From NCBI GenBank assembly GCA_904063045.1, contig CAJFCJ010000056.1, forward strand, positions 1 through 64,000: a DNA stretch of 64,000 nt. Reading direction: 5' to 3'. The notes beneath the pieces are model-generated. The model searched no databases, had not been told where the DNA came from, and was given only the letters and a program-made list of their open reading frames with translations. Position numbers and translations under genes: made by a program. The DNA is from Dimorphilus gyrociliatus. Taxonomy: Eukaryota; Animalia; Annelida. Below, one piece after another: positions 1 to 64,000 of this stretch; positions within the stretch are counted from its first letter, which is position 1; each line of letters starts with the position of its first letter.

Positions 1-1307
1 TTTTTATTGCCATAATTTTTCTGTAAAAGAAAAGTCAGTATATGTTATTTATTGACACTGCAAACAAGTAGATTATAAATCTTAAGCTTATTCTTAAAAC
101 TTTATCCTGATTGTCAAATGAGAAAAATTCTTTAGGACTTTCTGCTTCTTCAGAACAGTATTCATCCCTTCCAATCATTTATCAACTTACCAAAGTACTC
201 AAACAAATAGAACCTTTCAAATTCGTCCACAAATAGTCTTAACAAATGTCATTTCATTAGAAATTAATCAACAAAATACCAGTATTTCGTCCAAAGAATA
301 TGTATTGAGTAAATGAGTTTCTAGTTCTAAACAAGTAAGTTTAAACAACCAGTTAACCATTAAAAAACTGAACTGACAAGCTGGAGAAAAGCATTTCCTT
401 TTATACATTTCCAAAGCTTGGGTTCAAGTGGTCAAAGGATTACAAAGTTGAAATGTAACAATCTCATAATTCTCATGTAACAAAAATCTGAAAGACTGTT
501 ATTTAACAGTAAAACCCTGTTTATTATTTACATATAAAATATAATCCTAAGATTAGGGCCACATGCCAGACATGTGCCACAGTAAACAGGCCTGTCTCAT
601 CAGCATCTGGTGTTTGAATCAGCATCTGGTGTTTGACCTGCTTGTTTTCCTTGTTCTTTGTTCGTTTGTTAATTCCCAAGTAGCCAACATCTGTTACAGT
701 CAAAGAGTCTATTTCTTAGGAAATAGATTCTTTCTAGCAATTTTGTAATATAAAATAAGATATTCTGAAGGTCAGATTTCGAGTAAAAGATTCATCTTAA
801 TCAACCTAATCTCAGCAAAGCACATACCCTTATTCTCTTTCACACACATACATTCATACTGACTCATACTTGCACCCAACATGATTATTAATCTAGTTAT
901 TATTTTCAGAGTGTAAATATTGCTTGAACGCACACACATCTATGTTTATTTGCCAGATTTTTATTTTATTTAAAGAATCAATTGAAGATTGCAATATAAA
1001 AAAAAAACTATAAAAAATTATTTCATATTTTATTTTGAAGAATCAATTAAAATTCACATATATATTTGGAAACAGCTGTCCAAACTGAAGTAGTAGACCA
1101 ACAATTGTTCCAATTTATAATGAACTGACTAATAACATAACTTAAAGCTAAAAATCAAAACTTTTCTCATTTGCGATTCCTAACCCTAAATTCATCCAAA
1201 ATGACCTGAAAAAAAAACTAAAAAAATTAAATTTAATCTAGAATGAAAACTATCCAAACCCTACAAATGCTATAGTCTAGTCTGGCATCAACTTCATATA
1301 TTCCTGT

Positions 1308-1618
1308 TTATTTCTCACTTGAAGAATTCAAGTTCAATATATCAGTATCACTTTTTGTAATGACATATCCTCGAATCATATTCTTACAGTATGGGCATTC
1401 TAATCTTGAAAGTTTCATTGTACAGTCTATACAGCTTAGTAAATGACAACAAGGTAGAAACAAAGTATTAGCCATGTTATTATAGCATATTTACACTCCA
1501 AAGTCTCTTTTAATTGACAATATTCATTTGAATATATTTCTGAATTCCTGAAATCAGAAACAAAAGATAAAATAATAAGAATAAAAAAATAACTATTTTC
1601 TTACTTGAACTCTTTCAT
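1308..1618 (-). CDS. Small IAP-type C3HC4 RING protein, left-arm copy (2 exons)
   Basis: Reverse complement of 16981-17292; CKIC..LPCCHLLSCIDC..CPYC. Confidence 0.7.
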
Positions 1619-2096
1619 AGTCAACATTCAGAGTTTTAATATAGATTATTGCAAATCATTAATGTTCATATAGTAAAAACTCACATGTCAGTTAATTTAA
1701 ATAAATTTTTTTGAAATTTAAAAAAATTATAAACTTGGATGGCTATTGGCTAATGAATTATTAGTTCAAACATTTTATGTTTATGCTCAATAGTTTTCTT
1801 TTTTTTTATTCTCAATTTTTTCATATTTTTCTCTTTTATTATTAAATTTTATTTAGTATTATTTTCTTTAATATTACCAATTAAACATCTAGAATTTCAT
1901 GGTACAGTTTTACTAAAAAAGTGGTACAATTTCACCTGGTACAGTTTCACTTGGTACATTTTCACCCAGTACAGTTTCAATTAATAACCTACTATAATTT
2001 CTAATTATTGATTAAAAATTTTATTGTTGTCTGCAACATTCTTATTTGACCATTGCTGCTTGTCAACTCTATTAAGCATTTTTTATTTAGATAGAA

Positions 2097-3987
2097 ATGG
2101 CAATAGATCCAAATTCTCACGAAATTGTTTTAGACATTAAATACCTTCTTCACCAGGAATTTCAAAGTAAACTTTTCCACTTTTGATTATTTCACAGAGA
2201 AAAAAATTTCTTCTTTTTAGATTTTACTTTGGATGGATTTTAATTTCATGGATGAAAATGTTCCAAATGGAATATATTTCTATCATGATGCTAAATATGT
2301 AACTATTGAAAATAATTTAAAAAAAAACAATTTTACAATTACTTTCTTTTTGTTAAAACTGTTAGATGTAAACAGAAAAAGCTCTTTAAAATTATTTTCA
2401 AAATGGCATGAAACCCATAATGGAGAGGGAAAATTTACTTTAAAAGATATTTCAACCAGAAATATTGTGTTCTGTTCAATTTGTTCGTGAAACCTGTGTT
2501 TTTAAGTACGAAAGAAAACTGTAGTATTTACAGTGAGTTGAAACATTCAATATTTCAAAATTGATTAATTTTTCTTGTTTTCAATAAAAGAAATTCCATT
2601 GAATAATGTTGAAAATTTTAAAAAATGTTCTGTGGTTATTAAATTCAAAGTTAAACATGATAGAATTCATTCTTTAAGAATTGGAGCATTCAACATACAA
2701 AAAAAGATTTGGTTAATATATAAATTCAACATTTTCTCAAAGTAGTTAATTTTAAATAATTTATCTCATAAGGGTGAAAATGAGGAAGTTAAAAAATCAA
2801 TTTAAAAAAGTATAATTAATTATAATTTTAAAATTAAGTGCTTTTTTTGTTTTATTTACAAACTGTAAAATTGATAACAGACAGTTAAAAGTTTTGATCT
2901 CCTTCTCTTACAAGAAGTAGCAAAAGACAAAAAGAAACTTCCAAATTTTCCGAGATTTTGAGGTCTATAAATACAGAATTAGTATCAAATGGAGAATCTC
3001 CATATTACGCATTAGTTGGCAAGGAATACCACAATTGTGAAAGATATTTCCTTCTCTATAATACAAAAATACCTTGTTTGTTCTAAATGTAAAGAATATG
3101 AGGATAAGGAAAAAGAAAAATTTTCTAGACCACCATTAATTGTACTTTTCAAACAAAATATTGTCAAGTTGATAAATTCACATTTATTCCTTTGCATAGT
3201 CGTCCAGATAAGGAGGCTAAAGGAAAATATCCCAACTTTTGGAGAATTATCTAAACTTTTAAAAATTCCTGAAGAATTAGAGGAAACAGAGGTTAACTAA
3301 AAATTCAATTCTTACAGAGAGAATTTTTTTTGTGTAGAAATTTCTTGTAAATATTCTGAAAATTTTATATTTTTAAATTTACCAGAATGATACAGATTTT
3401 ATTATTGGTGGAGATTTAAACTGGTCAGCAAGTTACTGTTCTGCAGAGGATAGAGCCCTCTTGGACAATATGTTAGAAACCACAAATATTATACAATGTA
3501 CTCCAAAAGTTGGAACAAATAAGGGAAAAAACAAAGAGTACGACAGGTGAGTTACACTTAAAAAAATACTTTCAAAGATTCTTTTTTTAATTATTAATGA
3601 CTTTTTTTTGGATTTGTTAAAAGGCTTTTTTTAAAAGGAGAACTAATTAAATATTTCAAGTTGGAGGGATTTGTTGATTACACCATAACGTTTAGTAATC
3701 ATTTTCCAATTGGATTTCATATTCAATCCTGTGATAAAATGTGAAAATATAAAATAACAAAATTACTCTCCCTTCAGAGTAAAGATTTTAGATTTCTCTC
3801 TTATGATATACCAAACCTGGAGGAGAGAAATTTTATTGTACAGCAACTCAATATAGAGATATTCACTAGGGAATTTATTGAAAATGTTACTTCATTCCTA
3901 AATAAAACTTATTTAGCCTGTTATATAAAAATTGACAACACACAGTTTAACAATCTCTATTGTCTCAGAGATTTGAATTCACAATCT
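2097..3987 (+). pseudogene. DNase I-like (EEP superfamily) multi-exon gene with N- and C-terminal extensions, left-arm copy, disabled
   Basis: Motifs in DNase I order: LRIGAFNIQ (~2674), FDLLLLQEV (~2893), FSRPP..IPLHSRPD (~3120-3210), IIGGDLN (3401), EYDR|L (3538-3548, intron 3549-3623), SNHFP (~3694). Frameshifts, a premature TGA near 3742 and a 346-bp deletion at 3987. Confidence 0.8.
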
Positions 3988-3988
3988 T

Positions 3989-4252
3989 TGCAGTTTCTAT
4001 TTCTCATTAACTTTTAGATTAGTTGTGTAATTCATTTTCCATGAGCAGGGATAAAGTTTGGTTGGTTGGTTGATGGACTAATTGAAAAATAGCTTTGCCA
4101 CACCTTTTCCAAATAGTTAAACCTCTAGGATGACTCATTGAAATATAATTGGGGGATGAAGTCTTGGTGTGTTTTCATATTTAGGTTAGATAATCAGATG
4201 AGTTGGATAGAGTAATATAGATCAAGATGTAAAATAACACAAAAGTTGCACA
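3989..4252. mobile_element. Divergent partial LTR related to the Gypsy LTR at 42944/51625 (mirrored at ~13990-14258)
   Basis: tagctttgccacacc ~ taacttggccacacc; aagatgtaaaataacacaaaagttgcaca ~ aggatgtaaaatataaccaaagttgtaca (LTR terminus). Confidence 0.5.
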
Positions 4253-4739
4253 CTATATCTATTTAAAAATTTTTGAAATTGCCCACAGTTTTGTGGTTGT
4301 ATCCTAACCCAGCCCTGGACTCCATTTCACGTACTTCAGGCTATTTAAAAGATTTCCAAGAACAAAAGTTCATAATAAAGTAGAAATTAAAATATTTAAT
4401 AACAAAACAATGAATGAATGAAGACAAACTAGAAATAGCAACTTACAAGGATTTTTGTAAACAGGACTGTTAGAAAAAGATACAATAGAAAAAAATTTAA
4501 AAATTTACAATTTAAAATATTCCAGTTTTGAAGTAAATTTGAAAAAAGAGAATTGATTTTTTCAATCCTTGTATTGTGATTGATTGATAATAAATTATTA
4601 CTATGATCATTATTTGAACATGCTACAGATTTCAATTTCAACTTAATTTATTTATCATTCAAGTCTAATTTATCATCAAAAAAATCTATTTTTGGTAATT
4701 TTAGTCTTTCTAGAGAATCCAGTTTGAAGATATATTTTA

Positions 4740-5700
4740 TAAATTTGTACACATACATTCGTCAGCTATATTCTACAATAGAGAAGTAGTATTGAACCAG
4801 TATTGTACTATGCAGATAGCACTGATAAAGATAAGCAGTAGTGACCTAGTTTCGCATAGGGCAGTGCATACACATTATGCAGCAATAAAACCTATTGAAT
4901 TATATAAAGAATATTTGCTATTTGCAACCTAGCATTAATATTACAATTTATTAATCCATACATTTATGATTTCCAACTAAAACTAGTTCAATTAATTATC
5001 AATTATGCTTAAATTCTAAGTTTAGATTATATTCACTATTCAACAGTATTGTATACACAATACTGTTCTTTTTAACATGCATTAATCAGATATACTTCCT
5101 CCTTATATGCTGATGCTAAATTTACTAACTCAATCAATTCAATATCATTATTAAGGTAGAATATAAAAACGGTCAAATATACAATCTACATGTTTTCTTG
5201 ATTGTTGGACTTGTCCTACTAAAATTGTTACATCTTATGCAACTCTCCAACCTTCGAAATTCAACTATTATTTAGAAGAGGAAAACAATAAAAACATGAC
5301 CATATTTAGAACTTTTCTTTGTCTTCAAATGTTACTTTTGTTTTTGTGAACATTGAAATTTGTGAACTATCAACCCTTAAAAGAGTATATAAACCCTACG
5401 AAATTAACAGTTGATAGTTCAGTTTTCTAACTGTCAGCTAGTTGTTTAAACTAGCTTGTTTAGAACTAGAAGCTCATTTTACTCAATACATATTCTTTGG
5501 ACGAAATACTGGTGTTTTGTTAATCAATTTCTACCGAAATTGCCTTTGTTAGACTATTTGTGGACGAACTTTAAAGGTTCTATTTGGACCAGTACTTTGG
5601 CAAGTTGGTAAATGATTGGAAAGGACGATTACAGTTGTGACGAACCAGAAATTCCTACAATTACAATACAACAAAGTACAAAATTCATAGTCTTTAGATT
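4740..5700. repeat. Dispersed ~1-kb repeat (mirrored at ~12570-13500). Homologous to 41575-42220; its ~250-bp core recurs at 130-380, 19458-19610, 26345-26470, 33050-33290 and 60840-60965
   Basis: Shared strings, e.g. gtactttgttgtattgtaattgtaggaatttc, gaatatgtattgagtaaatgag, tttagaagaggaaaacaata. Confidence 0.85.
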
Positions 5701-6485
5701 CTATTAAAGTATTTCCTTCAAACTCTAACACTTTCAAAAATAAGTGATTTTTAAGTAATGTCACCAATTTTTTTGCAGAAAACTTCAATTGAAAACTGGT
5801 AACAAAGAACAAGATAGCAAATAAAATGCACTTAGGAGAGTCTAGTCTAAGGGTTATGGGTGATGAAAAAGGTTAAGGAGAGATTAGGGTTGATTTAGGG
5901 TAAAAGTAATAGGAATGATTTGTGATCATTCAAAATCATTTTAACAACAACTCTGAGGTTATCTTAGAAAAATTAATCATTAGTTTATACCTAACATATT
6001 TCCAGGTGGAAAAACTGGAATACTGCCATGAGATTCTTTATGTCTGATATAAAATAATTCTTTGGGATGTTTGGGTCTATGGTTCTCCTTATATACATTC
6101 TATGAATTCTAGCAGGAGGTGTTTAGACAGAAGACAGATGGCGCTGAATTATACAAGTTATATAGATTTGACAGCAAACTGAACTTTTTTTATCTCAATA
6201 ACCAATTAAAATGTTCTATCATTTAGAGAAAATTTTTTGAGGATTTTCTTTGAAGATAGTCAATTTTTATATTTGTGCTCAATTATTACTATCCAAAAGA
6301 TGAAAATCTTCCAAATTAAATCCATTTTTGGTGAAAAATGAAACTGAAACTGAAACTGAAACTATAAAGTTCTAAATTGTTTAATTTAGAGGAAAGTATA
6401 TATGCCATTAATAATTGAACAGTTGTTAGCTTAGTTTTGTAACTAGTTGCTTTGAGGTGAAATTGCAATACAACAAATTACAAAC

Positions 6486-6939
6486 ATGGCAGAGTTGATA
6501 GCCCACCGAAATGCCTCAATGAATGAACTATTGACCTTCAAAGAGAAAGCAGCAAAAGTTAAAGAAGTAGACAAGTATTTAACTAAAATTAATAAATTAA
6601 TTAATAATTAATTTTATTTTTTTTTCACTTTTTCAAATTTTGAAATAATTTAATTTCAGAAATACAAATGAATCAGTTGTTTTGTCAAACAAACAAACTT
6701 TTTATGAAGTTTTGACTATTTTGGAGTGTAAATTGTGTTGTAATATTTTAGCTAATTCTCTGATTTTACCTTGTGGCCATCTGCTGGCTTGTACACAATG
6801 TCTATTGAGTCTTCAAAAACCTGAGTGTCCATCCTGCAGAGCTTTCATCAGAGGCTATGTGATTATTAATACGGATTTGGATAGCATAAACCTCCATTAT
6901 GGAAATCATCCATCACTGGACTATTGTTATTCAGAGTAA
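6486..6939 (+). CDS. Small IAP-type C3HC4 RING protein (exons 6486-6574, 6660-6939)
   Basis: Splices in frame (phase-2 GT-AG intron, 85 nt): MAELIAHRNASMNELLTFKEKAAKVKEVDKNTNESVVLSNKQ...ECKLCCNILANSLILPCGHLLACTQC..CPSCRAFIRG. Confidence 0.8.
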
Positions 6940-7552
6940 CTACTTTTAATTGATGTATCTTTTACTGCAAATGTTCTTAAATAAAATGGCATAGAAATAA
7001 TTCATGCACTTATTCTTTCTCTATCATGTATATTGATGTTGATATTGATGTTGATTTTTTACTGTCAAACAAAACAGCTGACAAGTTCTCATGAAATCTT
7101 GATTACAACTCGCATAAAATTATTTATAAGTCATTATTTTATGATACTTTAGAAATATCGACCTTTGCTTTGTTCAAGAATTGTATATATTGAAAAATTA
7201 TGTACTAAAATGGTTAATTAAGAATATCATGGATATAGGTTCTAAGGTCAAAAATGTGTATAAATTCTAATATTTTCAATTACAAATGAAATTTATGATT
7301 AGGAATAGTTTTTTTCTGTAAGATAGATGACCTATCAAACACCAAGGAAAAATGATCCTACTGCAATTGAGCCTGCCTAAAATGACCATTTGAGACATAG
7401 CAGCAAAAAAAAAATTAATTGTAGACCAGTCATGGTGCAGAATATAAAATACAAATTCAAACAATTTAAAGAATAAATGATCTGCATTGGCTTGGTAGAC
7501 TACATAACTCAAAATAGACAGTTGGAAAAGTTTAAATAGTATTGAGTTAAGT

Positions 7553-7740
7553 CTACAGTTTTCTAAAAGGCATCTTTATTGAACTTATATGCACAGTAGT
7601 GGTAGTGTCATAGTTTCTGGATTTATAAAATATAATGGACAGAGAGAGAGAGAGAGGACATGTTTTTGCAATTTTGTTCAATGATAGCCCTTCTTTGTGT
7701 TTTTCAACAACTAAACAATAAATTACTTTATCAATGACCA
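7553..7740 (-). pseudogene. Tc1-like transposase N-terminal HTH remnant (mirrored ~10520-10700, +)
   Basis: VEKHKEGLSLNKIAKT..S.II.KSR..DTT resembles the Tc1 paired-like HTH start. Confidence 0.55.
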
Positions 7741-8311
7741 CCATTTCTTTAATAACCAAAGATATAATTATAATATGATGATTTCCTATTTGATTTATGC
7801 AGCTTAGACTACAATTTTGAGGAAATGATCAATACTAGAACAATTTTCAACAACCTTTTTGCAAAATACAATGAAAAAGATTAATTTTGACACTGTGTAG
7901 TTAATTCACAACAAATTATAAAATGCTTGGTTAATTTTCATTAACAATAATTATTATTGCTATTTACAGCTTAAAAAGTATAGATAGTGTACAAAAATAA
8001 ATTCCATATTCAATTTTTCCAATAGCCTTTTCAGTTTTCAATCTATATATCTCTGTTCTAAAACTTTTACTCCCTTTGGGACAGTCTTTGTGAATCATAA
8101 TAACCAAAGTTTAATAGTGAGATTAGGGGCAAGTTAAATGGTGATATTATATAAGTGAGCCTTTTCAAAAACTAGATAAGGAGACACAAATGGGGAGACA
8201 GACAGGTCTGTGAGAAAAATAATATAAGCTAACACAAAAAGCTTGTATTGTTCAATTTTGCAGAACTCTTGAAAGTAAAATTTATAATATCATTGAGTTG
8301 TTTGATAAAGT

Positions 8312-9073
8312 ATGTTAATAACAAGAGTATGGTACGGCTTTGGTATTTGCTTAATAATAAGTGTATTTGGAATATTAATGCATATAAAGAAAAAACCCTA
8401 TTTACTGAAAAAATATTTTTATGATAATGATATAGTTACTCAAGAAAAATTACAGAATAACAAGGTATTTAAAAATAAAATTTGAAATTTTCAATAATTA
8501 TTCTCATTGCAGAGTTTATTTACTAATTTGGATAAAATGAAATTGTATGTGTTGTGTATACCAGAAAAAGGATTTGCTAATACTATAAGGGCAATAATAG
8601 CTTGTAAAATTCTATCAGAAGTCTTAAATAGAACTACATTAATATATTCAAATATTCCAAAACAAGACTGCTCCATTAATACATATTTTAATCTTGACTC
8701 TTTTCAAGTTGTTGAGAATTATGAGTTAAGAAATTATACATTTTCTACATATAGAATTCTTTATTCTAATGTAACAATTATTCAAAAACTAATGGCTAAT
8801 AAGGAGAAAATTTTTGCTGTAAGAACCTATAGTTTCTTTTTAAGGAAAAAAACATTAAATAAACTTAGATTTTCAACAAAAAAATTCAAGAGAATAAAAC
8901 GAAATCTAAGCCTGTTTTTAGAATATTTTGAGAAACTGTTTAAACCTAAGGGATTACTTTTAACTCAACTTCAAATGCATAAAAACAATTTGAACAAATA
9001 CAAAAGGGTCAAATGTATTCAAATAAGAACTGGCTGGACTGAATATGATCACCCAAATAAATTGGATATTTAG
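8312..9073 (+). pseudogene. Type II membrane fucosyltransferase-like gene (GT23/NodZ/GT11-type), truncated at the palindrome centre
   Basis: Exon 8312-8464 (TM: VWYGFGICLIISVFGIL), 48-nt intron, exon 8513-9073 with GFANTIR..CKILSEVLNRT and IQIRTG (motif I); stops at the fold-back. Confidence 0.8.
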
Positions 9074-9950
9074 TAATGCTCTTGATATAATGTTTCGGAT
9101 ATCACTGTCAAGTGTAATAATACAATTGATGATGTATCTTCTCCAGCGGATGTTATATTTTCAAGATTTAAGATATCTTGAATGCATTTTTGAATCCATT
9201 TATTTGGGTGATCATATTCAGTCCAGCCAGTTCTTATTTGAATACATTTGACCCTTTTGTATTTGTTCAAATTGTTTTTATGCATTTGAAGTTGAGTTAA
9301 AAGTAATCCCTTAGGTTTAAACAGTTTCTCAAAATATTCTAAAAACAGGCTTAGATTTCGTTTTATTCTCTTGAATTTTTTTGTTGAAAATCTAAGTTTA
9401 TTTAATGTTTTTTTCCTTAAAAAGAAACTATAGGTTCTTACAGCAAAAATTTTCTCCTTATTAGCCATTAGTTTTTGAATAATTGTTACATTAGAATAAA
9501 GAATTCTATATGTAGAAAATGTATAATTTCTTAACTCATAATTCTCAACAACTTGAAAAGAGTCCAAGATTAAAATATGTATTAATGGAGCAGTCTTGTT
9601 TTGGAATATTTGAATATATTAATGTAGTTCTATTTAAGACTTCTGATAGAATTTTACAAGCTATTATTGCCCTTATAGTATTAGCAAATCCTTTTTCTGG
9701 TATACACAACACATACAATTTCATTTTATCCAAATTAGTAAATAAACTCTGCAATGAGAATAATTATTGAAAATTTCAAATTTTATTTTTAAAACCTTGT
9801 TATTCTGTAATTTTTCTTGAGTAACTATATCATTATCATAAAAATATTTTTTCAGTAAATAGGGTTTTTCTTTATATGCATTAATATTCCAAATACACTT
9901 ATTATTAAGCAAATACCAAAGCCGTACCATACTCTTGTTATTAACATACT
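9070..9950 (-). pseudogene. Right-arm fucosyltransferase-like copy, running through the spacer; frameshifted and truncated
   Basis: ORFs 9545-9754 and 9070-9567. Continues HPNKWIQKCIQDILNLE, aligning with the 27583-28533 paralog. Single-base indels near 9567 and 9868. Confidence 0.75.
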
Positions 9951-11317
9951 TTATCAAACAACTCAATGATATTATAAATTTTACTTTCAAGAGTTCTGCA
10001 AATTGAACAATACAAGCTTTTGTGTTAGCTTATATTATTTTTCTCACAGACCTGTCTGTCTCCCCATTTGTGTCTCCTTATCTAGTTTTTGAAAAGGCTC
10101 ACTTATATAATTCACCATTTAACTTGCCCCTAATCTCACTATTAAACTTTGGTTATTATGATTCACAAAGACTGTCCCAAAGGGAGTAAAAGTTTTAGAA
10201 CAGAGATATATAGATTGAAAACTGAAAAGGCTATTGGAAAAATTGAATATGGAATTTATTTTTGTACACTATCTATACTTTTTAAGCTGTAAATAGCAAT
10301 AATAATTATTGTTAATGAAAATTAACCAAGCATTTTATAATTTGTTGTGAATTAACTACACCAGTGTCAAAATTAATCTTTTTCATTGTATTTTGCAAAA
10401 AGGTTGTTGAAAATTGTTCTAGTATTGATCATTTCCTCAAAATTGTAGTCTAAGCTGCATAAATCAAATAGGAAATCATCATATTATAATTATATCTTTG
10501 GTTATTTAAAGAAATGGTGGTCATTGATAAAGTAATTTATTGTTTAGTTGTTGAAAAACACAAAGAAGGGCTATCATTGAACAAAATTGCAAAAACATGT
10601 CCTCTCTCTCTCTCTCTGTCCATTAATTTTATAAATCCAGAAACTATGACACTACCACTACTGTGCATATAAGTTCAATAAAGATGCCTTTTAGAAAACT
10701 GTAGACTTAACTCAATACTATTTAAACTTTTCCAACTGTCTATTTTGAGTTATGTAGTCTACCAAGCCAATGCAGATCATTTATTCTTTAAATGTTTGAA
10801 TTTGTATTTTATATTCTGCACCATGACTGGTCTACAATTAATTTTTTTTTTGCTGCTATGTCTCAAATGTCATTTTAGGCAGGCTCAATTGCAGTAGGAT
10901 CATTTTTCCTTGGTGTTTGATAGGTCATCTATCTTACAGAAAAAAACTATTCCTAATCATAAATTTCATTTGTAATTGAAAATATTAGAATTTATACACA
11001 TTTTTGACCTTAGAACCTATATCCATGATATTCTTAATTAACCATTTTAGTACATAATTTTTCAATATATACAATTCTTGAACAAAGCAAAGGGTCGATA
11101 TTTCTAAAGTATCATAAAATAATGACTTATAAATAATTTTATGCGAGTTGTAATCAAGATTTCATGAGAACTTGTCAGCTGTTTTGTTTGACAGTAAAAA
11201 AATCAACATCAATATCAACATCAATATACATGATAGAGAAAGAATAAGTGCATGAATTATTTCTATGCCATTTTATTTAAGAACATTTGCAGTAAAAGAT
11301 ACATCAATTAAAAGTAG

Positions 11318-11769
11318 TTACTCTGAATAACAATAGTCCAGTGATGGATGATTTCCATAATGGAGGTTTATGCTATCCAAATCCGTATTAATAATCACAT
11401 AGCCTCTGATGAAAGCTCTGCAGGATGGACACTCAGGTTTTTGAAGACTCAATAGACATTGTGTACAAGCCAGCAGATGGCCACAAGGTAAAATCAGAGA
11501 ATTAGCTAAAATATTACAACACAATTTACACTCCAAAATAGTCAAAACTTCATAAAAAGTTTGTTTGTTTGACAAAACAACTGATTCATTTGTATTTCTG
11601 AAATTAAATTATTTCAAAATTTGAAAAAGTGAAAAAAAATAAAATTAATTATTAATTAATTTATTAATTTTAGTTAAATACTTGTCTACTTCTTTAACTT
11701 TTGCTGCTTTCTCTTGAAGGTCAATAGTTCATTCATTGAGGCATTTCGGTGGGCTATCAACTCTGCCAT
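11318..11769 (-). CDS. Right-arm copy of the 6486-6939 RING gene (1-nt deletion in exon 1, real or sequencing error)
   Basis: ORF 11318-11575 is identical in protein to 6682-6939; ctcttgaagg versus expected ctctttgaagg near 11711. Confidence 0.7.
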
Positions 11770-14332
11770 GTTTGTAATTTGTTGTATTGCAATTTCACCT
11801 CAAAGCAACTAGTTACAAAACTAAGCTAACAACTGTTCAATTATTAATGGCATATATACTTTCCTCTAAATTAAACAATTTAGAACTTTATAGTTTCAGT
11901 TTCAGTTTCAGTTTCATTTTTCACCAAAAATGGATTTAATTTGGAAGATTTTCATCTTTTGGATAGTAATAATTGAGCACAAATATAAAAATTGACTATC
12001 TTCAAAGAAAATCCTCAAAAAATTTTCTCTAAATGATAGAACATTTTAATTGTTATTGAGATAAAAAAAGTTCAGTTTGCTGTCAAATCTATATAACTTG
12101 TATAATTCAGCGCATCTGTCTTCTGTCTAAACACCTCCTGCTAGAATTCATAGAATGTATATAAGGAAACCATAGACCCAAACATCCCAAAGAATTATTT
12201 TATATCAGACATAAAGAATCTCATGGCAGTATTCCAGTTTTTCCACCTGGAAATATGTTAGGTATAAATAATGATTAATTTTTCTAAGATAACCTCAGAG
12301 TTGTTGTTAAAATGATTTTGAATGATCACAAATCATTCCTATACTTTTACCCTAAATCACCCTAATCTCTCCTTAACCTTTTTCATCACCCATAACCCTT
12401 AGACTAGACTCTCCTAAGTGCATTTTATTTGCTATCTTGTTCTTTGTTACCAGTTTTCAATTGAAGTTTTCTGCAAAAAAATTGGTGACATTACTTAAAA
12501 ATCACTTATTTTTGAAAGTGTTAGAGTTTGAAGGAAATACTTTAATAGAATCTAAAGACTATGAATTTTGTACTTTGTTGTATTGTAATTGAGGAATTTC
12601 TGGTTTGTCACAACTGTAATTGTCCTTTCCAATCATTTACCACTTGCCAAAGTACTCCAAATAGAACCTTTAAAGTTCGTCCACAAATAGTCTAACAAAG
12701 GCAATTTTGGTAGAAATTAATTAACAAAACACCAGTATTTCGTGCAAAGAATATGTATTGAGTAAAATGAGCTTCTAGTTCTAAACAAGCTAGTTTAAAC
12801 AACTAGCTGATGGTTAGAAAACTGAACTATCAACTGTTAATTTCGTAGGGTTTATATACTCTTTTAAGGGTTGATAGTTCACAAATTTCAATGTTCACAA
12901 AAACAAAAGTAACATTTGAAGACAAAGAAAAGTTGTAAATATGGTCACGTTTTTATTGTTTTCCTCTTCTAAATAATAGTTGAATTTCTCAGGTTGGAGA
13001 GTTGCATAAGATGTAACAATTTTAGTAGGACAAGTCCAACAATCAAGAAAACATGTAGATTGTATATTTGACCGTTTTTATATTCTACCTTAATAATGAT
13101 ATTGAATTGATTGAGTTAGTAAATTTAGCATCAGCATATGCAGAGGAAGTATATCTGATTAATGCATGTTAAAAAGAACAGTATTGTGTATACAATACTG
13201 TTGAATAGTGAATATAATCTAAACTTAGAATTTAAGCATAATTGATAATTAATTGAACTAGTTTTAGTTCGAAATCATAAATGTATGGATTAATAAATTG
13301 TAATATTAATGCTAGGTTGCAAATAGCAAATATTCTTTATATAATTCAATAGGTTTTATTGCTGCATAATGTGTATGCACTGCCCTATGTGAAACTAGGT
13401 CACTACTGCTTATCTTTATCAGTGCTATCTGTATAGTACAATACTGGTTCAATACTACTTCTCTATTGTAGAATATAGCTGACGAATGTATGTGTACAAA
13501 TTTATAAAATATATCTTCAAACTGGATTCTCTAGAAAGACTAAAATTACCAAAAATAGATTTTTTTGATAATAAATTAGACTTGAATGATAAATAAATTA
13601 AGTTGAAATTGAAATCTGTAGCATGTTCAAATAATGATCATAGTAATAATTTATTATCAATCAATCACAATACAAGGATTGAAAAAATCAATTCTCTTTT
13701 TTCAAATTTACTTCAAAACTGGAATATTTTAAATTGTAAATTTTTAAATTTTTTTCTATTGTATCTTTTTCTAACAGTCCCGTTTACAAAAATCCTTGTA
13801 AGTTGCTATTTCTAGTTTGTCTTCATTCATTCATTGTTTTGTTATTAAATATTTTAATTTCTACTTTATTATGAACTTTTGTTCTTGGAAATCTTTTAAA
13901 TAGCCTGAAGTACATGAAATGGAGTCCAGGGCTGGGTTAGGATACAACCACAAAACTGTGGGCAATTTCAAAAATTTTTAAATATATATAGTGTGCAACT
14001 TTTGTGTTATTTTACATCTTGATCTATATTACTCTATCCAACTCATCTGATTATCTAACCTAAATATGAAAACACACCAAGACTTCATCCCCCAATTATA
14101 TTTCAATGAGTCATCCTAGAGGTTTAACTATTTGGAAAAGGTGTGGCAAAGCTATTTTTCAATTAGTCCATCAACCAACCAACCAAACTTTATCCCTGCT
14201 CATGGAAAATGAATTACACAACTAATCTAAAAGTTAATGAGAAATAGAAACTGCAAAGTATGGCCAATAGAATATGTATTGAGTAAATGAGTTCAAACAA
14301 CAAAGCTAGAATTAAGAGAAAAGATTCATACT

Positions 14333-16496
14333 CTATACTTTCTTCAGAAAATAATAAGTATATTTTGATATTGCCTTCACTTCATTACTGTTTATATAAG
14401 CAATATTTACTTCTGAGAAATCATAGAATCGAATCAATTTCTTTTTATAGTTATAGAAAACAGCAGAAATAAGCCTATACACTTCCTGCTTGTCAGGAAA
14501 CAAAGGATCATCATTAAAAGAAATCTTATAGTTTTTACCTATAATGTAATAACCCAAATTATTGTGATAATCCACTCTATTGGTGAAAACATTAAATACT
14601 ATAGATTGTGAATTCAAATCTCTGAGACAATAGAGATTGTTAAACTGTGTGTTGTCAATTTTTATATAACAGGCTAAATAAGTTTTATTTAGGAATGAAG
14701 TAGCATTTTCAATAAATTCCCTAGTGAATATCTCTATATTGAGTTGCTGTACAATAAAATTTCTCTCCTCCAGGTTTGGTATATCATAAGAGAGAAATCT
14801 AAAATCTTTACTCTGAAGGGAGAGTAATTTTGTTATTTTATATTTTCCCATTTTATCACAGGATTGAATATGAAATCCAATTGGAAAATGATTACTAAAC
14901 GTTATGGTGTAATCAACAAATCCGTCCAACTTGAAATATTTAATTAGTTCTCCTTTTAAAAAAAGCCTTTTAACAAATCCAAAAAAAAGTCATTAATAAT
15001 TAAAAAAGAATCTTTGAAAGTATTTTTTTAAGTGTAACTCACCTGTCGTACTCTTTGTTTTTTCCCTTATTTGTTCCAACTTTTGGAGTACATTGTATAA
15101 TATTTGTGGTTTCTAACATATTGTCCAAGAGGGCTCTATCCTCTGCAGAACAGTAACTTGCTGACCAGTTTAAATCTCCACCAATAATAAAATCTGTATC
15201 ATTCTGGTAAATTTAAAAATATAAAATTTTCAGAATATTTACAAGAAATTTCTACACAAAAAAAATTCTCTCTGTAAGAATTGAATTTTTAGTTAACCTC
15301 TGTTTCCTCTAATTCTTCAGGAATTTTTAAAAGTTTAGATAATTCTCCAAAAGTTGGGATATTTTCCTTTAGCCTCCTTATCTGGACGACTATGCAAAGG
15401 AATAAATGTGAATTTATCAACTTGACAATATTTTGTTTGAAAAGTAGCAATTAATGGTGGTCTAGAAAATTTTTCTTTTTCCTTATCCTCATATTCTTTA
15501 CATTTAGAACAAACAAGGTATTTTGTATTATAGAGAAGGAAATATCTTTCACAATTGTGGTATTCCTTGCCAAATAATGCGTAATATGGAGATTCTCCAT
15601 TTGATACTAATTCTGTATTTATAGACCTCAAAATCTCGGAAAAATTTGGAAGTTTCTTTTTGTCTTTTGCTACTTCTTGTAAGAGAAGGAGATCAAAACT
15701 TTTAACTGTCTGTTATCAATTTTACAGTTTGTAAATAAAACAAAAAAAGCACTTAATTTTAAAATTATAATTAATTATACTTTTTTAAATTGATTTTTAA
15801 CTTCCTCATTTTCACCCTTATGAGATAAATTATTTAAAATTAACTACTTTGAGAAAATGTTGAATTTATATATTAACCAAATCTTTTTTTTGTATGTTGA
15901 ATGCTCCAATTCTTAAAGAATGAATTCTATCATGTTTAACTTTGAATTTAATAACCACAGAACATTTTTTAAAATTTTCAACATTATTCAATGGAATTTC
16001 TTTTATTGAAAACAAGAAAAATTAATCAATTTTGAAATATTGAATGTTTCAACTCACTGTAAATACTACAGTTTTCTTCGTACTTAAAAACACAGGTTTC
16101 ACGAACAAATTGAACAGAACACAATATTTCTGGTTGAAATATCTTTAAAGTAAATTTTCCCTCTCCATTATGGGTTTCATGCCATTTTGAAAATAATTTT
16201 AAAGAGCTTTTTCTGTTTACATCCTACCAGTTTTAACAAAAAGAAAGTAATTGTAAAATTGTTTTTTTTTTAAATTATTTTCAATAGTTACATATTTAGC
16301 ATCATGATAGAAAAATATTCCATTTGGAACATTTTCATCCATGAAATTAAAATCCCCATCCAAAGTAAAATCTAAAAAGAAGAAATTTTTTTCTCTGTGA
16401 AATAAATCAAAAGTGGAAAAGTTTACTTTGAAATTCCTGGTGAAGAAGGTATTTAATGTCTAAAACAATTTTGTGAGAATTTGGATCTATTGCCAT
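14333..16496 (-). pseudogene. Right-arm DNase I-like gene; C-terminal exon open (198-aa ORF 14333-14929)
   Basis: ORF 15335-15631 (ERYFLLYN..FSRPP..IPLHSRPD); ORF 14333-14929 begins ..FSNHFPIGF followed by ~170 aa of unrecognised sequence; a frameshift after RPDKEAK is shared with the left copy. Confidence 0.8.
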
Positions 16497-16980
16497 TTCT
16501 ATCTAAATAAAAAATGCTTAATAGAGTTGACAAGCAGCAATGGTCAAATAAGAATGTTGTAGACAACAATAAAATTTTCAATCAATAATTAGAAATTATA
16601 GTAGCTTATTAATTGAAACTGTACCTGGGTGAAAATGTACCCAAGTGAAGCTGTACCCAGGTGAAATTGTACCACTTTTTTAGTAAAACTGTACCCATGA
16701 AATTCTAGATGTTTAATTGGTAATATTAAAGAAAATAATACTAAATAAACATTTAATAATAAAAGAGAAAAAATATGAAAAAATTGAGAATAAAAAAAAA
16801 GAAAACTATTGAGCATAAACATAAAATGTTTGAACTAATAATTCATTAGCCATTAGCCATCCAAGTTTATAATTTTTTTAAATTTCAAAAAAATTTATTT
16901 AAATTAACTGACATGTGAGTTTTTACTATATGAACATTAATGATTTGCAATAATCTATATTAAAACTCTAAATGTTGACT

Positions 16981-17292
16981 ATGAAAGAGTTCAAGTAAGA
17001 AAATAGTTATTTTTTTATTCTTATTATTTTATCTTTTGTTTCTGATTTCAGGAATTCAGAAATATATTCAAATGAATATTGTCAATTAAAAGAGACTTTG
17101 GAGTGTAAAATATGCTATAATAACATGGCTAATACTTTGTTTCTACCTTGTTGTCATTTACTAAGCTGTATAGACTGTACAATGAAACTTTCAAGATTAG
17201 AATGCCCATACTGTAAGAATATGATTCGAGGATATGTCATTACAAAAAGTGATACTGATATATTGAACTTGAATTCTTCAAGTGAGAAATAA
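16981..17292 (+). CDS. Small IAP-type C3HC4 RING protein (exons 16981-16994, 17052-17292)
   Basis: MKEFK|NSEIYSNEYCQLKETLECKICYNNMANTLFLPCCHLLSCIDCTMKLSRLECPYCKNMIRG; phase-2 intron as in the 6486 gene. Confidence 0.7.
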
Positions 17293-17380
17293 ACAGGAAT
17301 ATATGAAGTTGATGCCAGACTAGACTATAGCATTTGTAGGGTTTGGATAGTTTTCATTCTAGACTAAATTTAACTTTTTT

Positions 17381-19457
17381 GGGGTCGGGTGTGAACGTAC
17401 CTGGGTGCGAACGTACCCGGGTGCGAACGTACCCTGGGCGGGTGCGAACGTACCCTGGGCGGGTGCGAACGTACCTGGGTACGTTCGCACCCTATTTTTA
17501 TATTTATTTTATTTTTGAATTTTTGAATAAACATGTACATTGACACCCTTTTTTCCTTCTGTTCCTTCATTATATATTTGTTAATATATTGATTTGATAG
17601 AATGCAGATATTAAATAGAATACATATCCCATCAATATTAAATTACTACTTTAAAAGAAAATGTTGTTGAAAGTGAAATAGCAGCCATTTTAATAGTGAT
17701 AGTTTTATTAAATAAACTTTCACTTGGAATATTTATCCTTGCAAAAGTAAAGCTATATTTACTGAATAAATTTGGACAAAGTTCTTCTTGGAAGCTTCAA
17801 CAGAAGTGAGTATTTATATCTAATCATTGAGATTGTTGATTCATGATATTTTGATGTAATATACTATCTTCAATTGTGAAAAAGCTGAATATTTTTCATA
17901 AATAAAATTTCAGCCATTTTGAATATTTGGAAAGGAAATTTATTGATAACTGGAAATATTTTTAGATAACCATCTACATTTGATTGAAGATTAAAAAATG
18001 GCTTTCAAATGTCACAATTGTCATTCAACAATTTATGGAAGGCAAAAATATTTGAAATGCAGCCTTTGTAAGAATCTTATTCATAGGAAATGCACAGGTA
18101 TGTAACTCTTTAATCAGCTTTCATGTAATTATATTTTTTAACATATTCTTATAGAAACACATAACATACCAATTTGCAAACCTTGTAACAAAAGAAAATG
18201 TACTGTCATGCTCAAGAAGTTAACTAATCTGGAAATTCATCAATTCAAAGTAAATTCTGAAGAAAGCTTTATTGATGAAAGAAATAAGATTGCTGCAGTT
18301 GAGGAATCAATATTGGAGGATGAAAATCATGTTCTTTCAGAATGCCAATCAATGGACCTAGACTCTTTGGAGGAAGTTGAAGAGAATGCTGAAGAATATT
18401 GTGAATCATCCACAAAAAGTGATTTTGAGATTGTAAAAGGAGGAAGTAGAAAGGGACATGACATTTTACTGAATGATGGATATTCTTTTGTTGTTAAACA
18501 TAAAACACCATCAAGTACTATTTGGGTGTGCAGTGTGAGAAGTAAGAAGAAAAGATGTGTGGCCAGAATAAGACAAAATGGAAATTTATTTCTCAAAGGC
18601 AATTTGGAACATAATCACAACAGAAAAAAGAATTTAGAAGTGGATATTAAAGTGAAAACAGATTTGAAAATTGTTTGCAGAAGTGATAATCAAACATCTG
18701 GAAGAAGCATTGCTGAAAAAGTTCTTCTATCCTATGAACCCAATGCAACTTGTCTTCCTGATATCAACTATTTGAAGAGAATGGCAAACTCAAATAGACA
18801 AAAGTTTAGGCCAGTGGAACCTAAAGTGTACAACTTTAATTTAGATGAAACATTTTTGCCTGATGAATTTTTGCAGAAAGATATTTGTGAAAATGGAGAA
18901 AGAATTTTAATCTTTGCAACAAACCATCAGCTGAATTTATTATCAAAATCCAACTGTTGTCTATTGTCTATTAGGACCAATAATGATTGTGAAGGATGGC
19001 ATCAAAGAATGAATAGTAAGCTGCCTGCTAAAGGTTCTTTTTACATGCTGGTTGATGAGCTAAAAAAAGAGTCTGAGTTGATTGCAGTTTATGAGAAATT
19101 ACTGTCAGAAAAAAGGATTTACAAACATCAAAAGAAAAAGTATATTGACATCCAAAAGAAAATTTTTGATTTATGGGATGATTTCAAGTTGAACAAATTG
19201 ACATCAATTGATCTATTAATGCAGACATCCCATATCTACTCTCCAGCATAAATATCATTTGTCAAGCTTTATTGTTTTTTAGTATAATATTTAGTCTTTT
19301 AAATACATACTTTTAGATTTATAGCTAAATCTTTTATTCAAAAATTCAAAAATAAAATAAATATAAAAATAGGGTGCGAACGTACCCAGGTACGTTCGCA
19401 CCCGCCCAGGGTACGTTCGCACCCGGGTACGTTCACACCCAGGTACGTTCGCACCCC
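17381..19457 (+). mobile_element. Mutator-like (Phantom-type) element with repeat-containing TIRs, internally deleted
   Basis: TIRs ~17381-17541 and ~19332-19457 built from gggtgcgaacgtacc units, GGGG...CCCC termini; FLYWCH/MULE-type ORF inside; no TSD. Confidence 0.9.
17998..19251 (+). CDS. PHD-FLYWCH protein from a MULE transposase lacking the DDE core (exons 17998-18097, 18155-19251)
   Basis: In-frame splice gives CHNC..CSLCKNLIHRKC..ICKPC (C4HC3). FLYWCH: GYSFVVKHK..TIWVCS..CVARI..HNH. LIFATNHQLNLLSKS is joined directly to C-terminal RTNNDCEGWHQRMN. Confidence 0.85.
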
Positions 19458-20546
19458 AACTCGAAATAGTCAAATTACTGGTGTTTTGTTGATCGAATTT
19501 CTACAATATTACATTAATTGAGATGATTTTGTGTAGGAATGCAAAATGGTTCTATTTGCTTGAGTACTTTGTGATTTGGTAAATGATCGGAAAGGACAAT
19601 TACAACGATGATTAGTAACAGGATGTTATTTTCACATTGAAAATGTCTGTTAAATATCACATAAAAAGGTTTTAATGTAGATTCATCTACTGTGTTGTTT
19701 AAATGATATAAGACAATCTATAAATCAAAATGGTCTATTCATGATTGAATGTACAGTCTATAAATTTTCTAATATTTTATGTAGAAACTTGATTAGACCT
19801 ATTATTTTTTAAAACGCCTATAAACCATTTGATAACAGCCACAATTGATTTTGATTGACAGAATAAGATATGTGATAAACAAAATGAGAATAGAAACTTC
19901 AATATCTTTAATTTCAGTTTTATTTTATTGTTTAAATATTTATTTATGGGTCAGAGAAAAGTTGTCCCCTTCTTGGGAAAACTTGTCCCTTTTTTTGGGA
20001 AAAGTTGTCTCCTTTTTGTAACAGCAAGTTTTATCATTACTAAAAGAAATAAGAAAAAGTATATAAAATATATATACTGTAAAATGAGAAACTCTTTTTT
20101 GTAGTTACATTACTTAGCAAACTAAAGCTCAGTTTTTGAAAAAACTGGTAGATATCAAACTCTGCATTACCAGGTGTTAGGAAAGTAGTCCCTTACTTCC
20201 TGTTTACAGGATTTGAAAGTGTAAAGGTAAAATTTAATATTTTTATATTTGCTTAGCCTTTTAAGGACATAATCCTGTGAGTATAATTTTAATGTTAAAA
20301 AAATGTTTATTTCTTATATAGGTTATTACATTTGTTTTCCAGTGAAATCTTAAATTCAAAGATGGCTTCACTTTGTCCTAATTGTGACATTTGATTTTAT
20401 GGCAGACAAAAGAAGATAAGACACCAAAAGTGTCTCAAAGTAGGTGTCTTTTCATAAATATATCTATATTTATATTTATATTTAATAAGCTCTTTTTTAA
20501 AGATCCAACTCCTCACATTTGCAATCTTTGTGAACCATTCCCCAAA

Positions 20547-20752
20547 GGGGCTGACAGAAAATGTCCACAAATGAAAAATTTCAAGACAAAAATTTGGATT
20601 GAGAAATGGTTAGGCAGAAGAAAACAGCAACTGATTTGTACTTAGGAGGGTCTCCTTTAGGGTTACAGGTAATGGAAAAGGTTAGGTACAGCTAAGGGCT
20701 GGGTTAGGATTAGGGTAAAATCACTCATTTGTGGACATTTTCTGTCACATCC
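20547..20752. mobile_element. ~206-bp MITE with 9-bp TSD TTCCCCAAA
   Basis: TIR ggggctgacagaaaatgtccacaaatga / tcatttgtggacattttctgtcacatcc; TSD at 20538-20546 and 20753-20761. Confidence 0.9.
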
Positions 20753-21499
20753 TTCCCCAAAATGACATTGAAATGCTTATATTGCAATCATACATGTATA
20801 GGTAATTATTCAATTGATTTTAAGATATTTTATTTATTTCTTTAATTAAAGTAGAAATGAGTGAAGACTTGCTAGAATCTTGCAATATCATCACCAAGAA
20901 AACATGTTTTATTAGACTAAAGAGATTGGATGGAAATGTCAATTTAGATGCCACAAATAATGGTAATGTTTCTGAAATCAAAAAGTGGAAGGTGATACAA
21001 CTATTGTAAATAGCATGGATTGTAATAATTTTATAGAGGACTCATTTGAAATGAATGAAGAAGAAAAAGCAGATCAAAATGAATCCAGTTTACATAACTA
21101 CCTGAATTATTTTTGTATTATCTTTGATAAATGTCATAATTCTCTCTTTTTTAGGGCTCAACAGCAAAACAGACACAAATGAGTATATTCAAGACTAGCC
21201 TTGGCTTGTAAACAACTAAGGAGGAGAGATGTAGTAACTGATTTCTAGTTAGGAAGGTTTCATCTAAGGGTTAGGTATAATGGGAAAGGCTAGGTATAGG
21301 AAAAGGCTGAGTTAAGGTTAGGACAAAATTATTGTCTTGTGGACATTTTTTGTTGCATCCTTATTTTTATTGTTATCCTATATCTAATTGTAAGAGTATA
21401 GTGGTATCGTTTACTATCTGTAAATTCAGGTTTTCGCTTAAAATTCTAAAGAGAAAAATATGATATAAATATATTACAATTTCAGGACATTTTGCCGCT

Positions 21500-21770
21500 C
21501 AATAATTTGTAATAGCAGGTTGCAAAGTTAGCAAACTAATGTCAAATGTTAAAAGGGTAGAGTGCTGTCTAAGAAGGGTTGTTTCCAGTTGATCTTTCCA
21601 GTTTAAGGTAATAGAGTTAGACTATAAGAGCAAGGATGTATATACTTGTGGGTTTGTCTCCAATATACAATCACTACTTTACTGTTGGTGGTCTAGGAAC
21701 AATATGTTACAAAGTTCAACACTTGAGAAAATTAATTAATCATACTTTGGCCAAATCCTTAAAATTACAC
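21500..21770. mobile_element. Divergent LTR fragment related to the 635-bp Gypsy LTR (a similar fragment lies at ~54150-54310)
   Basis: ttgtaatagcaggttgc, ggttgtttccag, atgttacaaagttcaac shared with the LTR. Confidence 0.55.
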
Positions 21771-21869
21771 AGTATTGAGTTATTGAAGCCCTAAACTGTT
21801 TTTTTTGCTATTCGTTTTATGATTGTACTTTCCTGCTGGGGTTATAGGTAAGTACTGGTCCAAATAGAA

Positions 21870-22085
21870 CCAAATCATCAAATTTCGTAGGGGTTTGGTA
21901 ATTCTTGCAAAGTCTTTAATAAACCTTCTATAATATCCACAAAATGCAACAAAAACTGAGTAAAATATTTGCAAATACAGGCTTGTTTGCTTCTTTGATC
22001 CTAGCAATTTTCTCTATTCTGTGTCCAAGGAATTGAATTGTTTCCTGGAGAAAGTTACATTTGCTCAGCTTGATTCTAAAAAGTT
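21870..22085 (-). pseudogene. Gypsy RT/connection fragment
   Basis: IKLSKCNFLQETIQFLGH and VAFCGYYRRFIKDFARITKPL, homologous to pol at 49040-49250. Confidence 0.85.
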
Positions 22086-22364
22086 TAAAATACCTTTATT
22101 CTTTAATGTTGTTACACTGTTGTCAATCATTCTTGTTATAATGCTTGTTTTTACTTAATCAATATATTAATATTTAAATATTTGTAATTCTTATTATTCA
22201 TTTTTTCCTGTCAAATTATTCTAAAAACTCCATCTATCAAATATCTTATATCTTACTTTGAAGTTCTATAGTGGATGTTTTCTCCAGTGGACGTTTTCTC
22301 CAAGCACTGGACGTTTTCTCCAAACAGTGGACGTTTTCTCCAGTGGACATTTTCTCCTGTACCC
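22082..22364 (+). mobile_element. 3' end and TIR of the MULE family at 61593-63405
   Basis: Near-identical to 63124-63405, including agtggacgttttctcc units and the ctcctgtaccc terminus. Confidence 0.9.
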
Positions 22365-22932
22365 GGAAGATAGCAACTGCTTTCTAGTTATGGGAGTCTC
22401 ATCTAAGGCTTAGGGATAATGGGAAAGGCTAAGTATAGCCAAGGGCTTGGTTAGGGTAAAAGCAATGTTTTGTGGATGTTTTTTGTGTGCATTCTTATTT
22501 TTATTGTTACTATATAAAAAAATCTTTCATGTAATTCTTTATTCATCTAATTATAGTAATATAGCAAAATAGTTTAGGACCTTTTAAGCCTTATCTCAAG
22601 ACAGTTTTTTATAATTGAAAAGTTCAAGTCTGTCTACCCTTGATTGGCAAAGTCTATCTATTTTCTGAAAAAAGGGAAAAAGGACTTTTTAAAACATTCT
22701 CTGTCACATGAAGCTGGTAAGAGATTTTAGTTCTGTAAAACTGCTTTGATAGCCAAAATAGCTATGATCAATAACATTTCTACAAATTGTGTAGGCTGAC
22801 AATGGCAACTTCATTTGAATAATTTTTATGCAATTTAGTGTTCTACATAATCAAATAAAATTTTATTAGACATTGTTCACAATTTTTAAATATGTAGTGC
22901 TATTCCTCAATTTTCTTATAAGTGACCAGGAC

Positions 22933-23139
22933 GGATACGACAGAAAACATCCCCAAATTTATGGTTTAACCCTAACCCTAACCTAGCCCTTGTCTCTCTC
23001 TAACGTTTTTGATTACTCCTAACCCTTAGATGGAACCCTCCTAACTACAAATCAAAAGCTACTTTACTCCTGCTAACCATTTTTCAAACTGAAATCTTGC
23101 TTTCAAAAATCTCACTTGGGGACATTTTCTGTTGGCCCC
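22933..23139. mobile_element. ~207-bp MITE with 9-bp TSD GACCAGGAC
   Basis: TIR ggatacgacagaaaacatccccaa / ttggggacattttctgttggcccc; TSD at 22924-22932 and 23140-23148. Confidence 0.9.
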
Positions 23140-23563
23140 GACCAGGACAATGACTGTGTCTATGGCTAGTTATAAAAGTGCCTAAAATTTAATATCATAA
23201 AAATTTGCTTTTTAAAACTTTAAATATCGTAGTAAGATTCTAAATATAGGTGTCATTGTTATCAATTGTTGCATATTAAAATTTTGAGTTCAGAATCTGT
23301 TCCTCAGTGAATAATCATTATAATATATTTACTCCGTATATATTAAGAGTTATTGAAATATAAATTATACAAGAAACATACAGTTGTTAGTTTGCTTTGC
23401 CGTGACTGGCAATCAAATTTGAATATAAAGCATAACAAAAAAATCCTTTATAATAGATATTATTAGTCACTCTGAACATAGATATATCTATTTTAAGTAA
23501 TTTTTCAGCTACCAACTCAGTCTAAAATATTTTTGTTCACTTTTTGTTTACTTTTGAAAAAGG

Positions 23564-24194
23564 ATGTTTTTAGCAAGAAGATATTGTATTTTTGTTGCTT
23601 GTATAATAGTTAGTCTATATGGAATAATAACACATATCAAGAAAGAACACTGTGATAAATGTATTTATTGGAATGATTTTAATGATAAAAGAGAATTAAA
23701 GACTAGTCAGGTATTTAAAACAATTTCAGAAATTAATCAGTAATTGTTAAGAATAATTTTCTAAGCAGAAAAAATATATTAATTTGGATTCAACAGAATT
23801 ATATATCTTATGTATACCTGAAAAAGGATTTGCTAATACAATAAGGACAATAGCATCTTGTAAAATTCTATCTGAAGTCTTGAATAGAACTGCACTAATA
23901 TATTCAAATATTCCAAATGAAGACTGCCCCATTAATACATATTTTACTCTCGAATCTATTAAAGTTGTTAACAAGTATGAATTGGGAAATCATACATTTC
24001 CTATTCATAAACTTCTTTATTCTAATGTAAAAACTATTAAAAAACTAATGGCTAAAAAGGAAAAAATTTTTGGTATAAGAAGCCATAATTTTTTTTTGAG
24101 GTTAAACACATTGTCAGAACTTCTTCTAACTCATGCTTCAACATACGGAATGTATGGAGTTGCAAGAAGTGTTGCTATGAGAGGGTTTCAGTAA
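23564..24194 (+). pseudogene. Fucosyltransferase-like paralog with in-frame internal deletion
   Basis: TM exon 23564-23710 (YCIFVACIIVSLYGII), then GFANTIR..; jumps from FFLRLNTLSE to the motif III region LLLTHASTYGMYG; IQIRTG and motif II are absent. Confidence 0.75.
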
Positions 24195-24498
24195 TGAAAT
24201 GTTTGAATGGTAGTTATATCCAGAAACATAGTAGAATAGGAATTTAAAGATATGAATTGATTTTCTTTTCATTAATTTTTAATTGTCTCACATATCATAG
24301 GACTAATATTTTGATATTTAAATATACTATTATTGTTTCTTTTAAATTTACAGACATCACATAATAAATAAATTTTATCATTTTTATTTTTTACCATTGA
24401 CCAGTTTTCAGTTCTTTAATTGTCAGTTGGAAATATTTTATATAGATATGAATTATTATGATGTTATACTGTAATTCTACTATAGGCCAATATGTTAT

Positions 24499-24695
24499 GG
24501 ATGTGGTAGAAAACAGCCATAAATGTATGGTTTTACCCTAACCCTAATCCAGGCCTTGTTTTTGCCTAACCTTTTTGAATACCCCTAACCCTTAGATGGG
24601 ACCCTCCTAAGAACATGTCAACAGTTATCTTATTCCTCCTAACCATTTCCCAGGCTGAAATCTAACTTTCAAATATTTCATTTATGGCCGTTTTC
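24499..24695. mobile_element. MITE (same family as 38806-39012), one end trimmed
   Basis: ggatgtggtagaaaacagccataaatg...catttatggccgttttc; flanks atatgttat / atatgctat. Confidence 0.75.
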
Positions 24696-24887
24696 ATATG
24701 CTATACTATTCAGAAATGACTAATTTTGCTATTATTTAATGAATAGAAATCAAACAACTTGGCTTTTTAGTTTTCTATTGAAATATTTTTAAGCCATTTC
24801 TTAGAAATTTCTTAGAATTGTAACTTAGAATTCAACATTTTATAGCACATTAAACCTTGATCAGTGCAATATATGTAGTCCTATAAA

Positions 24888-25335
24888 GAACTGTATAATT
24901 TGATATTAAAAAGATTAACCCTAAACTTTGACTAGAAGAAGATTGATTTTATATCCTAATTTAGAGATTTTATGATTTACACATCAGTAGATTTACAGGA
25001 ACAGATACACAAGCTTCACAAGATACAGAGTGTATACAAAATAAATCCAAAAAATAAATGACCATCTTTGTGGACAAATATTCGAAAATGATGATGAATT
25101 AAAAACAGTAGTAAGGGCATTTTTTAAGTTCAAGCCACCTGAATATTGTGCCAAAGAAATTGATATGCTTCCCGCCAGGTGGCAAACATGCACTGACAAC
25201 AATGGGAAATTTGAAGTTAAATAGACACACCTAAGACATTACTTAAAATTTATGAATAAGGATATTTTGCCTTTTTTTTTCTTTTATCTGTTAGATAAAA
25301 ATGGCAAGAATTTTTGGGTGAACCAAATATACAGT
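24888..25335 (+). mobile_element. Mariner transposase 3' remnant with probable TIR end
   Basis: QIFENDDELKTVVRAFFKFKPPEYCAKEIDMLPARWQTCTDNNG matches the mariner C-terminus; ends gggtgaaccaaata|ta. Confidence 0.75.
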
Positions 25336-27210
25336 ATAAGCCAAAAGTCCCCAGCCACCTTGTAAAATTGTTTATTTAGATATTGAGCTATACAGAATAA
25401 CTACTTTGAATTAGTAATAGTAATTATTACCATGTAGAGGGGTCGGATGCGAATGTATCTGTTAGCAAATATTTCCAAGCCTGAAAACATTTTAGGAAAG
25501 GGTTAGTTTGAATATTTGGATGAATTTATTGTTAGAGGGACTCCAATTTAGGGTTAGGGGATATAAAAAACACAGATATTACTCTGAATTTCAGATATAT
25601 TAAGCTAGGCTTCAACCCTCCATAGTTATGGGTTAGGGTTAGGTCTGTTTTGCTGTTCTTTTTTCCTAAAGTAAGGGAGAGAATTATGGCATTTATCAAA
25701 AATAATAGGAAATTACCACCCATAGTAATGTAAACTAGATCTTCAATGCAAATTTTACAGTAGATGTGGTATTCATTGTGGCTACTTTAAACTGTTTTTT
25801 CCTTCCCTGTCTTACTTTAAAGGAAAAGAGGTGTTTTATCAATAAAAAATATTTTCTAAAGAAACTACTTGGCCTATTTTTAAATGTCAGAGCATGATAA
25901 GTATTTTTTATTGAATTCCAAACAAAATGTTTACAAATGTGTAGTTGTACCCTAACCTGATTCCCAATTATATTTGTTCTTAATTATGCTCATTAGTAGC
26001 ATGTTTTTATCAGTATAACTCAATCTAAATTATAAATTGAACATTTATCTAGATATTGATCCTTAAGTTTGATCTTCACTACAAGTCTATATTTAAATAT
26101 TATTCATATAAGCTCATTTTGTGTAAAAATATGTAGATATAAATATGTTCTTGGCTAGAAAACATAAAAAAGTCTTTTTTGATAGAGAAAAACATTCCTA
26201 ATGAGTGAAAGTTCTGCAAAATGTTAGAGATTTGGCTAGCAACCCATTGTGTATTTTTAAGTGTTAAACAGAAAACAATTCTTCCTTTTTTTTCAAATTC
26301 TTTCATTGTTAAAGGATATTTTATATTAATTAATATTAATCTAATTGTACTTTGTTGTATTGTAATTGTACGAGTTTCCTGCTCTACACCTTAATATTTA
26401 TCCTTTTGAATTATTTACCAATTTGCCAAAGAATATGTATTGAGTAAATAAATTCTAATCTAATAGAGTTTAAGTTTAATCATAAAGTGTATACTATTAC
26501 TTCATAGATATATTACTTTGTGAGCCACAAATATCCATATGAAAAATCTAAAGATATATAAAAAGTCATCATAAAACCAGACATTGTGAATTCTGATATG
26601 ACAAATATTAAAAAATTTTCTTCATGTTAAAAAAGATTCTTTTTTAGCTAAATGCATTTCTTTGAATAAATTAAAGAGATTGCCAACAGTAACAAAATAA
26701 ATAATTGTTTCTAAAAAAAAATTGTAAACTTGGTCAGTGTACTTTGTTGTATCATAATTATAGAAATTTCTGACAAACCCCCTGTTTTAACATTGTTTTT
26801 TTTTTGAAATTTCTTAAAGAGGTTAAAAAGTAGGGGATATGTAGTTTAAAAAAAAGAATAATACTATGTTTTTGACAATTGCCCACACATTTAGCCTAAT
26901 GTAGGCCTAACCAATACTGTTCTTAGAAATTCTAGATTAGTCATATAATTATAAATTTCGCTTAGCATTCTAACATAATATTAATAGCGTGAGAAAGATA
27001 TTTTAGGTAAACTAAAAGAATGTTTAGACTATATGTTATTGCTTTGTCAGGTTTATTAATCATACATTTTAGAAATATATATTTTTAACTATTATTTCAT
27101 ATGTAAAAAAAAATCTTATTGCTTTAATCTTATTGCGTAAAAGCATAAAAACTTGAAATTGGGAAATAGCAAACTATGACCTATTGATAGGGTGCTTCAA
27201 TAGCTCACAT

Positions 27211-27546
27211 GAACTGTATAATTTGATATTAAAAAGATTAACCCTAAACTTTGACTAGAAGAAGATTGATTTTATATCCTAATTTAGAGATTTTATGATT
27301 TACACATCAGTAGATTTACAGGAACAGATACACAAGCTTCACAAGATACAGAGTGTATACAAAATAAATCCAAAAAATAAATGACCATCTTTGTGGACAA
27401 ATATTCGAAAATGATGATGAATTAAAAACAGTAGTAAGGGCATTTTTTAAGTTCAAGCCACCTGAATATTGTGCCAAAGAAATTGATATGCTTCCCGCCA
27501 GGTGGCAAACATGCACTGACAACAATGGGAAATATGAAGTTAAATA
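27211..27546 (+). repeat. 336-bp direct duplicate of 24888-25223 (mariner remnant)
   Basis: One substitution seen by eye (aaattt/aaatat). Confidence 0.95.
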
Positions 27547-27582
27547 TTGCTTCATAAACATTTTACATAATAATATAGGACT

Positions 27583-28533
27583 ATGTTTGTCTTTTTGTTC
27601 TTTAAGGAACCATATGGAATTGAGAATTTAGATGATGAAACATTCTATTTGTTTTGTGATATAAAATCAGGATTTGGTAATACTATAAGAGAATTAATAT
27701 CTTGTAAAATTTTAGCGGAAATCTTAAATAGAACACTTCTACTCTCTTCAAATAATCCAAATGTCAATTGTCCTCTAAATAAATTTTTTTCTCTTGACTC
27801 AGTTCAAATGATTGACAATCATAAATTGAAGAATCATAAATATGTTACTTATTCTTGTAAACCAAATGCTCCAAGAGCTTTTAATCCAAATATGACATTC
27901 AATGAAAAAATTATTGGTATATATAGCTGTTCTTTCTTTTTTAAACAACAATATTTAGTTCAATTTCCAAATATAAAATTCATAAGACAAAATAAAACGG
28001 ACACTGAGATATTTTTACGCTACTTCGACAAATTATTTAAACCGAAAGGCAGCTTGTTAAAGGAGATTGAAAAGCACAAGAAAATTTTCAACAGATATAA
28101 GAACATAATATGCATTCAGATAAGAACTGGTTGGATTGAATATAATCATCCGAGGTCATGGTCGGAGAGATGTGTTAAGGAAGCTTTAAACATTGAACCT
28201 ATGATACCTAAAGGAGATGAAAAGTCAACAATTTTATATTTTGCATTAGATAGTGAATTAGTACAAAATTATCTAAAGACTGATAAAAAATATTCAACAT
28301 ATATGATTGAAGGTACACCAAAACACTATCGGGACAATAGTGTATCCTGTCAGGGAATCTTAAAAATATATACGGAATTTTTTCTCCTGAGTAAATGTAC
28401 TCGGGCCTTAGTAAGCCACTATTCAACTTTTGGAAGTTATGGAATTTTAAGAAGTAATGCTAGAAATAGTTGCCTAACGATGAAATGTAACTTTAATGGT
28501 CTATCAAAGAGGCGAAAGACAATTTCAGCGTAG
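27583..28533 (+). CDS. Fucosyltransferase-like glycosyltransferase (GT23/NodZ/GT11/O-FucT superfamily), complete catalytic domain
   Basis: GFGNTIR; motif I IQIRTG; motif II YFALDS; motif III EFFLLSKC..LVSHYSTFG. The N-terminal TM exon was not identified. Confidence 0.8.
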   Translation: MFVFLFFKEPYGIENLDDETFYLFCDIKSGFGNTIRELISCKILAEILNRTLLLSSNNPNVNCPLNKFFSLDSVQMIDNHKLKNHKYVTYSCKPNAPRAFNPNMTFNEKIIGIYSCSFFFKQQYLVQFPNIKFIRQNKTDTEIFLRYFDKLFKPKGSLLKEIEKHKKIFNRYKNIICIQIRTGWIEYNHPRSWSERCVKEALNIEPMIPKGDEKSTILYFALDSELVQNYLKTDKKYSTYMIEGTPKHYRDNSVSCQGILKIYTEFFLLSKCTRALVSHYSTFGSYGILRSNARNSCLTMKCNFNGLSKRRKTISA

Positions 28534-29219
28534 GAAATGTCTCCAAAAAAGCTTCTCATTGTGTTCAAGTTCTCAACAAAGTGTCCTTCAAAAATATATA
28601 TATATATAAAGATCAGCTATTATTCACAGTGAAAAATACTTTTTTATGGTTTATTACAATTCTGAGTATTCTTTATAATGTGAGCCTATTTAAAAGTCAC
28701 CCAAATATTCTTAGAATGTAGTCTAATCAGATATTTCAGATAAACAGTGGATAATATCGAAATGATATTTGACATTGCAGAAACTAAAAATTTTATTGTC
28801 TTGTTTCATTTTTGTTATACCCCAATTCCCATTTAGTTGTTACAGCTTTCCACCTGCTCCAGTTATTACACTGTTGGATCTATACTGCTTACCTAAAAGC
28901 AAAAAAGATTTTCGGGGTCAGGAAAAAATGTCCTATGCCTGGCTAAATATATACTTGGCATAATTATTGATACTTATAATCAGAAACATTTTTCTCTTGC
29001 TGTTTACTTTATTTATAGAATAAAATATTAATATTTTTGAAAGATATATATATTGTAATGTTTTTACCATTTTTCTCTAAGTTATGTAATGCTATTACAT
29101 TGAAACATTTGTATTGAATTGGATTATTGAATATTACAAGATTATACAATTTTTTTGAGAACCCTTCTCTCCTGTGAGTTATTATTTATAATTTTTGTAT
29201 TGTTTGTTTGGGTTAGGTT

Positions 29220-29359
29220 ACACAGCCTGGCTCCAATGAAATGCACACCCCTCTTATGAATACTGCTGGATAAATAGATTTCAGAGCTTTCCAGAGTCTT
29301 TTTTCAAAATCAACAACTATCTCCTCTGGCTTTGAATCATCAGTCATTCTTTTAATTTC
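29220..29359 (-). pseudogene. MULE transposase exon remnant; TIR-like ggggtcagga at ~28915
   Basis: KPEEIVVDFEKRLWKALKSIYP..RG(C).FHW.QAV with a frameshift; homologous to 62415-62570. Confidence 0.75.
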
Positions 29360-30186
29360 CTGCAGACAGAAAAAGCAAGCATAGAAAATGAGAATTGTAT
29401 TTTATGTACTCTTGGTCTCTCACACCATTCTATTACATTCACTCCCTTTTATACCTTGTTAGTGTCATTTAACTGGGTGTTTGACTGTGCTCATCTGTGT
29501 TGCCACATTCATGCCATGTTGTGCCATGTCATTATTTACCTGGTGATATAACATTAAGTTAACTAGACTGTCCCGGCTTTGGGCTAAGTCAAACTCCCTT
29601 CTTAAGTGATGCTCACATACTGACATACATTTACTGACTCACATTCACTCATAACATGTAATGTGAACAGAACGTTAATGAACAAAACATTGTTTAGTGT
29701 CATTGTGTGTGTGTCAGTGAATGCTGCTGCATCTGGCAGGTGACCTAAAGTCAGACTCCTAAATCTGGTCTGACTTGATATCAAGTCAGATCGCAAACAT
29801 AACAAAGTCAACAGCCAGATGAGTAGAATCAAACGCACACTTAAATGACAAGAGTAACTGTGTGAGGTATAAAAAAGAAAATATGTGACAGTACAGTGTG
29901 AGAGCCAAACAAACATTTAAAAATAAATTGTAACGAAATTATTACTTAATTTCGTGATACAAGTAACCATAAATCTTGTAAAGTTACAAGAAAAAAAAAC
30001 AGTTATTTGCCATGGAAAAGAAAGTACAAAGCATGACCGCAGCACAAAGACTGGAGACTATTAATAGATTCATGGGGCACACTAAAACGGGCCTGGATGA
30101 TGGAGGATATACTATGGGACTTATCAAATTGAGATGGCTACTCACCAAGGATCAACGATCCACAAGGGAAGAACATTGATGACGAT

Positions 30187-32810
30187 GTGAGAAAGGAGAA
30201 TATTGAAGCAGATATAAATAATATCTATATTGGGGCAGCAAAGGGCCAAGCCAACAGACATGGCTTGACACGAAGCAGCAGCCGTTCCTGTGAAAGAGGG
30301 ATGTCTTCAGGAAAAAGGAAGAGAAACAGTGCAGTAACTGCAAACGAAAGTGATGATGATGACCTATCAATGATGCAAGTCGATACAGGCAGGCTAAAAA
30401 ATACAATGTCTGGCAAGCAATGCCAGACTGCACGAAAAGAGGGATGCACCTTTCATAGGATGGAAGATAGCATTGATGATGAAATAGAGGACACCCCAAA
30501 GATGGAAGAATACCCACCTTCCAAAGACCTAACAGATTGGATGGTGAAAGGAGAAGAATGGTGGACTGACAAAAAGGAAGAAATAATGGATGAAATTGGC
30601 GAGGCCATGGAGTTGGAGAAGGAGAGACAGAGAGAGGAAAGAGCCCAAGACCAAGCCATGATAAAAAATAACCAGCAAATGCTAAGTGCAATGATAAGAT
30701 CCACTATAACCACTGCCGTGGGTGAGGCCACAGAAAGGGAAAGAAAAAGACATGAAGAAGAGAAAGCCCAGGATGATGATGATAGGATAAGAAGAGAAGA
30801 ATTTTTAGCTATGTCATTAAGGTCATCGGTGGTCAGTGCAGTGGAAGAGGCTATGCATAAGGGAAGAGCCAACCCAATAAGACCTGATTTGGAAAAGGAG
30901 GCAAGTAATGATTGCCCAGAATCAGGAATAATAGAATTGAGGGAAAGATTGGAGAGAATGGAAGCCAAACTTAGTGGGCATAAGGTAAAGGAAGAGAGTA
31001 GCATGGGAAGAGGCAGCTTACAGACGAGAGCAATGCTGCCAGACATGTTAATAAAATTTAATGGAGAAACAGACATGTGCGAGAATTTTGTGGAGAGGCA
31101 TGAAAGCATCATGTCTCAGTACCAACAAGCTCCACAATGGGCAAAGTTTGAGATCCTGCATACGCACTTGGGCATCGAGTTACAAGAAGAGGTAGAAAGA
31201 TTCAGATCATCATCAAAGGATGGTTACAATAGTGCAATGAAATTCCTACGCTCAGAATACGGGGAAATAAAAACAAAAAGTGGCACAGCTTTTGCTAGAT
31301 TAGAAAAATTGGGCAGAGTGGCAGATGGTAACATTCGAAAACATGACGAACTAAGCCAAATACTGAGGGAGGTTTATGAGGATTATAAAGATAGAGATGA
31401 TCTAGGAAGTGAACAGTTGGAAGCGATCCAAGTTGTGGCCAGCAAGTTCAACATGACCACACAACTAAGAACAAGATGGAAAGATGAGCAGTTAACAGCT
31501 GAATCGAAACTCACAGTGAATGACATGGCAAGGTTCATGCAAGCCCAAAGCTGTGGGTTAAAAAATGTAATTATCCAGCAGCAAGCAATGAAGACTGACA
31601 GCCTTCGGGAAGGGCAGCAATAAAAGAAAGGGAATAGATTGTTATATATGTGGGAAGCCACACCCTTTAAGGAACTGCCTACAATTCATAACGATGAGTA
31701 TCAAAGACCATAGCAAAGCAGTTAGAAGGTTGAACTTATGTGAAAACTGTATGGCAAGTAGCCATAGCACATCCGACTGTTGGGGACCAGGATGTAGGAT
31801 ATGTAAAACCACAAAGAGCAACATGCTGCATCAGTGCGAAAAAAGAAATGGCAGTAAAAAGAAAATACTGATGATGAAAGCCCCAATAATTGAAAGAGAG
31901 AATGGGATGACAGCATTAAAGGTGGAAACTGAGAATGGAAACCTCATTGCAATTCAAGATACCAGAGCCGATATGACAATAATTACAAAAAGGGCAGCCA
32001 AAAGAATCAATGCGAAGCCTATAGATACAGTAGAAGTCAACCTTGCAATGATGGGAAGAGTGGAGAGACACAAAGCAGTGAGATATCAGATAAGCATCAA
32101 ACAAAGGAATTTGGTAGCCCTTGAATATCCAGAGATTACCACAATTGATCAAAGATCCATAACAGATGAGGAGAGAGCAAAATGGCCATATCTAAGAAAC
32201 TTAGACATACCGGAATTGATGAATTATAAGGTGGATTTTTTAATAGGTTGCGACTACATTGACCTAATAGCCCCAAGAACGATTCTGGAAGGGACAGTTG
32301 ATGAGTCCACTGCTATGCATTCTAAATTGGGATGGTCAATTGTTGGTCGGAAGGACAGAAAAAAGGCAACCAACAAAAATTGCCTTGATATTAAAGAATA
32401 GGAATGAGACAAAGGAACAGAAACTGACAACAAATGATGAACTTTGGGTCAAACAGTTAGAAAACAGAATACACTTTAAAGATGGAAAGGTGTATGCACC
32501 TATTCTTTTTAATGGGAAACAAATGGAACTACAGTGTAACAGACGCATGGCTTACAGCAGGCTACAAGGTCTAAAGAAGAAGTTTACAAGAGACATAGAA
32601 TACGGGAAGCAATACAACGAAGGGATAAAGGAGTACCTTGAAAAGGGTTATGCAAAGAAAAATGCAAAAAATGGAACAACAAAGTGGTTCATACCACATC
32701 ATGGCGTGCTGAACCCAAATAAAGAAAACATGAGAATTGTTTATGACTGCCCAGCAAAAGGCCAGTGGGTGAAATTTTGTTCATGGGAGAATGAACAAAA
32801 CATTGTTTAG
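30187..32810 (+). pseudogene. BEL/Pao gag-protease-RT(start), frameshifted
   Basis: DUF1759-like KFNGE..YNSAMKFLRSEYG; Cys-His knuckles (CYICGKPH; CENCMASSH..C..C..C..H); protease IQDTRADMTII; RT start WFIPHHGVLNPNKENMRIVYDC, then truncation. Confidence 0.85.
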
Positions 32811-32896
32811 TGTCAGTGTGTGTGTGTCAGTGTGTGCGTGTGAGTCAACAAGTGTCTGTCAGTGAATGCTGCTGCATCTGGAAATATGTGACACTA

Positions 32897-33861
32897 GATA
32901 TTGCCTCTGGGGTAAATGGCACCAAACTCCTAATATGGTTACCTACAACCCCAGCAGGAGAGTACAATAAGTAATATAATATAGTAATTTCAGATATGTA
33001 AAAGAATTATTATAAAATTCCAAATATTTTCAGAGTAAGAGATACCAGTGTACTTTGTTGTATTGTAATTGTAGGAATTTCTGCTTCTTCAGAACAGTAT
33101 TCGTCCTTTCCAATCATTTATCAACTCACCAAAGTACTCAAATAAATGGAATCTTTCAAGTTCCTACACAAATAGTCTCAAGAAATGTAATTTCAGTAGA
33201 AATTAATCAACAAAAGGCTGGTATTTCATTTAAAGAAAATGTATTGAGTAAATGAGTTTCTAGTTCTAAACAACTAAGTTTAAACAAGCTCCTTGTCCTG
33301 CATACATATTACAAAAAGGATCAAAGTTTGTTGTAAGAAATGAAAATCATCTTCATAAGTTGCATTAAAATCTGGAAAATGTTCTTCAATCAAGAATGGA
33401 CTTGAAAGAAATGGCAACTGGTGACAATGGAAAAACTGTTAAAAGATGATATTATCCTAAAATTTAAAGAAGACTTGCCAGAACTAGAATCATTAAGATG
33501 AAAATCTTCTTGATATAAAGAGATAAAAGACCAAAGCATCCTAGAGATTTTGATTTTGAAATCAATCTGAATGAAATTCCAATGGATTTCTTATTAAGAG
33601 ATATATGTAAAATTTGGTTCATTGATGCAACATTTAAAGTTGTTAGAGATCCATTTTATCAAATCTTTTCAATTCAGGATTCTTGAAAAAATATGATTAA
33701 TATCAACAAGTTCCATTGGTCTATGTTCTGATGAGTAGCAAGAAGAAAAACTTTTAACCTATCTTCAAGTGAGACACAATGCCTTTGGCATGATTGCCTC
33801 GAATGGGACGAAATGTCCTAAAATGGGCCAAAAATGTCCTGGCGCCGAAAGTCCTGACCCC
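32897..33861 (+). mobile_element. Composite MULE-derived insert in the BEL 3' LTR
   Basis: KIWFIDATFKVVRDPFYQIFSI..VPLVYVLMSS (first catalytic Asp region); right TIR ending gtcctgacccc; flanks gtgacacta / gtgacagta (9 bp, 1 mismatch). Confidence 0.7.
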
Positions 33862-34439
33862 GTGACAGTACAGGTGAGAGCCAAACGAAGTTATAAATAA
33901 ATTGTAACAAAATTATTATAATAATTCGTGATACGAGTAAAATATAAATCTTATAAATTCTTTTTCTATACTTTGGTTCAATGTTATTGTCTGCTTGAAC
34001 TTCTGGGTAAACCTAATGTTGGTAATCATCTTTTAGCTGTCCATAAATTTGAATTCCCATTGAACTAAAGCCAACAATATGTAAATAATCTTCAGGTGAA
34101 CCAGAAACATCATGACATATTGATTTAGTCATTAGACTTGGATAATCCAGAACAATTGTCTAAAAATGTGGATTGCCCTGATGCAGAGACCATGGATCAG
34201 CATTATTGGAACATCAAGACTTAATGTTATAGCATCAAAAATTGTACAATTTACTATGAATAGTGTTGACTTTAGGGAATCAAGTTTTTCAGCTGTAAGA
34301 TAAGTATCTTGATCATAGAAGGTGATTTGTTTTCAATTTATGAGTACTTCATCAGGATTATGAACTGAATAACTAAACAAGGCAAAAAAATTTTACATTA
34401 ATTTTTTGAGGTGATATTATTTTTAGTAAGAATTTTTAA

Positions 34440-35050
34440 AATATTCAAAGTCTCCACTTACCTGCAATATAATTCAAAACATTGATGAAAGAATGCAGTA
34501 GCTCTTGTATTGTTTCAATACTTGAAATTGGTAAGGCAATTTTTAACACTTCTTTAAATCCTTGCTGGCCAATCAATTGGCTTGATTTCATTCCTTTAAA
34601 AGACCTTTTTTGTTCTTTAACAAAACGTTTAAAAAAATAACAAAAAATTGACTAATTGCTCATACAAACAAAATTAGGAATAAGAAGCAACTGGTTCTTG
34701 AAGCCAATTATTCTTTAGCCTATATTAAGCCTTATCGAGATTTTTATAAGGCTATAAAGACTGTAGGGATATTGTACATTTAGCTTTTATCATACAAACA
34801 AAAAAAACGTCTTATTCATGAGCCAGATAATGAACTTGACCATAGAATATTTTCTACTGTCAAAACACTGGCTGTTGAAATTCCATCTGGCAGTAAAAAA
34901 TCCAACTTGTGTTATTAATAATGTTTACAGTTGTTAAGAAGGTTTTAAAAATAGCTGAGACCAAGTTGTAGCATGTCCTGGTGGTGTTTTCAACAAAACA
35001 TTTTAATACATCCAGACAAGGATATTTTTGTCTAGCCCCTTTTTTTTGTA
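34440..35050 (-). pseudogene. Tc1-like transposase remnant
   Basis: EIKPIDWPA (LDWP motif) and a C-terminal I..L..S...I..AG-like segment; GARQK..VENTTRT HTH-like piece. Confidence 0.45.
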
Positions 35051-35449
35051 TCCTACCATAATGGGAAATTGTTGAATAAGTCTGCATATTTACCTTTAGG
35101 TTTAATTTACAATATTGTGTGAAAGAGAAAATTATTAAACATACTATAATCCCTCAAAACAGAAATAGAATACTTAGTTAAAGATTACAGTTACACCTAA
35201 AAGTTATTTTTTTGTCTCTCTCCCTACAAGACACTGTTCATCAGTATTTAAATTGGAAATATGGGAATTTGTTTCTGAAAACAAAATGTTATCATTCATG
35301 CAATATATAATCCAGGTTATATTTAAATTTTTAAATTCAAATTAACTTTAGTCTTGTTATTTAAAAAAAAAAGATATTGAAAAACAACTCGCTGATGTTC
35401 ATAATGCTCTTAAAGGAGAGTTTATGAGTATGGGTTTTCCAACTAATAT

Positions 35450-36205
35450 CACTCTACGTATAGCAAATACGGAATGGTATGAATTGGTTAAATACAGACA
35501 AAAAACAAAGAAAAACTTACCACATCCATATAATTCAAAAGCTGTTGCTGCATAGAAACCAGACATTGGGGTTAATCTTAATGTATCAGCTTGAATTTTC
35601 TTGTTGAAATTAATTTTATTAATTATATTCCATGTTGTTATTGTATTTCCATTAAAGATCTGTTTCAAAAAAAAATAATAATAACCTAATTATTAATCCT
35701 TAAAATTACTTTTAAAATTTAAATTTTTAAAACAACTTTATCTACTCCGTTTTCATCTGCATAATTAAATATTTGACCTCCATTCAATGAATATGATAAT
35801 TTGAAAGTTGATGTATAATATGGTTCGTAGTTTCCATCACTGCACCAACAATCTCCTCTAATTTCAAGGCTGTGAATATCATAGATCTCACCTGAAAAGC
35901 AATTAAATGTTCTATTGTGAAATATTTTTTATTTCATATTGACCTAGATATATTTGTACCCATCCATTTCCATAATGAACAGTCATCCATGATGTTAATC
36001 TACCATCTGAAATTCTTACATGATATGGTTCTCTATCTCCATAAGGCAAATGATCAGAAAATTGTGAAACTGGAAACTTGGTTTCATTGTAAATTCCAAT
36101 TTTTTTTTCTACACAATAATTCGATGACAGACAATAAATACAACTATTTAACACAACAATTGTTACATGTAGCCATCTTGAACTGAGTAGTATTGAATTT
36201 CTCAT
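35450..36205 (-). CDS. Secreted F5/8 type C (discoidin) domain protein, multi-exon
   Basis: Hydrophobic N-terminus. Exons 36205-35944, 35891-35737 and 35659-35521 splice in frame: WVQIYLG|EIYDIHSLEIRG..YTSTFKLSYSLNG..|IFNGN..LRLTP..FELYGC. Confidence 0.8.
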
Positions 36206-38319
36206 ATTATGAAGTTTTGTTTTCTTGAGTTTGTTTTTTTACAGTTATTATGTTTAAAACAATTTTGAAATTGTTGTATGAAAGTAGCTACTATAATTAT
36301 GAAACTTGACAATTTTCATAAATGGCTTCACATAAAAAAAAGATTGACTAATTGAAAATGAAAAATATAAAGAGGACAAAACCTCTAAAAAATTAATTTA
36401 ATTATTGTTCTAATAATGACTATCACTAATATATTCAAATAATCAATTCTCGAATCTTCTATACTTCATATTAAATTATAATTTATTCAAACAATGTGTA
36501 TTTGTTCTGGAAATAGGATTTTACATGAAAAATTGAGTAAAGGAATCTTGTTTTCAACCAATTAAAAGACACCAGAATGTATTCTTTTATTATAGAAATA
36601 TTTTTATAATTTGGACTGTTGTTTTCATATATACTTTCTTAAATTTTAAATATAGGATTAGGTAAGGAGAAAAGTGTAGAAATGGAATAATTCCCACTGT
36701 TTTAGAAATATTTTTCTCTTCTTACCTCTGAAAGAAGTCTTTCAAAGTTGATAGATTTTTTAAAAAACTGTTGATTTTGATGGCAAATTTTAAATATGTT
36801 AAAAACTATTTTAGCATCAGTAACAATTGAATGAATTGAATAATTTAAATTGTTGATAGTGATTGACTTTTCAAATGACAAATATTTCCAATAGATAGAA
36901 TAATTCCAGTAATTAGTCCACTTAATGGTGCTTTATCACTAGTATCATTTAGAATATTTGAAATTCCTTGGAAAGTTTGTTATATTAAAAATATTTTTCA
37001 ATTTTTTATTATAATTGTACTCAACCAATATAGACAAGTGGTGTCCAAGCCATCATATTCAAATATGATGATGATAATGCAATTAAGAGTTATTGTAAAA
37101 TTGAAAATTTGATGAATTATCTAAATGAATTTGATCTCTTTATGAAGCAATTTCTCTGACAAGTAAAATGTATACTATAGCTATGGTTTGCCTTCCAGCA
37201 CATTCCTTGTGAAAAGTTCCAGAGCAAAGATAATCAATTAATGGTGTCTTATGAACTTTTTATATAATTGATAATCAATTGATAGAGATAAATCACAATT
37301 ATTATTCCCATACAGATTAAAATGTATACATCCTTTGGTTTCCAAAAGCATATATCATTTCGGATTACTGTCTCTATTCTTAAAGTAGATATTCCCATAG
37401 TGTAAGTTGATTTTTTGATGAGTTGTATCCAAGCAATAATGTATTTTATTCATTCTAAATAAATTTCACTGACTTGCTATTTAAAATGTCTGACAAATAA
37501 AGAATTATAAAATGGTTTAGTAGTGGTTTTTAATATTCAGAACTTAGAATCTCCAGAGAATGGAAATCCTCATATATTTCTTTAGAATTAATTAATAAAA
37601 AACAATAATCCTCTGTGGGTAGACTTTCCAAAAAGTCATTTTTGCAAACATTATTTTGATTTCTTTTATATGTCAATACTCACATATATACATTGAAAAC
37701 ACACTGATCACACTTTATAGTTGAAACATGAATTTTTTTGCCAACTCCCTAAACAATAACATTTAATATTTAAAATTTAGTCACTGTACACTTATGAACT
37801 ATAGTTTATAGATATTTTATGAATGATACTTACTATATGGTAGAAGTGTTGAAGTAGATGTTGCCTCCAGCGTAAAGGGTACCCAACTGCCAGAATCAAC
37901 CCCTTTTATAGGCAAAGAATAAAATGTTACATAACAAACATGTTACAAGTGTTTATTTACATAAATATGATGTAAGAATTGACCCTTGAAACCTACACAA
38001 AGTTGTTGTTGTTTACATCACTATTGCATAATATGATAACCCTTAACCCTGTTTGTTGTGAACAATCCTTATCTGGGGTTAGACCCTTGTTATTGACAGC
38101 CAAGGCATAAACAACTGATAAGTAATTGTATAAAAGCAGGGCATAGGCAGTAACAGGCATTCAGTCCTGAATCAACTCCCTTAGTGAACAGGTCTAGTAT
38201 TACTTTAGAATACAGTTATATTATTCTTATGTTTTGGTTCTATATTCATCCTTCATCAATTCTAATCTCCCTTCTAAGTGGCTTACTCCTGGTTCGGTTC
38301 TATTTGGACCAGTACTTAC

Positions 38320-38571
38320 CTACAACCTCAGCAGGAAAGTACAGTCACCAAAGTCAATATCCTCTAAATCACTCAAAATAGGCACATAACCTCTTATAAA
38401 TGACCTACAAGATGGACAATTAGGTTTTGGTAGATTTAATATACAGTTTTTACAGCTTACAACATGACAACAAGGCATTAACAAGACATTAGCAATGTTG
38501 CAGTAACATAGTTTGCACAGAAGATGTTTTGTCTCTTGAAAAGTTTTAATGCCATTTGTCATTGTCAACAA
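38320..38571 (-). CDS. Small IAP-type C3HC4 RING protein (third paralog)
   Basis: LCKLCYCNIANVLLMPCCHVVSCKNC..CPSCRSFIRGYV. Confidence 0.75.
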   Translation of the reverse strand: MLTMTNGIKTFQETKHLLCKLCYCNIANVLLMPCCHVVSCKNCILNLPKPNCPSCRSFIRGYVPILSDLEDIDFGDCTFLLRL

Positions 38572-38805
38572 TGAGTTGAGAAATGTATATTTAAAAAATA
38601 CTTTTTAAAACATTTATAAACAATACTATTGAAAAATTGTCCAATTAGAATCCATTCTAAACTATTGATATTTTTGGAGAAACCAACTGTTTTAAATTAG
38701 AAAGTAAAGAAGTCCCAAAAAAAGATTTTATTAATAAATAACACTTTATTGCGTAATTTTTGTTAAAGAGACTTTTTCTCAGAAATTACATAATACTAAA
38801 AAAAT

Positions 38806-39012
38806 GGGACTGGTCGAAAACAGCCATAAATGAAATATTTGAAAGTTAGATTTCAGCCTGGGAAATGGTCAGGAGGAATAAGATAACTGTTGATATGTTC
38901 TTAGGAGGGTCCCATCTAAGGGTTAGGGGTATTCAAAAAAATTAGCCAAAAACAAGGGCTGGGTTAGGGTTAGGGTAAAACCATACATTTATGGCCGTTT
39001 TCTACCACATCC
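38806..39012. mobile_element. 207-bp MITE with 9-bp TSD TAAAAAAAT
   Basis: TIR gggactggtcgaaaacagccataaatg / catttatggccgttttctaccacatcc; TSD at 38797-38805 and 39013-39021. Confidence 0.9.
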
Positions 39013-39129
39013 TAAAAAAATCTACATTCATTTAACCATTTTGTAAAATAATAGTTTTCAAAAAACCTGTTGCATGCAAATGGTGTACTGACTACATTAT
39101 TAAATACACAAAAAGAGATAATATATATA

Positions 39130-41464
39130 TTCCTCCATTTCCAAACACAAATCTATCTGAACTTGGACCAAATTATATAGCTAGAAAATGCAATTTTACA
39201 AAAATGTTCCCTGTACTTGGTATGTATACTTCATGAAATAAAAATTATACAGAGATTCATTTTAATGGAGATGATAATGAATATGAGTTTTCTGTGGAAA
39301 TTACAAGTATTAAGTATTCTTCTTCTTTTCTGCAACAATATTGCATCTCAATATTTGAAAATGGTCTAGGACCTATAAGATTCTTTTTTCCATCTGAAGG
39401 AGAATATGGTATAAATATTTGTGGACAAAAACGAAAAATTGAACATAATTGTAATTGTTTATGTTTTAAATTTTTTGAAAAAGTACCAGAAAAAAGTTTT
39501 CCTACTATTACTTCACATATTGTTAAAAGTGAAGAAAAAGCAAATTATACTTTAAAATTTCCAGATAATGGAACTAGAACTATTGGCAAACAAACACATT
39601 TCTTTAGGTTAAAATTAAGGATGGAAGATAATTTCCAATCTTATCAAGAATGTTCTAAAAATATACATTTTAAGATATTTAAAAAGATATCATGTCAATT
39701 TAAAATTGAATTAAAATGGTATGATGAAAACAATGAAGGACATGATTTATCTATGTATTCATTCTTTGTAAATAGTTATGAAGATGTTACATTCTACATC
39801 AATTTTCCATTACCAGGAATGTATAAATTTGAAATTGAAGGAAAAGAATTAAATTCCAGAAAAAATTATGAATTGATCTATAATTCTAATTTTTATGCAA
39901 TTGAATCTAATACAAATTCATTTCAATTTCCAATTGTTACTGATAAATGGAGAATTAGTGAAACTCATAAAATTCTTCAACCATTTAGAAAACTCTACTC
40001 AAATGAAAAAGTATTAATACAGATTGAAGGTTTTAAAGCTGATGAAATGATTGCCTGTTGTGTAAATGAAATTTTTCATTTTGACCTCTTTAATGATATA
40101 TGGGAATGTGAAATTGACACTGGTGAAAATTTTGGAGATTTAGTTATTAGAGCAAAAATTTATAAAAATGCAAAAATTTTTACTGAAATTTTAATTTATA
40201 AAAATTTTTAAAAATCCAATTATGAAAATGGATAAACCTGCAGTAGAGAATAGTGAAACCACTAGTGAACTGGCTGAACCTGTAATAGGGAATAGTGAAA
40301 TTAACAGTAAACTGGATAAACCTGCAATTGAGAATAGTCAAGCTATTAGTAAAAATGAAAATATAGAGGAGATAAATGCTTCACAAACAATTGATATTTC
40401 TAAAAATGAAGTATCTGATGAAAATGATTTTATTAAAGTAATGAAATATGTGCCAAATGTTCAATTTGAGACAATTGAAAATGCTACTAATATAGAAGAA
40501 ATTGGTGAAATAGATTGGTCATTAAAAATAGAAGAAGTTATCTATATCAGTGAATTTCTACCAGCTGATGACTCTGATGTTGGAGAGGATGAAACTCTTA
40601 AAATAAATGTAAGATATTTGTAAATAATGATTTATTCTCTTTTGTAAAAGGATTATTTCTTTCTAAAGGAGAATGAAAATGAAGAAGGTAAAGAAATGTC
40701 AAAAAAAATTGTAAATAATTCAGAAGAAACTGCAGGAAAGCCAGGTAATAGAAATGATGAAAAGGAAGAGAAATCACAGCAACAACATACTAATCAGGAA
40801 GATGTAGCAAAGAAGGCATTAGGTAATTAAAATTTCACATCTAGATACTGAAATTGTTAGAAATATCATTAAAAATATTGTAGATTTGAAAAAGGCATAT
40901 GAAGAAAAAGATTATAAAAAGTTAAAAGTAGCTATAGACAAAGCTTCTGTTAAACCAATAAATCCTTTATTAATTAAAGATTTATCAAAAGCTAATGAAT
41001 TAAAAGCAAATTTAGAAAAAATTTGTGGTTTGCAAAACAGGATTTTAAAACTTGATGCAAAATGTATTGCAGAATTAAATCAGTATAATCAACCACCTGC
41101 TGTTGTACATCTGGTTATAAAATCAACATTATTGATTTTATCAATTGATGAAGGACAAACTGATGAATGGAAAGAATGTCAAGTTTTTATTAAATATGCA
41201 TGCTCTTATTCTATTTTAAAGAAAATTAAAGCTCTTAAAATCTTAACTGTAGATCCAGCAATCATTCTCAGAGCTGAACAAATAATTTGTGAATTAAATC
41301 TGCAAGAAGTCAAGGAGGCAAGTGCAGGTGCAGCAGCATTCTATTTATGGTGTAAAGGTAACATTGACATCTATAAAAAGATTAACAAAGAAGAAATAGG
41401 AAAATCACAGCCAGCAACCAGAAAAATACAAAAAAATATCTTTCTATCATCTTTTCATCATTAA
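39130..41464 (+). CDS. Kyphoscoliosis-peptidase/hillarin-like gene (C-terminal Ig-like repeats, acidic linker, dynein-stalk-like tail); N-terminus not seen
   Basis: 39294-40211: VTFYINFPLPGMYKFEI..FP..W..ILQP..WECEIDTG. 40886-41464: KCIAELNQYNQPPAVVHLVIKSTLLIL..W..ASAGAAAFYLWC. Confidence 0.6.
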
Positions 41465-42154
41465 GCTGTTAAGAAGACACTGAGCATGATTGCTTTCTTC
41501 ATGATAGAAACAATAATATCTGTTGAAAAATAAAAGGAGAAGAAATATAGCAGATGAGCTCCACAACAATGTGAGATATTGTACACATCCATTCATCAGT
41601 ATTATTCTGAAACAGATAGTATTGAACTAGTATTGGAGAGTGCTGATAAAACTGCTATAGATTAGCTGGCTTCACCTACTTTCGCCCAAGGCTATGCTTT
41701 TACAATATGCAGCCACATGTTTTATTAAATTACAAAATAACTTTAATATTACAATTGGATTAATATATCAATCTATTAGCTTAAATTGATATTACTTTAA
41801 TTATGGTTTTATTTGGAATTTTAGATTTTAAATCACTATTCAATAGTGTTGTATACACAATACTATTAATATGGATTATTTAGACATGCTTCCTCTGCAT
41901 ACACTGATGCTAAGTTTTTTAAACAGGATAGTTGATTAGATTTATTAAAGTAGAATACAAAATGGGTCAAATATATAATCCACATGTTTTCTTGATTGTT
42001 GGACTTGCTGTATTAAAATTGTTACATCTTATGCAACTGTCCAACCTGTGAAATTCAATTATTATTTAGAAGAGGAAAACAATAAACAGCATGACCATAT
42101 TTACAACTTTACTTTGTCTTAAAATGTTACTTTTCTTTATGTGAACATTGAAAT

Positions 42155-42316
42155 TTGTGAACTATCAACCCTTTGAAGAATATATAAACCTTAAATTAAC
42201 AGTTAATACTTCAGTTTTCTAACTAGCTTAAACAACCAGCTGACAGATAGAGAACTGAACTATCAACTGTTAATTTTGTGGGTTTATATACCCTTTTAAA
42301 GGTTGATAGTTCACAA
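42155..42316. repeat. Small fold-back hairpin (~70-bp arms) terminating a copy of the dispersed repeat
   Basis: ttgtgaactatcaacc...aaattaacag versus ctgttaattt...ggttgatagttcacaa. Confidence 0.85.
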
Positions 42317-42943
42317 TTTGTAAATCTAAATATGATAAACATTTTTTTTATCTAATAGAATTCAATTCATGTACATTTGTTTTGATAAGAACATGTTCTG
42401 GAATAAATCCCCTACATGATGAATATTTCTGGTTTAGAAGACTAGAAATGCACTCTTAACAACTGATAACATGATTGAAGGGATGTATTGAAGGGTCTGT
42501 TAACTTATTGAAGTAAATTTTGCACTTTTAACATGTTTAACATTTTGAAATTCTCTTAATTCAGCATCTGATCAGTTGCCCAAATCTGTATTTAGCTAAG
42601 AAATTTTATGAAATGTGTGGACAAAATTTTATTTATCAATAAAATAGGCATAGGAGAATAATTATTTTTAATGCAATAAATGAGTTATTAGTAATGATTA
42701 CTAAAGTTATTAACTTACTACTATACAGGTCTACATAATTTGAGTGTTTTTGATAATTGTCAATCAAATAGCTATAATTAGTTCTATAAATAGTTCTTTC
42801 ACTAGTTTGCCAATGATTTAGTATAGAAAATAAGAATACATACTTAGGTTAGTTCTATACAATAACACCAATTAATGATTATTTATAAAGATAAATTAAT
42901 TATCCAATCATCAAATTTTTCCATGTTTCACATTTGAGTATAT

Positions 42944-43578
42944 TGTACTGCTCTTGCTGGCAAAATCTATGCGTTTGCAAGTTATAACAATACTGGTTCT
43001 ACTCGAACCTTTAAACAAATGTTTAAATTAAAATGGTTTATTCGCAATAATAATACTTAAGCAAGTAACAATATGAGAGTTCAATAGCAGAGTAGATAGT
43101 TTGTAATAGCAGGTTGCCAAATTACCAAACTGTCTTCCAATGTTGAGGAGTAGATGGATGGTTCCAGTGGAGGTTGTTTCCAGATGATTTTCCCAGGTCC
43201 TTGGGTCCAGATGGAAGCTGCATGCCAAATGAGAATAATGAGGATTTATATACTTTGAGGTTTGTCTCTGACATCCAATCATCACTTTACAGTTGCCAAA
43301 ATGTGTAGTTCATATTTATCTTTAGTAACAGGATGTTACAAGGTTCAACATTTAGGAAGGTTAATTGAATTATAACTTGGCCACACCCTAGGCAAGTTAA
43401 TTAAATTATAACTTGGCCAAACCTTTATTGGTAATTAAAGATGAGCCTTCAAGCTGACTAATCAGACTTATGTTTGGCCAATGTTATAGCATTTTCTTGC
43501 GTAGGTTTTAAGATGTACATGTATATGTTGCATAAAATAATAGAGTTCAAGGATGTAAAATATAACCAAAGTTGTACA
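42944..43578 (-). repeat. 3' LTR
   Basis: Direct repeat of 51625-52259. Confidence 0.97.
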
Positions 43579-43595
43579 ACTTCCCCCTTCTTTGT
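43579..43595 (-). promoter_or_regulatory. Polypurine tract
   Basis: Minus strand caaagaagggggaagt immediately before the 3' LTR. Confidence 0.85.
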
Positions 43596-43609
43596 GAAGA
43601 TGAGTCCCT

Positions 43610-46135
43610 TCATCTTGATTTAATGAGAATTACAGGTGGTTGTTCTTCTTCATTAGTTTGATGTTGACTAAAGCTACAACTTTGTTTCATTAGTTTTGGG
43701 TTTTCAGGAGAGTTATCTGTGCTCTCACTTGGGGTAGCAATTTCTTCTCTTTGTTTTCTTCTTCCAATAATATAGTTGAAAATGATGATACATACCATTG
43801 ACACTACAATACTCAAACAAATATTTCGTATGATAACATAAAGTGTTTTCCCAGGTTTATAGTACCAACTATGGAAAAACTGTTTAATTCCAGATAAATT
43901 GGGTACAATGCCATTTTTCTCTGCAACAGTGACCATGTTATCATACCTTGCCTGCTTCTGTTCCAGTGAACTGATAACTTGCTTAATTTTTGAGTGCTGG
44001 TATGCAATATCCTTCTTTACCCCATGGTGGAGTAGATCAGCTAATCTGGCAATTTCAATTTTTGGTTCAGAAAGGTGATTGTGGATATGTAACTGCATGG
44101 ATTTTGCAGACACAGTGTGAAATCTGCATCCTCTTTCTGAATAATACACATATGTTTTGTCTTTCATTGGTTGGTTTCTTATAGGATTTAATGGGTTGTG
44201 AGTTGTTTTGTAGAATAACTTGTTAGACTTACACTCATTATAGGTAATCTCTTCAGGATTGACTTGCTGTAAAACATGAGTAACTGGTTCTACTTGGAAA
44301 AGCAGGTTGTTCATGGTGACAAGTAAAAATTGAGAACATTTGTTATTCTTTTTTATCATGCTTAAGTCACAAACTACTTCTGTTGAGGCTATTGGTGAAC
44401 ATTGTTTAATTATAGCTAATTCTCCCATCTGACTACTGTGCATTCCCAACTCATTTGTTAACACTGTGGTCAATTGAGGATCCAAATTTGCTAGTAATGC
44501 CATCATTCTGCTTCTTTGAACAAATTGATTGCAGAGAAGACTTGACAGCTGTTGGGTAAACTTTTTTAAATTCTTAAAATTTGAATCAATACCATGTAGT
44601 AAGGTAGATGTTTGGGCAGCTTCTCTCATTTCCAATGGGAATTTGTGGTATGGGTTTTTACTTATCTTATGTTTCAGTTTTGCTTCCTTCTTCATCTGCT
44701 TTTTAGCCATTCTCATGTGTAGAGTAAAATAAATTCCTTCATAGGTAATCTTAAATTCTCTGGCTGGTGGTCCTTTATACCATATGCCCAATGTTGGTAA
44801 TACCTTCTTTTTGATTCTTTTCTCACTGTATACATATTTTGAAATCGTGACAGATTGTCTTGTTGCCCTTGTCCAATTGACTGCTTGCAGCATTTCTTGG
44901 ATATAATAGTTATCCAGCTCCCAGTAAGATGGACTAATGGGTTGTTGTAGATGATATATCACAACTTCCTTGAGTGTGCCTTTATTTCTCATTAGTTTAT
45001 ACTTTGTGTTTGTTTCTCTGTACCATTGGTTAAGACTTGGTAAGGGGTTGTTTCGCTTGTATAGTATAATTTGTTCTTTAACTTTATTGGGATAGTTTAA
45101 TAGTCGTTTTTCTTCATTTTTGCCAATCTTCTGATATTGTAGCAAATTGTATAGGTGTTCCTTGCTTGTTTCCTGTATTAAACTCTGTTCCTCCAGTGGT
45201 ACTAGTACTTTTGTTCCAGGACCACCAATTCCATCAATAAACTTATCTTGATAAGGGATGTCCAGAATAGAATACCCTGGACAAGAATAGTGACCAGCAA
45301 ATTTGATACAACTAATTCTGTTGCTAATTTTTATCCATGGTGATTGTTGCCCAAGTGTGTAATTATTCTTGAGGTTCCTAAAGACAATAATTGCTCTTCT
45401 GTTTCACAATAGGACTGCCCTGGTAAACAATCTTCCAGGTAGTCCAGATTAGTTGTAATTTTCATATTAGGAGGTTGCCAATATGCTTTGCCAAACTGGA
45501 TAATTGTGGTGTATTCCAGCACCTTGGTCGTTGTTGGCCATGTGTAGGCAGCAGGAAACTGATCTTGGTGGATCCAAGTGTTTCTTTTCACCATTAAAGG
45601 TTTTCCTTGAAAAGATCGTTTGTCTTTTATCATCTGTCTGCATTGATCATGAGTTACTTTGATAACTGAGTTAACAATCCTCCTCTTCTTTGCTCCAAAG
45701 AAATAGTAAGTGTAAAAATTAGTTCTTAGATACACTTGACATTTTACTGCTCTTGTTTCAATTTCTTCCAAGTTCAATTCATAGATATCAGCTGTAATTG
45801 TCTTGGTTTCTTGTGATTCTATATTACAAGTTGGCTCATCTGCTAGATCAAATGCCTGGCTTGGTAGTTGGTTAGAACAAAAGTATAACGGTGGTTTAAA
45901 TGTTAAGGTAATGTTTTGCACTTGTAACATGGGCACCTTGGTAGGATGGTTTTGGGACTGTTATTGAGTGGATGCAGCCACAGATCACCATTACAGTCAT
46001 CACTAGTGGAAGCCACAACATCTGTTTCATGTTAGCTCTTCCTGTGTTGGCTATAGTTGAATGGTTGAAAATTTTGTGTTGTTGTTCCACTCTGATAGTT
46101 ATTCCATCTTCTAACTCTATATATTGTGGTTCCAC
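43610..46135 (-). CDS. env: Env-like class III fusion glycoprotein, broken by ~3 frameshifts (45896-46135, 45331-45936, ~45145-45330, 43610-45145)
   Basis: Signal peptide MLWLPLVMTVMVICG; VKC..YFFG..DQC..YTW; LLCNQ..LANLDP..MGELAIIKQC; TM ICLSIVVSMVCIIIFNYIIG; cytoplasmic tail. Confidence 0.75.
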
Positions 46136-46149
46136 TTCTTGTTGGGAAT

Positions 46150-46611
46150 CTAATTGTTCAGAGATGATTTAGTCTCATCTAAAAATATGACTGACTCATT
46201 GTCTGTGTCACTTGTATTTTCTTTCTCATCTTGGGATGAATCTACCACTATGAGGGACTCATTATCTGAATGGGTTATGTCAATAATTTCACCTTCAATA
46301 ATTATTGACTCATTATCCGAATGGGTTATATCAATAATTTCGCTTTCAATAATTATTGACTCATCGTCTGAACTAGATATTTCATCTTCTCTATCAGAGA
46401 TAATGTTTGCCTCTGAATCTGTATTTTGATCCAGTTCATTATTTGTTTCTGTGTCATCACTTTCAGATGAGCTTGAAGGTTCATTGAGACTGTAATTACT
46501 GTCTGTTTTGAAAGTATTGCTTGTGTCATAACCAGTATCAGAATTAGTAACTTCCATCTCTGAGTCATCACTATCTGAACTTTCTGATGAAGAGTCATGC
46601 TGTCCCATCAT
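46150..46611 (-). CDS. Acidic Ser-rich accessory ORF with tandem SIM-like motifs
   Basis: 153 aa; IIIESE, IIDITHSDNE (x2), IIIEGE, LIVVDSSQDE, VIFLDE; 51-bp tandem repeat ~46255-46360. Confidence 0.75.
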   Translation of the reverse strand: MMGQHDSSSESSDSDDSEMEVTNSDTGYDTSNTFKTDSNYSLNEPSSSSESDDTETNNELDQNTDSEANIISDREDEISSSDDESIIIESEIIDITHSDNESIIIEGEIIDITHSDNESLIVVDSSQDEKENTSDTDNESVIFLDETKSSLNN

Positions 46612-46643
46612 GGCTATAGTGACTTTGTTTAGTTGAGGTTGCC

Positions 46644-47310
46644 TTATTCTTTCAGCCAGGTTCCTTTCCTTCTATCAAATTTGAGAGAACACTGTTTAGC
46701 TTCAAAATTGAGGTTTGCTCCCACAGTTTGTAGGAAATCACAACCAAGTATTATTGCTATGTCTAGATTTTCCATAACTATAAATTCTTGTTCCATACTT
46801 TCTCCAGCAAATTGGATATTCAGCTTTACGCTTCCTTTTTGCTTTAAAGCTTTCCCATCAGCTGAAGTTATAATTGGTAAGCCAATTGTTTCTTTATCCA
46901 TAATTGTAACATCCATTAACTTGATTTCTTTTTCAGTAATAAAGGATCTCAATGCTCCTGTGTCACACAAGGCAATGACTTCTTGGCCTTTTTGATTCTT
47001 CAAACGGAATTGGAAGTCATTTCTTCCTTCTACCTGAGAAAGATATTGGAGGTGTGTTATTTCCTTCTCCACAAGGTGAAAGATTGTTGTTGCTTCTTTC
47101 CCTGTTTCCAACTTATTAGATTCATTGGCTAGTCTTAATCTGCTACCATGTACCAACTTGCATGTATTATCATCCATTTGTATTTCATATATCCACTTTT
47201 GATGATTGACTTTTGTTATTCGGTATGGGCCTAACCATTTTAAAGAAGGGATTTTTGTTATTGCAATTCTTGCAGCATCATTTCTTAAGAATACTTCATC
47301 ATCAACCTCA
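46644..47310 (-). CDS. Integrase C-terminal GPY/F module followed in frame by a second retropepsin domain
   Basis: FEVDDEVFLR..KWLGPYRI..VHGSRLRLA then ALCDTGALRSFI..SADG..IILGCDFLQ; separated from the main pol ORF by one frameshift near 47310. Confidence 0.85.
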
Positions 47311-50300
47311 AATATTTTGGAAGATTGAGATTTCTATTCTTTCTTTCCCTATATTGTTCTTTTGCCATGATGGATTTACAGAAGGCTGTAGCTCTTAACT
47401 GTACTAATTGCTGCTGGTGATTGAATACAAATAGTACATTTGTTTCAGGAGAGGTAGTATGCATTGTTACATCAATCAGTGTTCTTGTGCTGGTGCCAAA
47501 AAGAAGTTCCTGGGGTGGTAGTCTTGTACTTCCTACAGGTGATTGATTCAAAAATGCTTGAATCAAGGGTAGGTTTGCAACCCAGTTATGCTGATTTTCT
47601 TCCACCACTAATTTATTGATTTCCTTCCTCACTTCTCTATTTCTTCGTTCAACTAGTCCATTGCTCTGGCTTCTATAAGCTGTTGTTTGGATTTTCTCAA
47701 TACCTAATACCTTCATAAACTCTTTAAAAGCTTTACCAACAAAGTTTCTTCCTTGATCTGTCAACATTTGTTTTGGAATTCCAAAAATGGGAAAAAATCT
47801 GTTGAAAAGAAGGTTTGCAATTTCTTTACTGGTTTGCTGTTTGAGTGCATATAAAACTGTGTATCTACTGAAATGATCCACTATCACAAGTATGAATCTG
47901 TATGACTTAACCATGGGTAAGGGTCCCATTATATCCATGGCTACCAACTCCATTGGTGATGCAGGGTGAAAGGTTTCTACCAAAGGGTATACTCTACTCC
48001 TACCATTCATTTGTTCACACAAAGTGCAATCCTTTATTGAATTCTCAATCATAATCTTTAATTTTGGGTGCCAAAAGGTCTTTGTAATTATTTGTAATGT
48101 CATTCTGGGTCCATGGTGATTGTGAATTTTATTTTTATGGAATTTAGGGAGCAGAGTTAGCATCAAATGGTCAGGTAAAACCAGAATGTTTCTTTCTTCA
48201 AGGATAATCCAGATCATTTCCTTGTGAACAAACATCTCCATTATGAAAGGTGTAAAAGTTCCAAAATAAGGAATAGGTAGCTGACCATCCAATGTTAAAT
48301 ATTCTTTAATTGATTTTAAATTCACATCTTTTTCTTGCTCTGACTGTAAGTCAACAGAAGACAAATCAATTTTCTCTTCACTGTTATCACTGGTAGCTAC
48401 AAAAGTTAACTCTGGTGTATGTTCATACTGTTCCATTTTAACTGAAATAGAGGGAGAATTCTCCTTTTTGATCTTTCCATGAATTAGCTCTTCAAATGTT
48501 ACTTTCCTTGGGGGTGTATATTCTTCTAATCTTGTTAATGCATCTGCTCTATTTTTTCGTCCTGTCACATAGTTAATTGTAAATTTTAAATCCATTAAAG
48601 CCATGACCCATTTTGCTGTGCTGACATTCAATTTGTTTTGCTTAAATGTTTGTACTAGACTCTGATGGTCAGTATATAAAAAGAATGGCTTGTCTTGAAG
48701 GTAATGTAAAAATTTCTTTACAACCCAGTAAACACCAAATGCTTCCTTTTGATAGGCTGCATATTTCATTTGATTATTGTTGAATTGTTTTGAAGCATAG
48801 GCAATGGGTTTCATTGTTTTCTTCCCATTCTCATCTACATAAACTTGTTCAAGAACTCCTCCTACAGCTACATTCGATGCATCTGTTGTTAAGTGAAAAT
48901 CTTTAGCAAAATCAGGTAGTTGTAATACAGGAGGGTTAACTACTGCATCTCTCAACTTGAAAAATGATTGCTTGGCTTCCTCAGTCCATTGCAATTTATC
49001 CTTTTTCCCATGTAGTTTCATTAACATATACAGAGGTTTAGCTACTCTTGCAAAATCTTGTATAAATTTTCTGTAATAGCCACAAAATGCAACAAAGCTT
49101 AGTAGTGAATTTGCAAACACTGGTGGCTGTAAATTATATAATTTATCTGTCTTGGACTTATCTGTTTCAATCCCCTTTTCTGATACAATGTGTCCCAAGA
49201 ATTGAACTTGTTCTTTCAAAAACACACATTTACTTAGTTTAATCTTAAAATTGTACTTTTGAATCTGTTGAAGAATGGTCTCCAATGCTTCCCAATGTTG
49301 GTCCAGCGACTTGGTAAATATTATTATGTCATCAAGGTAGTTTAGGCACAAATGCTTTACATCCTTTAGCACAAATGAATTCATTACATAACTAAAATGA
49401 GGAGGGGCATTGGTTAATCCAAAAGGCATCTTAATAAATTCAAACAAGCCAAAAGGTGTAATAAATGCTGTTTTAGACCTATCTTCTTTCTTGATGTTAA
49501 TGTGGTGGTATGCACTTGTCAAATCCATTGTAGAAAAGAATTTATTTCCTCCTCCCAAATGGTCAAAAAGATCATCTTGATTTGGCAGTGGATACTTGTT
49601 TTTAACTGTCATTTTGTTTAGTTTTCTATAATCTACACACATTCGTAGACTACCTTCCTTCTTTCTTACGAAAACAATTGGTGAAGCCCAATTGCTCTTG
49701 CTTGGTTGAATAACTTTGCTTTTTACCAATTCAGCTATCTGTTGCTTACATTCTTCTTGTTTTTGAGGAGGCATTCTATATGGCCTTTGTCTATATGGTG
49801 TTGAACCTGGTTCAAGAGTTATTTCCAAGGGTGGTACCTCTGGATTGCCAATATCAAATCTGTCTTCTGCAATAGTTTCTTTATATTTTGCCAGAATTTG
49901 GGTAACTTTGTTCTTCATCTCGGGATTTTCTTGTTCAATTGTTGTCTGAAGGGTATGTATTTGACTCTCATTCTTTTTCATAATAAGAGGAACTGGGTAA
50001 AACCCTTTGAAAGATAAGTGTTGTGTTCCAACAGGGTAATTCTTTTCTGTACCTGGCTGGAGTATAATCTGTCTCTTGCCAAAGTCAAGGGTAGCTCCAT
50101 TTTGTTGTAGAAAGTCACACCCAATAATACATTGTTGTGTAATGATTTTGTTGATCAGAAAGCGTTGTTTAATAATCTTTTCATTAAAATAAAGTCTGAG
50201 AATGATTTCTCCACATATCTCGATGCTATTTCCTGAAGCATCTCTAGCATTTTTCACAGTTTGTTCTGGGAAGGATGCTTTTCCTTGAACTTGTCTTAAT

Positions 50301-50494
50301 ACCTTTTTTGAAATGAAAGATCTGTCACTACCAGAGTCTATCAAGGCATCAAACTTAAAACCAGTATTAGTTTCAAATTGTCCAATAAATGTTGAAGCAT
50401 TTCGCTCAGATTGTTTGCTTTGTAACAGCTGACAAGTGGATTCGTCACTATCTGAAAAACAGAGAATATCTTGAACTTCGTCGTTTTCTGACAT
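47285..50494 (-). CDS. pol: Gypsy Pol (protease, RT, RNase H, integrase)
   Basis: LIDSGSDRSFI; RMCVDYRKLN; YLDD (49328-49339); TDASNVAVGGVL..TDHQSL; HHGPR..C..C, MDIMGP, TDQGRNF, NGLVER. Confidence 0.97.
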   Translation of the reverse strand: MSENDEVQDILCFSDSDESTCQLLQSKQSERNASTFIGQFETNTGFKFDALIDSGSDRSFISKKVLRQVQGKASFPEQTVKNARDASGNSIEICGEIILRLYFNEKIIKQRFLINKIITQQCIIGCDFLQQNGATLDFGKRQIILQPGTEKNYPVGTQHLSFKGFYPVPLIMKKNESQIHTLQTTIEQENPEMKNKVTQILAKYKETIAEDRFDIGNPEVPPLEITLEPGSTPYRQRPYRMPPQKQEECKQQIAELVKSKVIQPSKSNWASPIVFVRKKEGSLRMCVDYRKLNKMTVKNKYPLPNQDDLFDHLGGGNKFFSTMDLTSAYHHINIKKEDRSKTAFITPFGLFEFIKMPFGLTNAPPHFSYVMNSFVLKDVKHLCLNYLDDIIIFTKSLDQHWEALETILQQIQKYNFKIKLSKCVFLKEQVQFLGHIVSEKGIETDKSKTDKLYNLQPPVFANSLLSFVAFCGYYRKFIQDFARVAKPLYMLMKLHGKKDKLQWTEEAKQSFFKLRDAVVNPPVLQLPDFAKDFHLTTDASNVAVGGVLEQVYVDENGKKTMKPIAYASKQFNNNQMKYAAYQKEAFGVYWVVKKFLHYLQDKPFFLYTDHQSLVQTFKQNKLNVSTAKWVMALMDLKFTINYVTGRKNRADALTRLEEYTPPRKVTFEELIHGKIKKENSPSISVKMEQYEHTPELTFVATSDNSEEKIDLSSVDLQSEQEKDVNLKSIKEYLTLDGQLPIPYFGTFTPFIMEMFVHKEMIWIILEERNILVLPDHLMLTLLPKFHKNKIHNHHGPRMTLQIITKTFWHPKLKIMIENSIKDCTLCEQMNGRSRVYPLVETFHPASPMELVAMDIMGPLPMVKSYRFILVIVDHFSRYTVLYALKQQTSKEIANLLFNRFFPIFGIPKQMLTDQGRNFVGKAFKEFMKVLGIEKIQTTAYRSQSNGLVERRNREVRKEINKLVVEENQHNWVANLPLIQAFLNQSPVGSTRLPPQELLFGTSTRTLIDVTMHTTSPETNVLFVFNHQQQLVQLRATAFCKSIMAKEQYRERKNRNLNLPKYLRLMMKYS

Positions 50495-50541
50495 GCTTTC
50501 ATTGTCTAATGTTTCTAATTTTTGTAGCTTAGGTTCCTCTT

Positions 50542-51699
50542 TCAGTATCGTCTTTGCTGGTTGATTTTTCTTATAATACCTATTTGTTGTAGTTGGTGCA
50601 TACTTTTGGACTTTTGGCTTGAAAACTTTTCTTTAGTAGCATTTTTGTTGTCAGGTACATGCTTTCTATTCCAGAAATTTGGGGTTTCTGTAGAAGCATC
50701 TTTTCTGATTACCTGGGTCTTTTTGGTCTCTTTTCTTTGTTGAGTTTCCAATTTTGACACCATTGTGATCGGTTTTCTTTGAGTTAGTTTTAATGAAGTT
50801 TCTGCTTGCTTAGCAGCCTCATATAGTTCTGCCAATGTTTGACATTTAGGATGTAAGGTGTACACTAAATGTAGAATATCCTGTTGTAATCCTCTTTGTA
50901 AAACTTCCATCAGTTTTATTTCTTTCATAGTTGCAAGCAATTGTGGTTCCATTGGTCTAGGTGGAGAAAACCTCTTTATCAATTTCTTTGCTCTATTAAC
51001 AAACTGAACCACACTTTCGCCATTCATTTGCTTTAAGTTAAGCAATTTCTCCTGATACTCCAAAGGATCTAGATCAAATTCGTCATGGAGGGCTTTCCAT
51101 ATTTCCTCCACAGTAGGCTCTCCATCCAGAGCCAACACCAAATCCTTTGCAGGACCAGTTAAATAATCTAAAAGATTTGCTTTCACAACATCTTCTCCTA
51201 TCCAACCATAAGCATAACATGCCTGATTAAAGTCTTCTTTGAATTTTGAACACTCCTTGCTTCCATCATACAACTTGAGAATAGTTCTTTGAGGGCGGTC
51301 CCAAGCAGCCCTTAATGCTTGAATTACTGTTGTGATATCAACATTTGGGTTCTGTGCTGGGTGATGTGTTCCATCTCCATGATCTGTTGGAATTGTGATT
51401 CGATTTCTTTTCATTTCACTCACCAATCTATCATAGTCTTCAATTAGTCTTTGTTGCCTTTCTGACATTCCTGCTGGCTGAATTGTAATTGTTGGAGTTG
51501 CTGGGGTTGAAGGGTTAGAGTCTGTAACTGCCCCAGTGGCGTTTCCATTTCCTCCTTCTGCCATATTTACTTTCTCAAAACTTTTGAATAAACCAAAAGA
51601 ATATCCTGTCGACTGCGCCAAATTTGTACTGCTCTTGCTGGCAAAATCTATGCGTTTGCAAGTTATAACAATACTGGTTCTACTCGAACCTTTAAACAA
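50542..51699 (-). CDS. gag: Gypsy Gag (probable start MAEGG inside the ORF; the first codons overlap the LTR)
   Basis: YDGS..FKEDF..YGW..LTGPAK..LKQMNGESVVQFVNR..QRGLQ retrotransposon gag pattern. Confidence 0.9.
   Translation of the reverse strand: MFKGSSRTSIVITCKRIDFASKSSTNLAQSTGYSFGLFKSFEKVNMAEGGNGNATGAVTDSNPSTPATPTITIQPAGMSERQQRLIEDYDRLVSEMKRNRITIPTDHGDGTHHPAQNPNVDITTVIQALRAAWDRPQRTILKLYDGSKECSKFKEDFNQACYAYGWIGEDVVKANLLDYLTGPAKDLVLALDGEPTVEEIWKALHDEFDLDPLEYQEKLLNLKQMNGESVVQFVNRAKKLIKRFSPPRPMEPQLLATMKEIKLMEVLQRGLQQDILHLVYTLHPKCQTLAELYEAAKQAETSLKLTQRKPITMVSKLETQQRKETKKTQVIRKDASTETPNFWNRKHVPDNKNATKEKFSSQKSKSMHQLQQIGIIRKINQQRRY
51603..51620 (-). promoter_or_regulatory. Primer binding site, tRNA-Ser
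   Basis: Minus strand TGGCGCAGTCGACAGGAT, complementary to the tRNA-Ser 3' end (..ATCCTGCCGACTGCGCCA-type). Confidence 0.8.
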
Positions 51700-52259
51700 A
51701 TGTTTAAATTAAAATGGTTTATTCGCAATAATAATACTTAAGCAAGTAACAATATGAGAGTTCGATAGCAGAGTAGATAGTTTGTAAAAGCAGGTTGCCA
51801 AATTACCAAACTGTCTTCTAATGTTGAGGAGTAGATGGATGGTTCCAGTGGAGGTTGTTTCCAGATGATTTTCCCAGGTCCTTGGGTCCAGATGGAAGCT
51901 GCATGCCAAATGAGAATAATGAGGATTTATATACTTTGAGGTTTGTCTCTGACATCCAATCATCACTTTACAGTTGCCGAAATGTGTAGTTCATATTTAT
52001 CTTTAGTAACAGGATGTTACAAGGTTCAACATTTAGGAAGGTTAATTGAATTATAACTTGGCCACACCCTAGGCAAGTTAATTAAATTATAACTTGGCCA
52101 AACCTTTATTGGTAATTAAAGATGAGCCTTCAAGCTGACTAATCAGACTTATGTTTGGCCAATGTTATAGCATTTTCTTGCGTAGGTTTTAAGATGTACA
52201 TGTATATGTTGCATAAAATAATAGAGTTCAAGCATGTAAAATATAACCAAAGTTGTACA
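51625..52259 (-). repeat. 5' LTR
   Basis: Direct repeat of 42944-43578. Confidence 0.97.
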
Positions 52260-53699
52260 ATAGGAGCGGCCATTTTTTTATATTCAATTTATGGTCTAAT
52301 TTATAGTTATCCTTCTAAGAAGTTTAAAATTAAGAAAAAACAAGATCAGCGACAATGGAAACATTTTAAAAGATTCTAAAACGCTTGGTAAGAATATTAG
52401 AACTGAAAGTATGCTGTTTGGTGTTACAACAATATATCTACTCAGTTGGTTTCCAGCTTCATTTTCAATTGCTGATAATTTGTCTTCAAATATTATACTC
52501 TTTCACATATATCTTGTTAATAATTCTACAAATTTTTTTATATATTTTCTATTTCAAAAGACATTTTGTGAAAATTTGGCAAAGTTTTTTTTTTGTAAAA
52601 ATTTCAGGCATTCATCATCATCATTATCATCATCATCCTAAAACTTAAGCCTAACTAACTGTAAATAAAAGTAAGTAAACATCAAAAATTTGGTATTTGG
52701 CAATATTTTTAAAGTTTTAACCCATCTCTCTCATTTCTGGAAAGAGTAAGAATTCATTTCTCGTTGTATTCTTTGTAAAAATCTTAGATTCTAATAAACT
52801 AAATGTTGTTAATATATTTTTTTTTATAAGCTTAATTATTTTAATTAGCCTCCATTAACTAAATTGTCTATTTGGCAGTTTCCATGGAAATATCTACTAA
52901 TTTCCAAAATGGGTCTTCTTCCTCACTCATTTACCAATTCAGTAAGATCTCTTTCAATGTGTTTGATGACTTAAACTAATCCATTGCAAAATGTCAACAA
53001 ATACACTTTCCATTTGTGTATTTAAGCATAAATTTTTAGTTTCAATTTTGGAACAATTTTTAAGCATATTTCCAAGTTTCTTTGATTGAATATCATTTAG
53101 ACTTTAATAACTGAAATCAATATCTTTTACAGTTTACTTTTTATGTAAAGATTTATGAAGGCAAACAGTTAGATGATACTTTAAAAGATGATTGTTATGC
53201 CTGAATCCATTGTTTACTGGAGGAGAATTCTTAAAAAATCTGACCTATAAAAAATTAATCAGAAAGGTTAAAAAATTTTTCACTTTTGTTTTTATTCATT
53301 TTTGAAAAATGTTTTTGCAATTCAACAAATAAGATCTGATGACCCTATTAGATGGTTTGTATTGGGGTCTGCCATATTTGTATGTTGGGTAAGGGTTAGG
53401 TAAAAATCCCGAGTTACACACTCAATGAGCACTACCCCAGAAAGTTTTGTTCTCACTCTAAGATCTTTACTGTATGATTCTAGGAGCAGATACTCCTCTT
53501 GTCTCTTTTCACTAGGAAGTCAATTTTCCCAGTAGAATTGCTAGGAGGTTGACTGCACTATGACTGTCTCTCCATATTTCGAGGTCTTATTACCTCTTTG
53601 TTAGGCAATTTGGTTGCTTGATCTTAGGACAATTTTTTGCTACAATCTGACAATTAATTCACAATTTTAACTTCAGTTGGGGGTTGGTAAGGGCTTAAC

Positions 53700-53895
53700 T
53701 TAAATTAACTTTTTTTCAACATTTTGGATGAATTGAAAGTATATTGAACAGGTTGTATATCTGGATGATAGATAAGACGATTTCGATGTCCTCCACAAGC
53801 AAACATTCAATAGCAATACCAATAGCTCCAATGGCATCTAATCTATTTGCATCTTGTACAATTTGACATTCTAAACTTGGCTTTTCCAGGCCATT
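53700..53895 (-). pseudogene. HD-domain phosphohydrolase fragment (YedJ-like)
   Basis: LECQIVQDANRLDAIGAIGIA, then frameshifted ..CGGHRNRLIYHPDIQP. Confidence 0.6.
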
Positions 53896-55183
53896 TTCAG
53901 ACAGTAAAATTATCATAGATACCATTCAAGTGTGATAAAACACATATGGGAAAGAGAGGCAAGTTTTTAGGATAGCATTTTAAATGTGCAACCTTTTTAT
54001 ACATAAGAATGTATAAGAAACCAAAAAGCGCCCTCTAGTAGATTTTTATAAATATTATATAGTATAGTTCCAAAAATCTTTTCATAGTAGTAATCAACTT
54101 TTTTAAATTCAAGTAAACCCAAACACTAAAAGCAAGAGTTAGAGATTGTGATAGAGATAGATGATTGGAATGAAAATACAGGAGCTTATATACTCTTTGG
54201 TGAGTTGATGATATCCAATCATTGGTTTGAAGTTGGTGAATGCTCTAGTTCATGTTTATATTTAGTAATAGGATGTTACAAAGTCCACTAGACATAGTCC
54301 TTATCTTTTTTGGAAGCAAATTGAATTATAACTAGTCTAAAAGTGACTGTGTTGTGATTTGTGATGGGATGTATCTATCTTACTTAAAATCAATTACTGT
54401 TTTTTAAGTGTTGAACAATCAAGGTGTCCAAGAGAAACATTTGAGAATTTGAGTAAAATGACTTTCTGGAGAAGAATGTCCTGATTTTGTAGAATATGAA
54501 TATTAGATAAGAAATTTCTTGGGTTACTACTTGTACGGGATAATAGAAGAGTAAAAACCTGACATACAGTTTAAACTGAACTATATATTCACACAGAATG
54601 TGGGCGTGGCAATATAGTAAAGAACTCTTATCATTCGAAGCGTATATTTATTTTGTATCAATTTTTAAACTTTCTTACACTTGCTTCCCTCTGTAGGCAT
54701 TTTCTAAGAATATTTCCAAAGTTTACTATGCTATTACTTGTTTGGTCTGTTTGCGAAGCAGTAAGACAATTGGCTTCAATGTAAAATTTCTTATTCTGAA
54801 AGAAAAACAAAAACAACGAAAGTAGTCTTTTTTGTCAGATAATTAAAAAAAAAAAATCTAAAGCAAAGCTTAAAAAATTCACTTTAAGAAAGATATTTTT
54901 AATACCAAAATCTTCAACTAGAATTAGAGAGAATTTGTTTGCCTATGCAACAGCCGTAATAACATGTCTATATAGACAATATATTGATATTATTGACTCG
55001 GCAACTTTTTCAACGCACAAACTACTCAAGTTCTCCAGCAGACAATTCGGTAGAATAAAATTTTCCTTAAAGTTATTAGAAAATAAAATTACTAAGAGAA
55101 TATAGAAAAGAAAACTGGTATTGAGTTGTTGTTGATGTTCCAAGGACACTTACTATTGCTTGTTAATTTAAATGTCATATTTT

Positions 55184-58100
55184 CTAGATGTTTTTTCCTG
55201 AAATAATACAATTAATAGCATTTATAGTAAAAAAAAAAAAAACCTTGTTAATTTGTTCATACTCAGCTTCTCGAATTTTGATTTGTTGTTTTTTATAAAA
55301 CATAATTATTTCGGAAAAAGTATAAACAATTGGATTACACAGAGAGTTCAATGGCAGAAAAATAACAACAATTAAACTATAAATATCTTGATTGATATTC
55401 ATATTAAATACAACTGATGAAAAACCTATAATATGGTATAAACGTCAGAAGTGACGTCATTTTATTGTTGTAGATATTATATGTAGTCGATGAATGAGTA
55501 GCGAGCGTAGGTTATGGCTAAATTCACCAACTTTACTCGATATACGTGTTAAAGATTTAAGGTATATACTAGTAAATATAGCAGTAATAATAAGTAATAA
55601 CGTGTCAAGATAATAAGAGGTAGTGAAAATACGGTTAGGTTTTAAATATGTGTAATGTAAAGTAATTATAAAATAACATAAAGGGAATTTGGCTGACCGC
55701 CAAATTTAGGCGATGTACCCGTCGACTACATTATATAATACCTAGAAAAGAAATTGGAAGCCAACAAGAAATATTTGTTAGAACTATAACCAATGCAGTT
55801 GTCTGGACTTTTTTTGTTACTTTTCCAGAACAGTTATTCTTTATCATTTTACTACTTTTATACAATGATAAGAGTAGTATTAAATAAATAATTAATATTA
55901 ATATCGATATCAGAAACATTAATATGCTATAAAGAAAAAATGACCATTGCCAGCCCCTAGTCTTTATAATTCCTATTTGAATATTTATACAGATTGGTAA
56001 CAACTGGTAATAATTCTAGAAAATAGGCAACAAAATTATTTTTAATTGTTTAGGGTTCATTTCAGTTTTGTTTGTTTTATCTTGTTAAGTTTTTACCTTG
56101 AATGTATAGAGTGGTATCAATGAGAATAATAGAGCAAAGGATAGTATTATAATGGATGTCATTGTGGTTATTTTGTTTGTAAAGTACAAACTCATTGGAA
56201 ACTTAACGACTAAATATCTTTCAATTGTTATTATTAATAGATTGAACGATGAAAAAAACTATTAGATCTGAACAGGAAGTAAACTTGGTTGATTTTGGTT
56301 GGCAACTTTTAATGTAGGACTGAAATTTCCATACAAAACAGCATAGATTAAAATATTCACTTTTCACAATTTCAATTGATTTAATATGTTTTGATAAATG
56401 GATTAAATACTTTTCAGGTAAAATACTATTCAAAAAGTATAAATATTTCAAATTTGTCGCGTGTAGAAAAACATCTTGTTCAATTTTTATAAAATTACAA
56501 TCATTTATTGTCAAATTTATCAAATTTTTTAAATTTGAAAAATACTGTCTCTTCAAAATATTTAATGAAACATTTTTCAGTGTTAAAGAGACTAATTTTG
56601 GAAAAATAGTAAACTCTAGATTAGCTACATCAATAATTTTGATATGCTCAAGTTGAAAATACTGTAACAGAGAAAAGCAACGTTTTTTATCGAAATGATA
56701 AGAGAAATTTAAAAACATTTGAGAAAGATGAATATCGAATAAATTTGGAAATTCTTCACTTATTGGAAAGTTGAGTATACAATTTATAAAAGATATTGAT
56801 TGTATTTGATAAAATTTCTTCGATGATTTTGACTTTTCTTTTGATATGATTGCGGAATTTGACAATAACCTTTTAAATAAGGGATTATTTTGATTCTTTA
56901 GAGTTATATCTTTGGAACAATATATTGAAAAATTCTCAATGACAGGTTCGCAGTTAAGAAATTTATTTTCATAAGGACAATTCATTTCGTCGCTACCATC
57001 TAAACAGTCGAGTTCACCATCGCAGATCTTATTTATTTCAACAATGCCTTTTGTTTCTTTACACCTGAAGAAACTTTCCAATGAATGTTGACCTAAATTG
57101 AAAAAGAGTGAATAAACTAGGATTGATAGGATTTCACACTCTAGCAATTTACTGCAATTATCTTCATCATCACCCTTTCTGCAATGGAATACACGGTCGC
57201 AAACTAATACAATGGAAATACAGTAATTGTCATCATTGCACAAATACTCTCCATGAGCACACATTCTCTTTCTGCAATTTGAAAGATATTTGAATGGAGG
57301 GTGTAGATTTGGTTTGTATTGATTTTTGATGTTTTTAAAAAGTTTACATTTAGTATTGAAAGATCTTATAAGTAAAACTCTACAAAAGTCTTCATTGATT
57401 GGTTGATTAGAAAATTCAAATTAATCATTAAACAAAAAATTGTACTGTTAATTCTCGACTGATTTCCAAATGATTGAGTTGATTTTCTAACTGCATAGGC
57501 CAAATCTGAACATTTATCAGTTTCATCACTCCCATCTTCACAATGTCTAAATCCATCACAAATTTCATTAAAATTAATATTCTTATTCTTATCACAAATC
57601 ATAATGCAATCTGTTTTTTATTTTGATAAACGTTTCATTTTATTATCAAAATACTTTTTGAAAAATTTTTGACAAACTCGAATGAGATTGCAAATCAGAT
57701 TTGTCAATACAATGTATTTTACCAACATGGGTTTGTACGCATTGTTTACTTTTGCATTTACTATAAATCTCAAAAATTCAAAATTTTAAAAAACAATAAA
57801 TGACAAATGTTTGATTTTGATATTTAATAGTTACAAGTTTGACTGATCACTACAATCTGGATAATCTGCTTTATAAAAATATTCAATTAATTCCTATAGT
57901 TCACGATTTTGTGGAGTTGTTTCATTAAAAAAAAAAAAAAAATTTTTCACCGCAATTTTCTTTGTCTAATCCATTTTTACAATCATTTTTAAAATTACAG
58001 AGAAAACGATATAGAATCGTTTCGTTATGGTCGCAATAGAATAATTTTTCTTGTCTACAATTTTCCTCATCTTCACCAGAATTGCAATCGTTATCTCTGT

Positions 58101-60756
58101 CGCACTTGTAAATGATATTTATTTTCAGTTGGTTTTTGCAGGTAAATACTTGAACAGTATTAATCAAGATATGAGGAAGTATTTTATAAATCTTTCTTGT
58201 GTTTATTTATAATTGTTAGCGATGTTTACAATTAATTATTTGTTTTAGTGAGATTTGAATATAATAGAGAGAAGCAGTATCTCTTCTCCTTCTCCTTTAT
58301 AGACTAACCTAAATTCTTTTGGCACATACCGCTAAATATTGAGGATGAACACGATCTCCAGTGCATTTTAGTTCTATCAAGTGACAGTGATGTTTTTAAG
58401 AGAATACAATCACGATCTTTTCTAGTTAACTCCTCATTGAGAAGATCCTTTAGTGATTGGCAAACATCTTTATTGTAAAAGTTTATTAACCAGATAAAAT
58501 CATAGGGATAGGGAAAATATTTTGAAGACGTTTTTTCATATATGCCATTTGCCGTTGTGATGTTACCTGGTTCTGAATTATATAAACACTGGAGGAAAAT
58601 GTGAAAACGTAGTGGCAAAAATATACAAACTACTCAATAAGCTTCTTAAATGTTGATTTTTTTCTATTATTGGCACAATTAAATTGTTTATTTGAGTAAA
58701 TGATAAATCAACTGGTTTCATGTTCAATTGTTCACATTGTTGTTCAATCCAAGAGTAATTTTTGGCTATATCACTTCGAGGTATAACTTGTAAACATGTA
58801 TCTTCTACATTGTAAGATGATTTGGTGGGACAGTAATGAAGACTCTTCTTTTCAATATCAAATGCTTTTAAATTCAAATTGTTCTCCACAGTTATTTTCG
58901 TACCTTCTTCAGTAACATTAAAACATACTACTAATGGACAAACAAACGTTTCCATAAAATCAGTTTTTTTCAAATCAGATAACACATTTATTTTTCGAAT
59001 ATTATAAGGATTTTCTACTCGTTTCTTGAACAGTCCATTCTCCACGTGATAGTTGTAGCATTCCGTTAAATTGTTATAATTATAGCAGTTCATGTATTGA
59101 CTCTTGAAAAGTCTTGTTCGTACTCTTTTAAATTTTAACGTTCCGTAATTAGATTTATAATGTTTACATATAAGACGGATCAGCCAATCGGTCAAAAAGT
59201 CTATATGAATAGATCCAAATCCAAAATTCAAACTTTGTAAAACAGGCATTCCATATACCATTGAAATTGAGTCAACATAACCTTCTTCTTCTGGTTTAAC
59301 AAGGGTAATAAAATCTTTTAAGGCAGAGTCAGTTTATTGTATTTCTCTATACGCAAGATAATAAAATACCCCTTTCATCGCCCAATCCATCACTTAAACA
59401 GGGGAATGAATAGGTGTCGTAGGATTTTGATTCTTTCAAAACTAATTTACACCCTATAAAGATATCACCTCTCCTCTTATTCTCTACACAATACTGGAGT
59501 ATTGGCTTCTGACTACTGTTCTCAATAAAATAACGGCTATAAATAGATCCATTATTTTCAGCCTATATATGGTACAAAGCTCTTTACTTGACAAACACTT
59601 GACAAAAAATATTTTCTTACATAATTCCAGTCATTTGTGAACTGTAATATCCTCTTTCTGGAATCAAATCTGCTTTGTCCTGGACATAAATTGTGTTTAA
59701 GCTTCAAAAAATTTGCCACGCCAATTGGAAAAAGTGCTGGAAGATGGCCATAAGTCTTTGAGTGAATATTCAAAGTTCAATACTCTCTTGTCTGATGTTT
59801 TGTCAATTTTGATGAATAAAATAAAATAAACTCATTCATAAAACTCATAGTGAAATCTATATTAAGTTAAAAGAGAGAGTGAGAGAGAGAATTGCGCCAA
59901 ACCTACTCTTTACCTTGAATATCACTGTACAAACAATTTATGGCTGTTCCATTCTTAACAGTGCGATACATTACTGAATCGACAAGGATAGCATAGGTTA
60001 AATTTTTGAATATTTCCTTACTGGAAATAATATAAAATTATGTTAAAGGGCAAATATATTTTTGAATATTCCTTGTTTGTGATAAAATATAACTAATTCC
60101 TCTAATCCTCAACATTGGTAAAAAAGTATTCAAATTGCCATCCAAACTATAGGTAAAGAAATCTGTATAAAATTAAATGAATAATACAAATATCATAATT
60201 AATTATTCATTCTCTACTTTACATTGTTTAGTCTTGAAAAAACATTTCATACAATGAACTATTCTTGGTTTATCATTCCTTGTTTTGAAACTAAAATCAT
60301 GAATTTATGAGACAGATAAACAATACTAAAATATTTGTATTTACCTATAATTGTTTAATTTATGATTATATGGCTATATTTGGCAAATTGAAAAAATCGT
60401 GTTCATACTCCTTAAACATCTCTCCAACAGATAATGAATTGTATCATATTTCATCTTTCCACAAAGACCTTTACTAATCTATTGTTTTGTTTAGAAAATG
60501 GTATTATCACATATGAATAATGTATAGATCCTTTATTTTCTTCCAAAATGTCATTTATAACTAATGGACCAAATACAAAATTTGGATTATTGTTTAGAGG
60601 TTGAATGGAAAATTTTGGGTTAATAGTTTTAATCCTATCAATTGTACTTTTTTCTTTGTCTCCATTCAGAACAAAATGAACACTAAGACTAATAAATGTA
60701 AGTAGTCTTAAAAAAAAATTCAAGCAAACAATCATATTAAACTCAACAAAATGCAT
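55184..60756 (-). pseudogene. GRL101/RXFP-like LDLa-LRR GPCR with extended N-terminus; TM1-TM3 apparently deleted
   Basis: At least 5 LDLa modules (CDG..DC.DGSDE), LRRs, LCCFV..C.P..SCSDLI, ITIERY..FP (TM3 end), TM5-6 (LTNISCWLP), TM7 (LPLNSLCNPIVYT). The upstream Cys-rich ORFs 58304-60756 are only tentatively included. Confidence 0.75.
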
Positions 60757-61592
60757 CTTCTTCTTATTTAAATAGTCGTATTTTTACTTTTCATTTTATG
60801 CTCTTTGTGACTATTTTCTCAAATTTATTAAACTAATATGTACTTTGTTGTATTGTAATTGTAGGAATTTCTTCTTCTTCAGAACAGTATCCCTCCTTTC
60901 CAATCATTTATTAACTTAACAAAGTACTCACGCCACATAGAACCTTTCAAGTTCCTACACAAATAGCCTTAAGCTAATTTTATCCTGTGGGATCTGTTCT
61001 TGCATGAGCTACTGGAAACTTGAAAAATATCGACCATTATGGGTAATAATCTTATAAAATAGGGTTATTTCTAGAACTCAATAGCTTTGTTTCATGCTTT
61101 AATTTTTTCTTGATACAATCTGCTAATTAAATATTTTACTCTTCAAAATCAACAATAGAACTCTCTTTAATTGTCTGAACTTAAAGAAAAAATTTAAATA
61201 TTTTTGTCTATATACACAATGATCTAACAAAAAATTGAGGTGGAAGAATGTTTGAAGCATAATGGTATAATTTCATTTTCAATATGAACACTTGAATAAA
61301 AAAATTCTTGAAGATGTTTAATTCTTATTTGAGCAAAATTAAACATGTTTTCAATAGATATAAATCAAACCTTTTCAGCAATGTATTGAAAAGGTGATTC
61401 TAATTTTTTTCATTCTTTATCTAAAATGATATTGCCTAATTAATATTCAATTTGGCAAAAAAATATCTTTGCCCTTTAAATTTGAATTTTTAAATTTTCT
61501 TCTCACTTCTAATGAGTTCAATAAATTCGCTAATAAATCTATTCACCAGGTAGGTTACAGCCTTTATTACACAAAAAAAAATTTTGAATTAT

Positions 61593-63405
61593 GGAGAAAA
61601 CGTCCACTGGAGAAAACGTCCACTGGAGAAAACGTCCACTGATTGGAGAAAACGTCCACTGGTCGGAGAAAACGTCCACTGGAGAAAACGTCCACTGGTT
61701 GGAGAAAACGTCCACTATGTGAAGAATATATTAAAAAATACTTTTTCAAATTTAAATTTTTATTATTGATTTTGAGATATATCCAATACATTCCCATAAT
61801 GCAATCACTTTTGGTAGCCATTTTGAAATCCAGACAGGAAACAGTTCTGGGATCTTCTATGTTTTTCATGGAAAGTGAATATTGTGCATATTTCATCTAC
61901 AATTTTTCAGAATTTTTTGCAGTTTGAAATATATTTCACTATTGAAAACCATCAGACAAAACACAAACTTTAGAATTGATATCAGTAAGTTATAGAATAT
62001 TGTGTTGAAATGATTTATTTATAAATTAGCTTTATTTTTATAGCAGCCATTTTGTTTATCATTATTGTTAATTGTTTAATTTTTAAATTTACACAGTTGG
62101 TTATTGATAGAGATTCCAAATTGAACATGGCACCAATTTGTTACATTTGTGAAGAGAGAATATATGGAAGACAAAATCAAGAGAAATGTCAGCTTTGCTG
62201 TCATTTATTTAAAATACATAAAAAATGTTTGGATTATAAAGGTTTGTTTAAGTTTTTTGTCACTATCCTTCCTTACAAATATGTTTTTATATTTTTTCAC
62301 AGATCAATGGCTTTTGCTTTTATGGGATCTAAGAGAAAGACAGCCTACAAGAAATTATTTAAGGTACAATAATTTTGCATTTTAAATTGAATAATCTAAT
62401 TTGTTAAATTAACAGGCAATACAAGATTTAACAAATGGGCATAGCCCCAAAAAAGTTGTTGTAGACTTTGAAAAAGCTATTTGGAAAGCACTATCATTCA
62501 CTTATCCTGAAGCAAACATTAAACGGTGTGTTTTTCACTGGACACAGGCAATATACAGAAAGATTCAAGTAATACTTTAATTTAGTATTTGAGGTCTAGA
62601 TTTGAACTGACATATTTATTTCCAGGAATTAGGATTATGTAAGATGTACAAGGAGAAAAAAGCTGAATATAGAATCATGAAGAAATTAATGGCATTACCA
62701 TTCCTGCCCTCTGATCTGATAGAACCAACATTTAAGACTATTAAAGAAATAAGTCCTATTGAAATGAAGTCTCTATTGGAGTACATTGAGACACAATGGA
62801 TAAATGGATTTTATAAACCAGAGGTATGGTCTGTTTATGGTGAGGCTATAAGGACAAAAAATGATCTTGAAGGATGGCATCACAGGCTTAACAAGAATCT
62901 TTGCTCTAACACTGCATTCTATTTGCTTTTAGATGAACTGAAAAGAGAAGCTGATCTGATAAAGCTATATAAAAAATTACTGAGTGAAAAGAAAATTTGT
63001 AGACAGCAAAGAAAAGCATATCAGAATATTCAGAGCAAAATATTCAGCTTATGGGAACAATTTGAAATTGCCTCAATTACCTCCCTGGACTTACTTGATA
63101 AACCTTCTGACATTTATTCACCAGTTTAAAATACCTTTATTCTTTAATGTTGTTACACTGTTGTCAATCATTCTTGTTATAATGCTTGTTTTTACTTAAT
63201 CAATATATTAATATTTAAATATTTGTAATTCTTATTATTCATTTTTTCCTGTCAAATTGCTCTAAAAACTCCATCTATCAAATATCTTATATCTTACTTT
63301 GAAGTTTTATAGTGGACGTTTTCTCCAGTGGACGTTTTCTCCAAGCAGTGGACATTTTCTCCAAACAGTGGACGTTTTCTCCAGTGGACGTTTTCTCCTG
63401 TACCC
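61593..63405 (+). mobile_element. Mutator-like (Phantom-type) element with 16-bp tandem-unit TIRs, internally deleted
   Basis: 7 x ggagaaaacgtccact on the left, 5 inverted copies on the right ending ctcctgtaccc; the left terminal gggtaca is missing. Confidence 0.85.
62127..63129 (+). pseudogene. MULE transposase remnant (half PHD plus C-terminal half of the catalytic domain), intron-containing
   Basis: CYIC..CQLC..HKKC; AFAFMGSKRKTAYKK; VVDFEKAIW..CVFHWTQAI; MALPFLP; NDLEGWHHRLN. Confidence 0.85.
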
Positions 63406-64000
63406 TAATTTTTTAAAGTTATTCTTAATTTATATAGCCAATTTAAGCCTATAACTGACATTATGATTCATTCTCTCCCTTTTTGTTAAACCACTCAACT
63501 TGAATTGACAATTTCAGATATACAGGTTGTGTATAGACATTTATGATATTTATATACTAATAGGTGTCCCATAAATGTGTGGCAACAAAATCAACAAAAA
63601 AAAGAAGAGTATTGAAATTCAAGTAGGATTATGTGATTATCCAATCATCATTGTAAGTAAGATATTTTGTATAATTTTGTTTATTAGCTAACAAGCAATT
63701 ATAGGCCTATTAGCTTTTTCAATATTTTTTAATCAATAAACATTAAATTCATATTTAATTTCTAAATTATCACAATTTTTCAACACTTCATTATAAAGAT
63801 GATAATTTCATTTTTTTAAATATTTATTAAAGTTCATATTATATATATTTCATATAGAGAATTTATAAACAGTTCCAAACTTTTGCTTGAATGAAATAAT
63901 AGGCCAATTGATAAGAATTCTTCAAGTTCTCTTTCTCCCCAATATTTCCATATAAACTGAATTTTTTAGGTTGAAAACTTTTTATAATATGCAACTTTAG

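Follow-up and report, generated by a model that had tools for sequence, protein, structure and literature searches.

A young LTR retrotransposon of the annelid Dimorphilus gyrociliatus carries, between pol and an env-like gene, a 153-codon reading frame (the acidic ORF) that was very likely translated in the active progenitor of the element. The C-terminal part of its product consists of a tandem array that displays six short hydrophobic cores resembling SUMO-interacting motifs (SIMs). We tentatively propose, from the pattern of these cores, that the acidic protein may be a multivalent SUMO reader. SUMO is central to the transcriptional silencing of transposons in animals, and hence the relevance of the acidic ORF. 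There are precedents for additional ORFs in LTR elements, for SIM proteins in viruses and for poly-SIM readers. Should the frame prove to be conserved within its family and to bind SUMO, it would represent a new type of transposon counter-defence or targeting device, and would provide a compact natural poly-SIM protein for study; if instead it is specific to this copy or unexpressed, the finding shrinks to a low-complexity spacer in a decaying element.

Results

The acidic ORF lies within a young env-carrying Ty3/gypsy element

We analysed a window of 64 kb (the whole stretch of DNA), which is AT-rich, with a GC content of ~28%. The window contains an LTR element of 9.3 kb in which gag, pol, the acidic ORF and an env-like gene follow one another in this order, all on the minus strand (Table 1). 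The LTRs, each of 637 bp, differ from one another at five positions and by no indels (99.2% identity), and the element is young. As expected of an env-carrying Ty3/gypsy LTR element, the LTRs end in TG..CA, and a primer-binding-site-like sequence and a polypurine tract are present. Pol has domains of the Ty3/gypsy type in the order protease (PR), reverse transcriptase (RT), RNase H, then integrase (IN), as judged from Pfam matches (RVT_1, 1.5e-33; RT_RNaseH, 6.6e-29; rve, 7e-13; Integrase_H2C2, 1e-8) and from 7008 Pol relatives. The best of these relatives are 30–40% identical, and the family of the element is poorly represented in public protein sets. The element is thus an env-carrying Ty3/gypsy element, errantivirus-like in the operational usage of PMC13524379. 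The copy in the window is decaying: pol contains one frame change, and env two or more. The window contains no second copy; beyond this one we found a short fragment of pol and LTR-like pieces belonging to a related element. A BEL/Pao-type gag is also present in the window, as are pieces of animal-type genes encoding a FLYWCH zinc finger, a KY-like Ig domain, and LDL-receptor class A and LRR repeats. Scanning the window for Rfam families and tRNAs gave no match.

Table 1. Features of the LTR element and of the acidic ORF in the 64-kb window
Feature	Position	Strand	Frame in this copy	Basis
Ty3/gypsy-type LTR retrotransposon with env-like gene	42943..52260	-		Direct repeats and gene order
5' LTR, TG..CA termini	51624..52260	-		Direct repeat
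Primer-binding-site-like sequence, begins TGG, a few bases past the 5' LTR	51605..51620	-		Read from sequence
gag, from first Met	50542..51564	-	Intact	ORF; weak PNMA/Ty3-gag-like Pfam match, E 2e-4
pol, single gene	46644..50494	-	One frameshift	Pfam and collinearity with related Pols
Second retropepsin domain (DTG ... ILGCDFL), continuing the frame of the IN C-terminal module	46680..46991	-		Pfam RVP_2 2.6e-7, RVP 7e-6
Acidic ORF, 153 codons, hyper-acidic, Ser-rich, predicted disordered, starts ATG-ATG	46150..46611	-	Intact	ORF, composition, shuffles, AF2, codon model
C-terminal array: four tandem units, all in phase (51, 51, 63, 51 nt)	46153..46368	-		11-mer count
51-bp tandem duplication (units 1 and 2), youngest	46256..46357	-		92-93% identical
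env-like gene	43610..46030	-	At least two frameshifts, no obligatory in-frame stop	ORFs, AF2, one relative
Polypurine tract adjoining the 3' LTR	43580..43593	-		Read from sequence
3' LTR	42943..43579	-		Direct repeat

An ORF of 177 codons immediately upstream of the acidic ORF holds a retropepsin domain, and further upstream the same frame encodes a GPY/F-type integrase C-terminal module that aligns to related Pols exactly where the alignment of the main pol ORF stops. Because the downstream frame carries on the integrase C-terminal module collinearly, pol is one gene with one frame change. Its domain order is PR (with DSG), RT, RNase H, IN zinc finger, IN core, IN C-terminal module and second retropepsin. 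The second retropepsin shares 30% identity with the first PR of the same element. Among 120 related Pols, a PR-like match precedes RT in 34 of 36 cases and never follows IN. Fusion of a second protease behind integrase is unusual for Pol, and our literature search turned up no example of it. We found no canonical slippery heptamer in the gag/pol overlap.

The env-like gene probably begins at a Met codon followed by a signal-peptide-like segment, and its product contains 17 Cys residues and four N-glycosylation sequons, is predicted to form long helices, and has a C-terminal membrane anchor followed by a tail of ~50 aa. Its one relative, on a 2.4-kb contig of an ENA assembly (P0123), is 66% identical and 85% similar over 316 aa, with no gaps, indicating that the C-terminal half of Env is conserved in a sister lineage. 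The env-like product has no Pfam match of the F or gB type and no match among PDB sequences. A phlebovirus-type Env was rejected as unsupported: the weak match to Phlebo_G2_C (E 0.027) spans the anchor region only, and the predicted secondary structure is helix-rich. This helix-rich AF2 prediction, whose confidence (pLDDT 39.9) is too low for meaningful fold matching, leans towards a class I fusogen.

The acidic frame has the properties of coding sequence

An earlier note on this DNA, made from the letters alone, had described an intact ORF of 153 aa, encoded by a retroelement and tightly packed between a pol tail and env. The ORF is indeed intact, with its ATG at 46611 and its stop codon at 46150–46152, and it lies inside the LTR element between Pol and the env-like gene. 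The pol tail of that description is confirmed as Pol, consisting of the integrase C-terminal module and the second protease. On the upstream side, the preceding frame stops at 46644 and leaves a spacer of 32 nt; on the downstream side, the env start placed at 46135 is a mechanically chosen GTG, and the likely initiator is the Met at 46030. The acidic ORF aside, the element is tightly packed, without other long spacers.

The predicted acidic protein contains 45 Asp and Glu residues (29%), 46 Ser and Thr (30%), 17 Asn or Gln, 26 Ile, Leu and Val, and 4 Lys and Arg. The open run of the acidic frame is 163 codons long, and none of 3000 dinucleotide shuffles reached 153. With a codon model trained on gag and pol, the acidic ORF scored +0.10 bit per codon in its own frame and negatively in the other five frames, and the pieces of env scored +0.16 to +0.18 bit per codon. 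GC content is highest at the first codon position and falls at each of the next two, a trend shared with gag and pol. The second ATG of the ATG-ATG start, with A at -3 and G at +4, is in a good initiation context. An AF2 model of the single sequence, made with no alignment, had a mean pLDDT of 48.7 and no fold. Other ORFs, of 81–91 codons, run across the acidic stretch on the antisense strand and in a second sense frame. Based on the shuffle, codon-model, GC-by-position and AF2 results, we conclude that the acidic ORF was very likely translated in the active progenitor of the element.

We also searched for relatives of the acidic ORF. There was no match in Pfam, among PDB sequences or in a protein word search, and a HMMER search of 1.84 billion representatives, of any length, returned two matches only (E ~5e-4). 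These matches, a receptor kinase ectodomain repeat and an 83-aa repeat protein, were rejected as unrelated and compositional. Neither the acidic ORF nor a near-identical Pol occurs in the protein collections; the host's own copies of the element have apparently not been called as proteins, so that exact look-ups of the window's proteins would probably find nothing.

Six SIM-like cores arise from one tandem array

The acidic ORF contains six hydrophobic cores (III, IIDI, III, IIDI, LIVV and VIFL) between residues 85 and 144, each beside Asp, Glu or Ser. The strict SIM consensus is hXhh or hhXh, where h is Ile, Val or Leu, with acidic or phosphorylatable flanks (PMC8616421), and a looser wording asks for "3 of 4 hydrophobic" residues (PMC12751080). 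Four of the cores, IIDI at residues 92 and 109, LIVV at 120 and VIFL at 141, match the strict consensus; the two III cores match only the looser wording. Within seven residues on one side, every core has at least four Asp, Glu, Ser or Thr residues, at least two of them acidic, and no Lys or Arg. The cores are spaced 6–21 residues apart. SIM clusters are taken to comprise at least three close SIMs; here, four strict or six loose cores lie within 60 residues. The S/T-x-x-D/E context typical of CK2 sites surrounds 22 of the 46 Ser and Thr residues (48%), as compared with a background of 13%. AF2 predicted a short beta strand of 3–5 residues on every core and, by this prediction alone, the cores would be accessible and disordered in the manner of SIMs. 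By contrast, a LIR-type core (an aromatic residue, then x-x-[L/I/V]) is absent: the cores are purely aliphatic, and none of the four aromatic residues of the protein forms one.

The cores are more clustered than expected by chance. Shuffles of the acidic protein contained a mean of 1.3 cores, and none of 5000 reached six. Related Pols, 121 in number (167,000 aa), averaged 0.07 cores per 100 aa, with no 65-aa stretch containing more than two; the density in the acidic ORF is ~40-fold higher. None of the other 523 stop-free stretches of the window exceeded 2–3 cores per 65 aa.

The last 72 residues of the acidic ORF are encoded by the four-unit array. Each unit reads D-[D/N]-E-S, then a core of 3–4 Ile, Leu, Val or Phe residues, then Asp or Glu, and units 1 and 2 contain IIDI as a second core. 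The 11-mer GAYRATGAGTC, which encodes the start of a unit, occurs four times in the window, always within the array, as compared with 0.1 occurrences expected. All units are multiples of three in length and in phase, and the stop codon of the ORF follows exactly at the end of unit 4. The two youngest units differ by four bases in three codons, with three of the four differences at third codon positions and one amino-acid change. The older units 3 and 4 differ from units 1 and 2 at 9–14 of the first 30 bases; even so, conservative replacements have preserved a hydrophobic tetrad in the same position, and variation is lowest at second codon positions. This conservation of the cores within the array is the sole evidence of conservation that the present copy offers, and it is thin.

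The array changes how the cores are to be counted. The earlier note had listed six or seven flanked hydrophobic cores expanded by a 51-bp tandem duplication. The duplication is present as described and six of the cores are real, but a seventh (NIIS) has only two hydrophobic residues. The SIM character claimed for them is supported, at sequence level, for the four strict cores with their acidic or Ser flanks, and for the two III cores under the loose wording only. The cores cannot be treated as separate motifs: they are products of one repeat array rather than independent inventions and, because they were multiplied by tandem duplication in the four-unit array, they are not independent evidence. 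Our search of the literature revealed no transposon-encoded SIM array, in agreement with the note's statement that no described equivalent was known, although such agreement is weak evidence.

Candidate sequences for a possible spliced message of the acidic ORF

An AG-ending 10-mer, ACTATAGCCA, occurs just before the ATG of the acidic ORF and again 18 nt before the Met codon of env, and donor-like GTAAAT and GTGAGT sequences lie near the start of gag. This arrangement would fit a model in which both genes are expressed from spliced RNA. The candidate acceptors have poor pyrimidine tracts, and pairs of identical 10-mers are as frequent as in shuffled sequence (24 observed, as compared with 25.5), so that the shared 10-mer is at best weakly significant and only its positions are suggestive. 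We note the 10-mer as a candidate insertion footprint or splice signal and do not count it as evidence.

Discussion

We suggest that the acidic ORF would be a genuine coding sequence of the element, specifying a hyper-acidic, intrinsically disordered protein of ~17 kDa that is probably heavily phosphorylated by CK2. Translation would start at the frame's own ATG-ATG, the simplest template being a subgenomic RNA made by splicing, as for the env message. Each of the four units would offer an aliphatic beta-strand core next to Asp, Glu or Ser, which is the grammar of a SIM, and the four strict and two looser cores together could bind poly- or multi-SUMOylated partners by avidity. Bound in this way, the protein might compete with SIM-bearing silencing effectors, or might tether proteins of the element to SUMO-rich chromatin. 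We infer each of these steps, from translation and phosphorylation to SUMO binding and the effects on silencing or targeting. Clustered SIMs of RNF4 and of engineered SUMO-traps bind SUMO chains by avidity (PMC12751080, PMC3901395, PMC3631770), and phosphorylation of SIM flanks by CK2 raises affinity. The piRNA-guided silencing of transposons works through the SUMO ligase Su(var)2-10 and through the SIM-bearing effectors that it recruits, and animal DNA viruses encode SIM proteins such as HSV-1 ICP0, KSHV K-bZIP and LANA, and EBV BGLF4 (PMC12751080). Given the avidity of clustered SIMs, the dependence of silencing on SUMO and the use of SIMs by viruses, a role as decoy or tether would be coherent. 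Against this reading stand the lack of any relative in the protein collections searched, the looseness of the SIM consensus, the ease with which AT-rich codons (ATT, GAT, GAA and TCA) yield peptides rich in Ile, Asp, Glu and Ser, the common origin of the cores by tandem duplication, the decay of the copy, the overlap of the acidic frame with both of its neighbours, and the poor pyrimidine tracts of the candidate acceptors.

A bolder form of the proposal, rather improbable in our estimation, is that the retroelement possesses a SUMO reader of its own, acting either as a free decoy for silencing SUMO chains or as the tail of an integrase-fused retropepsin that would serve as a SUMO-directed protease or tether. 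As a decoy, it would soak up the chains laid by the host piRNA/SetDB1 silencing machinery. Ubiquitin-directed retropepsin-like proteases provide an analogue for the protease version; to our knowledge, neither a SUMO-directed retropepsin nor a SUMO-directed integration tether is known for any transposon.

Because neighbouring reading frames overlap and the evidence comes from a single copy, the acidic frame could be a separate gene, a C-terminal tail of Pol or a leader of Env; its borders may mark natural limits between genes or reflect additional frameshifts. At an LTR divergence of 0.8%, a handful of post-insertion indels would be expected over 8 kb. Each frame from gag to env overlaps the next, and the transitions from gag to pol, from pol to its tail and from this tail to the acidic ORF are all -1 steps between overlapping open frames. 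Upstream of its ATG, the acidic frame itself has no stop for 20 codons, and it shares a few codons' length with the end of the protease frame. Since, moreover, the upstream ORF is demonstrably Pol continued past one frame change, other frame changes occur in the same copy, and C-terminal additions to IN, such as chromodomains, are found in env-carrying Ty3/gypsy elements (PMC13524379), the acidic stretch could be a tail of Pol that follows the second retropepsin and that a frame change has severed in this copy. Occupying the usual place of integrase targeting modules, such a tail might tether the integration complex to chromatin or SUMO, or might regulate the second protease or act as its pseudo-substrate. 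We nonetheless consider a Pol tail somewhat unlikely, and the separate gene is favoured by the good initiation context, by a retropepsin domain that is complete ahead of its stop, by the coincidence of the end of the ORF with the end of unit 4, and by an abrupt change of composition at ATG-ATG, the 20 codons upstream being neither acidic nor Ser-rich. In addition, the non-canonical frame changes of this copy are confined to the 3' 3.7 kb, the 5' 4.2 kb being free of them, a hint that some of them mark natural limits between genes; nor did a reading of the sequence reveal a canonical slippery heptamer. It is very improbable that the acidic stretch is a cytosolic N-terminal leader of the Env precursor, split from env by a frame change in this copy. 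Long Env leader peptides exist in some retroviruses, and here the env frame is open upstream of its signal-peptide Met, overlaps the end of the acidic ORF and is itself acidic in this upstream stretch. However, the exact stop of the acidic ORF at the end of unit 4 and the presence of a good Met with a signal-peptide-like segment ~120 nt downstream both speak against a leader, which would also require yet another frame change.

Two further explanations concern function rather than gene borders. A real CK2-phosphorylated acidic disordered protein, or segment, might have a partner other than SUMO, which we regard as unlikely. It could regulate RNA export or expression in the manner of CERV, act as an acidic-cluster chaperone for the trafficking or assembly of Env or Gag, mimic histones or nucleic acid, or present cleavage or decoy sites to the adjacent retropepsin. 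Extended hydrophobic strands are the ligands of retropepsins, and a domain of this class lies immediately before the array. The coding signals favour such roles and SUMO reading equally, and the SIM consensus is loose. A phospho-regulated accessory protein other than Env, made from spliced RNA, is also known in an invertebrate Ty3/gypsy element (PMC10309623). Against these roles, protein searches gave no similarity to CERV or any other protein, the four Lys and Arg residues in 153 aa form no basic or RNA-binding segment, the LIR-type aromatic core is lacking, and a closely repeated aliphatic tetrad with an acidic or Ser flank is most specifically the pattern of a SIM. Finally, the acidic stretch could be a non-functional, low-complexity spacer that grew by replication slippage and stayed open by chance, with its motifs as by-products of an AT-rich repeat. 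The orphan status of the sequence, its tandem repeat architecture, the ORFs of 81–91 codons on the antisense strand and in a second sense frame, the decaying state of the single copy and the failure of AF2 to predict a fold are all consistent with a spacer. We consider it quite unlikely, because no shuffle attained the open length, element-like codon usage is confined to the annotated frame, and the rest of the element is tightly packed and has no other long spacer. Furthermore, the unit lengths are in-phase multiples of three, second codon positions vary least between units, and replacements in the cores remain hydrophobic.

Our tentative reading of the acidic protein as a SUMO reader can be compared with known systems. 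Like the N-terminus of RNF4 and the SUMO-traps (PMC12751080, PMC3901395, PMC3631770), the array combines aliphatic four-residue cores with acidic or phosphorylatable flanks, spaced a few to ~20 residues apart in a disordered chain. Unlike these, the acidic ORF has no RING or other domain and no homology to them, consists of recent tandem units and is encoded by a retroelement, and its binding is a prediction. The viral proteins ICP0, K-bZIP, LANA and BGLF4 offer a parallel in that a parasite's protein would read host SUMO, possibly to escape chromatin repression (PMC12751080); they are, however, large and multi-domain with one or few SIMs, whereas the acidic ORF product would be small, wholly disordered and acidic, and belongs to a Ty3/gypsy element. 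No search revealed similarity between the acidic ORF and these viral proteins.

CERV of C. elegans Cer1 is likewise an extra protein other than Env that lies 3' of pol, is made from spliced RNA and is phospho-regulated (PMC10309623). By contrast, the role of CERV is export of genomic RNA, and splicing of the acidic ORF is only a model; protein searches gave no match between the two. The chromodomains of integrases in chromoviruses and some env-carrying metazoan elements (PMC13524379) also resemble the acidic ORF in position, since it lies directly downstream of integrase, but a retropepsin domain and a frame change lie between, and no chromodomain match was found in pol, the pol tail or the acidic ORF. 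A poly-SIM tail, if real, could steer integration to marked chromatin.

Additional ORFs described in LTR elements appear to be mostly recognisable captured domains or ORFs conserved throughout a family, and the acidic ORF is an orphan low-complexity frame. Elements of bdelloid rotifers (PMC5408684) and the aORFs of plants (PMC7264820) similarly have an extra frame beyond gag-pol inside an LTR element. The order of LTR, primer-binding site, gag, a pol with PR-RT-RH-IN, an env with signal peptide and anchor, polypurine tract and LTR is shared with env-carrying metazoan Ty3/gypsy elements (PMC13524379); the element described here differs in the lack of a Pfam F or gB match for its env, in the extra protease after IN, and in the extra acidic frame before env.

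A second protease domain behind integrase

Pol of the env-carrying Ty3/gypsy LTR retrotransposon carries a second retropepsin domain with a DTG motif, apparently intact, in addition to the protease that precedes reverse transcriptase. This domain shares its reading frame with the C-terminal module of integrase and is thus fused after integrase. Of 120 Ty3/gypsy Pols related to this one, not one has a protease in that position.

Features of the element and of its surroundings
Feature	Positions	Strand	Remarks
Second retropepsin domain (DTG)	46680-46991	-	in frame with integrase C-terminal module
ACTATAGCCA, copy 1	46611-46620	-	directly 5' of the acidic ORF's ATG
ACTATAGCCA, copy 2	46048-46057	-	18 nt 5' of the env signal-peptide Met
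347-codon ORF with FLYWCH zinc finger domain	18208-19251	+	
ORF with KY-like Ig-like domain, then ORF with tandem repeat	39294-40623	+	probably a host gene
347-codon ORF, LDL-receptor class A and leucine-rich repeats	56221-57264	-	probable exon of a host receptor gene

A relative of the env-like gene

Among 5.8 billion protein clusters, the sole relative of the env-like gene was P0123, a protein from a 2430-nt contig of an ENA assembly. The two are 66% identical across 316 residues at the C-terminus, a stretch that takes in the membrane anchor; the element therefore has a sister lineage elsewhere.

Sequences at the starts of the element's genes

The 10-mer ACTATAGCCA has just two exact copies in the window, one ahead of the hyper-acidic ORF that lies between pol and the env-like gene, and the other ahead of the env-like gene itself. 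This sequence may be an acceptor or regulatory motif common to both ORFs, or the pair may have arisen by chance, since 10-mer pairs overall are no more frequent than in shuffled sequences. Close to the start of gag (within 51420-51575, - strand), the splice-donor-like sequences GTAAAT, directly 5' of the ATG, and GTGAGT, ~140 nt inside the gene, would be compatible with subgenomic RNAs.

Read from its second ATG, the acidic ORF begins with an N-myristoylation-like M-G-x-x-x-S pattern (46591-46608, - strand), an odd start for a product with a net charge of about -41. At the N-terminus of Pol, 5' of the first protease, an acidic/Ser stretch likewise adjoins a hydrophobic patch (50440-50494, - strand) and is SIM-like, though in no more than a loose sense.

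Surrounding sequence

A related element family has left remnants in this region, namely stretches resembling the element's LTR (66–74% identity) and a short pol fragment (46–77% amino acid identity), at 21502-22080 and 54169-54287. A GC-richer block (up to 42%) with strong A skew at 30000-34000 (+ strand), in which one ORF of 478 codons encodes a BEL/Pao-type gag domain (DUF1759) and further ORFs are present, is probably another retroelement. In the ORF behind the KY-like Ig-like ORF, a 42-nt tandem repeat is present in three copies (40225-40353).
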